Source of the DNA: Escherichia coli
GTDB taxonomy: Bacteria; Pseudomonadota; Gammaproteobacteria; Enterobacterales; Enterobacteriaceae
DNA: 64,000 bases
NCBI RefSeq assembly: GCF_013315695.1
Contig: NZ_CP054353.1
Reading direction: 5' to 3' (one strand)
In this document: piece by piece, positions 1 through 64,000 of the stretch
How the letters are laid out: each line of letters begins with the position of its first letter
How positions within the stretch are numbered: position 1 is the first letter of the stretch
Notes under the pieces: generated by a model
What the model was told of the DNA's origin: nothing
Database searches by the model: none
The model's input: the letters and a program-made list of their open reading frames with translations, nothing else
Program-made: the position numbers and the translations under genes

Positions 1-635
1 TTCGTATGGGAACAGATCCTAACGTTTCGCAAAACCTTCCGTTCGGGGTGATGGATTCTCGTTTGATATTTCGTTTAAAGGTTATTCGTCCCTTTATTAA
101 CATGGTGGAGATCCCCAGACAGGTGATGTTTACCGTGTATGTGACATCAACGCCTAACGATCCGTTGGTTACACCTGTTTATACCATTAGTTTTGGTGGC
201 CGGGTTGAAGTACCGCAAAACTGCGAATTAAATGCCGGGCAAATTGTTGAATTTGATTTTGGTGATATCGGCGCATCGTTATTTAGTGCGGCAGGGCCGG
301 GGAATCGACCAGCTGGTGTCATGCCGCAAACCAAGAGCATTGCGATCAAATGTACGAATGTTGCTGCGCAGGCTTATTTAACAATGCGTCTGGAAGCCAG
401 TGCCGTTTCTGGTCAGGCGATGGTGTCGGACAATCAGGATTTAGGTTTTATTGTGGCCGATCAGAACGATACGCCGATCACGCCTAACGATCTCAATAGC
501 GTTATTCCTTTCCGTCTGGATGCAGCTGCGGCAGCCAATGTCACACTTCGCGCCTGGCCTATCAGTATTACCGGTCAAAAACCGACCGAAGGGCCGTTTA
601 GCGCGCTGGGGTATTTACGCGTCGATTATCAATGA
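1..635 (+). CDS. sfmH: Fimbrial adhesin-like subunit, 3' portion (gene starts upstream of window)
   Basis: Open frame runs to the window start (ORF track 6-635); fimbrial-subunit-like product; position upstream of sfmF and fimZ as in the sfm operon. Confidence 0.6.
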   Translation, partial: RMGTDPNVSQNLPFGVMDSRLIFRLKVIRPFINMVEIPRQVMFTVYVTSTPNDPLVTPVYTISFGGRVEVPQNCELNAGQIVEFDFGDIGASLFSAAGPGNRPAGVMPQTKSIAIKCTNVAAQAYLTMRLEASAVSGQAMVSDNQDLGFIVADQNDTPITPNDLNSVIPFRLDAAAAANVTLRAWPISITGQKPTEGPFSALGYLRVDYQ

Positions 636-645
636 GGTACGGAGA

Positions 646-1161
646 ATGAGAAGAGTACTCTTTAGCTGTTTCTGCGGGCTACTGTGGAGTTCCAGTGGAT
701 GGGCAGTTGACCCTTTAGGAACGATTAATATCAATTTGCACGGTAACGTTGTTGATTTCTCCTGTACCGTAAACACAGCGGATAAGGATAAGACGGTAGA
801 TTTAGGCAGATGGCCTACGACACAATTACTGAGCGCTGGCGATACCACGGCACTCGTCCCTTTTAGCCTGCGGCTGGAGGGATGTCCTCCGGGTTCAGTT
901 GCGATTTTATTTACGGGAACGCCGGCATCTGATGCCAACCTGCTGGCTCTGGATGATCCCGCAATGGCACAAACCGTCGCCATCGAATTACGTAATAGCG
1001 ATCGCTCCCGGCTCGCACTGGGGGAGGCGAGCTCGACTGAGGAAGTTGATGCAAATGGCAATGTCACACTAAACTTTTTTGCCAATTATCGAGCGTTAGC
1101 CAGCGGTGTTCAGCCTGGTGTGGCGAAAGCGGATGCGATATTTATGATCAATTATAATTAA
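646..1161 (+). CDS. sfmF: Fimbrial-like protein SfmF
   Basis: ATG at 646 inside ORF 451-1161; product begins MRRVLFSCFCGLLW with a signal peptide and fimbrial-subunit features; lies between sfmH and fimZ. Confidence 0.7.
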   Translation: MRRVLFSCFCGLLWSSSGWAVDPLGTININLHGNVVDFSCTVNTADKDKTVDLGRWPTTQLLSAGDTTALVPFSLRLEGCPPGSVAILFTGTPASDANLLALDDPAMAQTVAIELRNSDRSRLALGEASSTEEVDANGNVTLNFFANYRALASGVQPGVAKADAIFMINYN

Positions 1162-1163
1162 TA

Positions 1164-1796
1164 TTATATTAATTCATATAATTTGGCGTAGTCGATAAGC
1201 TCTACAATTGAATGCAAACCTAGCTTGCCATAAATATTAGATTTATGTGCACTAACTGTTTTATTGCTAAGTAATAACTTATCGGCAATTTCTTTATTAG
1301 ATAATCCGCTAACCAGATAACGTAATATGGTTACTTCACGATTAGATAGCACCGTGACCGTTGAACTATTCGTACTGCATTTATTGCTTTTTATATAGTT
1401 GAGCGTTTCGCTGGGAAAAAAAGTGTATCCGGAGAGGATCATCTGAACGGCATGAAAAATATCATTCTGATCATTGCATTTACTGACAAAACCGTTAGCA
1501 CCAGCTTGTACCGCTCTGCCAGCATAAAAGCATTCTGATTTCGATGATAAAAATAATACTTTCACTGTACTCTGGATTTGTTTGATCCTTTTCAGGAAGG
1601 TAAAACCGTCTGTTCCGGGCAAGTCTATATCCATAATGATTAAATCAACAGGACGGGTTCGGAGATAATCGATGGTTATGCGATAATCATCCGTTTTCAG
1701 GACAATTTGCAATTCATTGTTTTTTTGCAACAGAACTTCAATAGACATTCTGATGATAGGATGAGTATCCATAATGATCACCGACGTTGGTTTCAT
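1164..1796 (-). CDS. fimZ: LuxR-family two-component response regulator FimZ
   Basis: Product MKPTSVIIMDTHPIIR... has a receiver domain and C-terminal LuxR HTH; start at the internal Met of ORF 1164-1823. Confidence 0.8.
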   Translation of the reverse strand: MKPTSVIIMDTHPIIRMSIEVLLQKNNELQIVLKTDDYRITIDYLRTRPVDLIIMDIDLPGTDGFTFLKRIKQIQSTVKVLFLSSKSECFYAGRAVQAGANGFVSKCNDQNDIFHAVQMILSGYTFFPSETLNYIKSNKCSTNSSTVTVLSNREVTILRYLVSGLSNKEIADKLLLSNKTVSAHKSNIYGKLGLHSIVELIDYAKLYELI

Positions 1797-2037
1797 AGTT
1801 ACCAGTCTCATTGGATCGGACAATTTTCCGTTAGGGCGGGAAATTGTACTTGATACATGAAAATACGGGTTTTCTTGATTCAGACGCGCAGCGGTGTGCG
1901 TTTGTTTGCCGCTATAACGAAATAAATCAGAAAATCAGACGCGGTCGTTCACTTGTTCAGCAACCAGATCAAAAGCCATTGACTCAGCAAGGGTTGACCG
2001 TATAATTCACGCGATTACACCGCATTGCGGTATCAAC

Positions 2038-2114
2038 GCGCCCTTAGCTCAGTTGGATAGAGCAACGACCTTCTAAGTCGTGGGCCGCAGGTTCGAATCC
2101 TGCAGGGCGCGCCA
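2038..2114 (+). tRNA. argU: tRNA-Arg (anticodon UCU)
   Basis: 77-nt cloverleaf GCGCCCTTAGCTCAGTTGGATAGAGCAACGACCTTCTAAGTCGTGGGCCGCAGGTTCGAATCCTGCAGGGCGCGCCA; anticodon loop CT-TCT-AA. Confidence 0.9.
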
Positions 2115-2116
2115 TT
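2070..2116 (+). repeat. attL core: 47-bp direct repeat (3' half of argU), repeated at 38754-38800
   Basis: Identical 47-mer cttctaagtcgtgggccgcaggttcgaatcctgcagggcgcgccatt at both positions. Confidence 0.85.
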
Positions 2117-2129
2117 ACAATTCAATCAG

Positions 2130-3293
2130 TTACGCCTTCTTTATATCCTCCATAATTCCACAGTGGGACATATTTGGGACATTATCACCAAAAATGTCGT
2201 CTATTTTCCTTGCATGCTCTGTCAAATGATTAGGCGCAAGGTGAGCATACCTACGAACCATTTCTATGGACTCCCATCCGCCCATTTCCTGAAGCACAGA
2301 TAATGGGACGCCTGACTGGATCAGCCAGCTTGCCCAGGTGTGTCTGAGGTCATGGAAACGGAAATCTTCAATTCCTGCACGACGACAAGCTGATAGCCAT
2401 GATGTCTTGCTGTCGATGCGCATCTTCCTGACCGCAGGCGTTGATGTTCCATCTGCTCGCTTAGTCGCCTTGGTATGTACAAACACCCATTTGTGATGCT
2501 TGCCTATTTGATCACGCAACACTTTACAGGCGGTATCGTTCAGCGCCACACCAATGGCGCGGTTTGATTTGCTCTCTTCTGGATTCACCCAGGCAACTCG
2601 TCGCTGCATGTCGATTTGTTGCCATTCCAGATTTATGATGTTCGACTTTCTCAGACCAGTTGCCAGCGCAAACTTGACGACAGATTTCAGTGGTTCGGGG
2701 CACTCATCAATAAGGCGTTTTGCTTCCTCCTTTTCCAGCCATCTGACTCGCTTGTTTCTGACCGCTGGTATCTTGATGACAGGCGCTTTTTCCAGCCACT
2801 TCCAGTCGCGTTCTGCAGCACGGAGAATGGCCTTTATCATGGCAAGATGCTTTGCCTTTGTCTGAGTTGATACTGGCTTTGGTTCATAAACAGGCGGTTC
2901 TTTACCTTTCCTGATGGCGGCCTGAACTTTCTGTTTCCATATTTCTTTCGTCTTTCTGTTATGCATTCTGCTTACAGCAGAGTAAATCTTTGCCTCCGAG
3001 ATATCTTTAAGCCTTATACCCTCAAAATGTTCAAGCCAGAACTCAATCCGGCTTTTATCTGAATCGAGAGATTTTTTATCAGCTTTTTCCTCAAGCCATC
3101 TTAGGCAGGCCTCTTCAAAAGTGACATCAGGTAAATCCCCTAGCTTTTCTACTCGCCAGAGTTCTGCTTTTCGCTTGTCGTGCAACTCCTGAGCTTGCCG
3201 CTTGTCCTTTGTGCCAAGAGATTCCTTAATTCGTTTCCCGCCCGGGAGCGAATACGAGGCATACCATATTTCATTTCTGCGGAAGAGTGACAT
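2130..3293 (-). CDS. intD: Phage tyrosine integrase
   Basis: 387-aa product with C-terminal tyrosine-recombinase core (..[17 protein letters not shown]..); directly adjacent to argU. Confidence 0.85.
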
Positions 3294-3520
3294 TTTCTTT
3301 CCTCTGTTATGCCATCACCCGCGCTCACCTGGACAGTATGCAGCGGAGACTGAAGCGCCGCAATGCAAGCTTGCCGTGTTGTGAGGTAAGGAGATTTTGG
3401 CTTGGTTGGATCTTTACGTGTTGCCTGTAGGCGGCCTGTTCGTATCCAGTTGGTGGCGGTTGGTCTGGATATCTTAAGAAACTGACAGGCCTCATCGAGT
3501 GTGAGGCTGTATGGCTCCAT
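3149..3520 (-). CDS. Excisionase-like HTH protein (AlpA/Xis type); 3' end overlaps int
   Basis: Start at [31 protein letters not shown] (HTH); ATGA overlap with the upstream gene stop at 3520; the long C-terminal extension is uncertain. Confidence 0.5.
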
Positions 3521-3825
3521 TATTTCACCTCTTGCTGTGTCATTGTTGAAAAATGGATACCAGCTCGTTGCTGCCAGACGATCCAACCGAGAGTCATATC
3601 CCATGCCATGTATTCGTTATCGCCGTTTTTTACTCTCCGACGATCTACTAAGTCACCGAAACGCTTTTCCATGAATAATTCATAGGCTTCGCGTTCATCT
3701 GGCTCTACTTCCAGAGATACGAGTGCGATTTCATAAGCACGGCGCTCAATATCGTCTCGAACCTCTAGGCTGCTGATTCGTTCTTTGATTTCTTTAATCA
3801 GTTCTTTATTGGTAAATGTGGTCAT
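3520..3825 (-). CDS. Hypothetical phage early protein (101 aa)
   Basis: ORF translationally coupled to neighbours on both sides; no recognisable motif. Confidence 0.45.
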   Translation of the reverse strand: MTTFTNKELIKEIKERISSLEVRDDIERRAYEIALVSLEVEPDEREAYELFMEKRFGDLVDRRRVKNGDNEYMAWDMTLGWIVWQQRAGIHFSTMTQQEVK

Positions 3826-4187
3826 TATGCTCCAGCCTCCGGTGCTTTTGGCATTACTGCCCAGTGAGTGATATTGACGTTTTCAAGGTCCCCGACCTGA
3901 AATGTCCACTGCCATTCTCCGGTTTCTTTTTGTCCCCAGGTGTACCAGAGAGAACGCCAGCCAATCAGCCAGCCTTCTCCATTAGCATCAAATAACAGAA
4001 CACTTTCATTTGCTGGTGGCAGTTCAGCTGACACTGGTATTATTTTGTTTTCCAGTGCCGCACATTTAGCTTCAAGCGCGTCGAATTTACGTAACAGGTA
4101 CTCAGCATTTGTTTCATTCACTTTCAGATCTCGCGGTACACATTTCCCGCGAAGAAACCCTTCCATTTCGAAAACATTCATGCGCAT
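3825..4187 (-). CDS. DUF551-type phage protein (120 aa)
   Basis: C-terminal W-rich signature (GWLIGW...ITHWAVMPKAPE) typical of DUF551. Confidence 0.5.
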   Translation of the reverse strand: MRMNVFEMEGFLRGKCVPRDLKVNETNAEYLLRKFDALEAKCAALENKIIPVSAELPPANESVLLFDANGEGWLIGWRSLWYTWGQKETGEWQWTFQVGDLENVNITHWAVMPKAPEAGA

Positions 4188-4714
4188 TTGCGTAACTCCG
4201 ATAAATCGTTAAAACGTTCCATAAACATCCCGTAGGCATGACCCGGTGCCAGTGGAATCACGTTGAACATCTCTGTTGCCGGGATGCCTTCCAGTACAGG
4301 CCAGAAAGAGCCATCATCAAGCCCGAGATCGCGGCGTTCGGTTGCCAGCATGATGAGATCGGCATATTTCACGGGTGTACTCATAACTGGGGGTAACCCG
4401 TATTTCTCACGGATTACGGCGTCTATTTTTTCTTCCATCCGTTTATAGTCAGGAAGAAGGCGTTTCAGTGGTGCGGGAATGTCCTGGCAATACGCTTCTG
4501 TTGCATCATGCATTAACGCTTCAAAAGCAAATTCCTGCGGCACCAGCTGGCTGCAAAGAACCGCATGTTGGGCGACGCTGTAGAAGTGCGAAAGATGACC
4601 GGCAAAGCGACAGATATTTGAAAGGGAAACCGCGATATCGTTAATATCGATGTCGTCTTTATTTATCTTGTCATAATAAAAATGCTTCCCGGAAAAAGTT
4701 TTAATAAATGACAT
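4178..4714 (-). CDS. HD-domain phosphohydrolase (YfdR-like 5'-deoxynucleotidase)
   Basis: H...HD...D motif (..HAVLCSQ..ALMHDATEAY..); start at Met with a GGAG RBS inside ORF 4178-4741. Confidence 0.6.
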   Translation of the reverse strand: MSFIKTFSGKHFYYDKINKDDIDINDIAVSLSNICRFAGHLSHFYSVAQHAVLCSQLVPQEFAFEALMHDATEAYCQDIPAPLKRLLPDYKRMEEKIDAVIREKYGLPPVMSTPVKYADLIMLATERRDLGLDDGSFWPVLEGIPATEMFNVIPLAPGHAYGMFMERFNDLSELRKCA

Positions 4715-4842
4715 TTTGTTCTCCACGTATATGCACTGCACCGCGCTGAATTCTGGTAAAAGGAAGCCCTCACCATCCGGTGATTATTGAGTTAATTACG
4801 TTTCCATAAATGCCCCCGCAGGGGCATTTGCAGTAATGAAAT

Positions 4843-5041
4843 CAGGCGGTGAAAGTACCAATAAAGGTTTCTACTTTGCTGTCTTTGAATTTCTCAACAA
4901 GCAGATCACGAAATTCGTTAGCCATTTCTTCCTGCACCGCTTCCAGCTGAATAATGCGCAGAACCAGTACAGGACGATCGCCAGTGATAATGCTGAGGCG
5001 TAATTTAAACGGACGTTCTTTCAGACCTTCAAACGGAACGC
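4843..5041 (-). pseudogene. 3' fragment of a phage gene whose 5' end is removed at the IS1 junction
   Basis: Open frame (..[53 protein letters not shown]) runs into the IS1 left end with no start codon. Confidence 0.45.
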
Positions 5042-5096
5042 GGTGATGCTGCCAACTTACTGATTTAGTGTATGATGGTGTTTTTGAGGTGCTCCA

Positions 5097-5372
5097 GTGG
5101 CTTCTGTTTCTATCAGCTGTCCCTCCTGTTCAGCTACTGACGGGGTGGTGCGTAACGGCAAAAGCACCGCCGGACATCAGCGCTATCTCTGCTCTCACTG
5201 CCGTAAAACATGGCAACTGCAGTTCACTTACACCGCTTCTCAACCCGGTACGCACCAGAAAATCATTGATATGGCCATGAATGGCGTTGGATGCCGGGCA
5301 ACAGCCCGCATTATGGGCGTTGGCCTCAACACGATTTTACGTCACTTAAAAAACTCAGGCCGCAGTCGGTAA
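5097..5372 (+). CDS. insA: IS1 InsA
   Basis: 91-aa product [30 protein letters not shown]... Confidence 0.9.
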
Positions 5373-5794
5373 CCTCGCGCATACAGCCGGGCAGTGACGT
5401 CATCGTCTGCGCGGAAATGGACGAACAGTGGGGCTATGTCGGGGCTAAATCGCGCCAGCGCTGGCTGTTTTACGCGTATGACAGGCTCCGGAAGACGGTT
5501 GTTGCGCACGTATTCGGTGAACGCACTATGGCGACGCTGGGGCGTCTTATGAGCCTGCTGTCACCCTTTGACGTGGTGATATGGATGACGGATGGCTGGC
5601 CGCTGTATGAATCCCGCCTGAAGGGAAAGCTGCACGTAATCAGCAAGCGATATACGCAGCGAATTGAGCGGCATAACCTGAATCTGAGGCAGCACCTGGC
5701 ACGGCTGGGACGGAAGTCGCTGTCGTTCTCAAAATCGGTGGAGCTGCATGACAAAGTCATCGGGCATTATCTGAACATAAAACACTATCAATAA
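5291..5794 (+). CDS. insB: IS1 InsB frame (expressed as InsAB' by -1 frameshift)
   Basis: 167-aa frame overlapping insA; IS1 transposase signature. Confidence 0.85.
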
Positions 5795-5956
5795 GTTGGA
5801 GTCATTACCTTCTAATTGATATGCAATTGTTTACTAAAAGTTATTAAAAATGGGGCGTGGAAACGCCCCCAAAATAAAGGGTAATATATAACAGAAGGTT
5901 TATATAGTAAGAAGCAAGGTAGTGCTTCTAAAGGAAGTGGCTTGAGGGCTCCACTT

Positions 5957-5997
5957 ATATGTTGCGGAGGCAAAGCCTCCCGCAACATATCTTTTTC
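5957..5997. terminator. Hairpin with T-run between IS1 and the nmpC stop
   Basis: atatgttgcggagg-caaa-gcctcccgcaacatat followed by ctttttc. Confidence 0.35.
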
Positions 5998-6007
5998 GTA
6001 AGTCAGA

Positions 6008-7090
6008 TTAGAACTGATAAACCAGACCTACAGCGACGATGTCGTCGGTATCAATACCAGCTGTTTTGGTAAACTTACTATCGTCAATTAAGTTGATTTT
6101 GTAATCAACAAAAGTGGACATGTTTTTATTAAAGTAGTAAGTAGCACCGACATCGACATACTTGACTAAGTCTCGGTCACCATGAACACCAAGGTCTTTA
6201 CCTTTTGACTGAAGGTAAGCAACAGATGGACGCAGACCGAAGTCAAACTGATATTGTGCTACTGCTTCAAAGTTTTGTGCTTTGTTTGCAATATGGTTAT
6301 TACCAAAAACGGTCATATTCTGAGTTTCAGAATATGTGGTAGCCAGATAGATATTGTTCGCATCATATTTCAGGCCTGCAGCCCATACTTCCGCATTTTT
6401 GCCGGAGGCATTGAATTTGCTCTTACCATAGGCGACCTGACCGTCAGTGCGATCTGATTTAGCATAGGTTGCACCCACGCCGAATCCTTCATACTCATAA
6501 GTAGTGGAGAAACCGAAACCATCACCATTGGCTTCAGTTACGTCAGTGCGGTCATTTTTACCCTGATACTGAGCAGCAAAGTTCAGGCCATCGACCAGAC
6601 CAAAGAAGTCGTTGTTACGATAAGTTGCAACACCAGTAGTGCGACCAGTCATGAACACATCTGTTTGGGTCCAGGTATCACCACCGAATTCTGGCAGGAC
6701 GTCAGTCCACGCACCGATGTCGTATGCTACACCGTAGTTACGGCCGTAATCGATTGAGCCGTAATCACCAAATTTCAGGCCTGCAAATGCAAGACGGGTT
6801 TTGTCTTTGGAAGAACCTTGAGATTCAGCACGGTTGCCTTTGAATTCATATTCCCACTGACCGAAACCAGTCAGTTGATCGTTGATTTGGGTTTCACCTT
6901 TGAAGCCAAGACGGGCATAAGTAGTATCACCATCATCTGCATCATTAGAGGAGAAGTAGTGCTTGGCATTAACTTTCCCGTATAGATCCAGCTTGTTACT
7001 GTCTTTATTATAAATTTCAGCTGCCTGAGCAGACATCGCCATCAGTACTGATGCAGCTACAGCAGAAATTGCCACTGTTAATTTTTTCAT
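6008..7090 (-). CDS. nmpC: Prophage-encoded general porin (NmpC/OmpD family)
   Basis: Signal peptide [23 protein letters not shown], porin beta-barrel, C-terminal ..VAVGLVYQF; uninterrupted. Confidence 0.8.
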
Positions 7091-7516
7091 TGTACGCCCT
7101 TTTTTTGAACTATTATTAAAAAATGATGTCACTGCGCGATAAATATTCATCTAATCAATGCGATTATTTCAAGATGTAAGTTTTAGTTTCTCATTTAATT
7201 TGTGAAGTAGATCTCTATTTTTATCTAAACCTTTTCTATCTAATCCTATTCATGGCTCTTGTTTGAACGAAAATAAATCTATTAGCTAATTTATATTAAT
7301 GGCACTTATTTATAAGCGATCTATAATTCTTTAGCTTAATTTAAACAAGCTAAAAATAACATCGGAAATTATTCATTGGTTATTTGTTGAAGTTTTCTTA
7401 TGTATTTGTGGTGGTGTTTTGAACACTCGGTGGCATTCTCACAAATATCATTTAGTAGTTTACGTACGTAAAAAATTGGTTATGCTGTTAAGAGTGGTTA
7501 CTTCGTCACACAGCTT

Positions 7517-7550
7517 AAACCCGCCGTCGAGCGGGTTTTTCCATTTTTTG
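7517..7550 (+). terminator. Rho-independent terminator upstream of the lysis genes (candidate tR-prime of the late operon)
   Basis: aaacccgc-cgtcga-gcgggttt then ttccatttttt; position matches lambdoid pR-prime/tR-prime architecture. Confidence 0.45.
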
Positions 7551-7678
7551 AGTCTCGATATTAGCTGATAACCCAATACCTGAGTTATTCACTGACTCCG
7601 AATCTGTTACGTTTCTGCCTTTATTGCGATACGTAGTATCCCCTTAATTTACACCCGCTTTGTCTGCGAGGTGGGGTT

Positions 7679-7894
7679 ATGAAATCCATGGATAAGTTAA
7701 CAACGGGTGTCGCCTATGGCACCTCAGCAGGTAGTGCCGGATACTGGTTTTTACAGCTGCTAGATAAAGTCACGCCCTCACAGTGGGCGGCAATTGGAGT
7801 GCTGGGTAGCCTGGTATTTGGCCTGCTGACGTACCTGACAAACCTTTATTTCAAGATTAAAGAAGATAAGCGCAAGGCTGCGAGAGGTGGATAA
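7679..7894 (+). CDS. Holin (phage-21 S-type pinholin)
   Basis: 71-aa two-TM protein ..[44 protein letters not shown].. Confidence 0.8.
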
Positions 7895-8391
7895 TGCCTC
7901 CATCATTACGAAAAGCTGTTGCTGCTGCTATTGGTGGCGGGGCTATTGCTATAGCATCTGTGTTAATCACTGGCCCAAGTGGTAACGATGGTCTGGAAGG
8001 TGTGAGACATAATCCTTACAAAGACATAGTTGGTGTATGGACTGTATGTTACGGGCATACAGGAAAAGACATCATTCCCGGTAAAACGTATACCGAAGCA
8101 GAGTGCAAAGCCCTCCTGAATAAAGACCTTGCCACTGTCGCCAGACAAATTAACCCGTACATCAAAGTCGATATACCGGAAACAACGCGCGGCGCTCTTT
8201 ACTCGTTCGTCTACAACGTGGGTGCTGGCAATTTCAGAACATCGACGCTTCTTCGCAAAATCAACCAGGGCGATATCAAAGGCGCATGTGACCAGCTACG
8301 TCGCTGGACATACGCTGGCGGTAAGCAATGGAAAGGGCTGATGACTCGCCGTGAGATTGAGCGTGAAGTCTGTTTGTGGGGGCAGCAATGA
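7894..8391 (+). CDS. SAR endolysin (lysozyme)
   Basis: N-terminal signal-anchor-release segment ([20 protein letters not shown]) followed by a lysozyme domain; ATGA coupling to the holin. Confidence 0.8.
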
Positions 8392-8825
8392 GCAGGTTAA
8401 CCGCGATTATCTCCGCTCTGGTTATCTGCATCATCGTCTGTCTGTCATGGGCTGTTAATCATTACCGTGATAACGCCATTACCTATAAAGAACAGCGCGA
8501 TAAAGCCACGTACATCATCGCTGACATGCAGAAGCGTCAACGTGACGTAGCAGAACTCGATGCCAGATATACAAAGGAGCTTGCTGATGCTAACGCGACT
8601 ATCGAAAGTCTCCGTGCTGATGTTTCTGCTGGGCGTAAGCGCCTGCAAGTCGCCGCCACCTGTGCAAAGTCAACGACCGGAGCCAGCGGCATGGGCGATG
8701 GAGAAAGCCCAGGACTTACAGCAGATGCTGAACTCAATTATTACCGTCTCCGAAGTGGAATCGACAAGATAACCGCGCAGGTTAACTACCTGCAGGAATA
8801 CATCAGGACGCAATGCCTGAAATAA
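8376..8825 (+). CDS. Rz inner-membrane spanin
   Basis: 149-aa product with N-terminal TM then coiled coil, overlapping the endolysin end. Confidence 0.75.
8587..8772 (+). CDS. Rz1 outer-membrane lipoprotein spanin (embedded in Rz, +1 frame)
   Basis: Lipobox ..LLGVSAC then proline-rich [11 protein letters not shown]; AAGGAG RBS upstream. Confidence 0.7.
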
Positions 8826-8885
8826 TTTTTTTGCAAATCACAAAGTCAATTTAATGAGCCTCGCGATGCGGGGCTTTTTGCAATA

Positions 8886-8912
8886 AATGCGTACCGCAAC
8901 GCATGTTTTTTA
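8886..8912 (+). terminator. Rho-independent terminator after the lysis cassette
   Basis: atgcgt-accgca-acgcat followed by gttttttta. Confidence 0.45.
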
Positions 8913-9026
8913 CACCGAACCTGCCCCTTTGGAATGGGCCTTTGAGGATACCAGTTAGTGCTGGCGAGCCTCGGTGGGCTGGTTTCCTGTGCGGCAAAGG
9001 TTCATTTCAAAGAGTAGGTACACGCT

Positions 9027-9524
9027 ATGAAATCATTAACCCTCTTCAATCAACCAATTCGTATCGGTGAAGATGGCATGATCTGCCTCACTGATATGTG
9101 GAAAGCCAGTGGTAAAAGTGAATCTGAATCGCCTTACCACTACCTGCGAAACAAGCAGACCAAAGAGTTCTTAGCCGAGCTGGAGAAAAACCACGAATCT
9201 GTGGTTTTTACTGAGCGCGGTGTACACGGTGGAACATATGGCGGGAAGTTTGTTGCTTACGATTATGCGGCTTGGTTAAACCCCGGGTTCAAGTACGCGG
9301 CCTATAAAGTCCTCGATGACTACTTCACCGGAGAACTTCAGCATCGCAACAGCTTAAGTGCGCAGCTCAACATGAAATGTCATGAGTTTGACCAGAAGAA
9401 AGACATGGCGAGCTTCTGCGGACAAGGGCTGGCAGCATGGCGCTATACGAAGCCAGTGTTGGTCGCTGAGATTAACTCCCTGGCTAACCAGCTGCAGATT
9501 ACGATCCCCGGGCTTCCGGGATGA
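9027..9524 (+). CDS. KilA-N domain protein (165 aa)
   Basis: KilA-N signature (GMICLTDMWKASGK..YHYLRNKQTKEFLAEL..GTYGGKFVAYDYAAWLNPGF). Confidence 0.6.
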   Translation: MKSLTLFNQPIRIGEDGMICLTDMWKASGKSESESPYHYLRNKQTKEFLAELEKNHESVVFTERGVHGGTYGGKFVAYDYAAWLNPGFKYAAYKVLDDYFTGELQHRNSLSAQLNMKCHEFDQKKDMASFCGQGLAAWRYTKPVLVAEINSLANQLQITIPGLPG

Positions 9525-9778
9525 GTGATCGTGTTATTGAATGCGCCTCCAGAGCGGGGCGCGACTTCTCAGAGTTCATGAAAGGCGAGAAGGGCATGAT
9601 GGAAGCATTGGCCTCGGTGGATGAGTTTGGCGAGCAGCTGCGCCTCAACGGCTGTGTCAATCATCACTTTGTTAGCTACATGATGCGGAACTCGATCATG
9701 CAGGCATTCATGGACATGGCAAAAGCCGAGAGGAAAGAAGAGCGCCGGCGTAAGCGAGCGGAAGCAAAAGCGAAGTAG
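9521..9778 (+). CDS. Hypothetical 85-aa protein with strongly basic C-terminal tail
   Basis: ATGA overlap with the KilA-N gene; ends ..AKAERKEERRRKRAEAKAK. Confidence 0.45.
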   Translation: MSDRVIECASRAGRDFSEFMKGEKGMMEALASVDEFGEQLRLNGCVNHHFVSYMMRNSIMQAFMDMAKAERKEERRRKRAEAKAK

Positions 9779-10064
9779 CCATTACAAAGCCTATCTACGG
9801 GTGGGCTTGATAATGGCTTATACCCTACACGGGATAACTTAACTGATATCCCTTTTAAAGGATAAAGGTATTCAAGCCTGACACATCATGCGCTGTATCG
9901 TCGCCGTGTTCCCGTATTAACAGAGACCGTAGCCCGACGGGGAACTCCTTCTGCGCGAGTGTGCGGGAATAATCAAAAACGATGCACACCGGGGTTACCG
10001 GGTACACATATTTCATCATGCCAGCGAGTCCGGTTCTGGCACGGAAGAAACCGGACGTTATGAT

Positions 10065-10491
10065 TTAGTGCGGAAATATTTGTGTAGTGTTCTGAATGTT
10101 CTCAGTAAAGAGTAATGAATTATCAAAGGTATAGTAATACCTTTTGTTTTCGTGGATATTTGTAATCCATCTGAAAACCCCTGCTGTAGCAAGATTTTTC
10201 CTGTATTCGTAAAATGATAACTCTCCTGATTTGAATCCTTTTAAGGTGGCTTCTATAAGGCATTTATTTTTTTGAAAATCTTACATTTACAACCTTACCC
10301 TGTCCTTTTATTAAAACCGTATTATCGTTTTCAAGAACAAGATGAATATTCTCTGTGGCTAAATAGTAAATGTAATGTGAGACATTGTGACGTTTTAGTT
10401 CAGAATAAAACCAGTGATAGTTTAAATTATTTCGCACTTTATCGAATATTTGTTTAAAAATGGCAACCTGAGCCATTGTAGTACCTTCCAT
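10065..10491 (-). pseudogene. AT-rich moron gene (lambda orf-78-like as recalled), split by a 1-nt frameshift at a homopolymer tract
   Basis: 75-aa N-terminal ORF ends at a stop inside an A7 run (T7 on + strand, 10267-10273); a ~68-codon C-terminal continuation is open in the adjacent frame to 10065. Confidence 0.45.
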
Positions 10492-10533
10492 GTGATATGA
10501 GGGGGCGTAGTCTGCACGATTATCTAGATTGCT

Positions 10534-10767
10534 TCAATCTGGTCTAACCTGTTTTCTGAGCAATTCAGTAATGTCACTCTTTTCTTTGTTTGCTTCAGGC
10601 GAAACTCTTTTTTCTGAGCACAGTCTCCGGCGGCAGGCTTCAATGACCCAGGCTGAGAAATTCCCGGACCCTTTTTGAACAAGAGCGATGTTAATTTGTT
10701 CAATCATTTGGTTAGGAAAGCGGATGTTGCGGGTTGTTGTTCTGCGGGTTCTGTTCTTCGTTGACAT
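10534..10767 (-). CDS. Arc/Mnt-type ribbon-helix-helix DNA-binding protein (77 aa)
   Basis: Basic N-terminus, beta-strand RNIRFP, helices NQMIEQINIALVQKG and SGNFSAWVIEACRRRL. Confidence 0.55.
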   Translation of the reverse strand: MSTKNRTRRTTTRNIRFPNQMIEQINIALVQKGSGNFSAWVIEACRRRLCSEKRVSPEANKEKSDITELLRKQVRPD

Positions 10768-10949
10768 GAGGTTGCCCTGTATTCAGTGTCGCTGATTTGT
10801 ATTGTCTGAAGTTGTTTTTACGTTAAGTTGATGCAGATCAATTAATACGATACCTGCGTCATAATTGATTATTTGACGTGGTTTGATGGCGTAGATGCAC
10901 GTTGTGACATGTAGATGATAATTATTATCATTTTTCGGGTCCTTTCCGG

Positions 10950-10990
10950 CGATCCGACAGGTTACGGGGCGGCGACCTCGCGGGTTTTCG
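10950..10990 (+). other. cos site (cosN, 12-nt cohesive end gggcggcgacct at 10967-10978)
   Basis: ..gatccgacaggttacg|gggcggcgacct|cgcgggttttcgctatttatg.. matches the lambda cohesive-end junction. Confidence 0.85.
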
Positions 10991-11155
10991 CTATTTATGA
11001 AAATTTTCCGGTTTAAGGCGTTTCCGTTCTTCTTCGTCGTAACTTAATGTTTTTATTTAAAATACCCCCTGAAAAGAAAGGAAACGACAGGTGCTGAAAG
11101 CGAGCTTTTTGGCCTCTGTCGTTTCCTTTCTCTGTTTTTGTCCGTGGAATGAGCA

Positions 11156-11675
11156 ATGGAAGTCAACAAAAAGCAGCTGGCTGACATTTTCGGTGCGAGT
11201 ATCCGTACCATTCAGAACTGGCAGGAACAGGGAATGCCCGTTCTGCGAGGCGGTGGCAAGGGTAATGAGGTGCTTTATGACTCTGCCGCCGTCATAAAAT
11301 GGTATGCCGAAAGGGATGCTGAAATTGAGAACGAAAAGCTGCGCCGGGAGGTTGAAGAACTGCGGCAGGCCAGCGAGGCAGATCTCCAGCCAGGGACTAT
11401 TGAGTACGAACGCCACCGACTTACGCGTGCGCAGGCCGACGCACAGGAACTGAAGAATGCCAGAGACTCCGCTGAAGTGGTGGAAACCGCATTCTGTACT
11501 TTCGTGTTGTCGCGGATCGCAGGTGAAATTGCCAGTATTCTCGACGGGATCCCCCTGTCGGTGCAGCGGCGTTTTCCGGAACTGGAAAACCGACATGTTG
11601 ATTTCCTGAAACGGGATATCATCAAAGCCATGAACAAAGCAGCCGCGCTGGATGAACTGATACCGGGGTTGCTGA

Positions 11676-11701
<26 letters not shown>
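11156..11701 (+). CDS. nu1: Terminase small subunit
   Basis: 181-aa product MEVNKKQLADIFGASIRTIQNWQEQGMPVL..., lambda Nu1. Confidence 0.9.
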
Positions 11702-15382
<3,681 letters not shown>

Positions 15383-15402
<20 letters not shown>

Positions 15403-16702
15403 TCTCCCGCATATTACCAGTATGGCCTTTAATGAGCCGCTGATGCTTGAACCCGCCTATGCGCGGGTTTTCTTTTGTGCGCTTGCAGGCCAGCTTGGGA
15501 TCAGCCGCCTGACGGATGCGGTATCCGGCGACAGCCTGACTGCCGGAGAGGCACCCGCGGCGCTGGCGTTATCCGTTGATGATGACGGACCACGGCAGGC
15601 CCGCAGTTATCAGGTCATGAACGGCATCGCCGTGCTGCCGGTGTCCGGCACGCTGGTCAGCCGGACGCGGGCGCTGCAGCCGTATTCGGGGATGACCGGT
15701 TACAACGGCATTATCGCCCGTCTGCAACAGGCTGCCAGCGACCCGATGGTGGACGGCATTCTGCTCGATATGGATACGCCAGGCGGGATGGTGGCAGGGG
15801 CATTTGACTGCGCTGACATCATCGCCCGTGTGCGTGACATAAAGCCGGTATGGGCGCTGGCCAATGACATGAACTGCAGCGCAGGTCAGCTGCTTGCCAG
15901 TGCCGCCTCCCGGCGTCTGGTCACGCAGACCGCCCGGACAGGCTCCATCGGCGTCATGATGGCTCACAGTAATTACGGTGCTGCGCTGGAGAAACAGGGC
16001 GTGGAAATCACGCTGATTTACAGCGGCAGCCATAAGGTGGATGGCAACCCCTACAGCCATCTTCCGGATGACGTCCGGGAGACACTGCAGTCCCGGATGG
16101 ATGCAACCCGCCGGATGTTTGCGCAGAAGGTGTCGGCATATACCGGCCTGTCCGTGCAGGCTGTGCTGGATACCGAGGCTGCAGTGTACAGCGGTCAGGA
16201 GGCCATTGATGCCGGACTGGCTGATGAACTTGTTAACAGCACCGATGCGATCACCGTCATGCGTGATGCACTGGATGCACGTAAATCCCGTCTCTCAGGA
16301 GGGCGAATGACCAAAGAGACTCAATCAACAACTGTTTCAGCCACCGCTTCGCAGGCTGACGTTACTGACGTGGTGCAAGCGACGGAGGGCGAAAACGCCA
16401 GCGCGGCGCAGCCGGACGTGAACACGCAGATCACCGCAGCGGTTGCGGCAGAAAACAGCCGCATTATGGGGATCCTCAACTGTGAGGAGGCTCACGGACG
16501 CGAAGAACAGGCGCGCGTGCTGGCAGAAACCCCCGGAATGACCGTGGAAACGGCCCGCCGCATTCTGGCCGCAGCACCACAGAGTGCACAGGCGCGCAGT
16601 GACACTGCGCTGGATCGTCTGATGCAGGGTGCACCGGCACCACTGGCTGCAGGTAACCCGGCATCTGATGCCGTTAACGATTTGCTGAACACACCAGTGT
16701 AA
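15383..16702 (+). CDS. C: Capsid maturation protease C with nested scaffold Nu3 in the same frame
   Basis: GTG start at 15383 (..VTAELRNLPHITSMAFNEPLM..), S49/ClpP-like protease, lambda gpC. Confidence 0.8.
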
Positions 16703-16711
16703 GGGATGTTT

Positions 16712-17044
16712 ATGACGAGCAAAGAAACCTTTACCCATTACCAGCCGCTGGGCAACAGTGACCCGGCTCATACCGCAACCGCGCCCGGCGGATTGAGTGC
16801 GAAAGCGCCTGCAATGACTCCGCTGATGCTTGACACCGCCACCCGTAAGCTGGTTGCGTGGGATGGCACCACCGACGGTGCTGCCGTTGGCATTCTGGCT
16901 GTTGCAGCTGACCAGACCAGCACCACGCTGACGTTCTACAAGTCCGGCACGTTCCGTTATGAGGATGTGCTCTGGCCGGAGGCTGCCAGCGACGAGACGA
17001 AAAAACGGACCGCGTTTGCCGGAACGGCAATCAGCATCGTTTAA
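16712..17044 (+). CDS. D: Head decoration protein D
   Basis: [27 protein letters not shown]..., lambda gpD. Confidence 0.9.
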
Positions 17045-17063
17045 CTTTACCCTTCATCACTAA

Positions 17064-17087
17064 AGGCCGCCTGTGCGGCTTTTTTTA
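17064..17087 (+). terminator. Hairpin with T7 run between D and E
   Basis: ggccgc-ctgt-gcggc followed by ttttttt. Confidence 0.4.
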
Positions 17088-17099
17088 CGGGATTTTTTT

Positions 17100-18125
17100 A
17101 TGTCGATGTACACAACCGCCCAGCTGCTGGCGGCAAATGAGCAGAAATTTAAGTTTGATCCGCTGTTTCTGCGTCTCTTTTTCCGTGAGAGCTATCCCTT
17201 CACCACGGAGAAAGTCTATCTCTCACAAATTCCGGGACTGGTAAACATGGCGCTGTACGTTTCGCCGATTGTTTCCGGTGAGGTTATCCGCTCCCGTGGC
17301 GGCTCCACCTCTGAATTTACACCGGGATATGTCAAGCCGAAGCATGAGGTGAATCCGCAGATGACCCTGCGTCGCCTGCCGGATGAAGATCCGCAGAATC
17401 TGGCGGACCCGGCTTACCGCCGCCGTCGCATCATCATGCAGAACATGCGTGACGAAGAGCTGGCCATTGCTCAGGTCGAAGAGATGCAGGCCGTTTCTGC
17501 CGTGCTTAAGGGCAAATACACCATGACCGGTGAAGCCTTCGATCCGGTTGAGGTGGATATGGGCCGCAGTGCGGCGAATAACATCACGCAGTCCGGCGGC
17601 ACGGAGTGGAGCAAGCGTGACAAGTCCACGTATGACCCGACCGACGATATCGAAGCCTACGCGCTGAACGCCAGCGGTGTGGTGAATATCATCGTGTTTG
17701 ATCCGAAAGGCTGGGCGCTGTTCCGTTCCTTCAAAGCCGTCAGGGAGAAGCTGGATACCCGTCGTGGCTCTCATTCCGAGCTGGAGACAGCGGTAAAAGA
17801 CCTGGGTAAAGCGGTGTCCTATAAGGGTATGTATGGCGATGTTGCCATCGTCGTGTATTCCGGACAGTACGTGGAAAACGGCGTCAAAAAGAACTTCCTG
17901 CCGGACAACACGATGGTGCTGGGGAACACTCAGGCACGCGGTCTGCGCACCTATGGTTGTATTCAGGATGCGGACGCACAGCGCGAAGGCATTAACGCCT
18001 CTGCCCGTTACCCGAAAAACTGGGTGACCACCGGCGATCCGGCACGTGAGTTCACCATGATTCAGTCAGCACCGCTGATGCTGCTGGCTGACCCTGATGA
18101 GTTCGTGTCCGTACAACTGGCGTAA
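17100..18125 (+). CDS. E: Major capsid protein E
   Basis: MSMYTTAQLLAANEQKFKFDPLFLRLFF..., lambda gpE. Confidence 0.9.
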   Translation: MSMYTTAQLLAANEQKFKFDPLFLRLFFRESYPFTTEKVYLSQIPGLVNMALYVSPIVSGEVIRSRGGSTSEFTPGYVKPKHEVNPQMTLRRLPDEDPQNLADPAYRRRRIIMQNMRDEELAIAQVEEMQAVSAVLKGKYTMTGEAFDPVEVDMGRSAANNITQSGGTEWSKRDKSTYDPTDDIEAYALNASGVVNIIVFDPKGWALFRSFKAVREKLDTRRGSHSELETAVKDLGKAVSYKGMYGDVAIVVYSGQYVENGVKKNFLPDNTMVLGNTQARGLRTYGCIQDADAQREGINASARYPKNWVTTGDPAREFTMIQSAPLMLLADPDEFVSVQLA

Positions 18126-18166
18126 TCATGGCCCTTCGGGGCCATTGTCTCTCTGTGGAGAAGTCC

Positions 18167-18562
18167 ATGACGAAAGATGAACTGATTGCCCGTCTCCGCT
18201 CGCTGGGTGAACAACTGAACCGTGATGTCAGCCTGACGGGGACGAAAGAAGAACTGGCGCTCCGTGTGGCAGAGCTGGAAGAAGAGCTTGATGACACGGG
18301 CGACACTGCCGGTCAGGATACCCCTCTCAGCCCGGAAAATGTGCTGACCGGACATGAAAATGAGGTTGTATCAGCGCAGCCGGATACCGTGACTGATACG
18401 GCTGATCTGGTCACGGTTGTGGCACTGGTGACGCTGCATACTGATGCACTTCACGCCACGCGGGATGAGGCTGTGGCATTTGTGCTGCCGGGAACGGCGT
18501 TCCGTGTCTCTGCCGGTGTGGCAGCTGAAATGACAGAGCGCGGCCTGGCCAGAATGCAATAA
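18167..18562 (+). CDS. FI: DNA-packaging protein FI
   Basis: MTKDELIARLRSLGEQLNRDVSLTGTKEELALRVAELEEEL..., lambda gpFI. Confidence 0.85.
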   Translation: MTKDELIARLRSLGEQLNRDVSLTGTKEELALRVAELEEELDDTGDTAGQDTPLSPENVLTGHENEVVSAQPDTVTDTADLVTVVALVTLHTDALHATRDEAVAFVLPGTAFRVSAGVAAEMTERGLARMQ

Positions 18563-18573
18563 CGGGAGGCGCT

Positions 18574-18927
18574 GTGGCTGATTTCGATAACCTGTTCGAT
18601 GCTGCCATTGCCTGCGCCGATGAAACGATACGCGGGTACATGGGAACGTCAGCCACCATGACATCCGGTGAGCAGTCCGGTGCTGTGATACGTGGTGTTT
18701 TTGATGACCCTGAAAATATCAGCTATGCCGGACAGGGCGTGCGCGTTGAAGGCTCCAGCCCGTCCCTGTTTGTCCGGACTGATGATGTGCGGCAACTGCG
18801 GCGTGGAGACACGCTGACCATCGGTGAGGAAAACTTCTGGATAGATCGTGTTTCGCCGGATGATGGCGGAAGCTGTCATCTCTGGCTTGGGCGGGGCGTA
18901 CCGCCTGCCGTTAACCGTCGCCGCTGA
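18574..18927 (+). CDS. FII: Head-tail connector FII
   Basis: MADFDNLFDAAIACADETIRGYMGT..., lambda gpFII. Confidence 0.85.
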   Translation: MADFDNLFDAAIACADETIRGYMGTSATMTSGEQSGAVIRGVFDDPENISYAGQGVRVEGSSPSLFVRTDDVRQLRRGDTLTIGEENFWIDRVSPDDGGSCHLWLGRGVPPAVNRRR

Positions 18928-18938
18928 AAGGGGGATGT

Positions 18939-19517
18939 ATGGCCATAAAAGGTCTTGAGCAGGCCGTTGAAAACCTCAGCCGTATCAGCAAAACGGCGGT
19001 TCCCGGTGCCGCCGCAATGGCCATTAACCGCGTTGCGTCATCCGCGATATCGCAGTCGGCGTCACAGGTTGCCCGTGAGACAAAGGTACGCCGGAAACTG
19101 GTAAAGGAAAGGGCCAGGCTGAAAAGGGCCACGGTCAAAAATCCGCAGGCCAGAATCAAAGTTAACCGGGGGGATTTGCCCGTAATCAAGCTGGGTAATG
19201 CGCGGGTTGTCCTGTCCCGCCGCAGGCGTCGTAAAAAGGGGCAGCGTTCATCCCTGAAAGGTGGCGGCAGCGTGCTTGTGGTGGGTAACCGTCGTATTCC
19301 CGGCGCGTTTATTCAGCAACTGAAAAATGGCCGGTGGCATGTTATGCAGCGTGTGGCCGGGAAAAACCGTTACCCCATTGATGTGGTGAAAATCCCGATG
19401 GCGGTGCCGCTGACCACGGCGTTTAAACAGAATATTGAACGGATACGGCGTGAACGTCTTCCGAAAGAGCTGGGCTATGCGCTGCAGCATCAACTGAGAA
19501 TGGTAATAAAGCGATGA
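18939..19517 (+). CDS. Z: Tail terminator/completion protein Z
   Basis: 192 aa, lambda gpZ. Confidence 0.85.
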   Translation: MAIKGLEQAVENLSRISKTAVPGAAAMAINRVASSAISQSASQVARETKVRRKLVKERARLKRATVKNPQARIKVNRGDLPVIKLGNARVVLSRRRRRKKGQRSSLKGGGSVLVVGNRRIPGAFIQQLKNGRWHVMQRVAGKNRYPIDVVKIPMAVPLTTAFKQNIERIRRERLPKELGYALQHQLRMVIKR

Positions 19518-19909
19518 AACATACTGAACTCCGTGCAGCCGTACTGGATGCACTGGAGAAGCATGACACCGGGGCGACGCTTTTTGATGGTCGCCCCGCT
19601 GTTTTTGATGAGGAAGATTTTCCGGCAATTGCCGTTTATCTCACCGGCGCTGAATACACGGGCGAAGAGCTGGACAGCGATACCTGGCAGGCGGAGCTGC
19701 ATATTGAAGTTTTCCTGCCTGCTCAGGTGCCGGATTCAGAGCTGGATTCGTGGATGGAGTCCCGGATTTATCCGGTGATGAGCGATATCCCGGCACTGTC
19801 AGATTTGATCACCAGTATGGTGGCCAGTGGCTATGACTACCGGCGCGACGATGATGCGGGCCTGTGGAGTTCAGCCGATCTGACTTATGTCATTACCTAT
19901 GAAATGTGA
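19514..19909 (+). CDS. U: Tail tube terminator U
   Basis: 131 aa, lambda gpU. Confidence 0.85.
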
Positions 19910-19916
19910 GGACGCT

Positions 19917-20657
19917 ATGCCTGTACCAAATCCTGTAATGCCGGTGAAAGGTGCCGGGACCACCCTGTGGGTTTATAAGGGGAGCGGTGACCCTTATGCG
20001 AACCCGCTTTCAGACGTTGACTGGTCGCGTCTGGCAAAAGTTAAAGACCTGACGCCCGGCGAACTGACCGCTGAGTCCTATGACGACAGTTATCTCGATG
20101 ATGAGGATGCGGACTGGACTGCGACCGGGCAGGGGCAGAAATCAGCCGGAGATACCAGCTTCACGCTGGCGTGGATGCCCGGAGAGCAGGGGCAGCAGGC
20201 GCTGCTGGCGTGGTTTAATGAAGGTGATACCCGTGCCTATAAAATCCGCTTCCTGAACGGCACGGTCGATGTGTTCCGTGGCTGGGTCAGCAGCATCGGT
20301 AAGGCGGTGACGGCAAAGGAAGTGATCACCCGTACGGTGAAGGTCACCAATGTGGGTCGTCCGTCAATGGCAGAAGAACACAGTACGGTGACGGCGGCAA
20401 CCGGTATGACCGTGACGCCAGCCAGCGCTTCCGTAGTGAAAGGGAAGAGCACCACGCTGACCGTGGCCTTCCAGCCGGAAGGCGCAACCGACAAGAGCTT
20501 CCGTGCGGTGTCAGCGGATAAAACAAAAGCTACCGTGTCGGTCAGTGGTATGACCATCACCGTGAATGGCGTTGCTGCAGGTAAGGTCAACATTCCGGTC
20601 GTATCCGGTAATGGTGAGTTTGCTGCGGTTGCAGAAATTACCGTCACCGCCAGTTAA
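19917..20657 (+). CDS. V: Major tail tube protein V
   Basis: [33 protein letters not shown]... with C-terminal Ig-like domain; start at the internal Met of ORF 19887-20657. Confidence 0.9.
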
Positions 20658-20672
20658 TCCGGAGAGTCAGCG

Positions 20673-21095
20673 ATGTTCCTGAAAACCGAATCATTTGAAC
20701 ATAACGGTGTGACCGTCACGCTTTCTGAACTGTCAGCCCTGCAGCGCATTGAGCATCTCGCCCTGATGAAACGGCAGGCAGAACAGGCGGAGTCAGACAG
20801 CAACCGGAAGTTTACTGTGGAAGACGCCATCAGAACCGGCGCGTTTCTGGTGGCGATGTCCCTGTGGCATAACCATCCGCAGAAGACGCAGATGCCGTCC
20901 ATGAATGAAGCCGTTAAACAGATTGAGCAGGAAGTGCTTACCACCTGGCCCACGGAGGCAATTTCTCATGCTGAAAACGTGGTGTACCGGCTGTCTGGTA
21001 TGTATGAGTTTGTGGTGAATAATGCCCCTGAACAGACAGAGGACGCCGGGCCCGCAGAGCCTGTTTCTGCGGGAAAGTGTTCGACGGTGAGCTGA
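20673..21095 (+). CDS. G: Tail assembly chaperone G
   Basis: 140 aa, lambda gpG; slippery heptamer gggaaag at 21071-21077 near its 3' end. Confidence 0.85.
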   Translation: MFLKTESFEHNGVTVTLSELSALQRIEHLALMKRQAEQAESDSNRKFTVEDAIRTGAFLVAMSLWHNHPQKTQMPSMNEAVKQIEQEVLTTWPTEAISHAENVVYRLSGMYEFVVNNAPEQTEDAGPAEPVSAGKCSTVS

Positions 21096-21511
21096 GTTTT
21101 GCCCTGAAACTGGCGCGTGAGATGGGGCGACCCGACTGGCGTGCCATGCTTGCCGGGATGTCATCCACGGAGTATGCCGACTGGCACCGCTTTTACAGTA
21201 CCCATTATTTTCATGATGTTCTGCTGGATATGCACTTTTCCGGGCTGACGTACACCGTGCTCAGCCTGTTTTTCAGCGATCCGGATATGCATCCGCTGGA
21301 TTTCAGTCTGCTGAACCGGCGCGAGGCTGACGAAGAGCCTGAAGATGATGTGCTGATGCAGAAAGCGGCAGGGCTTGCCGGAGGTGTCCGCTTTGGCCCG
21401 GACGGGAATGAAGTTATCCCCGCTTCCCCGGATGTGGCGGACATGACGGAGGATGACGTAATGCTGATGACAGTATCAGAAGGGATCGCAGGAGGAGTCC
21501 GGTATGGCTGA
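21077..21511 (+). CDS. T: T frame of the G-T tail assembly chaperone (expressed by -1 programmed frameshift from G)
   Basis: Overlapping -1 frame downstream of GGGAAAG; lambda gpGT architecture. Confidence 0.8.
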   Translation: MFDGELSFALKLAREMGRPDWRAMLAGMSSTEYADWHRFYSTHYFHDVLLDMHFSGLTYTVLSLFFSDPDMHPLDFSLLNRREADEEPEDDVLMQKAAGLAGGVRFGPDGNEVIPASPDVADMTEDDVMLMTVSEGIAGGVRYG

Positions 21512-24065
21512 ACCGGTAGGCGATCTGGTCGTTGATTTGAGTCTGGATGCGGCCAGATTTGACGAGCAGATGGCCAGAGTCAGGCGTCATTTTTCCGGTA
21601 CGGAAAGTGATGCGAAAAAAACAGCGGCAGTCGTTGAACAGTCGCTGAGCCGACAGGCGCTGGCTGCACAGAAAGCGGGGATTTCCGTCGGGCAGTATAA
21701 AGCCGCCATGCGTATGCTGCCTGCACAGTTCACCGACGTGGCCACGCAGCTTGCCGGCGGGCAAAGTCCGTGGCTGATCCTGCTGCAACAGGGGGGGCAG
21801 GTGAAGGACTCCTTCGGCGGGATGATCCCCATGTTCAGGGGGCTTGCCGGTGCGATCACCCTGCCGATGGTGGGGGCCACCTCGCTGGCGGTGGCGACCG
21901 GTGCGCTGGCGTATGCCTGGTATCAGGGCAACTCAACCCTGTCCGATTTCAACAAAACGCTGGTCCTTTCCGGCAATCAGGCGGGACTGACGGCAGATCG
22001 TATGCTGGTCCTGTCCAGAGCCGGGCAGGCGGCAGGGCTGACGTTTAACCAGACCAGCGAGTCACTCAGCGCACTGGTTAAGGCGGGGGTAAGCGGTGAG
22101 GCTCAGATTGCGTCCATCAGCCAGAGTGTGGCGCGTTTCTCCTCTGCATCCGGCGTGGAGGTGGACAAGGTCGCTGAAGCCTTCGGGAAGCTGACCACAG
22201 ACCCGACGTCGGGGCTGACGGCGATGGCACGCCAGTTCCATAACGTGACGGCGGAGCAGATTGCGTATGTTGCTCAGTTGCAGCGTTCCGGCGATGAAGC
22301 CGGGGCATTGCAGGCGGCGAACGAGGCCGCAACGAAAGGGTTTGATGACCAGACCCGCCGCCTGAAAGAGAACATGGGCACGCTGGAGACCTGGGCAGAC
22401 AGGACAGCGCGGGCATTCAAATCCATGTGGGATGCGGTGCTGGATATTGGTCGTCCTGATACCGCGCAGGAGATGCTGATTAAGGCAGAGGCTGCGTTTA
22501 AGAAAGCAGACGACATCTGGAATCTGCGCAAGGATGATTATTTTGTTAACGATGAAGCGCGGGCGCGTTACTGGGATGATCGTGAAAAGGCCCGTCTTGC
22601 GCTTGAAGCCGCCCGAAAGAAGGCTGAGCAGCAGACTCAACAGGACAAAAATGCGCAGCAGCAGAGCGATACCGAAGCGTCACGGCTGAAATATACCGAA
22701 GAGGCGCAGAAGGCTTACGAACGGCTGCAGACGCCGCTGGAGAAATATACCGCCCGTCAGGAAGAACTGAACAAGGCACTGAAAGACGGGAAAATCCTGC
22801 AGGCGGATTACAACACGCTGATGGCGGCGGCGAAAAAGGATTATGAAGCGACGCTGAAAAAGCCGAAACAGTCCGGCGTGAAGGTGTCTGCGGGCGATCG
22901 TCAGGAAGACAGTGCTCATGCTGCCCTGCTGACGCTTCAGGCAGAACTCCGGACGCTGGAGAAGCATGCCGGAGCAAATGAGAAAATCAGCCAGCAGCGC
23001 CGGGATTTGTGGAAGGCGGAGAGTCAGTTCGCGGTACTGGAGGAGGCGGCGCAACGTCGCCAGCTGTCTGCACAGGAGAAATCCCTGCTGGCGCATAAAG
23101 ATGAGACGCTGGAGTACAAACGCCAGCTGGCTGCACTTGGCGACAAGGTTACGTATCAGGAGCGCCTGAACGCGCTGGCGCAGCAGGCGGATAAATTCGC
23201 ACAGCAGCAACGGGCAAAACGGGCCGCCATTGATGCGAAAAGCCGGGGGCTGACTGACCGGCAGGCAGAACGGGAAGCCACGGAACAGCGCCTGAAGGAA
23301 CAGTATGGCGATAATCCGCTGGCGCTGAATAACGTCATGTCAGAGCAGAAAAAGACCTGGGCGGCTGAAGACCAGCTTCGCGGGAACTGGATGGCAGGCC
23401 TGAAGTCCGGCTGGAGTGAGTGGGAAGAGAGCGCCACGGACAGTATGTCGCAGGTAAAAAGTGCAGCCACGCAGACCTTTGATGGTATTGCACAGAATAT
23501 GGCGGCGATGCTGACCGGCAGTGAGCAGAACTGGCGCAGCTTCACCCGTTCCGTGCTGTCCATGATGACAGAAATTCTGCTTAAGCAGGCAATGGTGGGG
23601 ATTGTCGGGAGTATCGGCAGCGCCATTGGCGGGGCTGTTGGTGGCGGCGCATCCGCGTCAGGCGGTACAGCCATTCAGGCCGCTGCGGCGAAATTCCATT
23701 TTGCAACCGGAGGATTTACGGGAACCGGCGGCAAATATGAGCCAGCGGGGATTGTTCACCGTGGTGAGTTTGTCTTCACGAAGGAGGCAACCAGCCGGAT
23801 TGGCGTGGGGAATCTTTACCGGCTGATGCGCGGCTATGCCACCGGCGGTTATGTCGGTACACCGGGCAGCATGGCAGACAGCCGGTCGCAGGCGTCCGGG
23901 ACGTTTGAGCAGAATAACCATGTGGTGATTAACAACGACGGCACGAACGGGCAGATAGGTCCGGCTGCTCTGAAGGCGGTGTATGACATGGCCCGCAAGG
24001 GTGCCCGTGATGAAATTCAGACACAGATGCGTGATGGTGGCCTGTTCTCCGGAGGTGGACGATGA
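21504..24065 (+). CDS. H: Tail tape measure protein H
   Basis: 853 aa, coiled-coil rich, lambda gpH. Confidence 0.9.
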   Translation: MAEPVGDLVVDLSLDAARFDEQMARVRRHFSGTESDAKKTAAVVEQSLSRQALAAQKAGISVGQYKAAMRMLPAQFTDVATQLAGGQSPWLILLQQGGQVKDSFGGMIPMFRGLAGAITLPMVGATSLAVATGALAYAWYQGNSTLSDFNKTLVLSGNQAGLTADRMLVLSRAGQAAGLTFNQTSESLSALVKAGVSGEAQIASISQSVARFSSASGVEVDKVAEAFGKLTTDPTSGLTAMARQFHNVTAEQIAYVAQLQRSGDEAGALQAANEAATKGFDDQTRRLKENMGTLETWADRTARAFKSMWDAVLDIGRPDTAQEMLIKAEAAFKKADDIWNLRKDDYFVNDEARARYWDDREKARLALEAARKKAEQQTQQDKNAQQQSDTEASRLKYTEEAQKAYERLQTPLEKYTARQEELNKALKDGKILQADYNTLMAAAKKDYEATLKKPKQSGVKVSAGDRQEDSAHAALLTLQAELRTLEKHAGANEKISQQRRDLWKAESQFAVLEEAAQRRQLSAQEKSLLAHKDETLEYKRQLAALGDKVTYQERLNALAQQADKFAQQQRAKRAAIDAKSRGLTDRQAEREATEQRLKEQYGDNPLALNNVMSEQKKTWAAEDQLRGNWMAGLKSGWSEWEESATDSMSQVKSAATQTFDGIAQNMAAMLTGSEQNWRSFTRSVLSMMTEILLKQAMVGIVGSIGSAIGGAVGGGASASGGTAIQAAAAKFHFATGGFTGTGGKYEPAGIVHRGEFVFTKEATSRIGVGNLYRLMRGYATGGYVGTPGSMADSRSQASGTFEQNNHVVINNDGTNGQIGPAALKAVYDMARKGARDEIQTQMRDGGLFSGGGR

Positions 24066-24391
24066 AGACCTTCCGCTGGAAAGTGAAACCAGGTATGGAT
24101 GTGGCTTCGGTCCCTTCTGTAAGAAAGGTGCGCTTTGGTGATGGCTATTCTCAGCGAGCGCCTGCCGGGCTGAATGCCAACCTGAAAACGTACAGCGTGA
24201 CGCTTTCTGTCCCCCGTGAGGAGGCCACGGTACTGGAGTCGTTTCTGGAAGAGCACGGGGGCTGGAAATCCTTTCTGTGGACGCCGCCTTATGAGTGGCG
24301 GCAGATAAAGGTGACCTGCGCAAAATGGTCGTCGCGGGTCAGTATGCTGCGTGTTGAGTTCAGCGCAGAGTTTGAACAGGTGGTGAACTGA
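24062..24391 (+). CDS. M: Tail tip protein M
   Basis: 109 aa, lambda gpM. Confidence 0.85.
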   Translation: MKTFRWKVKPGMDVASVPSVRKVRFGDGYSQRAPAGLNANLKTYSVTLSVPREEATVLESFLEEHGGWKSFLWTPPYEWRQIKVTCAKWSSRVSMLRVEFSAEFEQVVN

Positions 24392-25089
24392 TGCAGGATA
24401 TCCGGCAGGAAACACTGAATGAATGCACCCGTGCGGAGCAGTCGGCCAGCGTGGTGCTCTGGGAAATCGACCTGACAGAGGTCGGTGGAGAACGTTATTT
24501 TTTCTGTAATGAGCAGAACGAAAAAGGTGAGCCGGTCACCTGGCAGGGGCGACAGTATCAGCCGTATCCCATTCAGGGGAGCGGTTTTGAACTGAATGGC
24601 AAAGGCACCAGTACGCGCCCCACGCTGACGGTTTCTAACCTGTACGGTATGGTCACCGGGATGGCGGAAGATATGCAGAGTCTGGTCGGCGGAACGGTGG
24701 TCCGGCGTAAGGTTTACGCCCGTTTTCTGGATGCGGTGAACTTCGTCAACGGAAACAGTTACGCCGATCCGGAGCAGGAGGTGATCAGCCGCTGGCGCAT
24801 TGAGCAGTGCAGCGAACTGAGCGCGGTGAGTGCCTCCTTTGTACTGTCCACGCCGACGGAAACGGATGGCGCTGTTTTTCCGGGACGTATCATGCTGGCC
24901 AACACCTGCACCTGGACCTATCGCGGTGACGAGTGCGGTTATAGCGGTCCGGCTGTCGCGGATGAATATGACCAGCCAACGTCCGATATCACGAAGGATA
25001 AATGCAGCAAATGCCTGAGCGGTTGTAAGTTCCGCAATAACGTCGGCAACTTTGGCGGCTTCCTTTCCATTAACAAACTTTCGCAGTAA
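24391..25089 (+). CDS. L: Tail tip protein L
   Basis: 232 aa, lambda gpL. Confidence 0.85.
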   Translation: MQDIRQETLNECTRAEQSASVVLWEIDLTEVGGERYFFCNEQNEKGEPVTWQGRQYQPYPIQGSGFELNGKGTSTRPTLTVSNLYGMVTGMAEDMQSLVGGTVVRRKVYARFLDAVNFVNGNSYADPEQEVISRWRIEQCSELSAVSASFVLSTPTETDGAVFPGRIMLANTCTWTYRGDECGYSGPAVADEYDQPTSDITKDKCSKCLSGCKFRNNVGNFGGFLSINKLSQ

Positions 25090-25094
25090 ATCCC

Positions 25095-25838
25095 ATGACA
25101 CAGACAGAATCAGCGATTCTGGCGCACGCCCGGCGATGTGCGCCAGCGGAGTCGTGCGGCTTCGTGGTAAGCACGCCGGAGGGGGAAAGATATTTCCCCT
25201 GCGTGAATATCTCCGGTGAGCCGGAGGCGTATTTCCGTATGTCGCCGGAAGACTGGCTGCAGGCAGAAATGCAGGGTGAGATTGTGGCGCTGGTCCACAG
25301 CCACCCCGGTGGCCTGCCCTGGCTGAGTGAGGCCGACCGGCGGCTGCAGGTGCAGAGTGATTTGCCGTGGTGGCTGGTCTGCCGGGGGACGATTCATAAG
25401 TTCCGCTGTGTGCCGCATCTCACCGGGCGGCGCTTTGAGCACGGTGTGACGGACTGTTACACACTGTTCCGGGATGCTTATCATCTGGCGGGGATTGAGA
25501 TGCCGGACTTTCATCGTGAGGATGACTGGTGGCGTAACGGCCAGAATCTCTATCTGGATAATCTGGAGGCGACGGGGCTGTATCAGGTGCCGTTGTCAGC
25601 GGCACAGCCGGGCGATGTGCTGCTGTGCTGTTTTGGTTCATCGGTGCCGAATCACGCCGCAATTTACTGCGGCGACGGCGAGCTGCTGCACCATATTCCT
25701 GAACAACTGAGCAAACGAGAGAGGTACACCGACAAATGGCAGCGACGCACACACTCCCTCTGGCGTCACCGGGCATGGCGCGCATCTGCCTTTACGGGGA
25801 TTTACAACGATTTGGTCGCCGCATCGACCTTCGTGTGA
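25095..25838 (+). CDS. K: Tail tip protein K (NlpC/P60 plus JAB-type domains)
   Basis: Longest ORF; the classical lambda start corresponds to the internal ATG at 25239. Confidence 0.8.
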   Translation: MTQTESAILAHARRCAPAESCGFVVSTPEGERYFPCVNISGEPEAYFRMSPEDWLQAEMQGEIVALVHSHPGGLPWLSEADRRLQVQSDLPWWLVCRGTIHKFRCVPHLTGRRFEHGVTDCYTLFRDAYHLAGIEMPDFHREDDWWRNGQNLYLDNLEATGLYQVPLSAAQPGDVLLCCFGSSVPNHAAIYCGDGELLHHIPEQLSKRERYTDKWQRRTHSLWRHRAWRASAFTGIYNDLVAASTFV

Positions 25839-26407
25839 AAACGGGGGCTGAAGCCATCCGGGCACTGGCCACACAGCTCCCGGCGTTTCGTCAGAAACTG
25901 AGCGACGGCTGGTATCAGGTACGGATTGCCGGGCGGGACGTCAGCACGTCCGGGTTAACGGCGCAGTTACATGAGACTCTGCCTGATGGCGCTGTGATTC
26001 ATATTGTTCCCAGAGTCGCCGGGGCCAAGTCAGGTGGCGTATTCCAGATTGTCCTGGGGGCTGCCGCCATTGCCGGATCATTCTTTACCGCCGGAGCCAC
26101 CCTTGCAGCATGGGGGGCAGCCATTGGGGCCGGTGGTATGACCGGCATCCTGTTTTCTCTCGGTGCCAGTATGGTGCTCGGTGGTGTGGCGCAGATGCTG
26201 GCACCGAAAGCCAGAACTCCCCGTACACAGACAACGGATAACGGTAAGCAGAACACCTATTTCTCCTCACTGGATAACATGGTTGCCCAGGGCAATGTTC
26301 TGCCTGTTCTGTACGGGGAAATGCGCGTGGGGTCACGCGTGGTTTCTCAGGAGATCAGCACGGCAGACGAAGGGGACGGTGGTCAGGTTGTGGTGATTGG
26401 TCGCTGA
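25736..26407 (+). CDS. I: Tail tip assembly protein I
   Basis: 223 aa, lambda gpI; overlaps the K 3' end. Confidence 0.85.
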   Translation: MAATHTLPLASPGMARICLYGDLQRFGRRIDLRVKTGAEAIRALATQLPAFRQKLSDGWYQVRIAGRDVSTSGLTAQLHETLPDGAVIHIVPRVAGAKSGGVFQIVLGAAAIAGSFFTAGATLAAWGAAIGAGGMTGILFSLGASMVLGGVAQMLAPKARTPRTQTTDNGKQNTYFSSLDNMVAQGNVLPVLYGEMRVGSRVVSQEISTADEGDGGQVVVIGR

Positions 26408-26467
26408 TGCAAAATGTTTTATGTGAAACCGCCTGCGGGCGGTTTTGTCATTTATGGAGCGTGAGGA

Positions 26468-29400
26468 ATGGGTAAAGGAAGCAGTAAGGGGCATACCCCG
26501 CGCGAAGCGAAGGACAACCTGAAGTCCACGCAGTTGCTGAGTGTGATCGATGCCATCAGCGAAGGGCCGGTTGAAGGTCCGGTGGATGGATTAAAAAGCG
26601 TGCTGCTGAACAGTACGCCGGTGCTGGACACTGAGGGGAATACCAACATCTCCGGTGTCACGGTGGTGTTCCGTGCCGGTGAGCAGGAGCAGACACCGCC
26701 GGAGGGGTTTGAATCCTCCGGCTCCGAGACGGTGCTGGGTACGGAAGTGAAATATGACACGCCGATCACCCGCACCATTACGTCTGCAAACATCGACCGT
26801 CTGCGCTTTACCTTCGGTGTACAGGCACTGGTGGAAACCACCTCAAAGGGTGACAGGAATCCGTCGGAAGTCCGTCTGCTGGTTCAGATACAACGTAACG
26901 GTGGCTGGGTGACGGAAAAAGACATCACCATTAAGGGCAAAACCACCTCGCAGTATCTGGCCTCGGTGGTGGTGGGTAACCTGCCGCCGCGCCCGTTTAA
27001 TATCCGGATGCGCAGGATGACGCCGGACAGCACCACAGACCAGCTGCAGAACAAAACGCTCTGGTCGTCATACACCGAAATCATCGATGTGAAACAGTGC
27101 TACCCGAACACGGCACTGGTCGGCGTGCAGGTGGACTCGGAGCAGTTCGGCAGCCAGCAGGTGAGCCGTAATTATCATCTTCGCGGGCGCATTCTGCAGG
27201 TGCCGTCGAACTATAACCCGCAGACGCGGCAATACAGCGGTATCTGGGACGGAACGTTTAAGCCGGCATACAGCAACAACCCGGCCTGGTGTCTGTGGGA
27301 TATGCTGACCCACCCGCGCTACGGCATGGGGAAACGTCTTGGTGCGGCGGATGTGGATAAATGGGCGCTGTATGTCATCGGCCAGTACTGCGACCAGTCA
27401 GTGCCGGACGGTTTTGGCGGCACGGAGCCGCGCATCACCTGTAATGCCTGGCTGACCACGCAGCGTAAGGCGTGGGATGTGCTCAGTGATTTCTGCTCGG
27501 CGATGCGCTGTATGCCGGTATGGAACGGGCAGACGCTGACGTTCGTGCAGGACCGACCATCAGATAAGGTGTGGACCTATAACCGCAGTAATGTGGTGAT
27601 GCCGGATGATGGCGCGCCGTTCCGCTACAGCTTCAGCGCCCTGAAGGACCGCCATAATGCCGTTGAGGTGAACTGGATTGACCCGAACAACGGCTGGGAG
27701 ACGGCGACAGAGCTTGTTGAAGATACGCAGGCCATTGTCCGTTACGGTCGTAATGTCACGAAGATGGATGCCTTTGGCTGTACCAGCCGGGGGCAGGCAC
27801 ACCGCGCCGGGCTGTGGCTGATTAAAACTGAACTGCTGGAGACGCAGACCGTGGATTTCAGCGTGGGTGCTGAAGGGCTTCGCCATGTACCGGGCGATGT
27901 CATTGAAATCTGCGATGATGACTATGCCGGTATCAGCACCGGTGGTCGCGTGCTGGCGGTGAACAGCCAGACCCGGACGCTGACGCTCGACCGTGAAATC
28001 ACGCTGCCATCCTCCGGTACCACGCTGATAAGCCTGGTTGACGGAAGTGGTAATCCGGTCAGCGTGGAGGTTCAGTCCGTCACCGACGGACTTAAGGTGA
28101 AAGTGAACCGGGTTCCTGACGGCGTTGCAGAATACAGTGTGTGGGGGCTGAAGTTGCCGACGTTGCGTCAGCGCCTGTTCCGCTGTGTGAGTATCCGTGA
28201 GAACGATGACGGCACGTATGCCATCACTGCCGTGCAGCATGTACCGGAAAAAGAAGCCATCGTGGATAACGGGGCGCACTTTGACGGCGACCAGAGCGGC
28301 ACGGTGAATGGTGTCACGCCGCCAGCGGTGCAGCACCTGACCGCCGAAGTCACCGCAGACAGCGGGGAATATCAGGTGCTGGCGCGCTGGGACACGCCGA
28401 AGGTGGTGAAGGGCGTGAGCTTCCTGCTCCGTCTGACCGTAACAGCGGATGACGGCAGTGAGCGGCTGGTCAGCACGGCCCGGACGACGGAAACCACATA
28501 CCGCTTCACGCAACTGGCGCTGGGGAACTACAGACTGACAGTCCGGGCGGTAAATGCGTGGGGGCAGCAGGGCGATCCGGCGTCGGTATCGTTCCGGATT
28601 GCCGCACCGGCAGCACCGTCGAGGATTGAGCTGACGCCGGGCTATTTTCAGATAACCGCCACGCCGCATCTTGCCGTTTATGACCCGACGGTACAGTTTG
28701 AGTTCTGGTTCTCGGAAAAGCGGATTACCGATATCAGGCAGGTTGAAACCACAGCCCGCTATCTTGGTACGGCGCTGTACTGGATAGCCGCCAGTATCAA
28801 TATCAAACCGGGCCATGATTATTACTTTTATATCCGCAGTGTGAACACCGTTGGCAAATCGGCATTCGTGGAGGCTGTCGGTCAGGCGAGCGATGATGCG
28901 GAAGGTTACCTGGATTTTTTCAAAGGCCAGATAACCGAATCCCATCTCGGCAAGGAGCTGCTGGAAAAAGTCGAGCTGACGGAGGATAACGCCAGCAGAC
29001 TGGAGGAGTTTTCGAAAGAGTGGCAGGACGCTAACGATAAGTGGAATGCCATGTGGGGCGTCAAAATTGAGCAGACCAAAGACGGCAAACATTATGTCGC
29101 GGGTATTGGCCTCAGCATGGAGGACACGGAAGAAGGCAAGCTGAGCCAGTTTCTGGTTGCCGCTAACCGTATCGCGTTTATTGACCCGGCAAACGGGAAT
29201 GAAACGCCGATGTTTGTGGCGCAGGGCAATCAGATATTTATGAACGACGTGTTCCTGAAGCGCCTGACGGCCCCGACCATTACCAGTGGTGGAAATCCAC
29301 CGGCATTTTCCCTGACATCAGACGGAAAGCTGACCGCTAAAAATGCGGATATCAGTGGCAGAGTGAATGCGAACGCCGGGACGCTCAACAATGTCACGGT

Positions 29401-29881
29401 AAATGAAAACTGTACGATTAAGGGCATGCTGGAGGCGACTCAGGTCAGAGGTGACTTCGTTAAAGCTGTATCCAAATCATTCCCGAAACAGGCTGGTACG
29501 TGGGGTAACACGGAAACACCAAACGGGACGGTTACAGTCACCATCAGCGATGATCATAACTTTGACCGTCAAATCATTATTCCGCCCATTATCTTTAACG
29601 GAATAGCGTATAGCGATCCGGGAAGTGGTAATAACCCGGGAGGTACAAGATACACGGGTTATGGTTTTGAAGTTCGCAAAAACGGTGTATTAATCGCATC
29701 CAGAGAAACTAAAGGGGCCATTCCCGGTAGCTACAGTGCGGTTATTGATATGCCGAGTGGCAGGGGAAGCGTCACTCTGGAGTTTAAGGTTTTCCATAAA
29801 GGCAATCAGTGGGCAGGTAATATCACCGACTGTACGGTGATTGTGACCAAAAAAGCCGCTTCCGGCATCAGTATTCGTTGA
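26468..29881 (+). CDS. J: Central tail fibre / host-specificity protein J
   Basis: 1137 aa, lambda gpJ; the C-terminal ~150 codons are visibly lower in GC. Confidence 0.9.
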
Positions 29882-29901
29882 AATTGTTATAACCCATATA
29901 A

Positions 29902-29927
29902 GGGCACCAGAAATGGTGCCTTTTTTA
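29902..29927 (+). terminator. Rho-independent terminator after J
   Basis: gggcacc-agaaat-ggtgcc followed by ttttttatt. Confidence 0.5.
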
Positions 29928-29950
29928 TTGCAGAAAAGCGAGAGGTAATT

Positions 29951-30550
29951 ATGCGTAAACTTTATGCCGCCATTTTGTCCGCAGCCATTTGTCTGGCCGT
30001 ATCCGGTGCGCCTGCATGGGCATCTGAACATCAGTCCACGCTGAGCGCGGGGTATCTTCATGCCCGGACCAACGTTCCCGGCAGTGATGATCTGAACGGG
30101 ATTAACGTGAAATACCGTTATGAGTTTACGGATACGCTGGGGCTGGTGACGTCATTCAGCTATGCAGGAGACAAGAATCGCCAGCTGACCCGTTACAGCG
30201 ATACCAGCTGGCATGAAGATTCCGTGCGTAACCGCTGGTTCAGCGTGATGGCGGGGCCGTCTGTGCGCGTGAATGAATGGTTCAGCGCGTATGCGATGGC
30301 GGGTATGGCTTACAGCCGTGTTTCGACTTTTTCCGGGGATTACCTTCGCGTAACTGACAACAAGGGGAAAACGCACGATGTGCTGACCGGAAGTGATGAC
30401 GGTCGCCACAGCAACACGTCTCTGGCGTGGGGGGCTGGCGTGCAGTTTAACCCGACCGAATCCGTGGCCATTGATATTGCTTATGAAGGTTCTGGCAGTG
30501 GTGACTGGCGCACTGACGGTTTCATCGTGGGTGTCGGTTATAAATTCTGA
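29951..30550 (+). CDS. lom: Lom outer-membrane protein (Ail/Lom family)
   Basis: Signal peptide MRKLYAAILSAAICLAVSGAPAWA, 8-strand barrel, C-terminal ..GFIVGVGYKF. Confidence 0.85.
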   Translation: MRKLYAAILSAAICLAVSGAPAWASEHQSTLSAGYLHARTNVPGSDDLNGINVKYRYEFTDTLGLVTSFSYAGDKNRQLTRYSDTSWHEDSVRNRWFSVMAGPSVRVNEWFSAYAMAGMAYSRVSTFSGDYLRVTDNKGKTHDVLTGSDDGRHSNTSLAWGAGVQFNPTESVAIDIAYEGSGSGDWRTDGFIVGVGYKF

Positions 30551-30576
30551 TTAGCCAGGTAACACAGTGTTATGAC

Positions 30577-30605
30577 AGCCCGCCGGTTCAGGTGGGCTTT
30601 TTTGT
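30577..30605 (+). terminator. Rho-independent terminator after lom
   Basis: agcccgcc-ggttca-ggtgggc followed by tttttt. Confidence 0.5.
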
Positions 30606-30614
30606 GGGGGGAAT

Positions 30615-33011
30615 ATGGCAGTAAAGATTTCAGGTGTACTGAAAGACGGCACAGGAAAACCGGTACAGAACTGCTCAATCCAGCTGAAAGCAAAACGTAA
30701 CAGCACCACGGTGGTAGTGAACACGCTGGCCTCAGAAAATCCGGATGAAGCCGGGCGTTACAGTATGGATGTTGAGTATGGCCAGTACAGCGTTATCCTG
30801 CTGGTTGAAGGTTTTTCGCCTTCACATGCCGGGACCATCACCGTGTATGAAGATTCTAAGCCGGGGACGCTGAATGATTTTCTCGGTGCCATGACGGAAG
30901 ATGATGTCATGCCGGAGGCATTGCGTCGTTTTGAGGAAATGGTGGAAGAAGCGGCACGCAACGCTGAAGCCGCCTCTCAGAGCGCAGCGGCGGCAAAGAA
31001 ATCCGAAACTGCAGCGGCATCATCGAAGAACGCGGCGAAAACCTCAGAAACGAATGCAGCTAATAGTGCACAGGCGGCAGCGACCTCAAAGACTGCATCG
31101 GCAAACTCCGCGACAGCAGCCAAAAAATCAGAAACCAACGCGAAAAATAGCGAGACAGCCGCAAAGACGAGCGAAACCAACGCAAAGTCCAGCCAGACGG
31201 CAGCGAAAACCAGCGAAACGAATGCCAAAGCCAGTGAAACTGCGGCAAAAAACAGCCAGGTTGCAGCAGCCCAAAGCGAGAGCGCGGCAGCCGGTTCTGC
31301 GACTTCAGCAGCTGGATCAGCAACTGCTGCGGCTAACAGCCAGAAAGCTGCGAAGACGAGTGAAACTAACGCAAAGTCCAGCCAGACGGCAGCGAAGACC
31401 AGCGAAACGAATGCCAAAGCCAGCGAAACTGCGGCGAAAAACAGTCAGGATGCAGCAGCCCAAAGCGAGAGTGCTGCAGCTGGTTCTGCAAGCGCGGCGG
31501 CTGCTTCTGCCACTGCATCAGCCAACAGTCAAAAAGCAGCAAAAACCAGTGAAACCAATGCAAAGACAAGCGAGACTGCAGCGGCGAACTCGGCGAAAGC
31601 ATCGGCAGCAAGCCAGACAGCAGCTAAAGCAAGTGAAGACGCAGCCAGAGAGTATGCAAGTCAGGCAGCAGAGCCGTATAAATATGTCTTACAGCCACTG
31701 CCTGATGTGTGGATACCGTTTAACGATTCACTGGATATGATTACGGGCTTTTCGCCGTCATATAAAAAAATTGTTATTGGTGATGATGAAATAACGATGC
31801 CTGGCGACAAGGTTGTTAAGTTTAAACGCGCATCAACTGCCACATATATCAATAAATCAGGCGTATTTAGTGTTGCTAAAATTGATGAGCCACGATTTGA
31901 AAAAGAAGGTTTATTGATTGAAGGACAGCGCACTAACTATTTTGTTAAATCCAATACTCCCGCTGAATGGACGAGTACCAGCAATATCGATAAAACTAAT
32001 AATGGTGTTGATGAATTTGGTTTTTCATATGCCAAAATGCGAACAAAAGATAATATGACAGGACAATCATCTGCACTTAGTCTGCATACATGCAGTGCAT
32101 CCCGGGGGATTGATGTTAGTGGCGATAATAAGTATTGCACTGTTTCATGCAGGGTTAAAGCTCCTGATGGTCTTCGTTGTCGTTTGCGTTTTGAAAAATA
32201 CGATGGGTCGGTTTATACATTTTTAGGAGATGCTTATTTAACTTTCGGAACTCTGATAATAGAAAAAACTGGCGGAGCAGCCAATAGAATAGCAGCTACT
32301 GCAACTAAAGATCCGGTTACAGGGTGGATTTTCTATGAGGCAACTATAGAAGCTGTTGAAGGTGAAACCTTAATTGGCGCAATGATTCAGTATGCGCCGA
32401 AAAAAGGTGGTATAACTGAAGCGGGAGATTATATTTACCTTGCAACACCACAATTTGAAAACGGCGGATGTGCTTCATCTTTTGTTATTACGACAACTGC
32501 ACCCGCAACCCGCTCCAGTGATATGGTGACGATCCCAACTGAAAATAATATCTATAATAGACCGCTTACGTGTCTTGTCGAGGTTAATAGAAATTGGGGC
32601 GATATTCCTCCTAATGTAGCACCGCGTATTTTTGATTTTTCTGGTGTGCCACCTATTGAGTCAATTACATACGCTTTTAACACAACTGAGAAATATTACG
32701 GTCAGCTTTATATGCAAACTTATAAAGCGTCGACAAGTACTTACGTTTCTAGTGTGTTTGCTGGTCGAGCTGATGTTCGAAAATTCATTGGTGGTTTTAA
32801 TATTTATTCTGATGGTACTAAACGAGTAGTTTCTAACGGTGAGGCTACTAAAACTATGAAAACGGAGTGGACGGGCGTAAAAACACGGACCTTTATTCGA
32901 ATTGGAGGTCAAGCCACATCGGGAACTCGTCATCTATTCGGCCATTTGAGAAATCTTCGTCTCTGGCATAAAGAATTAACTGATGCGCAAATGGGGGAGA
33001 GTATTAAATGA
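30615..33011 (+). CDS. stf: Side tail fibre Stf, intact single ORF; lambda-type N-terminus and repeats, divergent low-GC C-terminal domain
   Basis: 798 aa; N-terminus MAVKISGVLKDGTGKPVQNCSIQLKA..; Ser/Ala/Thr/Lys repeats; C-terminus ends ..GHLRNLRLWHKELTDAQMGESIK, resembling LamG/ConA-like lectin domain ends. Confidence 0.8.
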   Translation: MAVKISGVLKDGTGKPVQNCSIQLKAKRNSTTVVVNTLASENPDEAGRYSMDVEYGQYSVILLVEGFSPSHAGTITVYEDSKPGTLNDFLGAMTEDDVMPEALRRFEEMVEEAARNAEAASQSAAAAKKSETAAASSKNAAKTSETNAANSAQAAATSKTASANSATAAKKSETNAKNSETAAKTSETNAKSSQTAAKTSETNAKASETAAKNSQVAAAQSESAAAGSATSAAGSATAAANSQKAAKTSETNAKSSQTAAKTSETNAKASETAAKNSQDAAAQSESAAAGSASAAAASATASANSQKAAKTSETNAKTSETAAANSAKASAASQTAAKASEDAAREYASQAAEPYKYVLQPLPDVWIPFNDSLDMITGFSPSYKKIVIGDDEITMPGDKVVKFKRASTATYINKSGVFSVAKIDEPRFEKEGLLIEGQRTNYFVKSNTPAEWTSTSNIDKTNNGVDEFGFSYAKMRTKDNMTGQSSALSLHTCSASRGIDVSGDNKYCTVSCRVKAPDGLRCRLRFEKYDGSVYTFLGDAYLTFGTLIIEKTGGAANRIAATATKDPVTGWIFYEATIEAVEGETLIGAMIQYAPKKGGITEAGDYIYLATPQFENGGCASSFVITTTAPATRSSDMVTIPTENNIYNRPLTCLVEVNRNWGDIPPNVAPRIFDFSGVPPIESITYAFNTTEKYYGQLYMQTYKASTSTYVSSVFAGRADVRKFIGGFNIYSDGTKRVVSNGEATKTMKTEWTGVKTRTFIRIGGQATSGTRHLFGHLRNLRLWHKELTDAQMGESIK
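31179..31556 (+). repeat. Two tandem ~189-bp copies (63 codons each) inside stf
   Basis: aacgcaaagtccagccagacggcagcgaa... recurs at 31179 and 31368 at ~90% identity. Confidence 0.7.
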
Positions 33012-33289
33012 AAGATTTAACACTCAAATTTGCAGACAGGGCCGACTTTTCGGCCTTTATGGAGAGCATTGGCTATTATGATGACGAGTCGATGCAGGAT
33101 GATATTCTTATTGACGTGATAGGTAATGTGTACAAAGAAACCGGAGAACTTACTGAAGATGGCGAGCCGGTATGTGTTAAGGAGGACGGATATTTTGTAA
33201 ATGTGCGCATCATTAATGATTCGCAAATATCGTCATTATTCGATGAATACGTGGTTGCTGTTGAGCATCAACTCCGTAGCTGGATGTGA
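33008..33289 (+). CDS. Hypothetical highly acidic 93-aa protein, translationally coupled to stf
   Basis: ATGA overlap with the stf stop; D/E-rich; no recognisable family. Confidence 0.45.
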   Translation: MKDLTLKFADRADFSAFMESIGYYDDESMQDDILIDVIGNVYKETGELTEDGEPVCVKEDGYFVNVRIINDSQISSLFDEYVVAVEHQLRSWM

Positions 33290-33298
33290 GGAAGAAAA

Positions 33299-34003
33299 AT
33301 GGCTACATCGACAGTAATTCCTGATGACATCAAAACGCTAAAGGGAGATGTCAGTAAGGCAAAGGAAGATATTTCCTCAATTAACGTAAAAGTATCAACG
33401 CTTCAGACTGATATGGACAGTGCAAAGCAGGATATCAGTACCAGATACACAAAAACAGAAGTGGATAATAAGCTGAAAAACAAAGTGGAAGTGAACGATC
33501 TGGAAAGTGGTCGTTATGGCGGAGATTTTTACCCGCTGACTGGCCGTGAAGCGTTTTATTTATGGGGATTGGGCACAACTACAGCGGCGGCAAATCTTTA
33601 TCTTAATCCTGACCCTGCAATTTCGTCTGTGCTGCGGTCAACATCGTCTATCCGCTATAAACATTCAGTAGAGACGATAGATTCAGAGCACGCCGATCTC
33701 ATTTTCAGGATGCGCCCTGTGTGGTACAGGTCGCAATGCGAAAATGACAGGCGTGACTGGGGATTCTATGGATTGATTGCCGAGGAAGTAGGAGAAATTG
33801 CCCCTCAGTTTGTTCACTGGCGACCAGCCAACGAAGATGATGCACCGGAAACCATTTCCAGCAATGGCCTTGTTGCCGAAGGTGTAATGTACGAACGTCT
33901 GGTTGTTCCACTGATTCACCATATCCAGAAACTGACTGAAAGAGTTGATGAACTTGAGTCAGAATTGAAGTTGTTATCAACTTCCCAAAGCGATATCGGA
34001 TAA
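33299..34003 (+). CDS. Short fibre-like protein: coiled-coil N-terminus plus C-terminal intramolecular-chaperone (peptidase S74-like) domain
   Basis: ..STSSIRYKHSVETID..LIFRMRPVWYR..GFYGLIAEEVGEIAPQFV..LVAEGVMYERLVVPLIHHIQKLTERVDELESEL.. Confidence 0.55.
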   Translation: MATSTVIPDDIKTLKGDVSKAKEDISSINVKVSTLQTDMDSAKQDISTRYTKTEVDNKLKNKVEVNDLESGRYGGDFYPLTGREAFYLWGLGTTTAAANLYLNPDPAISSVLRSTSSIRYKHSVETIDSEHADLIFRMRPVWYRSQCENDRRDWGFYGLIAEEVGEIAPQFVHWRPANEDDAPETISSNGLVAEGVMYERLVVPLIHHIQKLTERVDELESELKLLSTSQSDIG

Positions 34004-34013
34004 AGGAGGAGTA

Positions 34014-34307
34014 ATGGATATAACACCTTTTCTTCATGCGCTTTGTGCTGTGGCTGCGCAGGTAATGATTGGTCTTTTTGCCGGAAACTGGGTTTACGGG
34101 GCGATAGCCGGTTGTACGTTCTTCATTGCGCGTGAACACACCCAGGCAGAATATCGCTGGATTGAAATGTTCGGGCATGGCAAGTGGATTAACATGCCGT
34201 GGTGGGGCGGTTTTGATCCGCGTGTTTGGGATGTGGCAAGCCTGATAGATTTTGCTGTGCCGGTGGTGGCGTGTCTGCTGGTCTGGCTGTTGGTTAATCG
34301 TGGGTGA
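34014..34307 (+). CDS. Small predicted membrane protein (97 aa)
   Basis: Strong RBS aggagg; hydrophobic segments LHALCAVAAQVMIGLFAGNWVYGAIAGCTFFIA and LIDFAVPVVACLLVWLLV. Confidence 0.5.
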   Translation: MDITPFLHALCAVAAQVMIGLFAGNWVYGAIAGCTFFIAREHTQAEYRWIEMFGHGKWINMPWWGGFDPRVWDVASLIDFAVPVVACLLVWLLVNRG

Positions 34308-34317
34308 AAAAAGGTGA

Positions 34318-34446
34318 GCTGTATATGCAACGGAGGAAGAAACCCCGTTGCTGGAAGCCTGGAAAAAGTATCGGGTGTTGCTGAACCGTGTTGATACATC
34401 AACTGCACCTGATATTGAGTGGCCTACGAACCCTGTCAGGGAGTAA
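34318..34446 (+). pseudogene. 3' remnant of a tail fibre assembly gene (tfa)
   Basis: 42 codons ..[39 protein letters not shown] with an in-frame stop immediately upstream. Confidence 0.65.
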
Positions 34447-34500
34447 TCATTGGGATTATGCCGCAGCACGTCTTAAGCAAGAACGTGCTGCGGTTGGATG

Positions 34501-35169
34501 CTATTTTTTCCCTGAAGCGGAAAACATTACTACAGTACCTTGAACCTTGGTTTTAACATTCTCGAAATGCTCTGAGAGTATATGTGTTAAGCCTTCTTCG
34601 GAATCTTTTGTGTTTGAAAAGATGCCTTTCTGATTGTAAATGCGCATCAGTTTTTGACCGAAGCTATTGTGCACAACTCCATCGCCAAGAATTGTGGCTC
34701 CGTATAGAGTTCCATCGTCAGTTAAGGCCTGCGCCGCATTGCGTATTACACAGCTTTTTGTAGATATATTTCCAGGCAGGCAGTGAAGAAGGTAAAACAT
34801 GGAAATGGAATCAAATTGACCATGTAACGCCGCGGGATAAGGTTCAAAAACATCATGGCTAATTTTATGTTTAATTTTTGATTCCCCAGCCCTTGTAGAT
34901 GCCGCGTTCAGGCTAGCTTCGTTCAAATCCATTAAAGATATCAGACTACTCTCAGGTACGTGAGTAAGGTAAAACCCAGTTCCAACACCAATATCCAGAT
35001 GGTTGTTACCTAAATGTTCCAGAAAGTGTGGAAGAAGGTGTTCCTTTGTAGGACATCCCCATGCAAGCCGATTTGATACTCCCAAAACCCACCAGTCATA
35101 AAGCTTTAGGGTAAGTGGTGTGTAAATTTTAGCCCCATCATCTGTGTTTTTTTTCATTAATTTCACCAT
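34501..35169 (-). CDS. ybcY: Class I SAM-dependent methyltransferase (YbcY-like)
   Basis: Motif I ..HLDIGVGTGFY..; low GC; same position between tfa fragments as ybcY in DLP12. Confidence 0.7.
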   Translation of the reverse strand: MVKLMKKNTDDGAKIYTPLTLKLYDWWVLGVSNRLAWGCPTKEHLLPHFLEHLGNNHLDIGVGTGFYLTHVPESSLISLMDLNEASLNAASTRAGESKIKHKISHDVFEPYPAALHGQFDSISMFYLLHCLPGNISTKSCVIRNAAQALTDDGTLYGATILGDGVVHNSFGQKLMRIYNQKGIFSNTKDSEEGLTHILSEHFENVKTKVQGTVVMFSASGKK

Positions 35170-35225
35170 GTTATAGTTTTATTTGTGAATTAAATCAATT
35201 ATGGCGATGAATTACAAGGGGTTAA

Positions 35226-35524
35226 ATGCTGCCGCAGCATAGCGATATTGAAATAGCCTGGTATGCTTCGATACAGCAGGAGCCGAATGGCTGGAAGACC
35301 GTCACCACACAGTTCTACATCCAGGAATTCAGTGAGTATATTGCGCCACTGCAGGATGCTGGGAAATCGCAACGGAGGAAGAAAGATCGTTGCTGGAGGC
35401 ATGGAATAAATATCGGGTATTGTTGAATCATGTTGATACATCAGTAGCTCTGGGTATGAAGCTGTTTGTAACTCATGTTACAGTAACAGCCATTACTATC
35501 TCGAAGGTGCAAAATGTATATTGA
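35226..35524 (+). pseudogene. Frameshifted tfa fragment (tfaX-like)
   Basis: ..[10 protein letters not shown].. in one frame, then ..[27 protein letters not shown].. in another. Confidence 0.6.
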
Positions 35525-35710
35525 TTTGATATTTTATAAATTTACTTCGAATCTGGCACGTCAACTTTTGATTAAAGTAATATCAGTTTTCGGCGAAAAA
35601 AGGACCGTGTACATGAGACGATTTCATACAAGAATAACAAAAATATGAATATGCTCCCAATGCAATATATGTTTTGCATTGGGAGCAAATAGCGGAATAT
35701 TTTGAAATTA

Positions 35711-37192
35711 TTATATTTCTGCTTCAGAATTTCCTGGGCAGTATATATTTTCTATTTTTTGTGGAGTGATCAGGTGATGTACAACTGCTTTATCTACACA
35801 TAAATTAACTCCGGTGAGAGCTAATGTATGCCCATCACCATTTATTGTTAGTAACGGGCTGGAAAATTTCTCTGCCATCTTACGGGCATTAATCCAGGGC
35901 GTTGTTGGGTCGTATTTGTGTGCTACAAACAGTAAACCAGAGGGCAGAACAGTATTTTTCAGGCGAGTTTTGTTCAGGTCGCTATGTATTGGCCATAATT
36001 CACAAAAATCAGGTGAATCGGAACGTCCATTGTCAAAGTTAATAGCCGGGAAGGCATTCGCAAGAGCGTCTTTTCGGGATTTTCGCTCTTCTGGTGTTAA
36101 TTGCTCATCCCCCTGATCTACACAGAGGATTACCCCCGAAGCATCGCTTGACTCTTCTGAGGCTATCTGAGCACTGAGCGCAGTTTCAATTTCATTACTG
36201 ACAATCCCCTGAGAGAACTGGCGTATGGCAGTTGCAAGGGTTGGCCATGATGAACGCCATAGCAGAAGGTCTGTTGTTAATGATATGAGTTCATCTGAAG
36301 ATATATTTTCTCCCTTACTGTCTAATAAAGGTTTGTGATGTAATTTTGATAATAGCTCATGGAACTGAGTTATTGCCTTATCTCTGTCTGAAGAAAGCGG
36401 GCAACTTTTTGTACGCGCACACCAGGATGCAAAGCGATCAAACGTTTCCTGATAACTCTGTGCCTGTTTGAGTTGCCATGTGAAGTTGTCCTCCAGGTCA
36501 TCGATATCGACGACTCCATCAAGAACGATAGATCTTACGTTGTAGGGAAAACGTTCTGCATATAAGGCTGCAATTTGAGTTCCATACGAATACGCCACGG
36601 CTGTCAGTTGTTTATCCCCCAAGGCTTGCCTAATACGATCAATATCGTATACAGCCTCGTTAGAGCCGATATGGCGAATGACTTCGGCTCCGGTATTATG
36701 GATACAGGCATTAATTTTATTTAATACTTGTTGCTTTTCGGTTATGTTTTCCTGAGTCTCTGTATCTGATTGCCGGCAGTTTATTGTCGGAGTGGACTGT
36801 CCGACGCCTCGAGGATCAAATCCAATAATATCCCATGACTCACGAAGATTTGTGACTGGCCAGTCAAAGTTAATATAAGGATTTATGCCTGGTAACCCGG
36901 GACCACCACTTATTATCAGGATACTTCCTTTATGCTTGCTTTTTGCCGGCAATTTTGTCAACGCTAGTTTGACTTGTGATTTTTTTTCATAAGAAGCATC
37001 TCCGCCTGTGTCTGTATATTTTAATGGAACAGACAAATAACCACATAGTAAGTCAGGAGACGGTTTTTCCTCACCAAACCAGTGGTTGAATTGACTGGCC
37101 ATACAGGATTGCCACTGTATCTGCTGGGCAGATACGGTTACTGGTAGAAGTAACGTTAAAACAACTTTGAAATGAGTAATTATTTTTCGCAT
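35711..37192 (-). CDS. Secreted alpha/beta hydrolase (S33 / TAP-like peptidase family)
   Basis: Signal peptide MRKIITHFKVVLTLLLPVTVSA; nucleophile elbow AYSYGT; C-terminal ..TINGDGHTLALTG..; low GC. Confidence 0.7.
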   Translation of the reverse strand: MRKIITHFKVVLTLLLPVTVSAQQIQWQSCMASQFNHWFGEEKPSPDLLCGYLSVPLKYTDTGGDASYEKKSQVKLALTKLPAKSKHKGSILIISGGPGLPGINPYINFDWPVTNLRESWDIIGFDPRGVGQSTPTINCRQSDTETQENITEKQQVLNKINACIHNTGAEVIRHIGSNEAVYDIDRIRQALGDKQLTAVAYSYGTQIAALYAERFPYNVRSIVLDGVVDIDDLEDNFTWQLKQAQSYQETFDRFASWCARTKSCPLSSDRDKAITQFHELLSKLHHKPLLDSKGENISSDELISLTTDLLLWRSSWPTLATAIRQFSQGIVSNEIETALSAQIASEESSDASGVILCVDQGDEQLTPEERKSRKDALANAFPAINFDNGRSDSPDFCELWPIHSDLNKTRLKNTVLPSGLLFVAHKYDPTTPWINARKMAEKFSSPLLTINGDGHTLALTGVNLCVDKAVVHHLITPQKIENIYCPGNSEAEI

Positions 37193-37378
37193 TGTGTCTC
37201 TGAATATCGGAATAAAGATAAGATTTGAATATATTGAGGTCTTGTGTTGCGGTAAGAGATTACACGTTATGACATAGGTTAAATGCTTACAAAATTAGTG
37301 GATATTGTCTACTTGTAACTGTAAACAAATTCCCCGGGGTTATACAATACCACCGGGGAGAAAATCTGGTTAACTTCG

Positions 37379-38332
37379 TTAAAAGGTGTACTTAAGACCA
37401 GCAGTAGTGATGAAGTTATAGTTTTCTATGCCTGCACCATTTTTGCTGTAGTCTGAAGTGTTATCATTGTGATCATAAAGTGAAGTATTACCTTTTTTAT
37501 TCGTAACCCGATTCCATGCGCCTTCAACATAAACTTTTGCGTTAGGTGTTACGTAATAACCTGCATTGACTGCAACAGAATAGTAATTTTGGTCTTTGAC
37601 TTTACTGCGATAAGTGATTCTTTTTCCTGGGTCATAGTGCTCATCGTTATCAGATGCTTCCACCCAGCCGCTGTATTTAAATGTGCCACCTAGCTCAAAA
37701 TCTTCATAACGATAACTTCCAGTCAAGCCAATGTAGGGCATTTTAAAACGTTGTTTGTAGCCGATTGCTCTTTCTCCATTCGGGAAGGAGCCGATATCAT
37801 CTCTGAATCCCTCCTCAGAACTGTAGATATAGGAACCACCTCTGGCTGTAAAGCTATAACGGCTTTCCTGATATCCGGCCATGAGTCCCAGGCGGTAATT
37901 GGGTTCGTTGAGGAGCCAGCCTTTGATATTCAGATCAAATTCGTTGGCATAATTGAGTTGTGTATCAGGGTGCCTACTTTCATCTGTCCAGGTTCCGGGG
38001 TTACTGGAATCCATCCAGTCCTGATCGACCATATTGCCACCTCGGCTGCCGAGAGTAGTCCAGCCCGCAGCCCCAATAGATATCTGGGGCATCAAATCCC
38101 AATTAATTGCACCTTTAATAATTGCAGCGTTATTGAATTTCCAGTCGAGTTGACTGACTTTTCGGCCTCCTTCTTCAGCTAGATAAACGCGCTCTTTTGT
38201 TTTTCCGCTCAGAGTTCCAAGACTAATGTCCGCATTTATGTTGTCAGGAGTAAACGATATAGTCTCGGTAGAAGCAAAAGAGCTGATCGCAATAGGGGTT
38301 GTCAGGACTATTCCCAGAAGTTTCGCCCGCAT
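37379..38332 (-). CDS. ompT: Omptin outer-membrane protease OmpT
   Basis: 317 aa, MRAKLLGIVLTTPIAISSFA...TAGLKYTF. Confidence 0.9.
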   Translation of the reverse strand: MRAKLLGIVLTTPIAISSFASTETISFTPDNINADISLGTLSGKTKERVYLAEEGGRKVSQLDWKFNNAAIIKGAINWDLMPQISIGAAGWTTLGSRGGNMVDQDWMDSSNPGTWTDESRHPDTQLNYANEFDLNIKGWLLNEPNYRLGLMAGYQESRYSFTARGGSYIYSSEEGFRDDIGSFPNGERAIGYKQRFKMPYIGLTGSYRYEDFELGGTFKYSGWVEASDNDEHYDPGKRITYRSKVKDQNYYSVAVNAGYYVTPNAKVYVEGAWNRVTNKKGNTSLYDHNDNTSDYSKNGAGIENYNFITTAGLKYTF

Positions 38333-38753
38333 AAAAGTTCTCCATTCAATCGTTTTAATGATTGAATATGTATTTTTTATATCTAACTTAATGAGTCAAT
38401 TACATATTGCTCCACTGTTTATATTTTGTTTAGTATTGAATGATTATCACAATGCGCTATCTGTTTTTGGTTTAATTATCTGTTATTGTTTTATGTTGCG
38501 GTTTTACTGTGTGGTTTTTTATGCTTTTGTGGTGTTTTTATCTATTTAAGCGCCATGCCTTTAGAGGCATATAAGCGAAAATAGCATGAGGTTTATCCTC
38601 AATTGCTATGTTTTTTGGTACAAAAAAGAGGGACAAAACTGAGACACATAAGGCCTCACAATGGCTTGCAAGGCTTTACATGTTTTGAGGTAGTGGGACG
38701 TGTGAGCGCAGAGATGGCGCGGTAAGTTGTTGACTTAAAATGTCGTTCTAGGA

Positions 38754-38800
38754 ACTTCTAAGTCGTGGGCCGCAGGTTCGAATCCTGCAGGGCGCGCCAT
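38754..38800 (+). repeat. attR core: 47-bp partial copy of the argU 3' end
   Basis: Identical to 2070-2116; flanking sequence differs on both sides. Confidence 0.85.
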
Positions 38801-38844
38801 TTCTTCTTCATTTATCCCCGTCTTATCCGTTTCCGCTTTGCCCT

Positions 38845-39606
38845 TCACCACATCACTTTTTGTCGCTGTTTGGCGAGATAATTCAACGGTGTCAGGCCGT
38901 AAAACGCCTTAAAAACAGAGATAAAGTACGACGTGCTGCTATAGCCACATAATTGCGCTACCTGAGTGATATTTTTGTTATCCATCAATAACATCTGTAC
39001 GGCGTAACGCATACGACACTCTGTGACAATCTGGCTATAGCTGGTATTTTCGTTTTTTAATTTCTTTTTGAGCAGGCTGGGGCTTAAACATAGCGAACTG
39101 GCGACAATTCGCAGATTCCAGTAATGCTGAATATCGCTTTGAATAATGCGGCAGACGCTGTCGCGGACGCTGCTGCGTAAGATATACATCAGTAGGGCAA
39201 TAAACCGCGATTGCTCAAGAAAGTTAGACAATACGGTAAAAAGCAATGCGCGCGTCAACTCCGCTTCGCAGGGTTTGCTGGGTTGCTGCTTGCTGTGGTT
39301 GGCGGCTAGCCGGAACACTTCCGGTGTACGGCTATGACAAGCGATAACCGGGGTTGCCAGCCGCGACCAGGGCTTTATACAGGTTAAGTTCTTATTTAAA
39401 AACAACAGATAATCGTTGATGATGTTACGGTTGATGTGGGTGATTAATACGTGATTTAACGTTGAGAGTTCAATGACGTTATTGTTGCACGCGAAGGCGG
39501 CCAGGTAGTTTTTCGGAAGGGTAAACGTAGCATGGTTATTGACGCTTACCTCTACCTCTTTTTCGGTCAGGATCACCACGCAAGGTTCACTGCTGCTCAA
39601 TTGCAT
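38845..39606 (-). CDS. envY: AraC-family transcriptional regulator EnvY
   Basis: 253 aa with C-terminal AraC-type HTH. Confidence 0.85.
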   Translation of the reverse strand: MQLSSSEPCVVILTEKEVEVSVNNHATFTLPKNYLAAFACNNNVIELSTLNHVLITHINRNIINDYLLFLNKNLTCIKPWSRLATPVIACHSRTPEVFRLAANHSKQQPSKPCEAELTRALLFTVLSNFLEQSRFIALLMYILRSSVRDSVCRIIQSDIQHYWNLRIVASSLCLSPSLLKKKLKNENTSYSQIVTECRMRYAVQMLLMDNKNITQVAQLCGYSSTSYFISVFKAFYGLTPLNYLAKQRQKVMW

Positions 39607-39788
39607 TTCGCACTCCTCAGATATCAGAAACTCCGCTCAAAGGATCTATGCTTCCTGCATGAGTGATCGGCCCGTTCGCCGATAACGATCTTCTTTCTTT
39701 AGCACGCTTTTTAGCAATTAATCTTGATGGAATTCTGACGAGAGCGAAAGAGGTAAGCCAGGTCGTACCCGACTTACCTGGAGGAGAT

Positions 39789-40679
39789 TTAATACTCGAG
39801 AATGCCGTGCGCGACGGGCAAATAGCGCAGAGAGAAATAGAGCGTGTCTTTACCGCAAGAGGAACGTTTCGCTAACAGCGAGGCAATTTCTGCGTCCGGT
39901 TTCGGTTTCGCTGTAAAGGTTTTGCCTTTGCCGGCGACAAACAGTTCATAAACAATGCCGCTTGCTGGGGCGGAGCTTTGGCAATCGGCGCTGGCCTGTA
40001 GATAACGTTCACGCTGTTCAGCGGTCAGTTTATCCACGCCGCTGCCATCCTGTACCCAGACATTAACGCCGGTTGCTTTAACGTGTTCCAGCAGTTGGCG
40101 ATAGCCATCGGGCGACATGTTTCCGGCGAAAAAACTACTGATATAAACCGGTTTTGCTGAAACATCGCTAATCAACCGCTGCGCGTTGTTTAACCATGTT
40201 AGCAAAGGCTGACGGGCGGCTTCGCTGCGCCAGTTCAGGTCGTCAATTTCCGCGCTGATGTACCAGCCATCCGGCGTTACGCCAGGTACGGCGCTCCATA
40301 ATCTGGCTTGCTGGAGATCGGCAGCCAGCAGGCGGTTAAGATAGCTTTCCAGCGCTGCAGACGACTGTTTCTGGTGCATAAAAAATTCCGGATCGGCATT
40401 CAGCCCGACAATCAGCTTCAGGCCAGCCTGTTGCGCAGCTGCGGCACGCTTAAACAATAACGCGCGCTGTTCTGGCTGGGTGAATGCATCGCCGTAACGA
40501 GTCCATTGCAAAACCAGGGTATCGAAGCCTTGCAAACGTAACTGACTCATCAGCCCCTGCCACTGGGTATCGGTAACCTGACTATCACGGTTTTGTGGTT
40601 GCCAGATAATACCTTTCATCGCAAAGGAAAAAGGGCTGACCAAAAGCAGTGTCAGCAATACGAAAATGAACTTACGCAT
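39789..40679 (-). CDS. ybcH: DUF4434-family periplasmic protein YbcH
   Basis: 296 aa with signal peptide; upstream of nfrA. Confidence 0.8.
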   Translation of the reverse strand: MRKFIFVLLTLLLVSPFSFAMKGIIWQPQNRDSQVTDTQWQGLMSQLRLQGFDTLVLQWTRYGDAFTQPEQRALLFKRAAAAQQAGLKLIVGLNADPEFFMHQKQSSAALESYLNRLLAADLQQARLWSAVPGVTPDGWYISAEIDDLNWRSEAARQPLLTWLNNAQRLISDVSAKPVYISSFFAGNMSPDGYRQLLEHVKATGVNVWVQDGSGVDKLTAEQRERYLQASADCQSSAPASGIVYELFVAGKGKTFTAKPKPDAEIASLLAKRSSCGKDTLYFSLRYLPVAHGILEY

Positions 40680-43652
40680 TTACCAGTGCACTCCAATGGT
40701 GAGAAACGCGTTGTTGCGCTCTCCGTTACGTTGATTAATCGCCTTAAAGGTATGTTGATACTCGACGCCGAGACTGACTTTGTGCGGCCAGGCGTCGTAG
40801 TGCGTCTCGCCGGTCCAGATATTCCAGCGGACCCCGACTCCGCCAAGCTGCGCGCCCTGAGTGCCTTTATCACGATAGCCGTTGTCCTGAACGTGAGCGT
40901 AAGGCTCAATAGTCTGTCCGTTAGCCACCTTCTGATGCCAGCTGACGCGATAATCTGCCGTCCACGCCTGAATATCCTGGCGGACATATTGCGCCGCATC
41001 GAGGTACAGGTTTTGGGCAAACCAGCCTGAACCGTTCGGGTGCCATTCGTCGCTGTATTTGCCGCCATTAAAGAATGAGGCGCTGGCGCGCAGCATGGTA
41101 TCGGATGCGCCATTTTGGCCGTTCAGCGGCAACTGCTGTTCGACGGCGAGGAAAAAGATCTGATCGCGCAGCGGCTTCCAGCGCAGACCGGTGCCGGACA
41201 TCGGATTTTTCACCGGCATCATCACCCCGTTTTCACCGGTATCGGCAAATACACGGCTGTAAACCGAGAGCAGGTCGCCTTCCAGCAGCATATTGCGTCC
41301 GATGCGGTACTCGGCTTCCAGTTGCCCGTAGCTACGATAGCTTTTCCCTGGCGCTGCGCCGCCGACATTATTGTTAGCGGTACTCATTGCGCCGGAACGC
41401 AAGCCGATAGAAGAATCGAAACTGAACGTCCAGCGGCGACCGACCTCCTCATGCAGACGGCGGAAATTGAAGCGTTGCTGATTTTGCTCTGGGGTCAGTG
41501 GGGTTATCAGCGCCTGATTATCAATGTCATCAATCACCAGCCGGGCGTAGTGCTGCGTCGCAGGCATGTCATCCAGACGCTGGTTCACGTAGGCCAGTTG
41601 TCGGATAAGTGCCGGATCGTCCGGTAGCCCTTTATGCGCCTGTTCGAGCATTTTCCGCGACTGTGCGATATCACCGCTATCCCACAAGGCGTAACCGAGC
41701 GCTGCCTGGGTGTTGCTATTATTCGGTTCCAGTTCCAGCGCGGCGCGCAAATCACTCACCGCCGCCGGGACATTATGACGTTGGCGATAAATTGTCGCCC
41801 GCGCAACGTAAGCGTTGGCAGAAGGCGCAATATTGATTGAGCGCGTGAGATCGTTCAGTGCGAGTTCCGGCTGACCAGGAATGTAACGTTGCGCATGCAG
41901 CCACCTGTAGAGGGCATTGTTTCCCAGCCCACGTTGTTCTGCCTGCTGAAGCCAGCGATCGCGAGCCGCACCATTTCCTGCCGCCTGGGCGGTATTGGCA
42001 GCAGCAAGCAGATCCTCATTGCTCATGTCGTGAAGACTGATTTTCTGCCAGGCCGCCAGTGCGGTGGCGTAGTCCTCAACCTGATACGCCTGATAGGCTA
42101 CCGCACGATGTTGCCAGGCGTTCGGTTGTCGTTGTTCGGCCTGAAGCCATGCATACAACGCCACACCGGGTAGCGTGTCCCGATAACACTTTGCCAGACG
42201 GTTCCAGGCGGCGGCATCGTAGGAAGGCGACATATCGCCCAGCAAGCGAACTATTGCCGGGCAATTATCTGCAATACCCGGCAACTGACTTTGCCACTGA
42301 CGTTGCTCCGCCAGCGGTAAGGGTTTCGATAAAATCGCCACCTTCGCCGGCGTTGCCAGGTAAGGATGACTTTCCAGCAGAGACGCCAGTTGCGCCATTA
42401 ACGTCTGGCTGACACGCGCATCGCCCTGGAAAGGATAGCGTTGCAGCAATAAATCGGCAGCTTCGCGTGACTGCTCGTTCTGCATCAGTTGCCAGGTCAG
42501 TTGATCCAGGCGGGTAAGATTTGCCGGTTCTTGCTGATACAGCAATCGTGCCAGACGCAGAGCTTCAGCCTTGTTATGGGTCGCTACGCTAACGGTATAA
42601 CGCTCCTCAAGCATTTCATTGGCGGGGAGGGTGGCGAGCAGTTTTTGCGCTGCGTCGTACTGACCTTCTTTTAACAGCACCGGTAGCGTCGCGCCAACAA
42701 CATACTGGCGGTTATCGGCAAACTGTACCGTATAATTCGCCAACGCCTGAACGGGGTTGACGCTGTATTTAGATAACAGATAGAGCCAACTTTTCTCTTG
42801 TGCGTCCGTGGTAAACAGCGGCTTATTTTCAATGAGATAACGCTGGAGGCGTGCTTTTTCGCCACGATAAGCCAGCGCGGTCGCGTAAGTAATATATGAC
42901 TGCGGATCGGTGAAGATCCCCTGTGATTGCAGCGCCAGGATCCGATCGTCCAGCTGCCCGGCAAGAAGCACATCAAACCACTGGCGGCGTTCTGCCGCGC
43001 TTAATGTGTTCTGCTGGCGTGCTTCATTGTATAGCGTATCTGCCTGGGACCATTGTTTCAGGTAGATTGCGCGTTGCAGCAGATCGGTTCGCAGCGTTTT
43101 TCCTTCCGGCGATGCAGCAAACGTCGCATCGTTTAGTTGCGCTCTGGCGACAGGTAATTGTGCCAGCCGCAGGGCATTCTGCCCGACTTCACTGCGACAA
43201 CGCAGGGTCGGCGCAGCATCGCACGCTTTTTGCTGGGCAAGCAGTTCTTCAACAGTCGTAACGCTTTTCACTTCAACTGGAATAGCCGCCAGACTGCGCT
43301 CAAGCCGGTCATCTCCTGGGTGACGTTTCAGTTGATCCTCAAGCAACAGCCGCGCCCGGTCATCATGACCAAAATGGCGATAGGCTTCCGCAAGGTATAA
43401 AGTTAGTGGAATATTATCCGGCACCTGTTGGTGTATATATTCAAATTCGCGGATGGCGGTTGCTTCGTCGTTATTTTTCTGTGCCTTCAGCGCCTTGTCG
43501 AGACGGGGATAAATAACGAAATGGCGATAATCGCTCAGCCCCAGCTCTTCTGCGCTGGTGCCGATATTGTCTGCGAGTGCGCTGGTACTCAATAAAGACG
43601 TCAGCAGTAAACCAGACCATCCGATGACGCGATTAAGGTTATTCTCCTTCAT
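40680..43652 (-). CDS. nfrA: Phage N4 adsorption outer-membrane protein NfrA (TPR plus barrel)
   Basis: Start MKENNLNRVIGWSGLLLTSLLSTSALA inside ORF 40680-43673; TPR repeats. Confidence 0.85.
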   Translation of the reverse strand: MKENNLNRVIGWSGLLLTSLLSTSALADNIGTSAEELGLSDYRHFVIYPRLDKALKAQKNNDEATAIREFEYIHQQVPDNIPLTLYLAEAYRHFGHDDRARLLLEDQLKRHPGDDRLERSLAAIPVEVKSVTTVEELLAQQKACDAAPTLRCRSEVGQNALRLAQLPVARAQLNDATFAASPEGKTLRTDLLQRAIYLKQWSQADTLYNEARQQNTLSAAERRQWFDVLLAGQLDDRILALQSQGIFTDPQSYITYATALAYRGEKARLQRYLIENKPLFTTDAQEKSWLYLLSKYSVNPVQALANYTVQFADNRQYVVGATLPVLLKEGQYDAAQKLLATLPANEMLEERYTVSVATHNKAEALRLARLLYQQEPANLTRLDQLTWQLMQNEQSREAADLLLQRYPFQGDARVSQTLMAQLASLLESHPYLATPAKVAILSKPLPLAEQRQWQSQLPGIADNCPAIVRLLGDMSPSYDAAAWNRLAKCYRDTLPGVALYAWLQAEQRQPNAWQHRAVAYQAYQVEDYATALAAWQKISLHDMSNEDLLAAANTAQAAGNGAARDRWLQQAEQRGLGNNALYRWLHAQRYIPGQPELALNDLTRSINIAPSANAYVARATIYRQRHNVPAAVSDLRAALELEPNNSNTQAALGYALWDSGDIAQSRKMLEQAHKGLPDDPALIRQLAYVNQRLDDMPATQHYARLVIDDIDNQALITPLTPEQNQQRFNFRRLHEEVGRRWTFSFDSSIGLRSGAMSTANNNVGGAAPGKSYRSYGQLEAEYRIGRNMLLEGDLLSVYSRVFADTGENGVMMPVKNPMSGTGLRWKPLRDQIFFLAVEQQLPLNGQNGASDTMLRASASFFNGGKYSDEWHPNGSGWFAQNLYLDAAQYVRQDIQAWTADYRVSWHQKVANGQTIEPYAHVQDNGYRDKGTQGAQLGGVGVRWNIWTGETHYDAWPHKVSLGVEYQHTFKAINQRNGERNNAFLTIGVHW

Positions 43653-45651
43653 TTTCGGACTCCAGTTGCGCAACCTGTTCTGTGTTTAAACCTGCTTTGA
43701 GTAATAGTGATTGCATCGAAACTTGTAATTCGCGTTGAATTGTCAGGACGCGATCCAACGTTTCCTGGCTGATAACGCCTTCGGTGACCAAAAACTTGCC
43801 GAGCGGCAGAGAACTGCGTTCATGGCGCAATAACAACACGTTAATTGCTGAACGATTAATATGACCGAGCGTGGTCAGTATTTCGGCGAACAGGAACTGA
43901 TGCGGCACATATTGCCGCCAGATTTCACCGGCCTGCTGTTCCGTGAGCCACTGATGCTGAACTGCATTGTACAACATTGCCCGCGGATCGTGACCGCGTC
44001 GGCGTGCATACCAGTGGCGTAATCCGGTGACAATTTGTCCCCGCAGAACAATGACGTAACGCACTTTGCGTCCGACTTTACGCGTCAGGGCCGCCAGCGA
44101 AACCGGGTCAATACCATCTTCACTGCCGACAATTAACTCATCATTGTCCAGACGCAGCGGCAGTACCGCATAATGCAGCGCCACGGAGGCCGGCATTTCG
44201 GCAATCAGCGAGGAAGGGATCTGCCAGGCATCGATGGATTCCCACGCCACTCGACGCGGATCGCCGTGTTGAAGTACCTGTTTTAACGCGCGCCAGTTGG
44301 CCATGAAGTTAATCAGGTTACCCCAGAAAAGACGCAGGACAGATAGCAGCCCCTGCGTCAGACCGTAGTAGCCAGTGACAAAAATCACCCGCTGCACGAT
44401 GCGGTTAACCATCAAACCAAAGTTTAGCCACAGCAGGGTCATTAACCATGCGCTGCCGCTGAAAATAGAAAGGAAATGCCAGGCATCGGGCCACAAACTT
44501 TCATACGCCAGTAACAGCAAAAGCTGGATCATCACCAGCATCGCGAGGAAGCTGACAAAGTTACTGATTGCCCCTTTGCGGTCGCGCCAGAGAAAGTAGT
44601 TCAGCGTCAGGCTGGAGGTCCATTTGTGGGTTTTAAAGCCCTGGAAAACAATGCCGATGATCCAGCGAGATTTTTGTCGAACCGCAGTCGAAAAGGTATC
44701 GGGGAAATATTCGCGCACGCAGATCATGTTTGACGTCCGTGCGTGCTGTAAAAATTTACGCTGCTCGCGTTCTTTGGCTTCGTCCACCACCGGAAAACGG
44801 ACAAAAATTTCCGTCATACCTTTTTCTTTCAGGCGGAAGCCAATATCGTAATCTTCAGTCAGACTCTGCACGTCGAAAGCAATACCGTCACCGTCAGCTA
44901 ACAGAGCGGTCACGGCGCGGCGGCTGAAACAGGTGCCGACGCCTGCGCTGGGCACTTGTCCGGCGAGGGCTTCACGCACCGGAACATCCTTGCCATGCAG
45001 TTCTGAAAACTCATCAATGTAAGTCATGCTGGTGAAGTGCGTCCATTCGCGTTCGAACGGATACACTGGGATCTGAATCAGATCTTTACGCTCGACCAGA
45101 TAGTTGAACAGACGCAATTCCATCGGTGAAATCACATCTTCGGCGTCATGCAGAATAAAACCAGCAAAAGCGAAATTGGCGCTACGTTCAAATTGGGTGA
45201 TGGCGTCCAGCACGTTGTTCAGACAGTCGGCTTTGCTGGTGGGGCCAGGACGCGCGCAGACTACCTTATGCACGTTCGGGAAGCGAGCGCACACTTCGTC
45301 AACATCACGCTGAGTATCGGGGTCGTTGGGGTAGGTGCCAACAAAGATATGATAGTTTTCGTAGTCGAGCGTGGTCGCCGCCAGCTCGGCCATATTGCCG
45401 ATGACGCCCGTTTCATTCCACGCCGGAACCATAATCGCTAACGGTTTTTCATCTGGTTTATACAGTTCGCGGTAACTCATTCGCGGGTAGCGGCGATAAA
45501 CACTCAACTTGCGTTTAATGCGGCGTACCCAGTAGACGACATCAATAAAAAAATCGTCCAGCCCGCTGATGAACATGATGACCGCTAACGTTATCGCGAT
45601 TACTTTTAAGCCGTAGAGCCAGGTAGCAAAAACATCAAGAAGCCAGTCCAC
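43639..45651 (-). CDS. nfrB: Phage N4 adsorption protein NfrB (family-2 glycosyltransferase, C-terminal MshEN-like domain)
   Basis: GTG start MDWLLDVFATWLYGL.. directly after an in-frame stop; 670 aa as encoded here. Confidence 0.85.
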   Translation of the reverse strand: MDWLLDVFATWLYGLKVIAITLAVIMFISGLDDFFIDVVYWVRRIKRKLSVYRRYPRMSYRELYKPDEKPLAIMVPAWNETGVIGNMAELAATTLDYENYHIFVGTYPNDPDTQRDVDEVCARFPNVHKVVCARPGPTSKADCLNNVLDAITQFERSANFAFAGFILHDAEDVISPMELRLFNYLVERKDLIQIPVYPFEREWTHFTSMTYIDEFSELHGKDVPVREALAGQVPSAGVGTCFSRRAVTALLADGDGIAFDVQSLTEDYDIGFRLKEKGMTEIFVRFPVVDEAKEREQRKFLQHARTSNMICVREYFPDTFSTAVRQKSRWIIGIVFQGFKTHKWTSSLTLNYFLWRDRKGAISNFVSFLAMLVMIQLLLLLAYESLWPDAWHFLSIFSGSAWLMTLLWLNFGLMVNRIVQRVIFVTGYYGLTQGLLSVLRLFWGNLINFMANWRALKQVLQHGDPRRVAWESIDAWQIPSSLIAEMPASVALHYAVLPLRLDNDELIVGSEDGIDPVSLAALTRKVGRKVRYVIVLRGQIVTGLRHWYARRRGHDPRAMLYNAVQHQWLTEQQAGEIWRQYVPHQFLFAEILTTLGHINRSAINVLLLRHERSSLPLGKFLVTEGVISQETLDRVLTIQRELQVSMQSLLLKAGLNTEQVAQLESENEGE

Positions 45652-45800
45652 ACAAAAACCTTACATTAACGCTGGTTATGTTTAGGGTGGCGTATATTAA
45701 AGTTTTTTATGAATTGTGACAGCTTTTTATCATTAATAGGTATGACTATTGCGGCACGTTATTTTTACACTGGTTATAAAAGTTGCCGTTTGCTGAAGGA

Positions 45801-47243
45801 TTAAGCGGGTAATGTGATAACAAACCTTGTCCCCCGCGCATCCGACGTTACCGCAACCGTGCCTTTATGTGCGACAACAATCGATTTCACTATCGCCAGG
45901 CCAATGCCGCTACCTTCGCCTTTTCGCTGGCGGGAAGGATCAACGCGGTAGAAACGGTCAAACAATCGCGGTAAGTGTTCGGGCGCAATGGGCGTACCGG
46001 GGTTTTCGACGGAAACTTGCACCTGGTGATCGACCGTCTGGCAGCGCACAACAATTGCCTCTCCGGGTGGCGTATAACGCAGGGCGTTCGAAAGCAGGTT
46101 GCTTAACGCCCGACGCAACATCAGCGGATCGCCCGCAACCTGACACTCGTCACCAACAAACCGCAACTCCACGCCGCGATCTTCCGCTAACGCCTCGAAA
46201 AAATCGAACACTTTGCCGACTTCATCCGCCAGGTTGAGCATTTTCTTTTCGGGGATTAACTGGTTGTTATCGGCCTGGGCGAGAAACAACATATCGCTGA
46301 CCATTTTCGCCATTCGCGTCAGCTCTTCGAGATTAGAGTAGAGCACATCTTCCAGCTCCTTCTGGCTGCGCGACTGGCTGAGGGCGATTTCCGTTTGCGT
46401 TATGAGATTCGTAATTGGTGTACGAATTTCGTGGGCGATATCCGCTGAGAAATTGGACTGGCGGGTAAAGACATCCTCAATACGCTCGATCATATGGTTG
46501 AACGACAGCACCAGTTGTTCGAGTTCAATGGGCACGGTCTGTGGATCGAGGCGAACGTCGAGATCTTTCGAGGTGATATTCTGGATTTGACGGCTGACGC
46601 TGCGGATCGGCGCGTGACCTTTATGTACCGCCAACAGCACGATAAAGACGATCAGGATGCTGATTACCGATGCGGTCATTACAAGTTTATTCATCAAATC
46701 ATTTATGTAATGAAGATGAAAATCGATCGAAAGCGCAATGTAGAGCGTATAAATCGGTTTGCCGTCCACCAGTGGGCCAACCGGCAAGCTAATCATCCGC
46801 CAGTTGCTGTGTTCCATATGTCCGTGACCGTGGCCTGGCATCATCATTGTCGGGCCGGAAAGGAGATACACCTCGCCGCCCCGAGCGTCTTTATCGGGTA
46901 TGGCATCACGTGCAAACTCGCGGATATCGGGCGCGTCGGGGGAGTGATACACCGTTTTACCCAGGCTATCTGCCAGGGAGATCAACACATTGGAATAACC
47001 ACTGACAATATCTTCCAGCGTCATTAAGCGTCGGGCTTGCGTTTCGTCAGGGTGATTAAGTACCCGTTCAAGGGTGGCGCTAATCTCTTTTAAATCATTA
47101 ATATCCTGCTCGGCAAAATGCACTTTTACCGAGTGGATCATGATCCAGGCAAAGGCGAAAAACGCCGCGATGGTGGCCAGGCTAATAAAAAAGGTCAGGC
47201 GGGTTGCCAGCGAAAACGGGCGCTGAAACGGCTTACTGACCAT
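45801..47243 (-). CDS. cusS: Copper/silver sensor histidine kinase CusS
   Basis: Start [16 protein letters not shown].. inside ORF 45801-47255; HisKA and HATPase domains. Confidence 0.9.
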
Positions 47244-47916
47244 CCGGCACCTCAAGCATGTAACCCACGCCGCGCACGGTCTGAATCAGCTTCGGCTCAA
47301 AGTCGTTGTCGATTTTGCCGCGCAGCCGCTTCACCGCCACATCAATGGCGTTGGTATCGCTGTCGAAATTCATGTCCCACACCTGCGAGGCGATAAGCGA
47401 GCGGGGCAGCACTTCACCCTGATGGCGGAGGAAAAACTCCAGCAAAGTAAATTCTTTACTGGTCAACGTGATGCGCGTGCCGCTACGGGTGACTTTGCGG
47501 CTGACGAGATCGACCATCAAATCGGCAACCTGAAACTGACTTTCGATAATTACCGCCGCCCCGCGCCGCAGTAGAGTGCGCACCCGCGCCAGCAGTTCAG
47601 CAAAAGCGAACGGCTTCACCAGATAGTCATCCGCCCCCAACTCCAGCCCCTTGACGCGATGTTCAATGGTGCCAAGCGCGGTAAGCAACAGAATTGGCAT
47701 CCCTTTATTGGCGGAACGCAACATGCGCACGATATCCCAGCCGTTCACGTCCGGCAGCATAATATCGAGGATTATCAGATCATAATCACCGGTCATCGCC
47801 AGATGGTAGCCATTCAGCCCGTTGTCGGCCAAATCGACCACAAAACCGGCTTCGGTTAACCCTTTGGTCAAGTATTCTCCGGTTTTCTTTTCATCTTCGA
47901 CAATCAACAGTTTCAT
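47233..47916 (-). CDS. cusR: Response regulator CusR (OmpR family)
   Basis: 227 aa, [20 protein letters not shown].. Confidence 0.9.
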
Positions 47917-47981
47917 ATTTCCTCCGCATGTTGCCCGGGCAATTCTAGAGTAGCGGGATCAGATGGCAATCGCTTATTGGC

Positions 47982-48003
47982 AAAATGACAATTTTGTCAT
48001 TTT
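47982..48003. promoter_or_regulatory. CusR box palindrome in the cusR-cusC divergent promoter
   Basis: aaaatgacaattttgtcatttt (ATGACAA-nn-TTGTCAT). Confidence 0.65.
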
Positions 48004-48072
48004 CCTGTCACCGGAAAATCAGAGCCTGGCGAGTAAAGTTGGCGGCATAAAATCACCAGAAATTATGAGCCT

Positions 48073-49455
48073 ATGTCTCCTTGTAAACTTCTGCCATTTT
48101 GTGTGGCCCTTGCGCTAACCGGTTGTTCACTGGCACCGGATTATCAGCGTCCGGCAATGCCCGTGCCGCAGCAGTTCTCACTCAGCCAGAACGGCCTGGT
48201 TAACGCAGCAGATAACTACCAGAACGCGGGCTGGCGCACCTTTTTTGTTGATAATCAGGTGAAGACGCTGATTAGCGAGGCGTTGGTGAATAACCGGGAT
48301 TTGCGCATGGCGGCGCTGAAAGTGCAGGAAGCGCGGGCGCAATATCGTCTGACCGATGCCGACCGCTACCCACAGCTCAATGGCGAGGGCAGCGGCAGCT
48401 GGAGCGGCAATCTTAAAGGCGATTCAGCCACGACGCGGGAGTTCTCGACTGGCCTTAACGCCAGCTTTGATCTCGATTTTTTCGGGCGCTTAAAGAACAT
48501 GAGCGAAGCCGAGCGCCAAAATTATTTAGCTACTGAGGAAGCTCAGCGCGCGGTGCATATTCTGCTGGTTTCTAATGTCGCGCAAAGCTATTTCAATCAG
48601 CAACTGGCGTATGCGCAATTGCAAATAGCCGAAGAAACGTTGCGTAATTATCAGCAGTCATATGCGTTTGTCGAAAAACAACTGTTGACCGGTAGCAGTA
48701 ATGTTCTGGCGCTGGAACAGGCTCGCGGGGTGATAGAAAGTACCCGCAGCGACATCGCTAAACGTCAGGGGGAACTGGCGCAGGCAAATAATGCATTGCA
48801 ACTGTTATTGGGAAGCTACGGCAAGCTGCCGCAAGCGCAGACAGTAAACAGCGACAGCCTGCGAAGCGTTAAATTACCGGCGGGCTTGTCGTCGCAAATC
48901 TTATTGCAGCGCCCGGATATTATGGAAGCTGAACACGGGTTAATGGCGGCTAATGCCAATATTGGCGCTGCACGCGCGGCATTTTTCCCGTCTATCAGCC
49001 TGACCAGCGGAATATCGACCGCCAGTAGCGATCTGTCGTCATTATTTAACGCCAGCAGCGGGATGTGGAATTTTATACCCAAAATTGAGATCCCCATTTT
49101 TAATGTCGGACGCAACCATGCCAATCTGGATATCGCCGAAATTCGCCAGCAGCAGTCGGTGGTGAATTATGAACAGAAAATCCAGAATGCCTTTAAAGAA
49201 GTGGCAGATGCGCTGGCATTACGTCAAAGCCTGAACGATCAAATCAGCGCCCAGCAGCGTTATCTGGCATCGCTGAAAATTACTTTGCAACGGGCGCGGG
49301 CATTATATCAGCACGGCGCAGTAAGTTATCTGGAAGTGCTGGATGCCGAGCGTTCTTTATTTGCAACCCGACAAACTTTACTCGACCTGAATTATGCCCG
49401 TCAGGTTAACGAAATTTCTTTATATGCCGCCTTAGGCGGCGGTTGGCACCAGTAA
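48073..49455 (+). CDS. cusC: Outer-membrane factor CusC
   Basis: 460 aa, lipoprotein signal ..ALALTGCSLAPDY.. Confidence 0.9.
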   Translation: MSPCKLLPFCVALALTGCSLAPDYQRPAMPVPQQFSLSQNGLVNAADNYQNAGWRTFFVDNQVKTLISEALVNNRDLRMAALKVQEARAQYRLTDADRYPQLNGEGSGSWSGNLKGDSATTREFSTGLNASFDLDFFGRLKNMSEAERQNYLATEEAQRAVHILLVSNVAQSYFNQQLAYAQLQIAEETLRNYQQSYAFVEKQLLTGSSNVLALEQARGVIESTRSDIAKRQGELAQANNALQLLLGSYGKLPQAQTVNSDSLRSVKLPAGLSSQILLQRPDIMEAEHGLMAANANIGAARAAFFPSISLTSGISTASSDLSSLFNASSGMWNFIPKIEIPIFNVGRNHANLDIAEIRQQQSVVNYEQKIQNAFKEVADALALRQSLNDQISAQQRYLASLKITLQRARALYQHGAVSYLEVLDAERSLFATRQTLLDLNYARQVNEISLYAALGGGWHQ

Positions 49456-49478
49456 CTTTTAACTCCAGGAGAGAATAT

Positions 49479-49811
49479 ATGAGAAAAGCACTGCAAGTCG
49501 CAATGTTCAGTCTGTTTACCGTTATTGGCTTTAATGCCCAGGCTAACGAACATCATCATGAAACCATGAGCGAAGCACAACCACAGGTTATTAGCGCCAC
49601 TGGCGTGGTAAAAAGTATTGATCTGGAAAGCAAAAAAATCACCATACATCACGATCCGATTGCTGCCGTGAACTGGCCGGAGATGACCATGCGCTTTACC
49701 ATCACCCCGCAGACGAAAATGAGCGAAATTAAAACCGGCGACAAAGTGGCGTTTAATTTTGTCCAGCAGGGCAACCTTTCTTTATTACAGGATATTAACG
49801 TCAGCCAGTAA
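49479..49811 (+). CDS. cusF: Periplasmic copper chaperone CusF
   Basis: ATG at 49479 (MRKALQVAMFSLFTVIGFNAQA..) inside ORF 49443-49811. Confidence 0.9.
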   Translation: MRKALQVAMFSLFTVIGFNAQANEHHHETMSEAQPQVISATGVVKSIDLESKKITIHHDPIAAVNWPEMTMRFTITPQTKMSEIKTGDKVAFNFVQQGNLSLLQDINVSQ

Positions 49812-49826
49812 CCCAGGTTTAATGAG

Positions 49827-51050
49827 ATGAAAAAAATCGCGCTTATTATCGGCAGCATGATCGTGGGCGGTATTATTTCTGCGGTAGGTTTTACCTGGTT
49901 TGCAAAGGCTGAACCGCCCGCAGAAAAAACGCCGACCGCAGAACGTAAAATCTTATTCTGGTACGACCCGATGTATCCCAATACGCGGTTCGATAAACCA
50001 GGTAAATCGCCGTTTATGGATATGGATCTGGTGCCGAAATATGCCGATGAAGAGAGTTCTGCGTCTGGTGTACGCATTGACCCGACCCAGACGCAGAATC
50101 TGGGGGTGAAAACGGCGACCGTCACGCGCGGGCCGCTGACTTTTGCCCAGAGTTTCCCGGCGAATGTCAGTTACAACGAGTATCAGTATGCCATTGTGCA
50201 GGCTCGCGCTGCCGGGTTTATCGATAAGGTGTATCCGCTTACCGTGGGCGATAAAGTACAAAAGGGCACACCGCTTCTCGACCTGACCATTCCCGACTGG
50301 GTGGAAGCGCAGAGTGAGTATTTACTGCTGCGCGAAACCGGCGGTACGGCGACCCAGACTGAAGGCATTCTTGAGCGGCTGAGACTGGCGGGAATGCCGG
50401 AGGCGGATATTCGCCGCCTGATCGCCACGCAAAAAATACAGACTCGCTTTACGCTCAAAGCGCCCATTGATGGCGTGATCACCGCGTTTGATCTGCGCGC
50501 GGGAATGAATATCGCCAAAGATAACGTGGTCGCGAAAATTCAGGGTATGGACCCGGTGTGGGTCACTGCTGCGATCCCGGAGTCCATCGCCTGGCTGGTG
50601 AAAGATGCCTCGCAGTTTACCCTCACCGTTCCGGCGCGACCGGATAAAACACTCACCATTCGCAAATGGACCCTGCTACCCGGCGTGGATGCCGCGACCC
50701 GCACGCTGCAACTGCGTCTGGAAGTCGACAACGCCGACGAGGCGCTAAAACCGGGCATGAACGCCTGGTTGCAACTCAATACCGCCAGCGAACCGATGCT
50801 GCTCATTCCGTCACAGGCGCTGATTGATACCGGCAACGAACAGCGGGTGATTACCGTTGATGCTGACGGGCGCTTTGTACCGAAACGCGTTGCCGTTTTC
50901 CAGGCATCGCAAGGCGTCACCGCGTTACGCTCTGGTCTGGCGGAAGGTGAAAAGGTGGTTTCCAGCGGCCTGTTCCTGATTGATTCTGAAGCCAATATTT
51001 CTGGCGCACTGGAGCGGATGCGCTCTGAAAGTGCTACCCATGCGCATTGA
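49827..51050 (+). CDS. cusB: Membrane fusion protein CusB
   Basis: 407 aa. Confidence 0.9.
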   Translation: MKKIALIIGSMIVGGIISAVGFTWFAKAEPPAEKTPTAERKILFWYDPMYPNTRFDKPGKSPFMDMDLVPKYADEESSASGVRIDPTQTQNLGVKTATVTRGPLTFAQSFPANVSYNEYQYAIVQARAAGFIDKVYPLTVGDKVQKGTPLLDLTIPDWVEAQSEYLLLRETGGTATQTEGILERLRLAGMPEADIRRLIATQKIQTRFTLKAPIDGVITAFDLRAGMNIAKDNVVAKIQGMDPVWVTAAIPESIAWLVKDASQFTLTVPARPDKTLTIRKWTLLPGVDAATRTLQLRLEVDNADEALKPGMNAWLQLNTASEPMLLIPSQALIDTGNEQRVITVDADGRFVPKRVAVFQASQGVTALRSGLAEGEKVVSSGLFLIDSEANISGALERMRSESATHAH

Positions 51051-51061
51051 GGGAATAGCCA

Positions 51062-54000
51062 ATGATTGAATGGATTATTCGTCGCTCGGTGGCGAACCGT
51101 TTTCTGGTGCTGATGGGCGCGTTGTTTCTGAGTATCTGGGGCACCTGGACCATCATTAACACGCCAGTGGATGCACTGCCGGATCTCTCTGATGTACAGG
51201 TGATTATTAAAACCAGCTATCCCGGTCAGGCACCGCAAATCGTTGAAAATCAGGTGACTTATCCGCTAACCACCACCATGTTGTCGGTGCCTGGCGCGAA
51301 GACTGTGCGCGGTTTCTCGCAGTTTGGCGACTCTTATGTGTATGTCATTTTCGAAGATGGCACCGATCCGTACTGGGCGCGCTCGCGGGTGCTGGAGTAC
51401 CTCAACCAGGTACAGGGTAAGCTGCCTGCGGGAGTCAGCGCCGAGCTGGGGCCAGATGCCACGGGTGTTGGCTGGATCTATGAATATGCACTGGTGGATC
51501 GCAGCGGTAAGCACGATCTGGCCGATTTACGCTCATTGCAGGACTGGTTTCTCAAATATGAGCTAAAAACCATCCCTGACGTTGCGGAAGTGGCGTCGGT
51601 GGGCGGTGTGGTGAAAGAGTATCAGGTGGTTATCGATCCTCAGCGCCTGGCGCAGTATGGCATCAGTCTCGCCGAAGTAAAAAGCGCGCTGGATGCTTCA
51701 AACCAGGAAGCGGGCGGTTCGTCGATCGAACTGGCGGAAGCGGAATATATGGTGCGCGCCAGCGGCTATCTGCAAACGCTCGACGACTTTAATCACATCG
51801 TTTTAAAAGCCAGTGAAAATGGCGTGCCCGTTTATCTGCGTGATGTTGCGAAGGTCCAGGTTGGCCCGGAGATGCGCCGGGGCATTGCCGAACTGAACGG
51901 CGAAGGCGAAGTGGCGGGCGGGGTGGTGATCCTGCGTTCCGGCAAAAACGCCCGTGAAGTGATCGCTGCCGTGAAGGACAAACTGGAAACGCTGAAAAGC
52001 AGTCTGCCGGAAGGCGTGGAGATAGTTACAACATACGATCGCAGCCAGCTCATTGACCGCGCCATTGACAACCTCAGTGGCAAGTTGCTGGAAGAGTTTA
52101 TTGTGGTGGCGGTAGTCTGTGCGCTGTTTCTCTGGCATGTGCGCTCGGCGCTGGTGGCGATTATTTCGTTGCCGCTGGGGTTGTGTATTGCTTTTATTGT
52201 CATGCACTTTCAGGGACTGAACGCCAATATTATGTCGTTGGGTGGCATTGCGATTGCCGTCGGGGCGATGGTCGATGCCGCTATCGTCATGATCGAGAAT
52301 GCGCATAAACGGCTGGAAGAGTGGCAGCACCAGCATCCTGACGCCACGCTGGATAATAAAACGCGCTGGCAGGTGATCACCGATGCATCTGTTGAAGTGG
52401 GGCCGGCGCTGTTTATCAGTCTGCTGATTATCACGCTGTCGTTTATCCCGATCTTCACCCTGGAAGGGCAGGAAGGTCGTCTGTTTGGCCCGCTGGCGTT
52501 CACCAAAACCTATGCGATGGCGGGCGCGGCGCTACTGGCGATCGTAGTGATCCCGATCCTGATGGGCTACTGGATCCGTGGCAAAATTCCGCCGGAAAGC
52601 AGTAACCCGCTCAATCGCTTTTTGATTCGTGTTTATCATCCGCTGTTGCTGAAAGTACTGCACTGGCCGAAAACCACGCTGTTGGTGGCAGCGCTTTCGG
52701 TGCTGACGGTTCTCTGGCCGCTCAATAAAGTTGGCGGGGAATTTTTACCGCAGATCAATGAAGGGGACTTGTTGTATATGCCATCGACGCTGCCGGGGAT
52801 TTCCGCAGCAGAGGCGGCGAGCATGCTGCAAAAAACCGACAAGCTAATTATGAGCGTACCGGAAGTGGCGCAGGTATTTGGCAAAACCGGGAAAGCGGAA
52901 ACCGCCACCGATTCTGCTCCGCTGGAGATGGTAGAAACGACTATTAAGCTTAAGCCGCAGGATCAGTGGCGGCCTGGCATGACGATGGACAAAATCATTG
53001 AGGAACTGGATAACACCGTGCGTCTGCCGGGGCTGGCGAATCTGTGGGTGCCGCCAATTCGTAACCGTATCGATATGCTCTCAACCGGCATTAAAAGCCC
53101 TATCGGCATTAAAGTTTCCGGCACTGTGCTGGCGGATATCGACACGATGGCGGAGCAAATTGAAGAAGTGGCGCGAACGGTGCCAGGCGTGGCTTCTGCG
53201 CTTGCTGAGCGTCTGGAAGGTGGGCGCTATATCAACGTTGAGATTAACCGTGAAAAAGCCGCGCGTTACGGTATGACGGTGGCGGATGTGCAGTTGTTTG
53301 TGACTTCTGCGGTGGGCGGGGCGATGGTTGGCGAAACGGTGGAAGGGATTGCTCGTTATCCAATTAATCTGCGTTATCCGCAAAGCTGGCGCGATAGCCC
53401 GCAGGCACTGCGCCAGTTGCCGATCCTCACGCCGATGAAGCAGCAAATCACCCTGGCAGACGTGGCCGACGTTAAAGTCTCTACCGGACCGTCGATGCTG
53501 AAAACCGAGAATGCGCGCCCGACGAGCTGGATTTATATCGATGCCCGCGATCGTGACATGGTGTCGGTGGTTCACGATCTGCAAAAAGCGATAGCTGAAA
53601 AAGTGCAGTTAAAACCGGGCACCAGCGTGGCATTCTCCGGGCAGTTCGAGCTACTGGAGCGCGCCAACCATAAGCTGAAACTGATGGTGCCGATGACGCT
53701 GATGATCATCTTCGTGCTGTTGTATCTGGCGTTCCGTCGGGTGGGCGAAGCGTTGCTGATTATCAGCAGCGTACCGTTTGCGCTGGTGGGCGGCATCTGG
53801 TTGCTGTGGTGGATGGGCTTTCATCTTTCCGTGGCGACGGGCACCGGTTTTATTGCCCTTGCCGGGGTTGCCGCCGAATTTGGCGTGGTGATGCTGATGT
53901 ATTTACGTCACGCCATAGAGGCCGAGCCGTCGTTGAATAATCCGCAAACATTCAGCGAGCAGAAGCTGGATGAGGCGTTGTATCACGGCGCGGTCCTGCG

Positions 54001-54205
54001 CGTGCGCCCGAAAGCGATGACGGTGGCGGTGATTATCGCTGGTCTGCTGCCGATTCTGTGGGGAACGGGAGCAGGTTCAGAGGTGATGAGCCGGATTGCC
54101 GCGCCGATGATTGGCGGCATGATCACCGCGCCTTTGCTATCGCTGTTTATTATCCCGGCGGCGTATAAGCTGATGTGGCTGCACCGACATCGGGTACGGA
54201 AATAA
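51062..54205 (+). CDS. cusA: RND efflux transporter CusA
   Basis: 1047 aa, 12-TM RND. Confidence 0.9.
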
Positions 54206-54306
54206 AAGCAGGATACCCGGTTTAACCGTGTGGATTGTGTCTTGCGACGATGGGCACTAAATGTTAAAAGGTGCCCCTCAACAAAAAAGACACACAGGGG
54301 AAAGGC

Positions 54307-55683
54307 GTGAAAAACGCGTCAACCGTATCGGAAGATACTGCGTCGAATCAAGAGCCGACGCTTCATCGCGGATTACATAACCGTCATATTCAACTGATTG
54401 CGCTGGGTGGCGCAATTGGTACTGGTCTGTTTCTTGGCATTGGCCCGGCGATTCAGATGGCGGGTCCGGCTGTATTGCTGGGCTACGGCGTCGCCGGGAT
54501 CATCGCTTTCCTGATTATGCGCCAGCTTGGCGAAATGGTGGTTGAGGAGCCGGTATCCGGTTCATTTGCCCACTTTGCCTATAAATACTGGGGACCGTTT
54601 GCGGGCTTCCTCTCTGGCTGGAACTACTGGGTAATGTTCGTGCTGGTGGGAATGGCAGAGCTGACCGCTGCGGGCATCTATATGCAGTACTGGTTCCCGG
54701 ATGTTCCAACGTGGATTTGGGCTGCCGCCTTCTTTATTATCATCAACGCCGTTAACCTGGTGAACGTGCGCTTATATGGCGAAACCGAGTTCTGGTTTGC
54801 GCTGATTAAAGTGCTGGCGATCATCGGTATGATCGGCTTTGGCCTGTGGCTGCTGTTTTCTGGGCACGGCGGCGAGAAAGCCAGTATCGATAACCTCTGG
54901 CGCTATGGCGGTTTCTTTGCCACCGGCTGGAATGGGCTGATTTTGTCGCTGGCGGTGATTATGTTCTCCTTCGGCGGGCTGGAGCTGATTGGGATTACTG
55001 CCGCTGAAGCGCGCGCTCCGGAAAAAAGCATCCCGAAAGCAGTGAATCAGGTGGTGTATCGCATCCTGCTGTTTTATATCGGTTCACTGGTGGTTTTACT
55101 GGCACTCTATCCGTGGGTGGAAGTGAAATCCAACAGTAGCCCGTTTGTGATGATTTTCCATAATCTCGACAGCAACGTGGTAGCTTCTGCGCTGAACTTC
55201 GTCATTCTGGTAGCATCATTATCGGTGTATAACAGCGGGGTTTACTCTAACAGCCGCATGCTGTTTGGCCTTTCTGTGCAGGGTAATGCGCCGAAGTTTT
55301 TGACTCGCGTCAGCCGTCGCGGTGTGCCGATTAACTCGCTGATGCTTTCCGGAGCGATCACTTCGCTGGTGGTGTTAATCAACTATCTGCTGCCGCAAAA
55401 AGCGTTTGGTCTGCTGATGGCGCTGGTGGTAGCAACGCTGCTGTTGAACTGGATTATGATCTGCCTGGCGCATCTTCGTTTTCGTGCTGCGATGCGACGT
55501 CAGGGACGTGAAACACAGTTTAAGGCGCTGCTTTATCCGTTCGGCAACTATCTCTGCATTGCCTTCCTCGGCATGATTTTGCTGCTGATGTGCACGATGG
55601 ATGATATGCGCTTGTCAGCGATTCTGCTGCCGGTGTGGATTGTATTCCTGTTTGTAGCATTTAAAACGCTGCGTCGGAAATAA
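54307..55683 (+). CDS. pheP: Phenylalanine-specific permease PheP
   Basis: GTG start giving MKNASTVSEDTASNQEPTLHRGLHNRHIQLIALGG.. inside ORF 54271-55683. Confidence 0.9.
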   Translation: MKNASTVSEDTASNQEPTLHRGLHNRHIQLIALGGAIGTGLFLGIGPAIQMAGPAVLLGYGVAGIIAFLIMRQLGEMVVEEPVSGSFAHFAYKYWGPFAGFLSGWNYWVMFVLVGMAELTAAGIYMQYWFPDVPTWIWAAAFFIIINAVNLVNVRLYGETEFWFALIKVLAIIGMIGFGLWLLFSGHGGEKASIDNLWRYGGFFATGWNGLILSLAVIMFSFGGLELIGITAAEARAPEKSIPKAVNQVVYRILLFYIGSLVVLLALYPWVEVKSNSSPFVMIFHNLDSNVVASALNFVILVASLSVYNSGVYSNSRMLFGLSVQGNAPKFLTRVSRRGVPINSLMLSGAITSLVVLINYLLPQKAFGLLMALVVATLLLNWIMICLAHLRFRAAMRRQGRETQFKALLYPFGNYLCIAFLGMILLLMCTMDDMRLSAILLPVWIVFLFVAFKTLRRK

Positions 55684-55705
55684 GGCATTCACGCTACATC
55701 CGACA

Positions 55706-55750
55706 AAACGATGTCCGCTCTCATCCATTCGATGAGAGCGGTTTTTTTAA
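55706..55750. terminator. Bidirectional rho-independent terminator between pheP and ybdG
   Basis: ccgctctcatc-cattc-gatgagagcgg flanked by an A-run and a T7 run. Confidence 0.55.
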
Positions 55751-57046
<1,296 letters not shown>

Positions 57047-57105
57047 TTATGCAAATCAGGAGAATCTGAGGGGAAATAGCCGGGCAGATGCCCGGCAAGA
57101 GAGAA

Positions 57106-57759
57106 TTACACTTCGGTTAAGGTGATGTTTTGCGGCAGACGAGATTTCGGCAGCGTAGCGTTAAAATCTTCAACGCTGTGATGTCCCACCGGAACAACCA
57201 CCAGACTGGTGTAGCCTTTCTCTTTCAGACCAAATTCTGCATCGAGGATTGCGGCGTCAAAACCTTCGATGGGTACCGCGTCCAGACCCAGCGCTGCAAC
57301 GCCGAGCAGGAAGTTACCGACGTTGAGATAAACCTGTTTTGCCATCCACTCTGCATCATCATGCAAATCTTTACGGTGCATATCGGCGAAGAACTTGCGA
57401 CCTTTATCGTTCGCGGCTTTCGCTTCCGGCGTGGCAAAGCGGCCATCGGCATCTTCCTGGTCAACAACCAGCTTCAGCCAGGCATCGTCCATCGCGGTTT
57501 TTGCACAGAACACCACAACGTGCGAGGCATCGAGCATTTTACGCTCGTTGAACACGTAATTACCGGCAGCGGATTTGGCAACACGCGCTTTACCTTCTTC
57601 CGTGCTGGCAACAATAAAATGCCACGGCTGGGAGTTGGTGCTGGATGGGCTGTATTGCAGTAGCGTTTTGATCTGCTCGGCCTGTTCCGGGGTAAGTTTT
57701 TTGCTGGCATCAAATGCCTTAGTGGAATGACGCTTTAAGGCGACAGAAATGATATCCAT
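57106..57759 (-). CDS. nfsB: Oxygen-insensitive NAD(P)H nitroreductase NfsB
   Basis: Start [22 protein letters not shown].. inside ORF 57106-57810. Confidence 0.9.
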
Positions 57760-57852
57760 AAAGACTCCATGTGAAAGTAATTTTGCGTGCCAGCAGATTA
57801 CAAGGTTCAACGAGAAATGGTAAGCGAGAAAAATGCGCTATAGATTTCCGCT

Positions 57853-58221
57853 TTAGCCTGGACGCACTCTTTTTTGATCGCGTTTAGCCAGACCATCAAC
57901 CACCAGATTCCACGAATCGTTGATCAGATCGCTAAGTAACGCTTCGGAGATTTCCTCGCCGGGATACACTGAAATCCAGTGCTTTTTATTCATGTGATAT
58001 CCTGGCTTGATGCTTGGGTATATTTGCTGATTTAGCAGGGATTTTTGTGGATCGGACTTCAGATTGATAAAGGGGACGCCGCGCAGCTCCGACGACAGCA
58101 TAAAAATCTTGCCGCCAATTTTAAAAACATCGAACTCCGGGCCAAAAGGCCAGCAAAGCTCGACAAAGGGTAACTCAAGAGCCAGGCGTTTCGCCGTTTC
58201 GTGCAGTGATTGCTTATCCAT
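57853..58221 (-). CDS. ybdF: YbdF (DUF419 family)
   Basis: Start [21 protein letters not shown].. inside ORF 57853-58341. Confidence 0.8.
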
Positions 58222-58285
58222 AAACGTTCCTTTAGGCGAAGGAGAATAAGCAAAGTATGCTGCGAAGTTCGGCGATAATCGACGT

Positions 58286-58534
58286 TTAATCCGCCAGCGA
58301 GAACCAGCGTCGCCAGATAAAGCGTAGAACAAAATACTCAATAGCGCCCAGCACTAAAAACCACAGACAAAACAATAAAGTGTAAAGCTGGCTAAGATCC
58401 ATCAGATGGAACGTGGTCACCAGTTTTTGTGCCAGCGTCAGCCCCAATGCGGGGGCGGGAAGCAGCAGGCAAGAGAGGAAAGCCATCAGCAAAATGCCTG
58501 CTGCGGTGGTCAAGGTTTCTAAAGGGTGTTTCAT
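58286..58534 (-). CDS. ybdJ: Small inner-membrane protein YbdJ
   Basis: 82 aa, two TM segments. Confidence 0.8.
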
Positions 58535-58599
58535 AACATTGTTAAATGTAAGTTAAAACACCATTGTCAGGGATATTCTTCTGTAAGGCAATTCCCGGC

Positions 58600-59727
<1,128 letters not shown>

Positions 59728-60004
59728 TTATGTTGGCGTTTTCTATTCAGTATAGAAGTGGGAGCGACTGGGCGAGATGCGGAAGTTCTGGAATATTTCT
59801 TTTTTTTGGATGGTGACTGAAGCAAATTGGCTACATTTTGCAATGTGACCAGTTGCGTCATAGCTGGCTGGTGGCGAAGAATTTTGACGATTGCGGCATG
59901 CAGAAAAAAACGGGTTCAGCTTCAGTTGATCAAATGGGGAGTGAGAAGTCCGAAACAGGATTTACTGTATAAATAAGGGTCTTCCCCGATCATGGTGGGA
60001 AGAC

Positions 60005-61225
60005 TCAGTACGCCATATTCAGTTTCCCATAGTGGAACATAACTCCCAGTTTAAAGCGTTCCCGGTTTCGGTATCCCCTGGCCTTTATCCTCAGCAGTCT
60101 GATCTTGCTGTTCAGCGCCTCCGCATTTCCATTCGAGACGCGATGACGCATTGCATTCAGTATTCCGTATAACCGTTTTTTAATGGTTTTCGCTGCGTTT
60201 TTCATCATCGGCACATCACATTCAGACGCCAGCGATATCCACTGCAACCAGTCATTCCTGCGTTCTGTGCTCCAGGGGCGATCCCAGATATTTTTTGCCA
60301 GCTCTTTCAGTGTCCAGCACTGGCTTGTCTGTTGCATCTGTTCCCGCAACCACATCAGCTTTTCCTGCCGGGACTCAGTCATCCATTTGTCGCTGTACTG
60401 CCACAGGAAGCGGGTACCTTTGGCCTGACGACGACTTTCAACAGGGAGGTGCGGATGTTCATTCTGGCGGGTTTTATCAACCACTTCGCCCAGTTGCTTC
60501 GCCACATGGAAGCGATCGAAGGCGATTTTCTCGACCGCATTGGGTAAATGGATACGCGCTGCTCTTATATAGCCCGCATTCATGTCCATCGACAGTGTTT
60601 TGATGGCCAACAACTGACTGTCAGTAAGCGAACGGAGATAGCTGGCAAGACTCTCTGTGCCACGATCATCGGTTAATGCCAGTGCCCGCCCGTCGCGATC
60701 AGATACCACGGTTATATACCTATGCCCTTTTTTAAAGGCGACTTCGTCTACATTCATATGACGCACTGATAAAGGCTTTTTAATCCGCGACAGGCCTCGC
60801 TTAACCGCGCGGGTCATGATGCCGTCAACGGCATTCCAGCTAAGTTTAAGTTGTTTTCTGACCGCATCAACGGTGCTGATTTTAAGCCATGAGAGCACGA
60901 ACGATTCGAACAGCAGAGTGTACCGACTGCCGGAACCTGCCCACGGTACAGGCAGAGTCTGGCAGCCATGCTCCGGGCACATAACGCGGGGAACATCGGC
61001 TTCTACTAATGTCATGAACTGGCAGGTATCAAGGTGGCGCCATTTACGATGTCGGTGATCGTGAACAGAACAGGATTTCCTGCAGGTCGGACAGGTTAAC
61101 TGAGTATTTTCAGCAATTCCGACTGTAACAGTAACGGAACCTGCATTTTCATCGAGGGTAAGGGATTTAACCTGCCATGGTGCAGTCAGGTTAAGGATAT
61201 GGGCATAGAGGGATTTTTCGTCCAT
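60005..61225 (-). CDS. ISL3-family transposase
   Basis: 406 aa; N-terminal zinc ribbon (CPTC..CPEHGC); DDE-type core. Confidence 0.85.
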   Translation of the reverse strand: MDEKSLYAHILNLTAPWQVKSLTLDENAGSVTVTVGIAENTQLTCPTCRKSCSVHDHRHRKWRHLDTCQFMTLVEADVPRVMCPEHGCQTLPVPWAGSGSRYTLLFESFVLSWLKISTVDAVRKQLKLSWNAVDGIMTRAVKRGLSRIKKPLSVRHMNVDEVAFKKGHRYITVVSDRDGRALALTDDRGTESLASYLRSLTDSQLLAIKTLSMDMNAGYIRAARIHLPNAVEKIAFDRFHVAKQLGEVVDKTRQNEHPHLPVESRRQAKGTRFLWQYSDKWMTESRQEKLMWLREQMQQTSQCWTLKELAKNIWDRPWSTERRNDWLQWISLASECDVPMMKNAAKTIKKRLYGILNAMRHRVSNGNAEALNSKIRLLRIKARGYRNRERFKLGVMFHYGKLNMAY

Positions 61226-61243
61226 ATAATTTCATTCTGAAGC

Positions 61244-61762
61244 TTACTTTAAACTGATATTATTATTTTTTGCCCACTTTCTTAATCTTCCATTAGCGTT
61301 GGCGTAAGGCGAAGATGTGTTAAATGAGATCATTCTCCCCATCGTCCATTTTGTGTACCATGGTCTTCCATACAAAATATCATCGGTACGATCATTAATA
61401 AGGTTCACAATCTCATTTTTTACAGTCTGAAGTTCAGCTACTAACAACTCATAACTTAACTCACTGTAATCTGAGTAAAATTTTTGAGCAAGAAGGCCAA
61501 GCTGATTCCATTTATAGCCAGTTTCCGGAAAATCGACAGGCAGACCTTTAGCATCAGAAGCGATCCACTTTACAACAAGAGCATTCCATCCAAGCAGATA
61601 CGAAACGAGATCACGAACACTCATCTCCGTTCCTTTGGCGTGTCCGTCCATTGATTTATCTGAAGTAATTTCTGGTGGGATTGTGTTGAGGTAACTAATT
61701 AATTTACTAAAATTTTTATCAATAGCTAAAAGCAGTTCAGCTTTTGTTTGCGGCACACTCAT
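61244..61762 (-). CDS. ClbS/DfsB-family protein (DUF1706)
   Basis: 172 aa; blocks ..DGHAKGTEMSVRDLVSYLLGW.., ..DFPETGYKWNQLGLLAQKFYSDY.., ..LYGRPWYTKWTMGRMISFNTSSPYANANGRLRK.. recalled as ClbS-family signatures. Confidence 0.7.
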   Translation of the reverse strand: MSVPQTKAELLLAIDKNFSKLISYLNTIPPEITSDKSMDGHAKGTEMSVRDLVSYLLGWNALVVKWIASDAKGLPVDFPETGYKWNQLGLLAQKFYSDYSELSYELLVAELQTVKNEIVNLINDRTDDILYGRPWYTKWTMGRMISFNTSSPYANANGRLRKWAKNNNISLK

Positions 61763-61906
61763 AAGAATTCCCTCTCATGTAAAAAGAGACACCATAAAGG
61801 TACTGTGTGGTGTTTGAAAATCACTCAATTATGTACCACCCACCACAACAGGGGAAGACCCATAAATAAACAGTTATTTTGTTGAGGAAGGGTAAGATAA
61901 CTGCGG

Positions 61907-62140
61907 GTGCCTGAAGCTTTCCGGTTTCAGGTTTACTTTGAGGTCTGGAAAGATGAAGCCCCAGGAGATATTTCTATCAACCCTGGGGCTGCCACTCCAA
62001 ACCCGAACAATTTGGATGGTAGTCCCTTCTTCGCATGGAGGCAATATAAACATGCTGACGAAATATGCCCTTGTGGCAGTCATAGTGCTGTGTTTAACGG
62101 TGCTGGGATTTACGCTTCTGGTCGGAGACTCGCTGTGTGA
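61907..62140 (+). CDS. mok-type regulatory reading frame overlapping hokE (the antisense Sok RNA would lie here on the minus strand)
   Basis: Overlapping frame starting at GTG 61907 upstream of hokE; typical hok/sok architecture. Confidence 0.35.
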
Positions 62141-62204
62141 GTTTACGGTGAAGGAACGTAATATTGAGTTTAAGGCTGTTCTCGCTTACGAACCGAAGAA
62201 GTAG
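62052..62204 (+). CDS. hokE: Hok-family small toxic membrane peptide HokE
   Basis: 50 aa [50 protein letters not shown]. Confidence 0.85.
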
Positions 62205-62325
62205 CCGCTGTGCGGGGAGTAATCCCCGCATATCCGGTTGTCAGGTCAGGATGGTAAGGCACCTGCTTTACACTTTCGCCCGCGGTCAGCAATGGCTGCG
62301 GGCGAATCGTACCAGATGTTGTCAA

Positions 62326-62946
62326 TTAATCGTGTTGGCACAGCGTTATGACTATTTTTTCTTTTATCTGCCAGTGCACAGCAAACTGCTCATCCTCTAG
62401 TCGAATGATGATCTGCTGTTTATTCCAGCTAATTATCTGATAATCCAGAAAACCTTGAGCGGCCTGTATCTTGCTTGCCTTAAATGCGCTCTCTTTGGCG
62501 GAAAATGCCAGTGTCAGCGCCAGAGAAAAGGTTAAACCGCATTCTGCGAGTCGCTCGTGTTCTGCTGGTGTAATAATGTTGTCTGTCAATTCTCTAGCGG
62601 TTTGTACAGAGAAAATCTCTTCGATATCAATGCCAATCGGTTGACGAGATACCACGGCTAATGCCGTAGTCCCATAGTGACTAATGCTGCCGTATACCCC
62701 CGCAGGCCACACAGGTTGGCGTAGCTCGCCGATTGCGGGCACACATTTATAGCCATATTCCCGCAGCGCATAAACTGCAGCGATCCGTCCGGCTAAATGC
62801 TCTGTTTTACGTTTACGTCCAGCGTGTTGCAGTTGCGCGTAGTGCGGCAGCCAGAGTAAATCCTGCTCGCGAAAACTCGCAGGATCGAACTCAACAAAAT
62901 GCAGCGTATGTCCGGTAAAGGGGAGGGCGGTATGCGTAGTTTTCAT
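62326..62946 (-). CDS. entD: Enterobactin synthase phosphopantetheinyl transferase EntD
   Basis: 206 aa, MKTTHTALPFTGHTLHFVEFDPASF.. Confidence 0.85.
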   Translation of the reverse strand: MKTTHTALPFTGHTLHFVEFDPASFREQDLLWLPHYAQLQHAGRKRKTEHLAGRIAAVYALREYGYKCVPAIGELRQPVWPAGVYGSISHYGTTALAVVSRQPIGIDIEEIFSVQTARELTDNIITPAEHERLAECGLTFSLALTLAFSAKESAFKASKIQAAQGFLDYQIISWNKQQIIIRLEDEQFAVHWQIKEKIVITLCQHD

Positions 62947-62995
62947 GTCAACTATATTATTCCTCCCCCAAATATCGGGGGAGGAAGCGTTAGCA

Positions 62996-64000
62996 TCAGA
63001 AGTGAGTGTTTACGCTCATATACCACGTACGTCCCGGCTCGTTATAGGTATACGCCCCGGCACCGGCGATATAGTTGGCTCCTGCCAGATCGCCCGTGGT
63101 CTGGGCATTACCCGCACGCCACAAACGTTTGTCGAACAGGTTGTCCACGCCGCCGGTCAGACTGACATTCTTCGTCACATCCCAGGTCGCGCTCAGACCC
63201 ACAATGCTGTAAGGACTGATTTCTTTGGTTTCCGGGCCAACCGCTGGCTGACCTTTATAGTTGTACTTCTTCGGCTGCTGCTTGCCGTACCAGGTGAAGG
63301 TCGTTTGCATCGACAAATCTTCCCGTGCCTGCCAGCTCAGCGTTGAGTTCAACGTATACTCCGGGATGATCGACAAACGGTCGCCCGTGGTTTTGTTTTC
63401 ACTCTTCAGCATATAAGTGATGTTATTGGTCCACATCACCGTTTCGCTAACCGGTACGTTTAACGATCCTTCCAGACCTTCAACCACCGCTTTCGGTACG
63501 TTATCCCACTGATAGAGATCGGTGCCGACTGCGTTTTGCCCTACAGCCACATAGCCCGCTTCAATCTTATTGCGATAATCGTTGCGGAACCAGGTGACGC
63601 CCGCCAGCCAGCCGTCGCGTTTGAACTCCAGACCAATCTCTTTGTTGATGCTGGTTTCTGCTTTCAGGTCATCATTACCTTGCAGATAGCAGCCGCCCGC
63701 GCTGGCATAGCAGCCCTGACCTTTACTGTAGAGAATGTAGTTTGGGTTAGTCTGGTACAGACTCGGCGCTTTATAAGCACGGGCAATGCCCATTTTCAGC
63801 GTGAAGTCATCGCCTAAACCTTGCGATATGTTTAGAGCCGGACTCCAGTTATTGCCAACAATGCTGTGATGATCGAAACGCAGCCCCGGCGTTACGATGG
63901 TGCTGTCAGTCAGCTCCATATTGTTTTCGGCAAATAGCGAGAAAATTTCTGCTTTTGAATACGGGCTACGGTCGGTGGCACTCACACCATCAATAGCACC
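62996..64000 (-). CDS. fepA: Ferric enterobactin outer-membrane receptor FepA, C-terminal part (gene start beyond window end)
   Basis: TonB-dependent receptor barrel ending ..TWYMSVNTHF; frame open to the window end. Confidence 0.9.
   Translation of the reverse strand, partial: GAIDGVSATDRSPYSKAEIFSLFAENNMELTDSTIVTPGLRFDHHSIVGNNWSPALNISQGLGDDFTLKMGIARAYKAPSLYQTNPNYILYSKGQGCYASAGGCYLQGNDDLKAETSINKEIGLEFKRDGWLAGVTWFRNDYRNKIEAGYVAVGQNAVGTDLYQWDNVPKAVVEGLEGSLNVPVSETVMWTNNITYMLKSENKTTGDRLSIIPEYTLNSTLSWQAREDLSMQTTFTWYGKQQPKKYNYKGQPAVGPETKEISPYSIVGLSATWDVTKNVSLTGGVDNLFDKRLWRAGNAQTTGDLAGANYIAGAGAYTYNEPGRTWYMSVNTHF

Follow-up and report, generated by a model that had tools for sequence, protein, structure and literature searches.

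Near the start of the window, by which we mean the whole 64,000-nucleotide stretch of Escherichia coli DNA that was analyzed, a string of minus-strand genes runs from an IS1 element down to a tRNA-Arg gene. The features of this region are listed below, with RefSeq labels taken from the annotation of NZ_LR898874.1 (strain MSB1_4I).

2038-2114: tRNA-Arg gene (argU); the Rfam tRNA match covers 2038-2111
2130-3293, minus strand: intD integrase gene, the last of the string, adjoining the argU tRNA-Arg
3149-3520, minus strand: xis, a 123-aa ORF in the same string, coupled to the yfdT stop
3520-3825, minus strand: yfdT, 101 aa; RefSeq "protein YfdT"
3825-4187, minus strand: yfdS, 120 aa, DUF551; RefSeq phage protein (YfdS family)
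4178-4714, minus strand: yfdR, 178 aa, HD-domain protein; RefSeq yfdR, with a 5'-deoxynucleotidase label
4715-4841, minus strand: yfdQ-yfdR intergenic spacer with two predicted hairpins and the yfdR ribosome-binding site
4842-5041, minus strand: 3' remnant of yfdQ (DUF2303), codons 210-274 plus stop, no start codon
5042-5809, plus strand: IS1 (IS1A type), 768 bp, interrupting yfdQ and forming one deletion edge
5809-5810, no strand: deletion junction, where the right end of IS1 is joined to the last 10 nt of quuD

The genes of the string are closely packed. yfdR and yfdS overlap by 10 nt, yfdS/yfdT and yfdT/xis overlap by 1 nt each, and every start in the minus-strand string has its own GGAG or GAGG before it. 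For yfdR, a GGAG Shine-Dalgarno sequence lies 7 nt upstream of the ATG, and the ORF list also permits an alternative GTG start at 4741 that would yield 187 aa. YfdT has no Pfam domain and matches phrog_660, a family of unknown function (E 1e-30), while YfdS matches phrog_583 (E 4e-82) and barely passes the Pfam DUF551 cut-off (PF04448; 22.1 bits versus 22), its residues 50-117 aligning with profile positions 3-68 of 68. The xis ORF, of which RefSeq annotates only a 22-codon pseudogene, spans positions 2-117 of 117 of the excisionase family phrog_2907 (E 1e-45) and also matches Pfam HTH_17 (35.5 bits); the intD product contains Pfam Phage_integrase (E 6e-47). The hairpins predicted in the spacer (AAAUGCCCC/GGGGCAUUU and UGGUGAGGG/CUUUUACCA) were not significantly more stable than shuffled sequence (whole-region z of -1.8), and an Rfam scan of 1800-7600 matched the tRNA-Arg alone.

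The yfdQ remnant consists of 65 codons and a stop, ends at 5041, where it abuts the left end of IS1, and covers profile positions 209-269 of 269 of DUF2303 (PF10065; E 5e-15). The complete domain is absent, and RefSeq lists the remnant as a DUF2303 pseudogene "missing N-terminus." The preliminary description had recognized a minus-strand string made up of a truncated gene at IS1, a 178-aa HD-domain protein, a DUF551 protein and a 101-aa protein, and all four are located where it placed them. Reading 4797-5041 as the truncated gene was rejected, as that frame contains stop codons and the yfdQ remnant lies in another frame.

A second copy of the CPS-53 module

The order of these genes had been likened to the yfdQRST cluster of the K-12 prophage CPS-53 (KpLE1), a comparison that was correct and, if anything, understated. 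The encoded proteins are 97 to 99% identical to their K-12 counterparts: 98 of 101 residues in YfdT, 119 of 120 in YfdS, 177 of 178 in YfdR (no gaps, E 4e-138, V23D being the sole change) and 64 of the 65 remaining in YfdQ, which correspond to K-12 residues 210-274. Position 23 of YfdR varies naturally. At the DNA level, 3458-5041 matches the K-12 yfdQRST region with 97.8% identity, and resemblance by chance is not at issue. Between the two copies, yfdR has accumulated 17 nucleotide differences, 15 of them synonymous, and yfdT has 4, of which 3 are nonsynonymous. Gene order, confinement to one strand and the overlaps are all alike in the two modules, which also have in common a remnant of the xis start 3' of yfdT. 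They differ in location and completeness: here the module sits in the argU prophage with intD, whereas the CPS-53 site adjoins torI and dsdC, and here only the last 65 codons of yfdQ are left, with yfdP and everything beyond it deleted. Judged by sequence comparison, the locus is a near-exact second copy of the known prophage module yfdQ-yfdR-yfdS-yfdT. Of 5,426 complete E. coli genomes, at least 2,998 carried the module, and the MSB1_4I chromosome itself contains a second match to 3520-4800, outside the window, which might supply YfdQ in trans.

Clusters of yfdP, yfdQ and yfdR are common in the early-left operons of lambdoid phages (PMC12315714). In phages mEp460 and ST64B, the repressor gene is followed by a yfdP-like gene, yfdQ (DUF2303), yfdR, small genes and then int, in the same order as here. 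The YfdR of mEp460 is 98% identical to that of the window and the YfdR of ST64B 68% identical; 3' of yfdR, mEp460 has yfdS, whereas ST64B has unrelated small genes. In mEp460, SfV, ST64B and LLS, unlike the prophage in the window, the operon is complete and still has its control region. [quoted passage not shown] Within an explanation that we hold as a whole with high confidence, MSB1_4I carries a lambdoid prophage at argU, and the region would represent the promoter-distal part of its early-left operon. Both the yfdQRST module and its DnaA-binding YfdR are already known, so that the finding is an ordinary one, with little weight beyond correct annotation; it does identify yfdQRST as a mobile cassette common to prophages at different tRNA sites.

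IS1 insertion and the 9,340-bp deletion

The IS1 element at 5042-5809 could be read directly from its terminal repeats (GGTGATGCTGCC... and ...GGAGTCATTACC), and its IS1A transposase is annotated with a programmed frameshift (insA/insB'). A sister strain, AF3, has the same IS1 insertion in yfdQ, with a 9-bp target duplication, and its prophage is otherwise intact. The left flank of the element in the window is identical to that in AF3. The duplicated 9 bp, ACGGAACGC, stand on both sides of IS1 in AF3; the right copy is gone in the window, as expected after a deletion starting from the IS1 end. Taking IS1 and one duplication copy out of the AF3 sequence restored a 274-aa YfdQ. When the window was aligned with the comparison locus L005, positions 2001-5809 corresponded to 17402-21210 (99.97% identity) and positions 5810-9000 to 30551-33742 (99.9% identity), revealing a clean loss of 9,340 bp that begins at the end of IS1. 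The lost segment comprised the first 209 codons of yfdQ, yfdP, the genes for the repressor and Cro, those of the replication and nin regions, and quuD except for its last 10 nt.

The deletion junction was found in 1 of the 5,426 complete genomes. The preliminary description of a compact early remnant holds as far as its being a remnant, and these comparisons indicate what produced it: the prophage was crippled by one recent IS1-linked 9.3-kb deletion that also truncated yfdQ, not by ancient decay. The crippling of the argU prophage can in this way be dated to one event in a single sequenced strain. By this history, IS1 entered yfdQ first, and the deletion then proceeded from the IS1 end, taking with it the stretch in which the early-left promoter would be expected. 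The best database match (H1, strain TO6) has an IS1 inside yfdR, which was set aside as an event separate from that in the window.

How the deletion came about is a narrower question. Homologous recombination between the IS1 in yfdQ and a second, directly repeated copy at the quuD end is a possible but somewhat doubtful route. A single IS1 with mismatched flanks is what such recombination would leave, and it fits an adjacent deletion equally; the genome is rich in IS1, with at least 40 matching places, and other strains have IS1 copies near the prophage porin gene. Against this, no IS1 was seen at precisely the quuD-end position in any of the 5,426 genomes, strain AF14 has its IS1 on the opposite side of the porin gene, and AF3 has the yfdQ copy only. 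The alternative route is a one-ended, IS1-mediated adjacent deletion by intramolecular transposition.

Fold and family of YfdR

The similarity to YfdR-type HD proteins and the H/HD/D residues, whose absence would have refuted the preliminary description, were both upheld. Among 50 diverse homologs aligned as a family, H50 and D78 never vary, and conservation reaches at least 90% at H69, D70, E73 and D119. The AlphaFold2 (AF2) model of YfdR (pLDDT 97.1, pTM 0.92) has an all-helical HD fold, and the phosphohydrolase fold that had been proposed is borne out by its best Foldseek match in the PDB, 2GZ4 (TM 0.85). This entry, Atu1052 of Agrobacterium tumefaciens, is the closest solved structure: it matches the YfdR profile over nearly its full length (E 4e-29), its structural match has an E of 4e-10 at 26% identity, and the VAQH, HDAxE, D and AD motifs align between the two proteins. 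Atu1052 is a chromosomal bacterial protein without a link to DnaA, unlike YfdR, and we found no published function for it. The next PDB matches, OxsA, HDDC2 and YfbR, had probabilities of 0.75 to 0.97 and TM scores of about 0.45. YfdR also matches phrog_318, "deoxyribonucleoside 5' monophosphate phosphatase" (E 5e-110), and its family numbers 22,939 representatives at E<=1e-3. By profile and modeled structure, YfdR belongs to the Atu1052/phrog_318 subfamily of HD-domain metal-dependent phosphohydrolases.

Its relationship to YfbR, the E. coli 5'-deoxynucleotidase (PDB 2PAQ/2PAR, PF12917), is more distant. The two belong to the same HD superfamily (hhalign probability 94.8%) and share the motif HDAxE(x4)D(x3)P, in which H69/D70/E73/D78 of YfdR correspond to H68/D69/E72/D77 of YfbR. 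However, only about 40 to 70 residues align by sequence, and the Foldseek TM is about 0.43. YfdR scored under the cut-offs of Pfam YfbR-like PF12917 (24.3 versus 25.9 bits) and Pfam HD_3 (17 versus 22.5) and far under that of the NCBIfam YfbR equivalog NF003009 (19.9 versus 122), and its nucleotide affinity is reported to be much lower than that of YfbR. Given the short alignment, the sub-cut-off scores, the low TM and the low affinity, we concluded that YfdR is not a YfbR ortholog. The name "5'-deoxynucleotidase" rests on limited K-12 biochemistry, and the fit of YfdR to the YfbR models is weak.

DnaA binding, nucleotide hydrolysis and the present state of the module

What is said here of DnaA binding, of the requirement for yfdQ and of nucleotidase activity comes from the literature on K-12. 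YfdR is reported to have a weak 5'-(deoxy)nucleotidase activity. The K-12 protein binds directly to domain I of DnaA, where it competes with DiaA and DnaB and relies on Phe46, and the purified protein by itself binds DnaA in vitro (PMC4776307). Initiation was inhibited only when yfdQ and yfdR were present in multicopy together with yfdS or yfdT (PMC4776307). A yfdQRST deletion had no replication phenotype, and the authors (Noguchi & Katayama 2016) allow that the overexpression phenotype may be an artefact (PMC4776307). The preliminary description had suggested that the HD protein could affect replication by altering nucleotide pools. An effect on replication has indeed been published; it involves direct binding of DnaA domain I, with a need for yfdQ, and not the nucleotide pools.

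It is nevertheless possible, if rather unlikely in our view, that YfdR is mainly an enzyme, a phage nucleotide phosphohydrolase that reshapes dNMP/dNTP pools, with DnaA binding as a side effect of overexpression. The conservation of its metal-ligand and catalytic residues across a diverse sample points this way, as do the very large size of the family and its PHROG label as a dNMP phosphatase. The family reaches into lytic and jumbo phages that infect Caulobacter, Pseudomonas, Stenotrophomonas and Bacillus, hosts whose DnaA contexts differ, and Burkholderia phage vB_FUBS1 encodes its homolog between the genes for DNA ligase and DNA polymerase. The possibility of an artefact, conceded by the authors of the DnaA study, would also fit. 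However, deletion of yfdR left CMP yield unchanged in an engineered strain (PMC10870394), so that a nucleotidase role in vivo is putative, and altered pools explain neither the need for yfdQ with yfdS or yfdT nor the Phe46-specific binding of DnaA.

We consider it improbable that yfdRST has been retained as a stress-tolerance or anti-phage cassette that helps the host and works without its phage context. Strains lacking CPS-53, yfdS or yfdQ are reported to be more sensitive to H2O2, and those lacking yfdQ to MMS as well (both as cited in PMC4776307). The three ORFs are intact, yfdR has been under purifying selection relative to K-12, and the module is carried by the many complete genomes counted above. 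On the other hand, yfdQ, which is among the genes linked to the stress phenotypes, is destroyed here. The occurrence of the deletion in one complete genome makes it too recent for selection on the remnant as such; the purifying-selection signal in yfdR is older than the deletion, and three of the four differences in yfdT are nonsynonymous. No PADLOC defence model was matched by any of the four proteins (PADLOC-DB, E<=0.01; YfdT, YfdS, YfdR and full-length YfdQ).

For YfdQ itself, the AF2 model (pLDDT 77) gave no significant Foldseek match in the PDB, and YfdP had no relative there. PDB entry 9O7M, titled "YfdQ Protein," has 36 chains and matched YfdQ by sequence only; our literature search returned no paper mentioning it. 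The 36 chains suggest a large YfdQ assembly. Because an RdgC gene takes the place of yfdQ in Yersinia phage YeP2, we compared YfdQ with RdgC and rejected a relationship (hhalign probability 0.15%). One may speculate that YfdR and YfdQ are the two components of a conserved phage device, the HD site acting catalytically and a YfdQ assembly directing it to the host initiation machinery or to replicating DNA, but we regard this as highly improbable. Were it true, strains such as this one, in which IS1 has broken yfdQ and yfdR is intact, would be natural separation-of-function mutants, and the recurrence of IS1 insertions in the two genes would be a sign of selection against a toxic module.

The explanation that we find very probable is that the locus is a lambdoid early-left yfdQRST module, encoding an HD-domain YfdR that binds DnaA, that was crippled by the IS1 deletion. 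Gene identity and synteny, the conservation of the catalytic residues, the fold and the history of the deletion were computed directly; we infer transcription from a pL-type promoter, present-day silence and a benefit to the phage. Right after induction or infection, a functional phage would presumably transcribe the module leftward from a repressor-adjacent promoter; the module would then restrain host initiation at oriC, tune nucleotide supply, or both, in favor of the phage. Given that yfdQ is truncated and the likely pL region deleted, we predict that yfdR, yfdS and yfdT, which are intact, are largely untranscribed here, and that without YfdQ they would be unable to give the replication-inhibition phenotype. 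A crude consensus scan of the minus strand from 3200 to 7400 returned no sigma-70 match. As purified YfdR by itself binds DnaA, it may retain some activity when YfdQ is absent. Transcripts might also enter the module by read-through, either from IS1 or from the minus-strand porin gene upstream. MSB1_4I, which has a truncated yfdQ and no control region, and AF3, in which yfdQ is interrupted and the rest intact, constitute a natural pair that could be used to ask whether YfdR acts without YfdQ.

Gene order and identity of the yfd string

A tightly coupled string of minus-strand genes, in an order resembling the yfdQRST cluster of another cryptic prophage, had been proposed for this region in the preliminary description, and both points were borne out. 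The string lies between the integrase gene and IS1 and runs on past yfdT into xis and int. Consecutive genes overlap by 10 nt (yfdR/yfdS), 1 nt (yfdS/yfdT), and 1 nt (yfdT/xis), and a 127-bp spacer (4715-4841, minus strand) separates yfdR from the remnant of yfdQ, whose frame closes with TGA at 4842-4844.

Features of the yfd region in strain MSB1_4I, with identity to the K-12 proteins
2038-2114: tRNA-Arg gene argU, the prophage site
3520-3825, minus strand: yfdT, 101-aa ORF; 98 of 101 residues identical
3825-4187, minus strand: yfdS, 120-aa ORF; 119 of 120 identical
4178-4714, minus strand: yfdR, 178-aa ORF from an ATG preceded by GGAG; 177 of 178 identical, the sole change being V23D
4842-5041, minus strand: 3' end of yfdQ, directly abutting the left end of IS1; 64 of 65 identical (YfdQ residues 210-274)
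5042-5809: IS1, its left end at the yfdQ remnant

From window position 3458 onward, the DNA is 97.8% identical to the CPS-53 region of K-12, and the MSB1_4I chromosome (NZ_LR898874.1) gives a 100% match over the IS1 junction. Judged by sequence, this is the same cassette as K-12 yfdQRST, not a mere look-alike, carried by a different prophage: here it sits at argU with the integrase gene intD, whereas the K-12 site adjoins torI and dsdC. Because 15 of the 17 nucleotide differences between the two yfdR genes are synonymous, YfdR has been under purifying selection. The segment at 3520-4800 matches 2,998 of 5,426 complete E. coli genomes, with at least 80% of its length covered in 1,891 of those 2,998. 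RefSeq annotates yfdT by name, yfdS as "phage protein" (more recently "YfdS family"), yfdR as 5'-deoxynucleotidase, and the yfdQ remnant as a DUF2303 pseudogene lacking its N terminus. The genes, their order, and the best-known activity of the module are thus already published and annotated; only two points are new here: comparison with a sister strain allows the IS1 insertion and the deletion to be reconstructed, and the truncated yfdQ is predicted to leave the module disabled.

Some details of the reading frames merit mention. A mechanically called GTG start at 4741 would lengthen YfdR to 187 aa. The spacer at 4715-4841 (minus strand) could form two hairpins, AAAUGCCCC-UGCG-GGGGCAUUU and UGGUGAGGG-CUUC-CUUUUACCA; no U run comes after either of them, and the spacer does not fold significantly better than shuffled sequence (z of -1.8). 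Downstream, a 123-aa xis ORF (3149-3520, minus strand) starts 1 nt inside the yfdT stop codon, and its 3' end overlaps the start of intD by 145 nt. It matches the phrog_2907 excisionase family over positions 2 to 117 of 117 (E value of 1e-45), as well as Pfam HTH_17, and it looks complete, against the RefSeq call of a mere 22-codon pseudogene (3455-3520). Xis may be intact, in which case the prophage remnant could perhaps still be excised.

YfdR as an HD protein and its route to replication

YfdR scores below the cutoffs of Pfam YfbR-like (24.3 bits versus 25.9), Pfam HD_3 (17 versus 22.5), and the NCBIfam YfbR equivalog (19.9 versus 122). Despite these marginal scores against curated models, it is clearly a member of the HD superfamily. 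Across 50 aligned homologs (39 to 68% identity), H50 and D78 never vary, and conservation is at least 90% at R36, F37, H69, D70, E73, and D119. Within the HDAxE(x4)D(x3)P segment, YfdR H69/D70/E73/D78 align with YfbR H68/D69/E72/D77, which in the YfbR structure are the metal ligands, the catalytic glutamate, and the deoxyribose-binding aspartate. The AlphaFold model of YfdR (pLDDT of 97.1) superposes on Atu1052 (PDB 2GZ4) with a TM score of 0.85, with OxsA, HDDC2, and YfbR scoring lower, and a profile search of PDB sequences agrees. Similarity to YfdR-type HD proteins and retention of the H/HD/D residues, both anticipated for this gene, were therefore found. This very large family, phrog_318 ("deoxyribonucleoside 5' monophosphate phosphatase"), comprises 22,939 representatives at 50% identity (E value of ≤1e-3). 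In six proteins of about 350 to 410 aa (P0122, P0127, P0128, P0137, P0146, and P0155), a YfdR-like stretch occurs twice; the family thus includes tandem or fused double-HD forms.

An effect of the HD gene on replication had also been suggested, by way of nucleotide pools. The effect itself agrees with published work; the documented route, in contrast, is protein-protein binding. The yfdQRST genes were isolated as a multicopy suppressor of hda-185; in extra copies they inhibit oriC initiation not only in several mutant backgrounds but also in wild-type cells (PMC4776307). The minimal set is yfdQ and yfdR with either yfdS or yfdT, and only YfdR binds DnaA; deletion of the cluster gives no replication phenotype, and the authors concede that the overexpression effect is possibly an artifact (PMC4776307). 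In later DnaA literature, YfdR figures as a prophage protein that competes with DnaB for domain I of DnaA.

An enzymatic role for YfdR is a live rival to this account. The active site is conserved, and YfdR has more distant relatives among lytic and jumbo phages. One homolog, 43% identical, is flanked by the genes for DNA ligase and DNA polymerase in Burkholderia phage vB_FUBS1 (L011 3468-4043); in distant phages, the family lies within replication modules and not beside xis. In an engineered strain, deletion of yfdR did not raise CMP yield (PMC10870394). Among lambdoid phages, according to a 2025 survey, the yfdP/yfdQ/yfdR trio is common in early-left operons, yfdQ and yfdP being of unknown function (PMC12315714). 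The functional phages mEp460 and ST64B carry repressor, yfdP-like, DUF2303, and HD genes, with transcription towards int. [quoted passage not shown]

As for YfdQ, a solved "YfdQ Protein" of 274 aa (PDB 9O7M chain C) is about 40% identical to K-12 YfdQ (L002, the K-12 region, 7385-8209). That entry holds 36 chains, and DUF2303 may form a large assembly; the literature searched contained no paper on 9O7M, and Foldseek found no PDB match for the YfdQ AF2 model (pLDDT of 77). In Yersinia phage YeP2 (L010 2256-3164 and 3501-4034), the place that yfdQ has in coli phages is taken by an RdgC-family gene (PF04381, E value of 5e-38), which closely precedes a yfdR homolog of 57% identity. A relationship between YfdQ and RdgC was rejected, as profile comparison of DUF2303 with RdgC shows no homology.

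IS1 insertion, deletion, and the state of the module

Sister strain AF3 (NZ_OZ547117.1) is 99.9% identical through the region and has IS1 in yfdQ at the identical position, flanked by the 9-bp direct repeat ACGGAACGC; when IS1 and one copy of the repeat are taken out in silico, a YfdQ of 274 aa is recovered. Beyond IS1, AF3 retains the rest of yfdQ, yfdP, a LexA-family repressor gene (ymfK), the cro-like ymfT, ymfL, replication genes, genes for a PerC-family regulator and a methyltransferase, rusA, a KilA-N-domain gene, a DUF968 gene, and quuD. Aligned to the AF3 locus (L005), window 2001-5809 corresponds to 17402-21210 and window 5810-9000 to 30551-33742. Exactly 9,340 bp (L005 21211-30550) are therefore missing at 5809/5810, from the right end of IS1 to 10 nt before the quuD stop codon, including the repressor, cro, replication, nin, and Q genes.

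The right-hand copy of the target repeat is absent from the window, and the junction bears the signature of an IS1-linked deletion. This could have been a one-ended adjacent deletion; recombination with a second IS1, since lost from view, is less likely. The event is recent, because its junction was found in only 1 of the 5,426 complete genomes. The "compact early remnant" of the preliminary description reflects a single recent IS1-linked loss relative to AF3. Overall, the observation is confirmed and its interpretation supported, with DnaA binding and this deletion as refinements.

The deletion took YfdQ codons 1 to 209 and the whole region of the expected early-left promoter, and a crude scan of the minus strand over 3200-7400 found no sigma-70 consensus site. 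Given the published requirement for yfdQ, the intact yfdR, yfdS, and yfdT of MSB1_4I would be largely silent and unable to give the replication-inhibition phenotype. YfdQ could possibly be supplied in trans, because NZ_LR898874.1 has a second match to 3520-4800 elsewhere in the chromosome; the window itself holds no second match.

IS1 in or beside yfdQ/yfdR recurs in many unrelated E. coli genomes (H35-H44, H55). Strain TO6 has IS1 inside yfdR (L001 7351-8048), and in several strains yfdQ is interrupted by IS1A or IS1B, in some apparently at the site used here; this recurrence could reflect an insertion hot spot or counterselection of the module. The remainder of the prophage is kept to about 35,600, with a porin gene, lysis genes, and a full set of lambda-like head and tail genes. 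The porin gene (6008-7090, minus strand) is intact; it is annotated as ompC and occupies the place of nmpC in DLP12-type prophages. It lies upstream of IS1 in the same orientation as the yfd genes and is followed by terminator-like hairpins at about 5852-5869 and 5945-5990. RefSeq also marks a DUF1398 gene of the prophage (about 10066-10477) as frameshifted and places, far downstream near hokE (about 60049-61806), the ISL3-family element ISEc53 adjoining a ClbS/DfsB-family gene.

Follow-up and report, generated by a model that had tools for sequence, protein, structure and literature searches.

An IS1-linked 9.3-kb deletion in an argU lambdoid prophage of Escherichia coli that leaves the late genes with no Q gene in cis

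Introduction

The prophage DLP12 of Escherichia coli K-12, integrated at argU, is the natural point of reference for the element analysed here. Its layout runs intD ... quuD-nmpC-essD-rrrD-rzpD ... nohD. In K-12, DLP12 has kept quuD, its nmpC is interrupted by an IS5, and few of its structural genes remain. Work on K-12, as cited in PMC7918800, reports that RpoE and Hha control its S-R-Rz operon besides Q, and that the lysis module has phenotypes in uninduced cells.

Two other phages bear on the region between Q and the lysis genes. In the record of phage 933W, a putative pR', a qut site, and a first terminator are annotated, and the 933W Q is noted to resemble the Q of DLP12. The full-length pR' transcript reported for 933W, StxS, is processed at +173 to a 74-nt 3' fragment (PMC7547250), which makes it ~247 nt long. 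It would end near the second annotated 933W terminator, ~250 nt from the annotated promoter, and the first hairpin therefore appears to be read through. In phage PA-2, a porin gene (lc, of the NmpC type) lies between Q and the lysis genes and is transcribed against the late operon.

A relative over the whole element is PhiR49_1 (PV340568.1; 45,270 bp; host listed as ECOR13). A literature search found no paper describing it; it counts as a viable phage by its database label.

The last comparison is with the deletions that insertion sequences cause. Adjacent deletion was classically described for IS1 next to gal. In such a deletion, the IS is kept at its site, DNA is lost from the terminal base of the IS onward, one copy of the target duplication disappears, and the junction is AT-rich (PMC11708052). 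Loss of the duplication is known to mark adjacent deletions, or else recombination of one IS copy with another (PMC11708052).

Outline of the prophage

The window, by which is meant the whole stretch of 64,000 nucleotides that was analysed, carries a lambdoid prophage in the 3' end of argU, with 39-bp direct repeats on both sides of it (Table 1). From attL to attR the prophage measures 36.7 kb. The position of attR places a ybcY-like methyltransferase gene, the gene for a 493-aa hydrolase, and ompT inside the prophage. It still has its integrase gene and a xis-like ORF, the two att sites, a porin gene, a late-promoter cassette, the lysis genes, and cos. Of the repressor/cro switch, replication genes, and late activator that a functional temperate phage needs, none was found in the window; all of them belong to a 9.33-kb block that is missing.

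Residues 29-144 of the excisionase-like ORF span the whole of PHROG 2907 (E = 1.3e-45). At this ORF, PGAP annotates only a 66-bp HTH pseudogene. A scan of positions 1-40000 at the Rfam gathering thresholds returned nothing beyond the tRNA; two hairpin matches in a permissive Rfam scan of 5700-7800 were sub-threshold and were set aside as chance.

The likeness to DLP12 extends over the integration site, the integrase type, the module of quuD, porin, late leader and lysis genes, and the lambda-like cos/Nu1 region; PGAP gives the genes DLP12 names. Both prophages are defective and are without immunity and replication genes. Unlike DLP12, however, the window prophage has lost quuD while keeping its porin gene and a complete late region, and it carries yfdP-yfdT-type (CPS-53-like) genes in its early-left region.

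Table 1. Features of the argU prophage, in window coordinates
Feature	Position	Strand	Basis
argU tRNA-Arg (anticodon tct), integration site	2038..2114	+	ARAGORN; Rfam tRNA match
attL, 39-bp att repeat	2078-2116		repeat search
Integrase intD, intact, 387 aa	2130..3293	-	ORF list; PGAP annotation of near-identical record
Excisionase-like ORF	3149..3604	-	PHROG search
Surviving early-left genes yfdT, yfdS, yfdR (5'-deoxynucleotidase)	3520..4741	-	ORF list, PGAP, PHROG
yfdQ/DUF2303 3' remnant, 200 bp, cut by IS1	4842..5041	-	PHROG 18285/210 C-terminal match; AF3 comparison
IS1A, intact insA + insB'	5042..5809	+	PGAP (IS1A transposase, programmed frameshift)
Last 10 nt of quuD (T TCT AAT TGA), right deletion endpoint	5810..5819	+	
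Pair of hairpins where quuD and the porin gene converge	5852..5990	.	terminator scan; sequence
Porin terminator hairpin	5869-5852	-	terminator scan
Hairpin, T-run after it on the plus strand	5957-5990		terminator scan
NmpC/Lc-type phage porin, intact, 360 aa, lysogenic-conversion gene	6008..7090	-	
Late-promoter cassette	7459..7547	+	933W pR'/qut/terminator homology; terminator scan; fold
essD (holin), intact	7679-7894	+	
rrrD (endolysin), intact	7894-8391	+	
Rz spanin, intact	8388-8825	+	
cos cohesive-end sequence GGGCGGCGACCT	10967..10978	+	exact-match search
Lambda-like packaging, head, tail and tail-fibre genes	11156..34307	+	ORF checks against PGAP gene models
ybcY-like methyltransferase, inside prophage	34501-35169		
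Hydrolase, 493 aa, inside prophage	35711-37192		
ompT, inside prophage	37379-38332		
attR, argU-derived 39-bp repeat	38763-38801	+	repeat search; PhiR49_1 colinearity up to window 38805

The IS1 and its junctions

The element that interrupts the early region is an IS1 of 768 bp. Its terminal inverted repeats are of the typical (imperfect) kind, and its ORFs lie at 5097-5372 and 5291-5794. Over the eleven other IS1 copies compared, identity is 98.4-100%; with the IS1A at the same site in E. coli MSB1_4I it is 100%.

The initial annotation had described this IS1 as lacking a target-site duplication, as abutting a 5'-truncated ORF, and as lying about 200 bp from nmpC. Each of these descriptions holds. 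The 9 bp on its left are ACGGAACGC and those on its right are TTCTAATTG; because these are unlike each other, there is no target-site duplication. The truncated ORF is the 3' end of yfdQ, and its last 9 bp, ACGGAACGC, are the remaining copy of the IS1 target duplication, as recognised by comparison with AF3. To the right, the new junction between IS1 and quuD sits in AT-rich DNA, and the porin stop codon follows at a distance of 198 bp.

Comparison with relatives that are not deleted at this point makes the structure legible. E. coli AF3 (NZ_OZ547117.1) holds this argU prophage too, and neither the position nor the orientation of its IS1A differs from that in the window. In AF3, the 9-bp duplication is intact, with ACGGAACGC on both sides of the IS1, and the early region follows in full to its right. 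Window 1-5809 corresponds to AF3 852-6660 with 2 SNPs, IS1 included, and window 5810 onward corresponds to AF3 16001 onward, with 6 differences in the next 7.3 kb. What the window does not have is AF3 6661-16000 (9,340 bp), a segment that begins at the last base of the IS1.

PhiR49_1 gives the same breakpoints. The whole prophage is colinear with it at 97.6-99.97% identity (99.6% in the late leader), except for one block of 9,330 bp that begins exactly at the right end of the IS1. Window 2116-5041 matches PhiR49_1 1-2926, and window 5810-38805, starting with the quuD remnant, matches PhiR49_1 12257-45270. PhiR49_1 differs in having no IS1 and in having yfdQ, cI, cro, the O-like gene, and Q intact; its copy of the absent 9.3-kb block shows 99.9% identity. 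The initial annotation had proposed to reconstruct the event from intact argU relatives, and both AF3 and PhiR49_1 fit a single IS1-linked deletion. The alignments support the view that an IS1 resident in an argU lambdoid prophage would have deleted the adjoining 9.3 kb in one step.

Shorter relatives suggest a different history, one in which immunity and replication genes were lost earlier in an IS-free manner, as has happened to numerous argU prophages, and the IS1 event took only ~2.5 kb (the 5' part of yfdQ, yfdP, small ORFs, a DUF968 remnant, and quuD). L002, L007, L008, and others, which are widespread, are indeed without repressor and replication genes, have no IS1 there, and keep quuD; against them, the IS1 flanks of the window are only 2.5 kb apart. 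The right flank, however, is just 88.7-95.5% identical to relatives of this type, as against ~99.9% to AF3 and 98.8% to PhiR49_1. Further, AF3 shares the rare IS1 site to the nucleotide, yet holds the full 9.3 kb. Such stepwise erosion is therefore scarcely credible. An IS1-linked loss of 2.5 kb had been entertained from the comparisons with L002, L007, and L008, and was dropped when a search with the right flank gave the better matches in AF3 and PhiR49_1. In none of the relatives examined are the two flanks adjacent, an arrangement that the initial annotation had named as one that would count against a deletion; the intervening DNA is 9.3 kb in AF3 and PhiR49_1, and 2.5 kb in the shorter relatives.

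An IS1 is, of course, the kind of repeat that can collapse in assembly and so create a false junction. This IS1 is multicopy, with at least 40 matching pieces in the closest genome. But both junctions are present in the window and again in the complete MSB1_4I record, and the junction is precise to the terminal base of the IS1. Between the two records there are 11 SNPs and one indel in 14 kb, and in addition an indel of 43 bp, so that they are independent sequences. Thus, the structure is no assembly artefact of a single record, and the chance that the junction is false is negligible. Among 5,426 complete genomes, the right junction between IS1 and yfdQ occurs as one contiguous match in AF3 only, and the junction between IS1 and the end of quuD in MSB1_4I only.

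Two histories could have led to these junctions. In one, a second IS1 in the same orientation entered at the 3' end of quuD, and homologous recombination between the two copies removed the interval, leaving a single IS1 with mismatched flanks. The final sequence would be identical to that made by an adjacent deletion, and recombination between IS copies would account equally well for the missing duplication (PMC11708052). The region of the quuD stop codon is, moreover, a repeated IS1 junction site, with IS1 endpoints recurring within 50 bp of that codon in unrelated strains. Against this stands the need for two events rather than one. Nor does any of the 5,426 complete genomes have an IS1 at the exact right-hand position with quuD still attached. 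The IS1 itself has no hybrid pattern. Its single difference from the AF3 copy is a change private to AF3, and since all other examined IS1 copies have the base found in the window, there is no hint of a hybrid element. Recombination between two IS1 copies is accordingly held to be unlikely.

Contents of the lost block

In the relatives, the block encodes a CI-type repressor, cro, a CII-like gene, an O-like replication gene, RusA and other nin-type genes, and quuD, as assigned by PHROG searches. QuuD belongs to the Q family (PHROG 79, E = 1.7e-53), and matches the structure of phage 21 Q (6P18, E = 4e-8). By analogy with lambda, the early promoters should lie between the divergent repressor and cro genes of this block, and the replication origin was presumably lost along with the O-like initiator.

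One IS1-mediated event had initially been credited with removing recombination, immunity, replication, nin, and Q functions. For the last four this stands, as all of them are in the block present in AF3 and PhiR49_1. It does not stand for recombination. The lost interval of this phage type holds no Red-like recombination genes; only RusA and uncharacterised yfd genes went with it.

The late region

The porin protein (WP_000737271.1) is identical to the AF3 copy. Its setting is that of the PA-2 lc/NmpC porin, being phage-borne, placed in this phage type between Q and the lysis genes, and transcribed against the late operon, although the allele is a different one. Over the leader that adjoins it (window 7140-7700), identity to the PA-2 lc region (J02580) is 91.5%.

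Within the leader, ~100 nt (window 7456-7550) can be aligned with the part of 933W that is annotated as putative pR', qut site, and first terminator. By this homology, the predicted late promoter has its -35 hexamer, TTTACG, at 7459-7464 and its -10 hexamer, TATGCT, at 7481-7486. A conserved TAAGAGTGGTTAC block follows the -10, and then a hairpin with a T-run at 7517-7547, found by the terminator scan; the hairpin that the initial annotation had placed in the late-operon leader, as a terminator, is thus present. The -35 hexamer, the TAAGAGTGGTTAC block, and the hairpin are shared with 933W. The hallmark of a Q-dependent unit, a promoter closely before a terminator with homology to a known pR'-qut, is therefore present at 7459-7547. 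The homology stops after this first hairpin, so the 74-nt StxS portion is absent from the window. The arrangement also differs from that of 933W in that a porin gene comes between Q and the promoter in this phage type, and in that no cognate Q remains in the window. The sole sigma-70-like site of the promoter consensus scan, at 7299-7327, was rejected as the late promoter, the pR' homologue of 933W being 7459-7486.

Downstream, 30 annotated ORFs were checked over 7679-34307, beginning with essD and finishing with the last of the tail-fibre ORFs. All 30 are open and full length. These data bear out the initial reading of lysis genes, cos, and structural genes without frameshift or stop. The sequence GGGCGGCGACCT at 10967 is identical to the lambda cohesive-end sequence. 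Beyond it come Nu1, A, W, B, C, D, E, FI, FII, Z, U, V, G, T, H, M, L, K, I, J, Lom, and stf, with three further ORFs. To the right of the IS1 a single gene is frameshifted, the minus-strand accessory gene ybcV (DUF1398) near 10267.

Search for a remaining Q or repressor

A Q-like antiterminator or a repressor elsewhere in the window would, as the initial annotation recognised, undo the claim of missing regulation. A tblastn panel was therefore assembled from lambda N, cI, cro, cII, O, P, and Q, the 933W Q, the AF3 QuuD, and AF3 early proteins. Against the window it returned nothing significant beyond an expected KilA-N paralogue and a chance match in fepA. That chance match was to QuuD (63516-63662; E = 0.026), and lies inside fepA. 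With the three Q proteins of the panel, tblastn found no Q in the window, where quuD amounts to 10 nt, and PHROG scans of the unnamed window ORFs yielded neither a Q nor a repressor. Within the window, the late transcription unit has no cognate Q in cis.

Among complete genomes, that of MSB1_4I is the closest. A chimeric query matches it at one place, its own porin-leader region; in AF3, the count goes from 1 place to 3. The single match means that, at megablast sensitivity, the MSB1_4I chromosome has no other quuD-like DNA.

Proposed history and the state of the late genes

The explanation that best fits these observations, and in which we have considerable confidence, is an insertion of IS1A into yfdQ followed by an adjacent deletion that left the late genes without Q. 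A lambdoid phage of the PhiR49_1 type, from the DLP12 family, would first have integrated at argU. An IS1A would then have inserted into the non-essential early-left gene yfdQ, a state that AF3 preserves. Next, the right end of the resident IS1 would have attacked AT-rich DNA 10 nt short of the quuD end by intramolecular replicative transposition, the mechanism that we infer for the deletion. This would remove 9.33 kb, leave the IS1 in place, and cost one copy of the 9-bp duplication. Loss of the repressor together with the early genes up to Q, and with Q itself, would be a viable way to lose immunity, with no lysis triggered.

All features of adjacent deletion listed in the Introduction (PMC11708052) recur here, and nothing mechanistically different is visible. 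Only the target, the regulatory region of a prophage, is specific to this case.

For the late genes, the consequence would be as follows. Without a Q of the QuuD type, RNA polymerase that initiates at the late promoter is predicted to go no further than the 7517-7547 hairpin, and so the late operon should give at most basal read-through. It is reasonable to infer from this layout that the late genes would be silent unless Q is supplied in trans.

"Silent" may nevertheless be too strong a word, given that the DLP12 lysis cassette of K-12 reportedly responds to RpoE and Hha as well (PMC7918800). Q-independent read-through, or stress promoters such as RpoE-dependent ones, might give low but functional expression of the lysis genes, and perhaps of more. 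The 7517-7547 hairpin does not have an exceptional fold (z = -0.9 against shuffles), and the homologous 933W hairpin is apparently read through (PMC7547250). On the other hand, the layout of promoter and hairpin is of the Q-dependent late type, the promoter consensus scan finds no further promoter-like site between the hairpin and essD, and strong expression of holin and endolysin would kill the cell. A late operon that is not silent is thus a possibility to be taken seriously, albeit the less probable state.

Significance

The event is ordinary, recent prophage decay of a textbook kind, and it involves no new mechanism. Its value is as a clean, one-step case in which a functional temperate phage becomes a cryptic prophage at nucleotide resolution. 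All three states can be seen in public sequences: a phage record that has no IS, a prophage into which IS1 has inserted, and one that has both the IS1 and the deletion. Intact late genes without their regulator can simply mean that a deletion is very recent; here, they would be intact for that reason, and not because of demonstrable selection. This should be a caution for prophage-prediction tools that score such elements as intact.

One could, of course, read the arrangement as a helper-triggered module. Under this reading, a superinfecting or co-resident lambdoid phage with a Q of the QuuD/933W type would switch on the lysis, terminase, and particle genes. The result might be premature lysis and protection that resembles abortive infection. 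Alternatively, it might be packaging from the chromosomal cos, with transduction of the ompT/cus/ent region, or rescue of the 36.7-kb element, which has 81% of the parental genome length. The recurrent IS1 endpoints near the quuD stop codon would then reflect selection for exactly such a configuration. We regard this as very unlikely.

Strains of the window's lineage should not release this phage on induction. They still carry the phage porin, ompT, lysis genes, and cos; on superinfection, a related phage could recombine with these or activate them.

Reconstruction of the deletion

The window, a piece of E. coli chromosome, carries a lambdoid prophage of the DLP12 family. Integrated at the 3' end of argU, it derives directly from a phage of the PhiR49_1 type by deletion. 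Its length, 36.7 kb, follows from the 39-bp direct repeats that bound it.

Features of the argU prophage, and of the block that it has lost
Feature	Window position	Remark
argU	2038-2114	tRNA-Arg(tct)
Direct repeats	2078-2116 and 38763-38801	39 bp, bounding the prophage; repeat search
Gene order, left part		intD, xis-like ORF, yfdT, yfdS, yfdR, 200-bp yfdQ 3' remnant, IS1A
xis-like ORF	3149-3604 (minus)	
IS1	5042-5809	768 bp, typical inverted ends
Gene order, middle		198-bp spacer, NmpC/Lc-type porin (opposite strand), 588-bp leader, essD, rrrD, Rz
Porin gene	6008-7090 (minus)	intact
Late promoter cassette	7456-7550	-35 TTTACG, 7459-7464; -10 TATGCT, 7481-7486
Hairpin and T-run	7517-7547	terminator scan
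Gene order, post-lysis		KilA-N gene, small ORF, ybcV (frameshifted) and ylcI (minus strand), cos
KilA-N gene and small ORF	9027-9778	165 and 85 aa
ybcV (DUF1398)	10058-10491 (minus)	frameshift near 10267
Cohesive-end sequence	10967	GGGCGGCGACCT; exact-match search
Gene order, right part		Nu1 through tail-fibre genes, ybcY-like methyltransferase, hydrolase, ompT
Methyltransferase to ompT	34501-38801	inside the repeats
Lost, yfdQ side		5' 636 bp of yfdQ, yfdP, small ORFs
Lost, switch		CI-type S24 repressor (PHROG 4), cro-like gene, CII-like YmfL, YmfM
Lost, replication		O-like replication initiator (PHROG 391)
Lost, further genes		PerC-like activator, Dam methylase, small LexA-like repressor, RusA, KilA-N protein, DUF968/HNH protein
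Lost, quuD		Q-family antiterminator (PHROG 79, E = 1.7e-53)

The initial annotation described an IS1 that lacks a target-site duplication, abuts a truncated reading frame, and lies about 200 bp from nmpC. This description is accurate. The flanks are ACGGAACGC and TTCTAATTG, hence no 9-bp duplication; the truncated frame is yfdQ (DUF2303), matching PHROGs 18285 and 210; and an intact porin gene follows the spacer. The IS1 is 100% identical to the copy at the same site in MSB1_4I (NZ_LR898874.1), the closest complete genome, and 98.4-99.9% identical to ten other copies.

IS-free argU prophages are common in E. coli. In three of these (L002, L007, L008), just 2.5 kb separates the IS1 flanks of the window, and neither repressor nor replication genes are left. 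On this basis the IS1-linked loss seemed small and secondary to an older deletion. That reading was rejected, as the right flank is only 88.7-95.5% identical there and strain AF3 (NZ_OZ547117.1) matches far closer. The three carry differing IS-free deletions (L007 6110-7207, L008 5385-5493, L002 6094-7204) that remove repressor and replication genes and retain quuD. One junction falls in a DUF968 remnant, to which yfdQ is directly joined in L008. IS-free loss of the same block with quuD kept is also seen in many other E. coli strains. The same early block has thus been eroded repeatedly and independently among the argU relatives.

Close relatives, including AF3, were found by searching with the right flank alone. 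AF3, a blood isolate, has the same prophage at argU, with the same integrase, porin and lysis proteins. Here, IS1A sits inside yfdQ with ACGGAACGC on both flanks, and the early region is complete. Window 1-5809 corresponds to AF3 852-6660 with two SNPs in 5.8 kb and no gaps, the IS1 matching in both insertion base and orientation; window 5810 onward corresponds to AF3 16001 onward, with six differences across the next 7.3 kb. The window therefore lacks AF3 6661-16000 (9,340 bp), a block that begins at the first base past IS1 and ends 10 nt short of the quuD end.

The comparison with related prophages that the initial annotation proposed gives the same answer from PhiR49_1 (PV340568.1), a 45,270-bp GenBank phage record with neither IS1 nor deletion. 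It is colinear with the entire prophage (window 2116-5041 is PhiR49_1 1-2926; window 5810-38805 is PhiR49_1 12257-45270) and, like AF3, holds the missing block, at 99.9% identity. Across 5,426 complete E. coli genomes, a single contiguous match to the right IS1-yfdQ junction exists in AF3 alone, and one to the junction of IS1 with the quuD end in MSB1_4I alone. Together, these comparisons and the junction distribution give the order of events. A PhiR49_1-type phage lysogenized at argU, IS1 then inserted in yfdQ, and a deletion ran rightward from the IS1 end.

The window and MSB1_4I are 99.5-99.9% identical over the 50 kb compared, but are not identical. The first 14 kb hold 11 SNPs and one indel, the portal gene (13684-13948) has a concentration of SNPs, and at a 43-bp indel between FII and Z (about 18930-18980) the window agrees with AF3, not MSB1_4I. 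The deletion is therefore present in two or more distinct sequences.

Mechanism

The proposal that one IS1-mediated event made the deletion fares well, although only its IS1-mediated part holds under either model. The preferred model, not proven, is an adjacent deletion made in one event by intramolecular replicative transposition. Four features fit it: the IS1 has stayed where it first inserted, its terminal base is where the deletion starts, the target duplication has lost one of its copies, and the endpoint lies in AT-rich DNA. A missing target duplication is commonly explained by adjacent deletion or by recombination between IS copies (PMC11708052). Two IS1 copies recombining with each other would yield the same product. 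However, no intermediate carrying both appears among the 5,426 complete genomes, and the sole IS1 difference from AF3 is a change private to AF3, giving no hybrid pattern. For these two reasons, the one-event model is preferred.

IS-mediated adjacent deletions and prophage inactivation by IS elements are both well known. We found no literature description of this particular deletion, which is a fresh instance of familiar IS-driven prophage inactivation. Compared with DLP12 of K-12, the late genes of this prophage are less decayed and its Q more so.

Two further IS1 right-end junctions flank that of the window, at distances of 23 bp (left) and 27 bp (right). Three independent junctions in the same orientation thus fall within 50 bp around the quuD stop (AF3-equivalent 15978, 16001 and 16028). 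The other two are carried by H7 (L012 7151) and by ET76, EC6 and ES1 (L011 7151), unrelated strains with other integration sites; the IS1 abuts yagM of CP4-6 in H7, and a truncated integrase beside ybhC in ET76. All three junction types have lost Q and the whole early region and kept the porin. The clustering could reflect a preference of IS1 for AT-rich targets, or a hot spot. It could also come from a viability filter, since any endpoint has to take out Q but leave the porin in place.

Gene content lost

Lost genes were named from record annotation and PHROG assignments. The quuD product is remotely homologous to Q of phage 21 (structure 6P18, E = 4e-8). Of the functions thought to be deleted, immunity, replication, nin and Q are all in the missing block; recombination differs, as the interval in this phage type has no Red-like genes, leaving RusA as the only clear recombination function lost. 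By analogy with lambda, the early promoters should also sit in this interval. Because the deletion takes the repressor, Q, and the early genes between them, immunity is lost and the lysis genes are not unleashed.

No Q or repressor was found in the window, in line with what was first supposed. PHROG scans of all unnamed prophage ORFs found neither. A tblastn panel (lambda N, cI, cro, cII, O, P and Q; 933W Q; AF3 QuuD and thirteen other AF3 early proteins; cI and cro of the MS 21-1 lambda-like prophage) gave no significant match across the six frames of the window, save the expected KilA-N paralogue. A borderline QuuD match, inside fepA, was dismissed as chance.

For the rest of the genome, a chimeric query joining the right flank to reverse-complemented quuD was run against the chromosome at megablast sensitivity. 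In MSB1_4I it matches one place, its own porin-leader region; thus, at this sensitivity, no quuD-like DNA lies elsewhere on that chromosome. In AF3, matching places rise from one to three. By these counts, AF3 has a second quuD-like place outside its argU locus, and MSB1_4I has none.

Late control region

The terminator-like hairpin reported in the late leader was recovered. A consensus scan offered 7299-7327 as the late promoter; alignment with Stx phage 933W points instead to the cassette in the table, whose homologue in 933W (L014 3660-3760) is annotated as putative pR', qut and first terminator. The -35 is kept in 933W with equal spacing, the -10 there is TATCAT, and the TAAGAGTGGTTAC block and hairpin are conserved. 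PhiR49_1 is identical to the window across this cassette, and in several other database phage records the leader exceeds 99% identity. Phages of this type have their porin gene placed between Q and the late promoter; the promoter cassette itself was spared by the IS1 event.

Judged from sequence, the late genes are likely to be largely silent without a cognate Q. Three things hold this at likely. The hairpin fold is unremarkable against shuffles. The 933W pR' transcript appears to pass the first hairpin; its full length is about 247 nt (a reported +173 cleavage plus a 74-nt fragment; PMC7547250), so that it would end near a second annotated terminator, which has no counterpart in the window. 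Finally, the K-12 DLP12 lysis cassette is described (PMC7918800) as dependent on Q and also on RpoE and Hha. The window cassette matches the 5' part of the 933W transcript that yields the StxS sRNA. The homology stops past the first hairpin, and the 74-nt StxS portion is therefore absent.

Intact late genes and other features

The claim of cos followed by uninterrupted structural genes stands: from essD through the final tail-fibre ORF, each of the 30 ORFs checked is full length and uninterrupted, and GGGCGGCGACCT is the lambda cohesive-end sequence. So few differences from AF3 imply that the deletion is very recent, leaving no time for decay; that the late genes are intact does not show that their function is under selection. 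The head genes (14280-18342) hold a further cluster of differences from AF3, resembling patches of recombination between closely related prophages. ybcV, the only pseudogene found right of IS1, is intact in AF3, its frameshift being one of only six differences in 5810-13158.

The xis-like ORF overlaps the int start by 145 bp. PGAP marks only a 66-bp HTH pseudogene fragment there; the ORF matches excisionase family PHROG 2907 across the full profile (E = 1.3e-45), and the xis gene may thus be intact. The ybcY-like methyltransferase, a 493-aa alpha/beta hydrolase (PHROG 20134) and ompT also lie within the PhiR49_1 record, making ompT phage-borne cargo in this prophage. Just past the lysis genes, where other relatives have bor, the 165-aa KilA-N protein belongs to PHROG 129 ("transcriptional regulator") and weakly resembles Rha and anti-repressors; a larger KilA-N gene, its paralogue (31% identity, E = 4e-8), went with the deletion.

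Follow-up and report, generated by a model that had tools for sequence, protein, structure and literature searches.

Between the lysis genes and the terminase genes of a lambda-like Escherichia coli prophage stand two small plus-strand genes that overlap by four nucleotides, and the locus raises the question of whether these are two genes or the halves of a broken one, and what kind of unit they form with the sequence that precedes them. The window analysed here is the whole 64,000-nucleotide stretch of contig NZ_CP054353.1 in which the pair lies. Genes of the Bro network (KilA-N, Rha, Bro-N, ANT and T5orf172) rank with the most frequent genes of temperate phages that lack an explanation, Stx phages included. 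We conclude that the leader RNA standing before the pair, which is common to many accessory genes of lambda-like phages, is more interesting than the gene pair itself. Our preferred explanation, to which we give roughly an even chance, is that the locus is a late-operon accessory cassette consisting of a terminator, a pseudoknotted leader and two translationally coupled Bro-network genes whose translation would be throttled by that leader.

Two genes in the slot after Rz

ORF1 (9027-9524, plus strand) begins with ATG and encodes a 165-aa protein of the hkbK family with KilA-N and ORF11CD3 domains, while ORF2 (9521-9778, plus strand) encodes an 85-aa three-helix protein of the hkbL family (phrog_875) with a basic C-terminal tail. 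The ORF1 stop and the ORF2 start share the ATGA at 9521-9524; both genes and their overlap are thus as described in an earlier, sequence-only reading of this DNA. That reading had also placed the pair between Rz and cos, and the position is confirmed: the lysis genes upstream encode a holin (7679-7894), lysozyme (7894-8391) and Rz (8376-8825), and Nu1 (11156-11701) and terminase A (11676-13601) follow downstream. The proposed KilA-N assignment survives an HMM search, since Pfam KilA-N (PF04383) matches residues 9-101 of ORF1 over nearly the whole profile (model 8-106 of 107, E 1.8e-15), and ORF11CD3 (PF10549) covers residues 109-161 (model 1-54 of 54, E 4e-13). Among the PHROG families ORF1 matches phrog_10441 and phrog_129, spanning positions 3-174 of the latter profile (length 273).

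ORF2 matched no Pfam or NCBIfam family and aligns end to end with phrog_875 (85/85, E 3e-54). Its tail is as strongly basic as had been claimed, with a pI of 11 for the last 19 residues and of 5.2 for the body, and an AF2 model (pLDDT 92.9) predicts helices at residues 3-20, 26-42 and 48-84. Sequence searches of the PDB with ORF1 and ORF2 found no solved relative, and Foldseek comparison of the ORF2 structure with PDB and BFVD gave nothing significant. A candidate zinc site in ORF2 (Cys8/Cys45/His48/His49) was rejected because Cys8 is not invariant (P0179). A repeat search of 8700-10300 gave nothing meaningful.

Two interpretations of the pair had been offered from sequence, a split or frameshifted single gene and a two-protein module. 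Under the former, the two ORFs would be one gene for an antirepressor-like protein of about 250 aa, either split by mutation or joined through programmed -1 frameshifting at 9488-9524. The geometry agrees with this, as ORF2 overlaps ORF1 and lies in the -1 frame relative to it, open only from 9488 (a TAA occupies 9485-9487), and the combined size is near that of Bro-network proteins of 240-270 aa, among them the phrog_129 profile. We nevertheless found no genuine KilA-N-ORF2 fusion among 5.8 billion clustered and 1.84 billion representative proteins, which were searched by word index, with the single sequence as well as with a profile, and exhaustively with phmmer. The exhaustive search with ORF2 gave 21 matches among the 1.84 billion representatives, none longer than 113 aa up to an E value of 1e-5, and relatives of ORF2 are nearly all stand-alone proteins of 83-87 aa; the longer forms (P0001 and P0135) are singletons with frameshift-type junk. 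The C-terminus of ORF1 is conserved as a terminus, relatives of 165-189 aa sharing the end ...QLQITIPGLPG. The junction at 9521-9524 had been proposed for a frameshift test, and no slippery heptamer (X XXY YYZ) occurs in the ORF1 frame within the 33 nt allowing fusion (9488-9524); in a Klebsiella pair with 76/67% amino-acid identity the junction sequence differs, yet the ATGA overlap is kept. Elsewhere, unrelated genes stand upstream of ORF2.

Selection tells the same way. Pairwise dN/dS was 0.02-0.20 for ORF1 and 0.04-0.16 for ORF2, with dS reaching more than 0.5, and this purifying selection on both frames indicates that ORF1 and ORF2 are genuine genes and not chance ORFs. The single-gene interpretation is therefore not borne out, and we regard it as highly improbable, whereas the two-protein module gains support from two separate and conserved genes. 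A suspicion of pseudogene or frameshift is thereby lifted from a pair that is found in ~7-10% of complete E. coli genomes, roughly one in ten, and also in Stx phages. As grounds for its refutation the earlier reading had named homologues that are independent conserved genes of known function; independence was found, but not known function, as pairs of the hkbK/hkbL type are already catalogued with function 'unknown' in all records. Among the papers searched, none deals with hkbK/hkbL, PhiR49_1 or an RNA motif at this position.

ORF2 as a module of the Bro network

The small partner is, to judge from sequence relationships, a free-standing and shuffled module of the domain-swapping Bro network, and other phages have a counterpart of it in fused form. 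Membership of the Bro network (Iyer, Koonin, Aravind 2002) was judged by combination with other domains of the network through fusion or conserved adjacency, and both kinds of combination were found for ORF2. As to adjacency, the genes upstream of ORF2 elsewhere encode KilA-N+P63C, Rha and Rha+ANT proteins, and across these varied partners the two genes always either overlap by 4 nt or stand 2 nt apart. At two loci (L008 and L011) the Rha proteins that ORF2 follows lie, with it, in an immI-type region (Arc/Mnt/Ant). The more distant KilA-N+ORF11CD3 proteins D3 ORF11 and ST104 orf45 are without ORF2. As to fusion, a domain homologous to ORF2 is joined to T5orf172/MUG113 (GIY-YIG) in genes of the same slot. 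This link was recovered by comparison with phrog_4284 (E 4e-6), by hhalign against the N-domain of the T5orf172 fusions (94.9%, E 4.7e-8) and by Foldseek against GIY-YIG/T5orf172 fusions in AFDB50 (probability 1.0, TM 0.70, 29% identity), and the fusions were confirmed on individual loci with hmmsearch and Pfam; a tblastn search of phage records for distant ORF2 relatives (E <= 10) added nothing. There was thus a grain of truth in the earlier hunch of a divided gene, since ORF2 resembles a detached Bro-network domain, but its homologue is fused elsewhere to T5orf172 and not to KilA-N.

The partners of ORF2 have no C-terminal domain in common, and hence no specific interaction surface for ORF2 is obvious. 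An AlphaFold model of ORF1 and ORF2 as a single chain joined by a Gly-Ser linker was poor (pLDDT 58, pTM 0.34, with low confidence in the KilA-N region), and a physical ORF1-ORF2 complex is therefore without computational support.

A pseudoknotted leader RNA precedes the pair

The 5' edge of the cassette is marked by T1, an intrinsic terminator (8857-8879, plus strand) with the stem AGCCTCGC / GCGGGGCT, the loop GAT and a following TTTTT. With a hairpin at 8857-8875 and this T-run it qualifies as a Rho-independent terminator; an automatic terminator scan gave neighbouring hairpins and missed T1, whose T-run overlaps the stem. A hairpin and T-run occupy this position in all leader types, with stem sequences that differ and compensate. 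The next hairpin, H2 (8887-8911, plus strand; ATGCGTACCGCAACGCAT followed by GTTTTTT), is terminator-like in the leader type of the window, whereas other types have GCGCA..TGCGC at this place without a T-run. No plus-strand promoter was predicted between Rz and ORF1, and neither a LexA box nor a sigma-70 promoter of its own was seen upstream of ORF1.

Just upstream of ORF1 lies a pseudoknotted leader RNA of ~110 nt (8913-9019, plus strand). Its nested part consists, on the plus strand, of P3 (8927-8944 with 8995-9012; 18 bp), P4 (8945-8954 with 8979-8988) and P5 (8960-8962 with 8967-8969), while a pseudoknot, PK, joins CACCGA at 8913-8918 to TCGGTG at 8971-8976, and an anti-SD strand, ACCTGC at 8919-8924, faces the Shine-Dalgarno region GTAGGT at 9014-9019. 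The minimum free energy fold has -49.3 kcal/mol (z -3.66), and a covariance model matches 8897-9029 with 96 bits, the window itself being one of its training sequences.

In at least nine leader sequence types, substitutions compensate one another in such a way that the helices stay the same, and 31 of the 37 leader pairs have changed on both sides across sequence types. In an alignment whose nested part had been fitted to the covariance model, 83.7% of cells were paired, compared with 67.5% after shuffling (0/500) and 38-55% after sliding; the covariation score was 0.457, where shuffling gave 0.20 (0/500) and sliding 0.147 at most. In all, four helices covary, and the pseudoknot does so by type although it lies outside the covariance model. 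P4, P5 and PK were found by eye and later tested by counts. RNAalifold on six sequences, a method blind to pseudoknots, recovered P3 and chose a local alternative over P4, and the independent minimum free energy folds of types A, B, D, F, G and I each formed P3-P4 with the Shine-Dalgarno paired. In these same six types the paired element is an AGGU/AAGG located 7-11 nt before the AUG. The folding models thus predict that the basal helix of the leader pairs with the sole Shine-Dalgarno-like element and buries the ribosome-binding site. By its compensatory substitutions and by this sequestration, the leader has the marks of a structured cis-regulatory RNA.

Some features vary or may be dynamic. 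Type I is short and without P5, and the full P3-P4 stack and PK may be alternative states because X lies at the base of P3 and X' in the apical loop of P4. Two sets of unpaired nucleotides are conserved, a GGG before the 3' arm of P4 and a bulge of 6-7 nt, GUG.GA. The pseudoknot and the conserved junction nucleotides exceed the needs of simple Shine-Dalgarno occlusion and hint at a specific trigger.

Neither 8897-9029 nor six other leader types matched any of the 4227 families of Rfam 15 at E <= 1, C4/isrK, riboswitches and ribozymes included, which makes this conserved leader new to that collection. A single sequence type, A, is present in 953 of the 5426 complete E. coli genomes (18%), where it is unannotated (PGAP). 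The same leader stands before at least eight unrelated gene types, encoding KilA-N, Rha, Bro-N-like, HNH, T5orf172 and uncharacterised proteins, and on one contig such leader-gene modules are repeated in tandem arrays of three. It is found in HK97, HK022, HK620 and Stx phages before varied accessory genes, and may serve as a portable translational gate. The 3' edge of the cassette (9779-9866, plus strand) starts CCATTACAAAGCCTATCTACGGGTGGGCTT; the matches that megablast gives with HK620 and with Salmonella phages stop at ~9815-9866, and CATTACAAAGCCTATCTACGGGTGGGC follows both ORF2 here and an ORF2-like/T5orf172 gene at another locus (L214).

Comparison with known phage systems

The closest counterpart is hkbK/hkbL of HK620, where identity across the aligned part is ~96% for ORF1 and 100% for ORF2, with the same ATGA overlap and position after Rz; the same pair is also present in Stx phages 2851 and 1717, ECP1 and PhiR49_1. 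HK620 differs from the window in its P22-like surroundings, where the window has the lambda-like Nu1/A terminase, and in its leader, which is of type D and not type A, with a different sequence and the same fold. A second group comprises HK97 (gp73 and HK97p61), mEp234, mEpX1/2 and HK022, which have a type C leader of the same family and, in the same slot, an ORF2 homologue of 85-97% identity (85% in HK022, and truncated to 77 aa in HK97 itself) directly after a KilA-N protein. That protein is only 23% identical to ORF1, P63C replaces ORF11CD3, and the junction is TGAtcATG where the window has ATGA.

Among the founders of the two Pfam domains, P1 KilA is 30% identical to residues 17-127 of ORF1 (tblastn), and ORF11 of Pseudomonas phage D3 has the same architecture with 27% identity over 92% of the length. 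The D3 gene sits among late structural genes as does the window pair, whereas P1 kilA is under the C1 repressor and is not known to lie in a late operon; neither founder has an ORF2 homologue downstream. Rha of P22/phi80 offers a parallel of position: its gene too belongs to the Bro network and occupies the late slot behind the lysis genes, and its product is harmful to phage growth under some host conditions. Henthorn and Friedman reportedly described in J Bacteriol in 1995 that Rha blocks growth in IHF mutants. Genes of the Rha family also stand behind the same leader RNA; they differ from ORF1 in having Phage_pRha as N-terminal domain in place of KilA-N, and those behind the type D leader are without ORF2.

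Precedents also exist for a structured leader that controls a potentially toxic phage regulator, namely the lambda N leader with its RNase III site and, likewise at a Bro-network gene, the eta/kil leader of P4 with its CI RNA. In phage leaders that sequester the Shine-Dalgarno, as in that of the window, a long helix takes in the ribosome-binding site. The window leader has no sequence or Rfam relationship to the lambda N and P4 leaders and, unlike them, combines a pseudoknot with three nested helices and is reused before many unrelated genes.

A model for the cassette and its alternatives

In the late-operon cassette that we favour, the pair would be transcribed from the Q-antiterminated late promoter, and the terminator would stop unmodified polymerase and so keep the pair silent in the lysogen. 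The leader would hold down translation of whichever gene stands behind it, low translation being favoured because DNA-binding or nuclease-type products may be harmful in excess; within the family, P1 KilA kills its host, and the growth block by P22/phi80 Rha in IHF mutants is a second precedent. Ribosomes would reach ORF2 by termination-reinitiation, which would tie its amount to that of ORF1 in a fixed ratio. The two products may form a DNA-binding regulator or antirepressor-like complex with ORF2 as second subunit, in which KilA-N would be the DNA-binding part, ORF11CD3 a helical oligomerization part and ORF2 an adaptor with a nucleic-acid-binding tail. The leader offers a concrete way to study by experiment how phages set the amounts of harmful accessory proteins. 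A bolder version, which we think rather improbable, takes the leader to be a new class of regulatory RNA, a pseudoknotted sensor serving lambda-like phages as a universal and portable gate before exchangeable, potentially toxic accessory genes of the late operon, and ORF2 to be a detachable Bro-network subunit that gives varied partners one task. It would make the leader a riboswitch or a protein- or RNase-gated element, and KilA-N, Rha and T5orf172 the partners of ORF2, specifics for which our expectation is equally low.

Other accounts of the pair concern what its products do. As an antirepressor module, expressed late or on induction, it would inactivate the repressor of its own or a co-resident prophage, as do P22 Ant and the Gifsy antirepressors. 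The annotations point this way, in that PHROG relatives of the C-terminal part of ORF1 and of the Rha genes in the slot are called anti-repressors, as is an ORF1 homologue in one Klebsiella record, and the immI-type setting of ORF2 at L008 and L011 agrees with them. These annotations rest on homology only, however, and P22_AR_N, P22_AR_C, ANT and AntA domains are absent from both proteins (Pfam). The lack of a LexA box or own promoter before ORF1 argues against such a role, as does late expression, which comes after the lytic decision, and nuclease-type genes (HNH and T5orf172) share the leader and the slot; we consider this account unlikely. A role in prophage defence or superinfection exclusion seems considerably less likely still. 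Its model is BstA, an abortive-infection protein that is prophage-borne and has an N-terminal KilA-N-like DNA-binding domain (PMC8585504). The slot lies where morons are typically found, and ORF1 matches the PADLOC candidate PDC-S22 (E 1e-8), but only over residues 60-90, some 30 residues of the KilA-N core; neither ORF had a full-length PADLOC match, and that of ORF2 to QatB (E 0.02) is noise. BstA is moreover a single protein of ~307 aa with its own C-terminal domain, which ORF1 (165 aa) does not have, and is lysogen-expressed and adjoins the repressor, whereas ORF1 is embedded in the late operon. Late-operon orientation, terminator, buried Shine-Dalgarno and lack of a predicted promoter argue against expression in the lysogen, which is where a defence gene has to act.

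The remaining accounts concern the leader and the slot. Instead of a constant damper the leader could be a true switch, whether riboswitch, protein operator or RNase III site; for the last, as in the lambda N leader, cutting of the ~30-bp P3-P4 stack would expose the ribosome-binding site. The pseudoknotted fold with conserved unpaired nucleotides and a long near-perfect helix of RNase III-substrate length are consistent with this, and the independence of the leader from the downstream gene suggests that any signal comes from the host or is a general one. Against a switch, the Rfam families that gave no match include all known riboswitch classes, and the short type I leader indicates that part of the fold is dispensable. 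We regard a switch as a credible minority view. Alternatively, selfish mobile genes may use the slot as a landing pad, with the leader and the 3' edge as recombination or target flanks and homing HNH, T5orf172/GIY-YIG and nuclease-related KilA-N or Bro genes as the invaders. Exchange breakpoints exactly at the start codon and at the shared 3' sequence fit this picture, as do the HNH and GIY-YIG-type genes in the slot, the tandem arrays of three modules and the domain swapping for which the Bro network is noted (PMC10111431). Although compatible with the cassette explanation, a landing pad would account for mobility and not for the role of the KilA-N/ORF2 pair, and we think it unlikely. The compensatory changes in the leader, which include strand-specific G-U pairs, argue that RNA structure is under selection here, and not only DNA flanks.

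A two-gene unit in the bor position of a lambda-like prophage

The pair comprises ORF1 (9027-9524, plus strand, 165 aa), whose product carries the Pfam domains KilA-N (E 1.8e-15) and ORF11CD3 (E 4e-13), and ORF2 (9521-9778, plus strand, 85 aa), whose ATG overlaps the TGA of ORF1. These results bear out the sequence-only reading of a KilA-N gene overlapping a second gene by ATGA, as does the basic tail proposed for the ORF2 product (last 19 residues pI 11 versus pI 5.2 for the acidic body). The proposed location, that of bor in lambda, is also correct: the pair follows holin (7679-7894), lysozyme (7894-8391) and Rz (8376-8825) and precedes Nu1 (11156-11701) and terminase A (11676-13601), with two small minus-strand genes between the pair and Nu1. 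No family in Pfam or NCBIfam matched ORF2; phrog_875 matches all 85 positions.

A 1071-nt region including the pair is 99.9% identical in PhiR49_1 and about 95.6% identical in Stx phages 1717, 2851 and their relatives. In HK620 the coding part is ~97% identical and the genes, annotated 'unknown', are named hkbK and hkbL; the pair itself is already known as sequence and annotation, and what is new here is the evidence for it as a stable two-gene unit. The pair region is present in 524 of 5426 complete E. coli genomes (388 at >=80% coverage), and PGAP annotates two genes in those carrying it. The alternative of a split or frameshifted single gene, also raised from sequence alone, is rejected because of the behaviour of both halves and of their junction. 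Nearly all ORF2 relatives are 83-87 aa; phmmer, run exhaustively against 1.84 billion representatives, returned 21 matches only, none longer than 113 aa up to E 1e-5, and the occasional longer entry is a singleton extended by frameshift junk. ORF1 relatives (165-189 aa) share the C-terminus ...QLQITIPGL, and pairwise dN/dS is low for both genes (ORF1 0.02-0.20; ORF2 0.04-0.16). A Klebsiella pair only 76% and 67% identical keeps the ATGA overlap while the preceding nucleotides differ, and no in-frame slippery heptamer was found at the ORF1/ORF2 junction.

Partners and fold of ORF2

In HK97, mEp234 and related phages, the gene behind a different KilA-N protein is a homologue of ORF2, with 85-97% identity across the aligned stretch (85% in HK022). 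The KilA-N protein of this group, gp73, has 242 aa, is 23% identical to ORF1 and carries P63C where ORF1 has ORF11CD3. Rha and Rha+ANT proteins precede ORF2 in a Rouxiella genome and in metagenomic contigs, within an Arc/Mnt/Ant immI-type region, and a Klebsiella phage has the entire pair among its tail genes. The more distant KilA-N+ORF11CD3 proteins D3 ORF11 and ST104 orf45, by contrast, lack ORF2. ORF2 and the gene ahead of it always overlap by 4 nt or stand 2 nt apart, and ORF2 in the window has no Shine-Dalgarno (SD) sequence of its own, so that translational coupling to ORF1 is the natural inference.

The AlphaFold model of ORF2 is a confident three-helix fold (pLDDT 92.9) with no significant match in the PDB or viral structure libraries. 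In AFDB50 it matched ~165-aa 'GIY-YIG nuclease family' proteins (probability 1.0, TM 0.70, 29% identity), in agreement with its match to phrog_4284. Among the comparison loci, a 161-aa protein aligns to ORF2 over residues 2-59 (hhalign 94.9%, E 4.7e-8) and has a T5orf172/MUG113 domain at residues 77-154. Its gene occupies the same slot as the pair, and in one locus (L214) its 3' flank is that of ORF2 in the window. T5orf172 is a classic Bro-network domain, and this fusion makes a Bro-network module, detached in the window but fused in other genes, the best reading of ORF2; this placement is new here. A single-chain ORF1-linker-ORF2 model was poor; physical association of the two proteins is an inference.

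A pseudoknotted leader RNA upstream of the pair

We aligned the ~200 nt between Rz and ORF1 with the equivalents from HK620, an Enterobacter prophage, HK97, the Klebsiella phage and ST104. These regions remain homologous in front of genes that are not, and they differ in complementary pairs. An intrinsic terminator, T1 (8857-8879), and a second hairpin with a T-run, H2 (8887-8911), precede a leader RNA (8913-9019) with an 18-bp helix P3 (8927-8944 with 8995-9012), a helix P4 (8945-8954 with 8979-8988), a small hairpin P5 (8960-8962 with 8967-8969) and a pseudoknot (8913-8918 CACCGA with 8971-8976 TCGGTG). The SD, AGGU, 7 nt before the AUG, lies in 9014-9019, which pairs with an anti-SD at 8919-8924. 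The 130-nt RNA folds at -49.3 kcal/mol (z -3.66) with P3-P4 formed and the SD paired; independent minimum free energy folds of types B, D, F, G and I again form P3-P4, with CCUUU pairing the AAAGG Shine-Dalgarno.

A pattern search and a covariance model recovered the leader from ~160 phage contigs and, as a single copy, from the window; the sequences fall into at least nine types. Among 37 distinct leader sequences, 31 of 37 base pairs change on both sides. Standard pairs form in 83.7% of cells, versus 67.5% after shuffling (0/500 reach the observed value) and 38-55% with slid partners, and the covariation score is 0.457 versus 0.20 and <=0.147, respectively, counts in which the model is favoured by the nested part of the alignment having been fitted to it. 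The pseudoknot covaries across types although it is absent from the covariance model: CACCGA/TCGGTG in type A, CCAAGAG/CTCTTGG in B and C, CGAGAG/CTCTCG in D, CACAGAA/TTCTGTG in E, CCAAAGA/TCTTTGG in F and CACAGAG/CTCTGTG in G. The structure is sense-strand-specific because of G-U pairs.

Counting only type A, 953 of 5426 complete E. coli genomes carry the leader, and PGAP leaves the region unannotated. No leader type searched matched an Rfam 15 family at E <= 1, and we found no such RNA in the literature searched; a description elsewhere in the literature is possible. The leader appears to be a new family exemplifying a known kind of control, SD sequestration, and is unusual in its pseudoknotted architecture and 'portable' use.

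Genes behind the leader and a proposed mechanism

The leader precedes KilA-N+ORF11CD3 or KilA-N+P63C genes with ORF2, other KilA-N variants, two kinds of Rha protein, a 188-aa protein that is Bro-N/antirepressor-like by eye only, HNH endonucleases, the ORF2-like/T5orf172 fusion and 193-242-aa proteins with no family assigned. The breakpoints of exchange coincide with the start codon and with a common 3' sequence. One contig (IMGVR_UViG_3300045988_051161) has three tandem leader-gene modules (leaders 425-552, 1371-1503 and 2366-2491), which suggests that the cassette can duplicate or stack. The first module has KilA-N+P63C and an ORF2 remnant (junction bases only), the second KilA-N+ORF11CD3 with ORF2, and the third a further KilA-N variant. 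That the leader occurs independently of which gene follows it makes autoregulation by any single product unlikely and favours a generic cis-acting role.

No plus-strand promoter was predicted between Rz and ORF1. The cassette would be transcribed only by Q-modified late transcription, with T1, plus H2 in the window's leader type, halting other polymerases. The buried SD would keep translation low, such that a very abundant transcript may yield only small amounts of products that are harmful in excess. P1 KilA is a precedent for such a phage product. Rha of P22/phi80, as Henthorn and Friedman reportedly showed in 1995, is another, and the nuclease-type genes in the same slot add to these. Reinitiation would yield ORF2 at a constant ratio to ORF1, with which it would act. 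The pseudoknot, a conserved GGG and a 6-7-nt bulge suggest a specific trigger, which could be a ligand, a protein, or RNase III cutting within the ~30-bp P3-P4 stack. The pair might serve as an antirepressor-like regulator, take part in a host or phage DNA transaction, or be a selfish element.

Additional observations

On the minus strand at 6008-7150, flanked by the Q antiterminator region and the lysis genes, lies a gene for a 380-aa OmpC/NmpC-type porin, a typical lysogenic-conversion moron; annotations in close relatives call it OmpD or OmpC. By eye, a 75-aa minus-strand ORF (10264-10491) resembles the N-terminal part of a 136-aa DUF1398/YbcV gene intact in PhiR49_1 (L001 5236-5646) and strain Ecol_448 (L019 13039-13449); if so, this gene is truncated in the window. 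The Ecol_448 prophage, with an identical pair, has a second KilA-N gene (265 aa, 6597-7394) ahead of Q in its nin region; the upstream region in the window is different, with no plus-strand ORF of this kind. In 'Actinobacillus phage vB_Apl-pPE4' (PP818812.1, 1971-2566) the module is 96% identical to E. coli ORF1 and a deletion cuts ORF2 off after 22 residues; the host assignment or assembly looks questionable.

A short leader variant (~106 nt, without P5; L157 5386-5491, L167 1776-1881, L144 1500-1606) precedes 193-242-aa proteins starting MSEKIITLSGAATDVLYALFFRG, the gene in L144 lying directly before Nu1. Two chromosomal loci (L007 3396-3521, L012 3337-3481) hold degraded ORF2 copies (P0189, P0180) and degraded leaders that have lost pseudoknot complementarity, consistent with joint decay after cassette inactivation. 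Just 3' of the Q gene of an Enterobacter prophage (L014), in the late-promoter leader region, Rfam isrJ (50 bits) and STnc100 (104 bits) match at 1339-1417 and 1499-1694.

Follow-up and report, generated by a model that had tools for sequence, protein, structure and literature searches.

Gene content and boundaries of the exchanged block

The analysed stretch of Escherichia coli DNA (64,000 nucleotides, hereafter the window) carries, on its plus strand and at the positions given in an earlier note on this sequence, a side tail fibre gene and three smaller genes, flanked by two arms in common with lambda. The relevant features are as follows.

30423..30964, plus strand: left arm common to lambda (blastn), comprising the 3' end of lom and the first ~350 nt of stf
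30615-33011, plus strand: stf, ORF of 798 aa, side tail fibre of the phrog_1419 type (full-length match)
31635..31904, plus strand: Stf residues 341-430, conserved segment opening the exchanged distal part, delimited by identity across related loci
31905..33008, plus strand: Stf residues 431-798, hypervariable distal region, delimited by identity across lambdoid loci
33008-33289, plus strand: ORF of 93 aa, acidic protein, phrog_1361
33299-34003, plus strand: ORF of 234 aa, read here as a second (branch) fibre protein
33299..33388, plus strand: N-terminal motif MATSTVIPDDIKTLKGDVS... of the 234-aa protein, which also opens longer second-fibre proteins
33644..34000, plus strand: Peptidase_S74 intramolecular chaperone (Pfam PF13884), residues 116-234 of the 234-aa protein
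34014-34307, plus strand: ORF of 97 aa, membrane protein of the 'Ybl63' family, phrog_1443
34321-34446, plus strand: tfa 3' remnant of 41 codons plus stop, within the right arm
34326-34495, plus strand: right arm common to lambda, 87% identical to lambda 22437-22608
34460..34494, plus strand: strong hairpin with a U-rich run behind it, separating the tfa remnant from a convergent methyltransferase gene

Comparison with lambda by blastn revealed that the left arm matches lambda 19458-19999 with 86.9% identity over 542 nt, that homology ends at 30964, the left recombination boundary of the exchanged block, and that it resumes at 34326. The block that is foreign relative to lambda spans 30965-34325 and contains the distal part of stf together with the 93-aa, 234-aa and 97-aa genes. 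The earlier note had described a three-gene cassette without lambda counterpart, starting at 33008 and inserted into a lambda-type fibre module. While this observation was confirmed for lambda itself, its interpretation is only in part supported: the foreign sequence starts inside stf at ~30965, the distal two-thirds of stf were exchanged as well, and stf, the 93-aa gene and the second fibre gene form a unit that constitutes the complete lateral-fibre locus of virulent T1-like phages.

At the right end, the translation of the tfa remnant matches the last residues of lambda Tfa, tail-fibre-assembly PHROGs match as well, and RefSeq lists a tfa pseudogene without N-terminus at 34321-34446. The remnant had previously been given as 42 codons; its location after the 97-aa ORF stands, while its length is 41 codons and a stop. 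In 41 of the 50 related loci that extend far enough, it comes immediately after the 97-aa gene; the truncation of tfa is an old feature common to related prophage loci. The hairpin at 34460..34494 (MFE -28.5 kcal/mol, z = -5.2; none of 200 shuffled sequences folds as well) is probably the terminator of the late operon.

The side tail fibre and its acidic partner

Three parts make up Stf: an N-terminal anchor resembling that of lambda (residues 1-131 match Pfam phage_tail_N, residues 1-94 PDB entry 9e7m, 'Tail fiber protein'), a shaft of Ala/Ser/Thr-rich repeats, and a distal part that is not of lambda type and has an NCBIfam GTA_spike_fiber domain at residues 434-634. Domain searches of Stf returned no S74 domain, and RefSeq annotation and the lambda comparison revealed no intact tfa downstream of stf. 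Residues 341-430 are 59-100% identical across the related loci compared (74-100% without PhiR55_1) and 88% identical to the T1-like phage SLUR29, whereas the flanking segments drop to 22-65%; judged by this conservation, the segment is a candidate docking node. Residues 431-798, presumed to be the receptor-binding part, share just 22-65% identity among otherwise near-identical lambdoid loci. Homologues of the distal part (query residues 367-798) were found in 218 phage records from six phage groups.

The 93-aa gene overlaps stf by an ATGA at 33008-33011, which joins the stf stop to the next start codon, and encodes a protein with a pI of 4.05 (21 D+E versus 7 K+R), so that both the coupling and the highly acidic character described earlier hold. 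Its homologues occur in 181 phage records whose organism-name breakdown is very similar to that of the 218 records for distal Stf, and the two form a fixed pair in lambdoid, T1-like, Dhillonvirus, Nonagvirus, T5-like and rV5-like phages. The 93-aa protein is a constant partner of the phrog_1419-type fibre, and, since this fibre has neither Tfa nor an S74 domain of its own, it most likely serves that fibre specifically, in assembly or as an accessory factor. It does not qualify as a tip-specific chaperone in the sense of Tfa or gp38, because it remains 91-98% identical beside Stf distal regions that are merely 27-60% identical. It is also not Tfa-like by hhalign (probability 0.07%), and structure comparison gave no informative match for its fold.

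The 234-aa protein, a proposed minimal second fibre

The 234-aa gene is preceded by the ribosome-binding site GAGGAAG, and the 97-aa gene by AAGGAGG, both read directly from the sequence. The 234-aa protein, 'tail fiber domain-containing protein' in RefSeq and matched by phrog_3299, phrog_454 and other tail-fibre families, consists of an N-terminal motif, a coiled-coil-like stretch, ~50 further residues and the C-terminal S74 chaperone. The S74-like domain proposed earlier was recovered by HMM search (Pfam PF13884, residues 116-172, E = 2.2e-5) and is backed by a catalytic dyad: when the C-terminal half is aligned with chain 8hqz of a phage L-shaped tail fibre and with 7dc3, the auto-processing domain of MYRF, Ser116 (codon 33644-33646) and Lys121 (codon 33659-33661) fall on the dyad residues. 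The depositors' name for 8hqz is 'L-shaped tail fiber assembly', and we take the aligned chain to be LtfA of phage DT57C. Predicted self-cleavage at Ser116 would yield a mature protein of 115 aa.

The N-terminal motif, M-x-T-x-T-x-IP-x-DI-x-x-LK, is common to four phage groups and also opens the 345-aa alternative (phage 2G7b), the SLUR29 homologue, KarlBarth gp30 and JenP2 gp25; a tblastn search with residues 1-50 additionally located it in ESCO3 and the T5-like phage HMD-P4. This segment is presumed, from its recurrence, to dock onto Stf. The 234-aa protein is the shortest in a series of second fibre proteins with this motif and an S74 end, and because longer second-fibre proteins have the motif in common with it, it is better read as a minimal second (branch) fibre. 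Those longer proteins carry a domain of receptor-binding size; the predicted 115-aa stub leaves very little room for one, which speaks against receptor binding by the 234-aa protein itself.

Distribution, exchangeability and selection

The full cassette is present in 720 of 5,426 complete E. coli genomes (~13%), and the short protein of the 234-aa type exists in thousands of copies, both of which contradict the earlier view that an S74 chaperone encoded apart from a receptor-binding domain is atypical. Nor is the gene a remnant of a longer disrupted fibre gene, as all full-length relatives are stand-alone proteins of 221-269 aa. Comparison of gene order with relatives showed that the three genes form the right-hand half of a side-tail-fibre module that is common and swappable and also occurs in many virulent coliphages. 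In the virulent T1-like phages SLUR29, PeterMerian and swan01, the lateral-fibre locus consists entirely of the trio of stf, 93-aa gene and S74 gene, and in KarlBarth, JenP2, VSe12 and JeffSchatz a fibre gene is followed by a ~90-aa gene and then by another annotated tail fibre gene. Among 80 related viral loci, 38 have the 234-aa gene, 28 the 345-aa gene and nine neither, with four other arrangements and one locus too short to classify. In one of them (L092), the distal part of Stf is 100% and the 93-aa protein 98% identical to the window, yet the 345-aa gene follows. All three genes are under purifying selection, with median dN/dS values of 0.20 (93-aa), 0.15 (234-aa) and 0.32 (97-aa) across 22-50 distinct alleles per gene, and the module is carried by the plaque-forming phages PhiR49_1 and IdasGreatGrand.

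The membrane protein Ybl63

The 97-aa ORF encodes a conserved membrane protein, in agreement with the earlier prediction: hydrophobic stretches span residues 3-39 and 74-95, and an AF2 model (pLDDT 90.6) contains helices at 4-23, 26-53 and 74-96. The protein bears the name 'Ybl63' in AFDB and UniProt, and the family is uncharacterised. It comprises 446 clusters at 50% identity, of which the best 150 listed are all small stand-alone proteins, and its 24 invariant positions are concentrated in the loop at residues 40-73. This loop lies in the cytoplasm according to a positive-inside tally, a placement that speaks against the protein masking an outer-membrane receptor directly. Direct reading of the sequence revealed no lipobox, a PADLOC search gave no match, and no named protein family matched the protein. 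We also found no promoter-like site of its own for the gene in the window; together with its position in the late operon, this makes it ill suited to be a factor expressed by the lysogen.

The 60 matches in phage records are distributed over Escherichia (53), Aeromonas (six) and Salmonella (one). The 35 of the 53 Escherichia records that were listed are all lambdoid or ~39-46 kb in size, Gally included, and the virulent coliphage groups in which the fibre module occurs are not represented among them; among the matches listed, the range comprises lambdoid and P22-like coliphages and a few Aeromonas phages. Ybl63 is likewise absent from the T1-like loci examined. The gene follows directly after the P22-like tailspike in Gally and after S74-bearing fibres in Leclercia and Desulfovibrio, and, from alpha- to gamma-proteobacteria and in several unrelated phage types, it is repeatedly the neighbour of fibre or tailspike genes. 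Triads of the distal Stf domain, a 93-aa-like protein and Ybl63 were found in Comamonas, Pantoea, Chelativorans and one metagenome contig, in two gene orders. In roughly half of the contexts sampled, no recognisable fibre gene adjoins Ybl63, and in Aeromonas species Ybl63 occupies a conserved chromosomal site that does not look phage-derived. The Gally copy is flanked by the tailspike gene and int and is preceded by a terminator-like hairpin and a promoter-like site, although the count of promoter-like sites there is no higher than in shuffled sequence. The position between tailspike and int is occupied by gtrABC in P22.

Phage genes whose products modify the host surface or prevent entry, among them P22 gtrABC and SieA, T5 Llp, Cor and HK97 gp15, lie beside receptor-binding genes. 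As a small membrane protein next to a receptor-binding gene, Ybl63 resembles this group. An exclusion role is plausible. However, no sequence or fold similarity to gtrABC, SieA, Llp, Cor or HK97 gp15 was found, the conserved, probably cytoplasmic loop and the chromosomal copies in Aeromonas have no parallel there, and a lipobox is missing.

Comparison with known fibre systems

The same gene order, a fibre gene, an overlapping ~90-aa gene and a second fibre protein, occurs in the lateral fibre loci of BASEL siphoviruses (Drexlerviridae such as PeterMerian/Bas05, Dhillonvirus and Nonagvirus; Maffei et al. 2021, PMC8594841), with protein identities of 44-58% for distal Stf, 47-53% for the 93-aa and 55-60% for the 234-aa protein. 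In contrast to these virulent phages, the module in the window belongs to a temperate phage, sits on an Stf anchor of lambda type and adds the Ybl63 gene and the tfa remnant, both of which are missing there. Two-protein fibres like the one proposed here are known from the branched, L-shaped LtfA/LtfB of the T5-like phage DT57C (PMC4728585, PMC10713586) and from the T-shaped fibre of IrisVonRoten/Bas32. LtfB docks on LtfA via its N-terminal 45 residues (PMC4728585), while T-shaped BASEL fibres that have intramolecular chaperones are mounted on a proximal fibre with a galectin-like C-terminal domain, an extra domain that has been reported for the proximal fibre of IrisVonRoten (PMC11990801). As in the LtfA/LtfB type, the second protein ends in a self-cleaving S74 domain and is thought to dock via a short conserved N-terminal segment. 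The differences are that LtfA has its own S74 domain whereas the Stf of the window does not, that an additional 93-aa gene separates the two fibre genes, and that the second protein is far shorter, with a predicted mature part of 115 aa; no sequence match was detected between the LtfB N-terminus and that of the 234-aa protein.

Regarding S74 auto-processing domains in general (K1F endosialidase, T5 pb1, GA-1 gp12, human MYRF), the 234-aa protein agrees in its Pfam domain, in the C-terminal location of that domain and in the Ser/Lys(+5) dyad, whereas the passenger is unusually small here (~115 residues instead of a long fibre or tailspike) and cleavage is a prediction. With lambda Stf/Tfa the locus shares its placement behind J and lom, ~115 codons at the start of stf and ~40 at the end of tfa; the distal part of Stf is unrelated, and there is no functional Tfa.

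Interpretation and alternative explanations

Taken as a whole, the region is best explained as part of a complete alternative side-tail-fibre module, namely its right half, a reading to which we assign a probability of roughly 70%. Recombination between the conserved 5' end of stf and 3' end of tfa would have replaced the distal stf of lambda type along with the 5' portion of tfa, giving an Stf with a lambda-like anchor and a distal part of the type found in T1-like, T5-like, Nonagvirus, Dhillonvirus and rV5-like coliphages. The 93-aa protein would be translated in step with Stf and support it in assembly or as an accessory. The 234-aa protein may dock on Stf through its N-terminal motif, its S74 domain would drive folding of the trimer and then cut itself off at Ser116, leaving the 115-aa stub. 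Its slot is interchangeable: related loci either fill it with the 345-aa version, whose middle domain is larger, or leave it empty. Ybl63 would be an inner-membrane protein outside the virion that travels with receptor-binding genes.

That the three ORFs are decaying, non-functional leftovers of a disrupted longer fibre gene is highly improbable. Such a reading could draw on the adjoining tfa pseudogene, on the alignment of the 234-aa protein to the last 238 of 1,385 positions of a PHROG profile and on one related locus (L018) that keeps the S74 half alone, but it is contradicted by the selection and conservation data, namely the dN/dS values of 0.15-0.32, ORFs that are intact in most of the 80 related loci, the consistent length of full-length 234-aa homologues, good ribosome-binding sites and the presence of the genes in plaque-forming phages. 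We also regard it as unlikely that the 234-aa protein is a free-standing chaperone, absent from the virion, that folds Stf in trans. The 234-aa protein would then supply trimerisation to an Stf that lacks both an S74 domain and a Tfa; the protein contains little beyond a coiled coil and the S74 domain, its gene is always in a fibre locus, two genes after the fibre, and homologues are annotated as 'putative lateral tail fiber chaperone' (BASEL) or 'chaperone of endosialidase'. However, the Stf family and the 93-aa gene occur without any S74 gene in phage Lambda_2E9 and in nine of the 80 related loci, identical Stf proteins are paired with either the 234-aa or the 345-aa gene, as in L092, the N-terminal motif recurs in longer proteins with a middle domain of their own, as expected of a docking segment, and S74 domains are described as acting in cis.

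The remaining alternatives concern mainly the 97-aa gene. The model of the earlier note, in which a three-gene insertion after stf knocked out tfa and brought in a membrane protein made by the lysogen for exclusion or receptor masking, is doubtful. It accounts for the absence of the genes from lambda and the truncated tfa, and is compatible with the lack of Ybl63, among the matches listed, in virulent coliphage groups with the fibre module and with its setting in Gally; against it stand the inclusion of distal stf in the exchanged block, the single functional fibre unit that Stf and the first two genes form in virulent phages, the missing PADLOC or named-family match and lipobox, the cytoplasmic loop, which makes direct receptor masking unlikely, and the promoter evidence from the window and Gally. 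It is somewhat easier to conceive, if still tentative, that Ybl63 is an unrelated passenger (moron) with a cellular membrane function unconnected to fibres, the end of late operons next to fibre genes being a known hot spot for such genes. Its heterogeneous neighbours (tailspike, P2-like fibre, gpJ-like protein, terminase, ligA, pirin), the chromosomal copies in Aeromonas and the virulent phages that do without it fit this notion, but the distal Stf domain, the 93-aa-like protein and Ybl63 are kept together in alpha-, beta- and gamma-proteobacterial prophages in two gene orders, with reading frames that often overlap or nearly abut, which exceeds the coincidence expected of a hot spot.

Under the module reading, our best guess is that Ybl63 may act at the inner membrane, where it could protect the lysogen or the infected cell from phage entry or alter the display of envelope glycans. 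With the rest of the cassette being ordinary, Ybl63 is the sole part of it that merits follow-up.

Organization and boundaries of the side-tail-fibre module

The fibre region of the window comprises the following features, the first four taken from a mechanical ORF list:

30615-33011 (+): stf, encoding the side tail fibre Stf (798 aa)
33008-33289 (+): gene of the 93-aa acidic protein
33299-34003 (+): gene of the 234-aa S74 protein
34014-34307 (+): gene of the 97-aa membrane protein (Ybl63)
34321-34446: tfa 3' remnant, 41 codons plus stop, its translation being the lambda Tfa C-terminus

The stop codon of stf and the start codon of the 93-aa gene overlap as ATGA at 33008-33011, as read from the sequence, and the Shine-Dalgarno-like motifs GAGGAAG and AAGGAGG precede the second and third genes after stf, respectively. 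Across distinct alleles of related loci, the median dN/dS values of 0.20 (93-aa), 0.15 (234-aa) and 0.32 (97-aa) indicate that the genes are maintained and are therefore neither chance ORFs nor debris. The ORFs, the ATGA coupling, the S74 domain, the hydrophobic 97-aa protein and the tfa remnant were all present as described in the earlier note (sequence, Pfam, AF2). The position of the remnant after the membrane gene is borne out by its match to the Tfa C-terminus, while its length of 42 codons had to be corrected to 41 codons plus stop. In RefSeq it appears as a tfa pseudogene without its N-terminus, and the Tfa match is limited to the last ~21% of the protein.

On the left, lambda homology takes in the 3' end of lom and some 350 nt at the start of stf (30423-30964, 87%); on the right it resumes at 34326-34495, covering the last ~120 nt of tfa and 50 nt beyond (87%). 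The foreign block therefore spans 30965-34325, contains the distal two-thirds of stf together with the three genes, and stands in place of the lambda distal stf and about 155 tfa codons. The idea that 33008-34446 is a three-gene insertion thus had to be abandoned, as the exchanged unit also takes in distal stf and this interval is merely its right half. A tfa remnant lies directly 3' of the 97-aa gene in 41 of the 50 related loci that extend far enough, so that the truncation is old and shared.

A prophage next to ompT in E. coli isolate AF3 matches the region at 100% identity, and Escherichia phage PhiR49_1 (recorded host E. coli ECOR13) matches it at 99.5%. The three genes also follow stf in phages IdasGreatGrand, which stems from swamp mud, and PhiR55_1, and 720 of 5,426 complete E. 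coli genomes contain 80% or more of 33008-34446. This alternative side-tail-fibre module is ordinary, very common and of an already known kind, and for annotation it should be read as one exchangeable module from the stf 5' end to the tfa 3' end, not as an insertion. Overall, the observation of the earlier note was confirmed and its interpretation partly supported. In the deposited PhiR49_1 record, lom is annotated as two CDS (L001 2328-2941, locus coordinates) and stf as 14 codons longer at its 5' end; lom of the window (29951-30550) is one intact 199-aa ORF.

Transcription signals and flanking cargo

A terminator-like hairpin lies at 30577-30598, directly after lom and 17 nt ahead of the stf start codon, so that expression of stf and the three genes would depend on antiterminated late transcription, and lom could be expressed separately. 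Another hairpin, at 34460-34494 and followed by a U-rich run (-28.5 kcal/mol, z=-5.2), separates the tfa remnant from the end of the methyltransferase gene; it was missed by a simple terminator scan and is likely a bidirectional terminator. This downstream structure is the terminator-like element nearest to the 97-aa gene, for which no promoter of its own was found on the + strand of 30400-35400, and the 97-aa gene therefore looks like the last gene of a late operon.

The tfa 3' end recurs as a 75-nt direct repeat of 85% identity (34327-34401 and 35369-35443), which brackets a convergent class I SAM methyltransferase gene (ybcY-like, 34501-35169, minus strand) and a DinI pseudogene. With the repeat on both sides, this cargo sits between two tfa remnants, an arrangement that resembles the order tfa-ybcY-tfaX in prophage DLP12 of K-12. 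Further downstream, past the fibre region, at 35711-37192 (minus strand) and beyond, follow a 493-aa secreted-looking alpha/beta hydrolase and then ompT, a cargo also found in phages PhiR49_1 and 2G7b. An Rfam search of 29000-38000 returned no match.

Stf and the 93-aa protein

Distal Stf matched phrog_1419 and phrog_5939 and carries an NCBIfam GTA_spike_fiber domain at residues 434-634; domain searches of Stf revealed no S74 domain, and no intact Tfa gene was found downstream. Homologues of distal Stf occur in 218 phage records and those of the 93-aa protein in 181, with very similar organism-name breakdowns, and wherever the context was inspected, the ~90-aa gene either overlaps the stop codon of the fibre gene or abuts it.

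Phages carrying the pair of fibre gene and ~90-aa gene

Lambdoid phages
T1-like Warwickvirus SLUR29, PeterMerian and swan01
Dhillonvirus KarlBarth
Nonagvirus JenP2
Tequintavirus VSe12
Vequintavirus JeffSchatz

Across these many phage groups, Stf and the 93-aa protein make up a fixed pair. Five records labelled as Campylobacter or Listeria phage (MG065692, MG065652, MG065676, MG065635 and OR847733) hold rV5-like or T5-like coliphage-type distal Stf and 93-aa genes and are probably mislabelled or contaminated.

The Stf shaft (~30940-31650, residues ~110-345) consists of Ala/Ser/Thr-rich repeats with motifs such as AAKTSETNAKSSQT, which yield several long spurious ORFs in other frames or on the opposite strand, e.g. 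30901-31740 (+) and 30977-31417 (-). Residues 341-430 of Stf are conserved, with 88% identity to T1-like SLUR29. Residues 431-798 reach 22-65% identity even among otherwise near-identical prophages, which looks like the pattern of a receptor-binding region under diversifying selection.

The 93-aa protein (pI 4.05, 21 acidic versus 7 basic residues) is 91-98% identical beside distal Stf regions that are 27-60% identical. A role as tip-specific chaperone was rejected, as it shows no variation parallel to that of the hypervariable distal Stf, and a relationship to Tfa was dismissed given an hhalign probability of 0.07% against lambda Tfa and no Pfam or PHROG tfa match. Structure prediction of the 93-aa protein, proposed in the earlier note, yielded an alpha/beta fold, and the fold search with this model returned no informative structural neighbour. 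We infer that the 93-aa protein may assist fibres of this type generally, as an assembly or accessory factor that acts on one of their conserved parts.

The 234-aa protein, a probable minimal second fibre

The HMM search suggested earlier did return a Peptidase_S74 match in the 234-aa protein (PF13884, residues 116-172 against model positions 1-57/58, E=2.2e-5, hmmscan), and many homologues with precomputed Pfam matches carry PF13884. The C-terminal half aligns with 8hqz, a chain from an L-shaped tail fibre of a phage, and with the human MYRF auto-processing domain, with S116-S-I-R-Y-K121 placed on the catalytic Ser/Lys positions of MYRF and likewise aligned with 8hqz. This Ser/Lys dyad is kept in IdasGreatGrand, PhiR55_1, SLUR29 and PeterMerian. 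The S74 domain is C-terminal and its passenger comprises just 115 residues, a coiled-coil-like stretch and ~50 aa, which are predicted to be what self-cleavage at Ser116 would leave.

The first ~20 residues, MATSTVIPDDIKTLKGDVS, also open the 345-aa gene found in the corresponding slot of phage 2G7b, T1-like homologues, KarlBarth gp30 and JenP2 gp25, and the motif M-x-T-x-T-x-IP-x-DI-x-x-LK is common to proteins of 98-348 aa with different distal parts from four phage groups. The 345-aa and JenP2 proteins continue with a ~190-residue middle domain and then a canonical S-D-R-D-L-K S74 motif. A comparison of 80 viral loci closely related to this one showed the 234-aa gene in the slot two genes after stf in 38, the 345-aa gene in 28, no gene in nine and another arrangement in four, one locus being too short to classify. 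In one of the compared loci (L092), distal Stf is identical to that of the window and the 93-aa protein 98% identical, yet the slot holds the 345-aa gene. These counts, this locus and the common N-terminus led to the conclusion that the slot is an independently exchangeable plug-in with a constant N-terminal adaptor. Partial genes also occur upstream of an intact 97-aa gene: the S74 half alone (residues 117-234) of the 234-aa gene in L018 (5634-5987), and the last 37 codons alone of the 345-aa gene in L023 (5562-5672) and L061 (5842-5952), so that deletions do occur in the second-fibre slot.

Other readings of the 234-aa protein were also weighed. The earlier note had regarded it as an atypical orphan chaperone, encoded apart from any receptor-binding domain. 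Another proposal, matching the BASEL annotation 'putative lateral tail fiber chaperone', is that it folds Stf in trans; this is weakened by nine loci and phage Lambda_2E9, which have the fibre and the 93-aa gene without an S74 gene. The PHROG alignment to positions 1147-1384 of 1385 suggested a truncated long fibre, but full-length relatives are all stand-alone proteins of 221-269 aa and no long full-length relative was found among them, which speaks against a remnant of a longer fibre gene. These relatives comprise E. coli prophage clusters of 2,928 and 650 sequences as well as proteins of T1-like phages at 55-60% identity. The apparent oddity is thus explained if the 234-aa protein is, as its sequence relatives indicate, a minimal second fibre and neither an orphan chaperone nor a remnant.

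In phage DT57C, LtfB uses its first 45 residues to dock on LtfA, and each of the two proteins has a self-cleaving chaperone domain at its end (PMC4728585, PMC10713586); the T-shaped fibres of BASEL phages attach to a proximal fibre having a galectin-like C-terminal domain (PMC11990801). The second-fibre slot resembles both models in being a plug-in with a constant N-terminal adaptor. As in the LtfA/LtfB type, a second fibre with a conserved, presumably docking N-terminal segment and a variable distal part is also present here. A tblastn search with residues 1-50 of the 234-aa protein against 50,697 phage records gave 54 matching records, and DT57C and phiEco32 were absent among the 45 listed; homology of the N-terminal motif to LtfB or phiEco32 gp15 was accordingly rejected, as it was not detected among the matches listed. 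Bacillus matches in this search cover the coiled-coil stretch alone (residues 10-48) and are taken to be compositional. The module can be read as a conserved node of Stf 341-430, the 93-aa protein and the N-terminal motif, to which the hypervariable distal Stf and the plug-in second fibre are attached, a layout that should help host-range prediction and fibre engineering.

Ybl63: structure and candidate functions

The 97-aa protein, named Ybl63 in UniProt and AFDB, contains two hydrophobic blocks, and its confident model (pLDDT 90.6) has helices at 4-23, 26-53 and 74-96. The family comprises more than 550 clusters at 90% identity and 446 at 50% identity, and the best 150 of the 446 representatives are all small stand-alone proteins, with no domain fusion among them. 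Thirty aligned members, among them proteins of Escherichia, Aeromonas, Comamonas, Leclercia and Salmonella, share 24 invariant positions, concentrated in the helix 2-3 loop (AREHTQAEYRWI...MPWWGGFD), whose conservation far exceeds that of the membrane helices. A positive-inside tally of 5.6 K+R on the N-terminus/loop side versus 1.0 on the other side favours a cytoplasmic loop, and direct masking of an outer-membrane receptor, one of the roles raised in the earlier note, is unlikely.

A Pfam search with Ybl63 gave nothing better than E=1.4, NCBIfam no match and the PADLOC defence models no match at E<=0.1; PHROG matches were phrog_1443 and phrog_34165 only, both without annotated function. Foldseek against AFDB50 returned its own family and weak matches to DUF2784, DUF2238 and DUF1772 membrane proteins only. 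Consequently, Ybl63 was rejected as a known superinfection-exclusion or defence protein, having no PADLOC, functional PHROG or fold match, and as a GtrA-like or O-antigen conversion protein by the Pfam and NCBIfam results; a lipoprotein was rejected as well. Class I holins, of ~100 aa with three transmembrane segments and a charged C-terminal tail and encoded in lysis cassettes, agree with Ybl63 in size and helix number. This identity was rejected as well, since no lysis genes neighbour Ybl63 in the window, its C-terminal tail has 3 residues on average, its loop hardly varies between classes of bacteria and Aeromonas carries chromosomal copies. Our literature search found no paper mentioning Ybl63 or PhiR49, and the virion proteomics of swan01 and mar004NP2 (supplement, abundant proteins only) held nothing on fibre-module genes.

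Distribution and genomic neighbours of Ybl63

Ybl63 matches were obtained in 60 phage records (53 Escherichia, 6 Aeromonas, 1 Salmonella). The 35 listed of the 53 Escherichia records are all lambdoid or ~39-46 kb in size, Gally included, with none from virulent coliphage groups, and none of the three T1-like loci inspected has Ybl63. In Gally the gene is flanked by the tailspike gene and int, with a terminator-like hairpin and a weak promoter-like site preceding it; this is where P22 has gtrABC.

Fibre genes recur as neighbours elsewhere. S74-bearing fibres are encoded immediately before Ybl63 in Desulfovibrio and in a P2/HP1-like prophage of Leclercia, and a gpJ-like protein before it in Comamonas. 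A jumbo Aeromonas phage has a tail fibre gene after Ybl63, and other tail-fibre genes are located upstream of it in Pantoea, Silvania, Comamonas and a Sphingomonadales genome. The most telling observation is a trio of Stf distal domain, 93-aa-like protein and Ybl63, present in three Comamonas species, in Pantoea and Chelativorans and on a metagenome contig; it comes in two gene orders, and its reading frames often overlap or nearly abut. Against a strict link with fibres stand the Aeromonas species that carry Ybl63 at a conserved, non-phage-looking site, two Sphingomonas-type loci in which it follows ligA, and, in the window, its apparent place as last gene of the late operon with no promoter of its own detected.

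The Aeromonas homologues, 55-57% identical, are chromosomal in A. aquatica, A. rivipollensis, A. media and A. taiwanensis (loci L107, L108, L109 and L112). Genes for pirin, a RIO1 kinase and two lipid A acyltransferases surround the copy of A. rivipollensis (L009), and the ORFs up- and downstream of Ybl63 are nearly equal in size in A. aquatica and A. rivipollensis (L107, L108). These features point to a copy of the family that belongs to the host.

Proposed role of Ybl63

We conclude that Ybl63 is probably a non-virion membrane protein evolutionarily tied to receptor-binding modules. A part in phage-entry exclusion or an effect on envelope glycans is our tentative best guess as to its function. 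Taken together with its neighbours, Ybl63 may represent a new class of inner-membrane factor tied to receptor-binding proteins and co-inherited with the Stf distal domain and the 93-aa protein in alpha- to gamma-proteobacterial prophages, a joint reading to which we assign a probability of roughly 0.3. Its almost invariant, basic and probably cytoplasmic loop would then have one of two tasks: binding, at the membrane, to the acidic 93-aa protein or to the fibre, or blocking a conserved step at the inner membrane in phage entry or envelope-glycan export.

The recurrence of Ybl63 beside receptor-binding genes in proteobacterial prophages is the sole part of the region that deserves experiment, and its role is directly testable, as PhiR49_1, 99.5% identical over the region, forms plaques. 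With ~450 clusters at 50% identity and its persistence beside receptor-binding genes, the family may hold new biology, and the joint reading, if true, would amount to a new kind of exclusion or conversion for lysogens.
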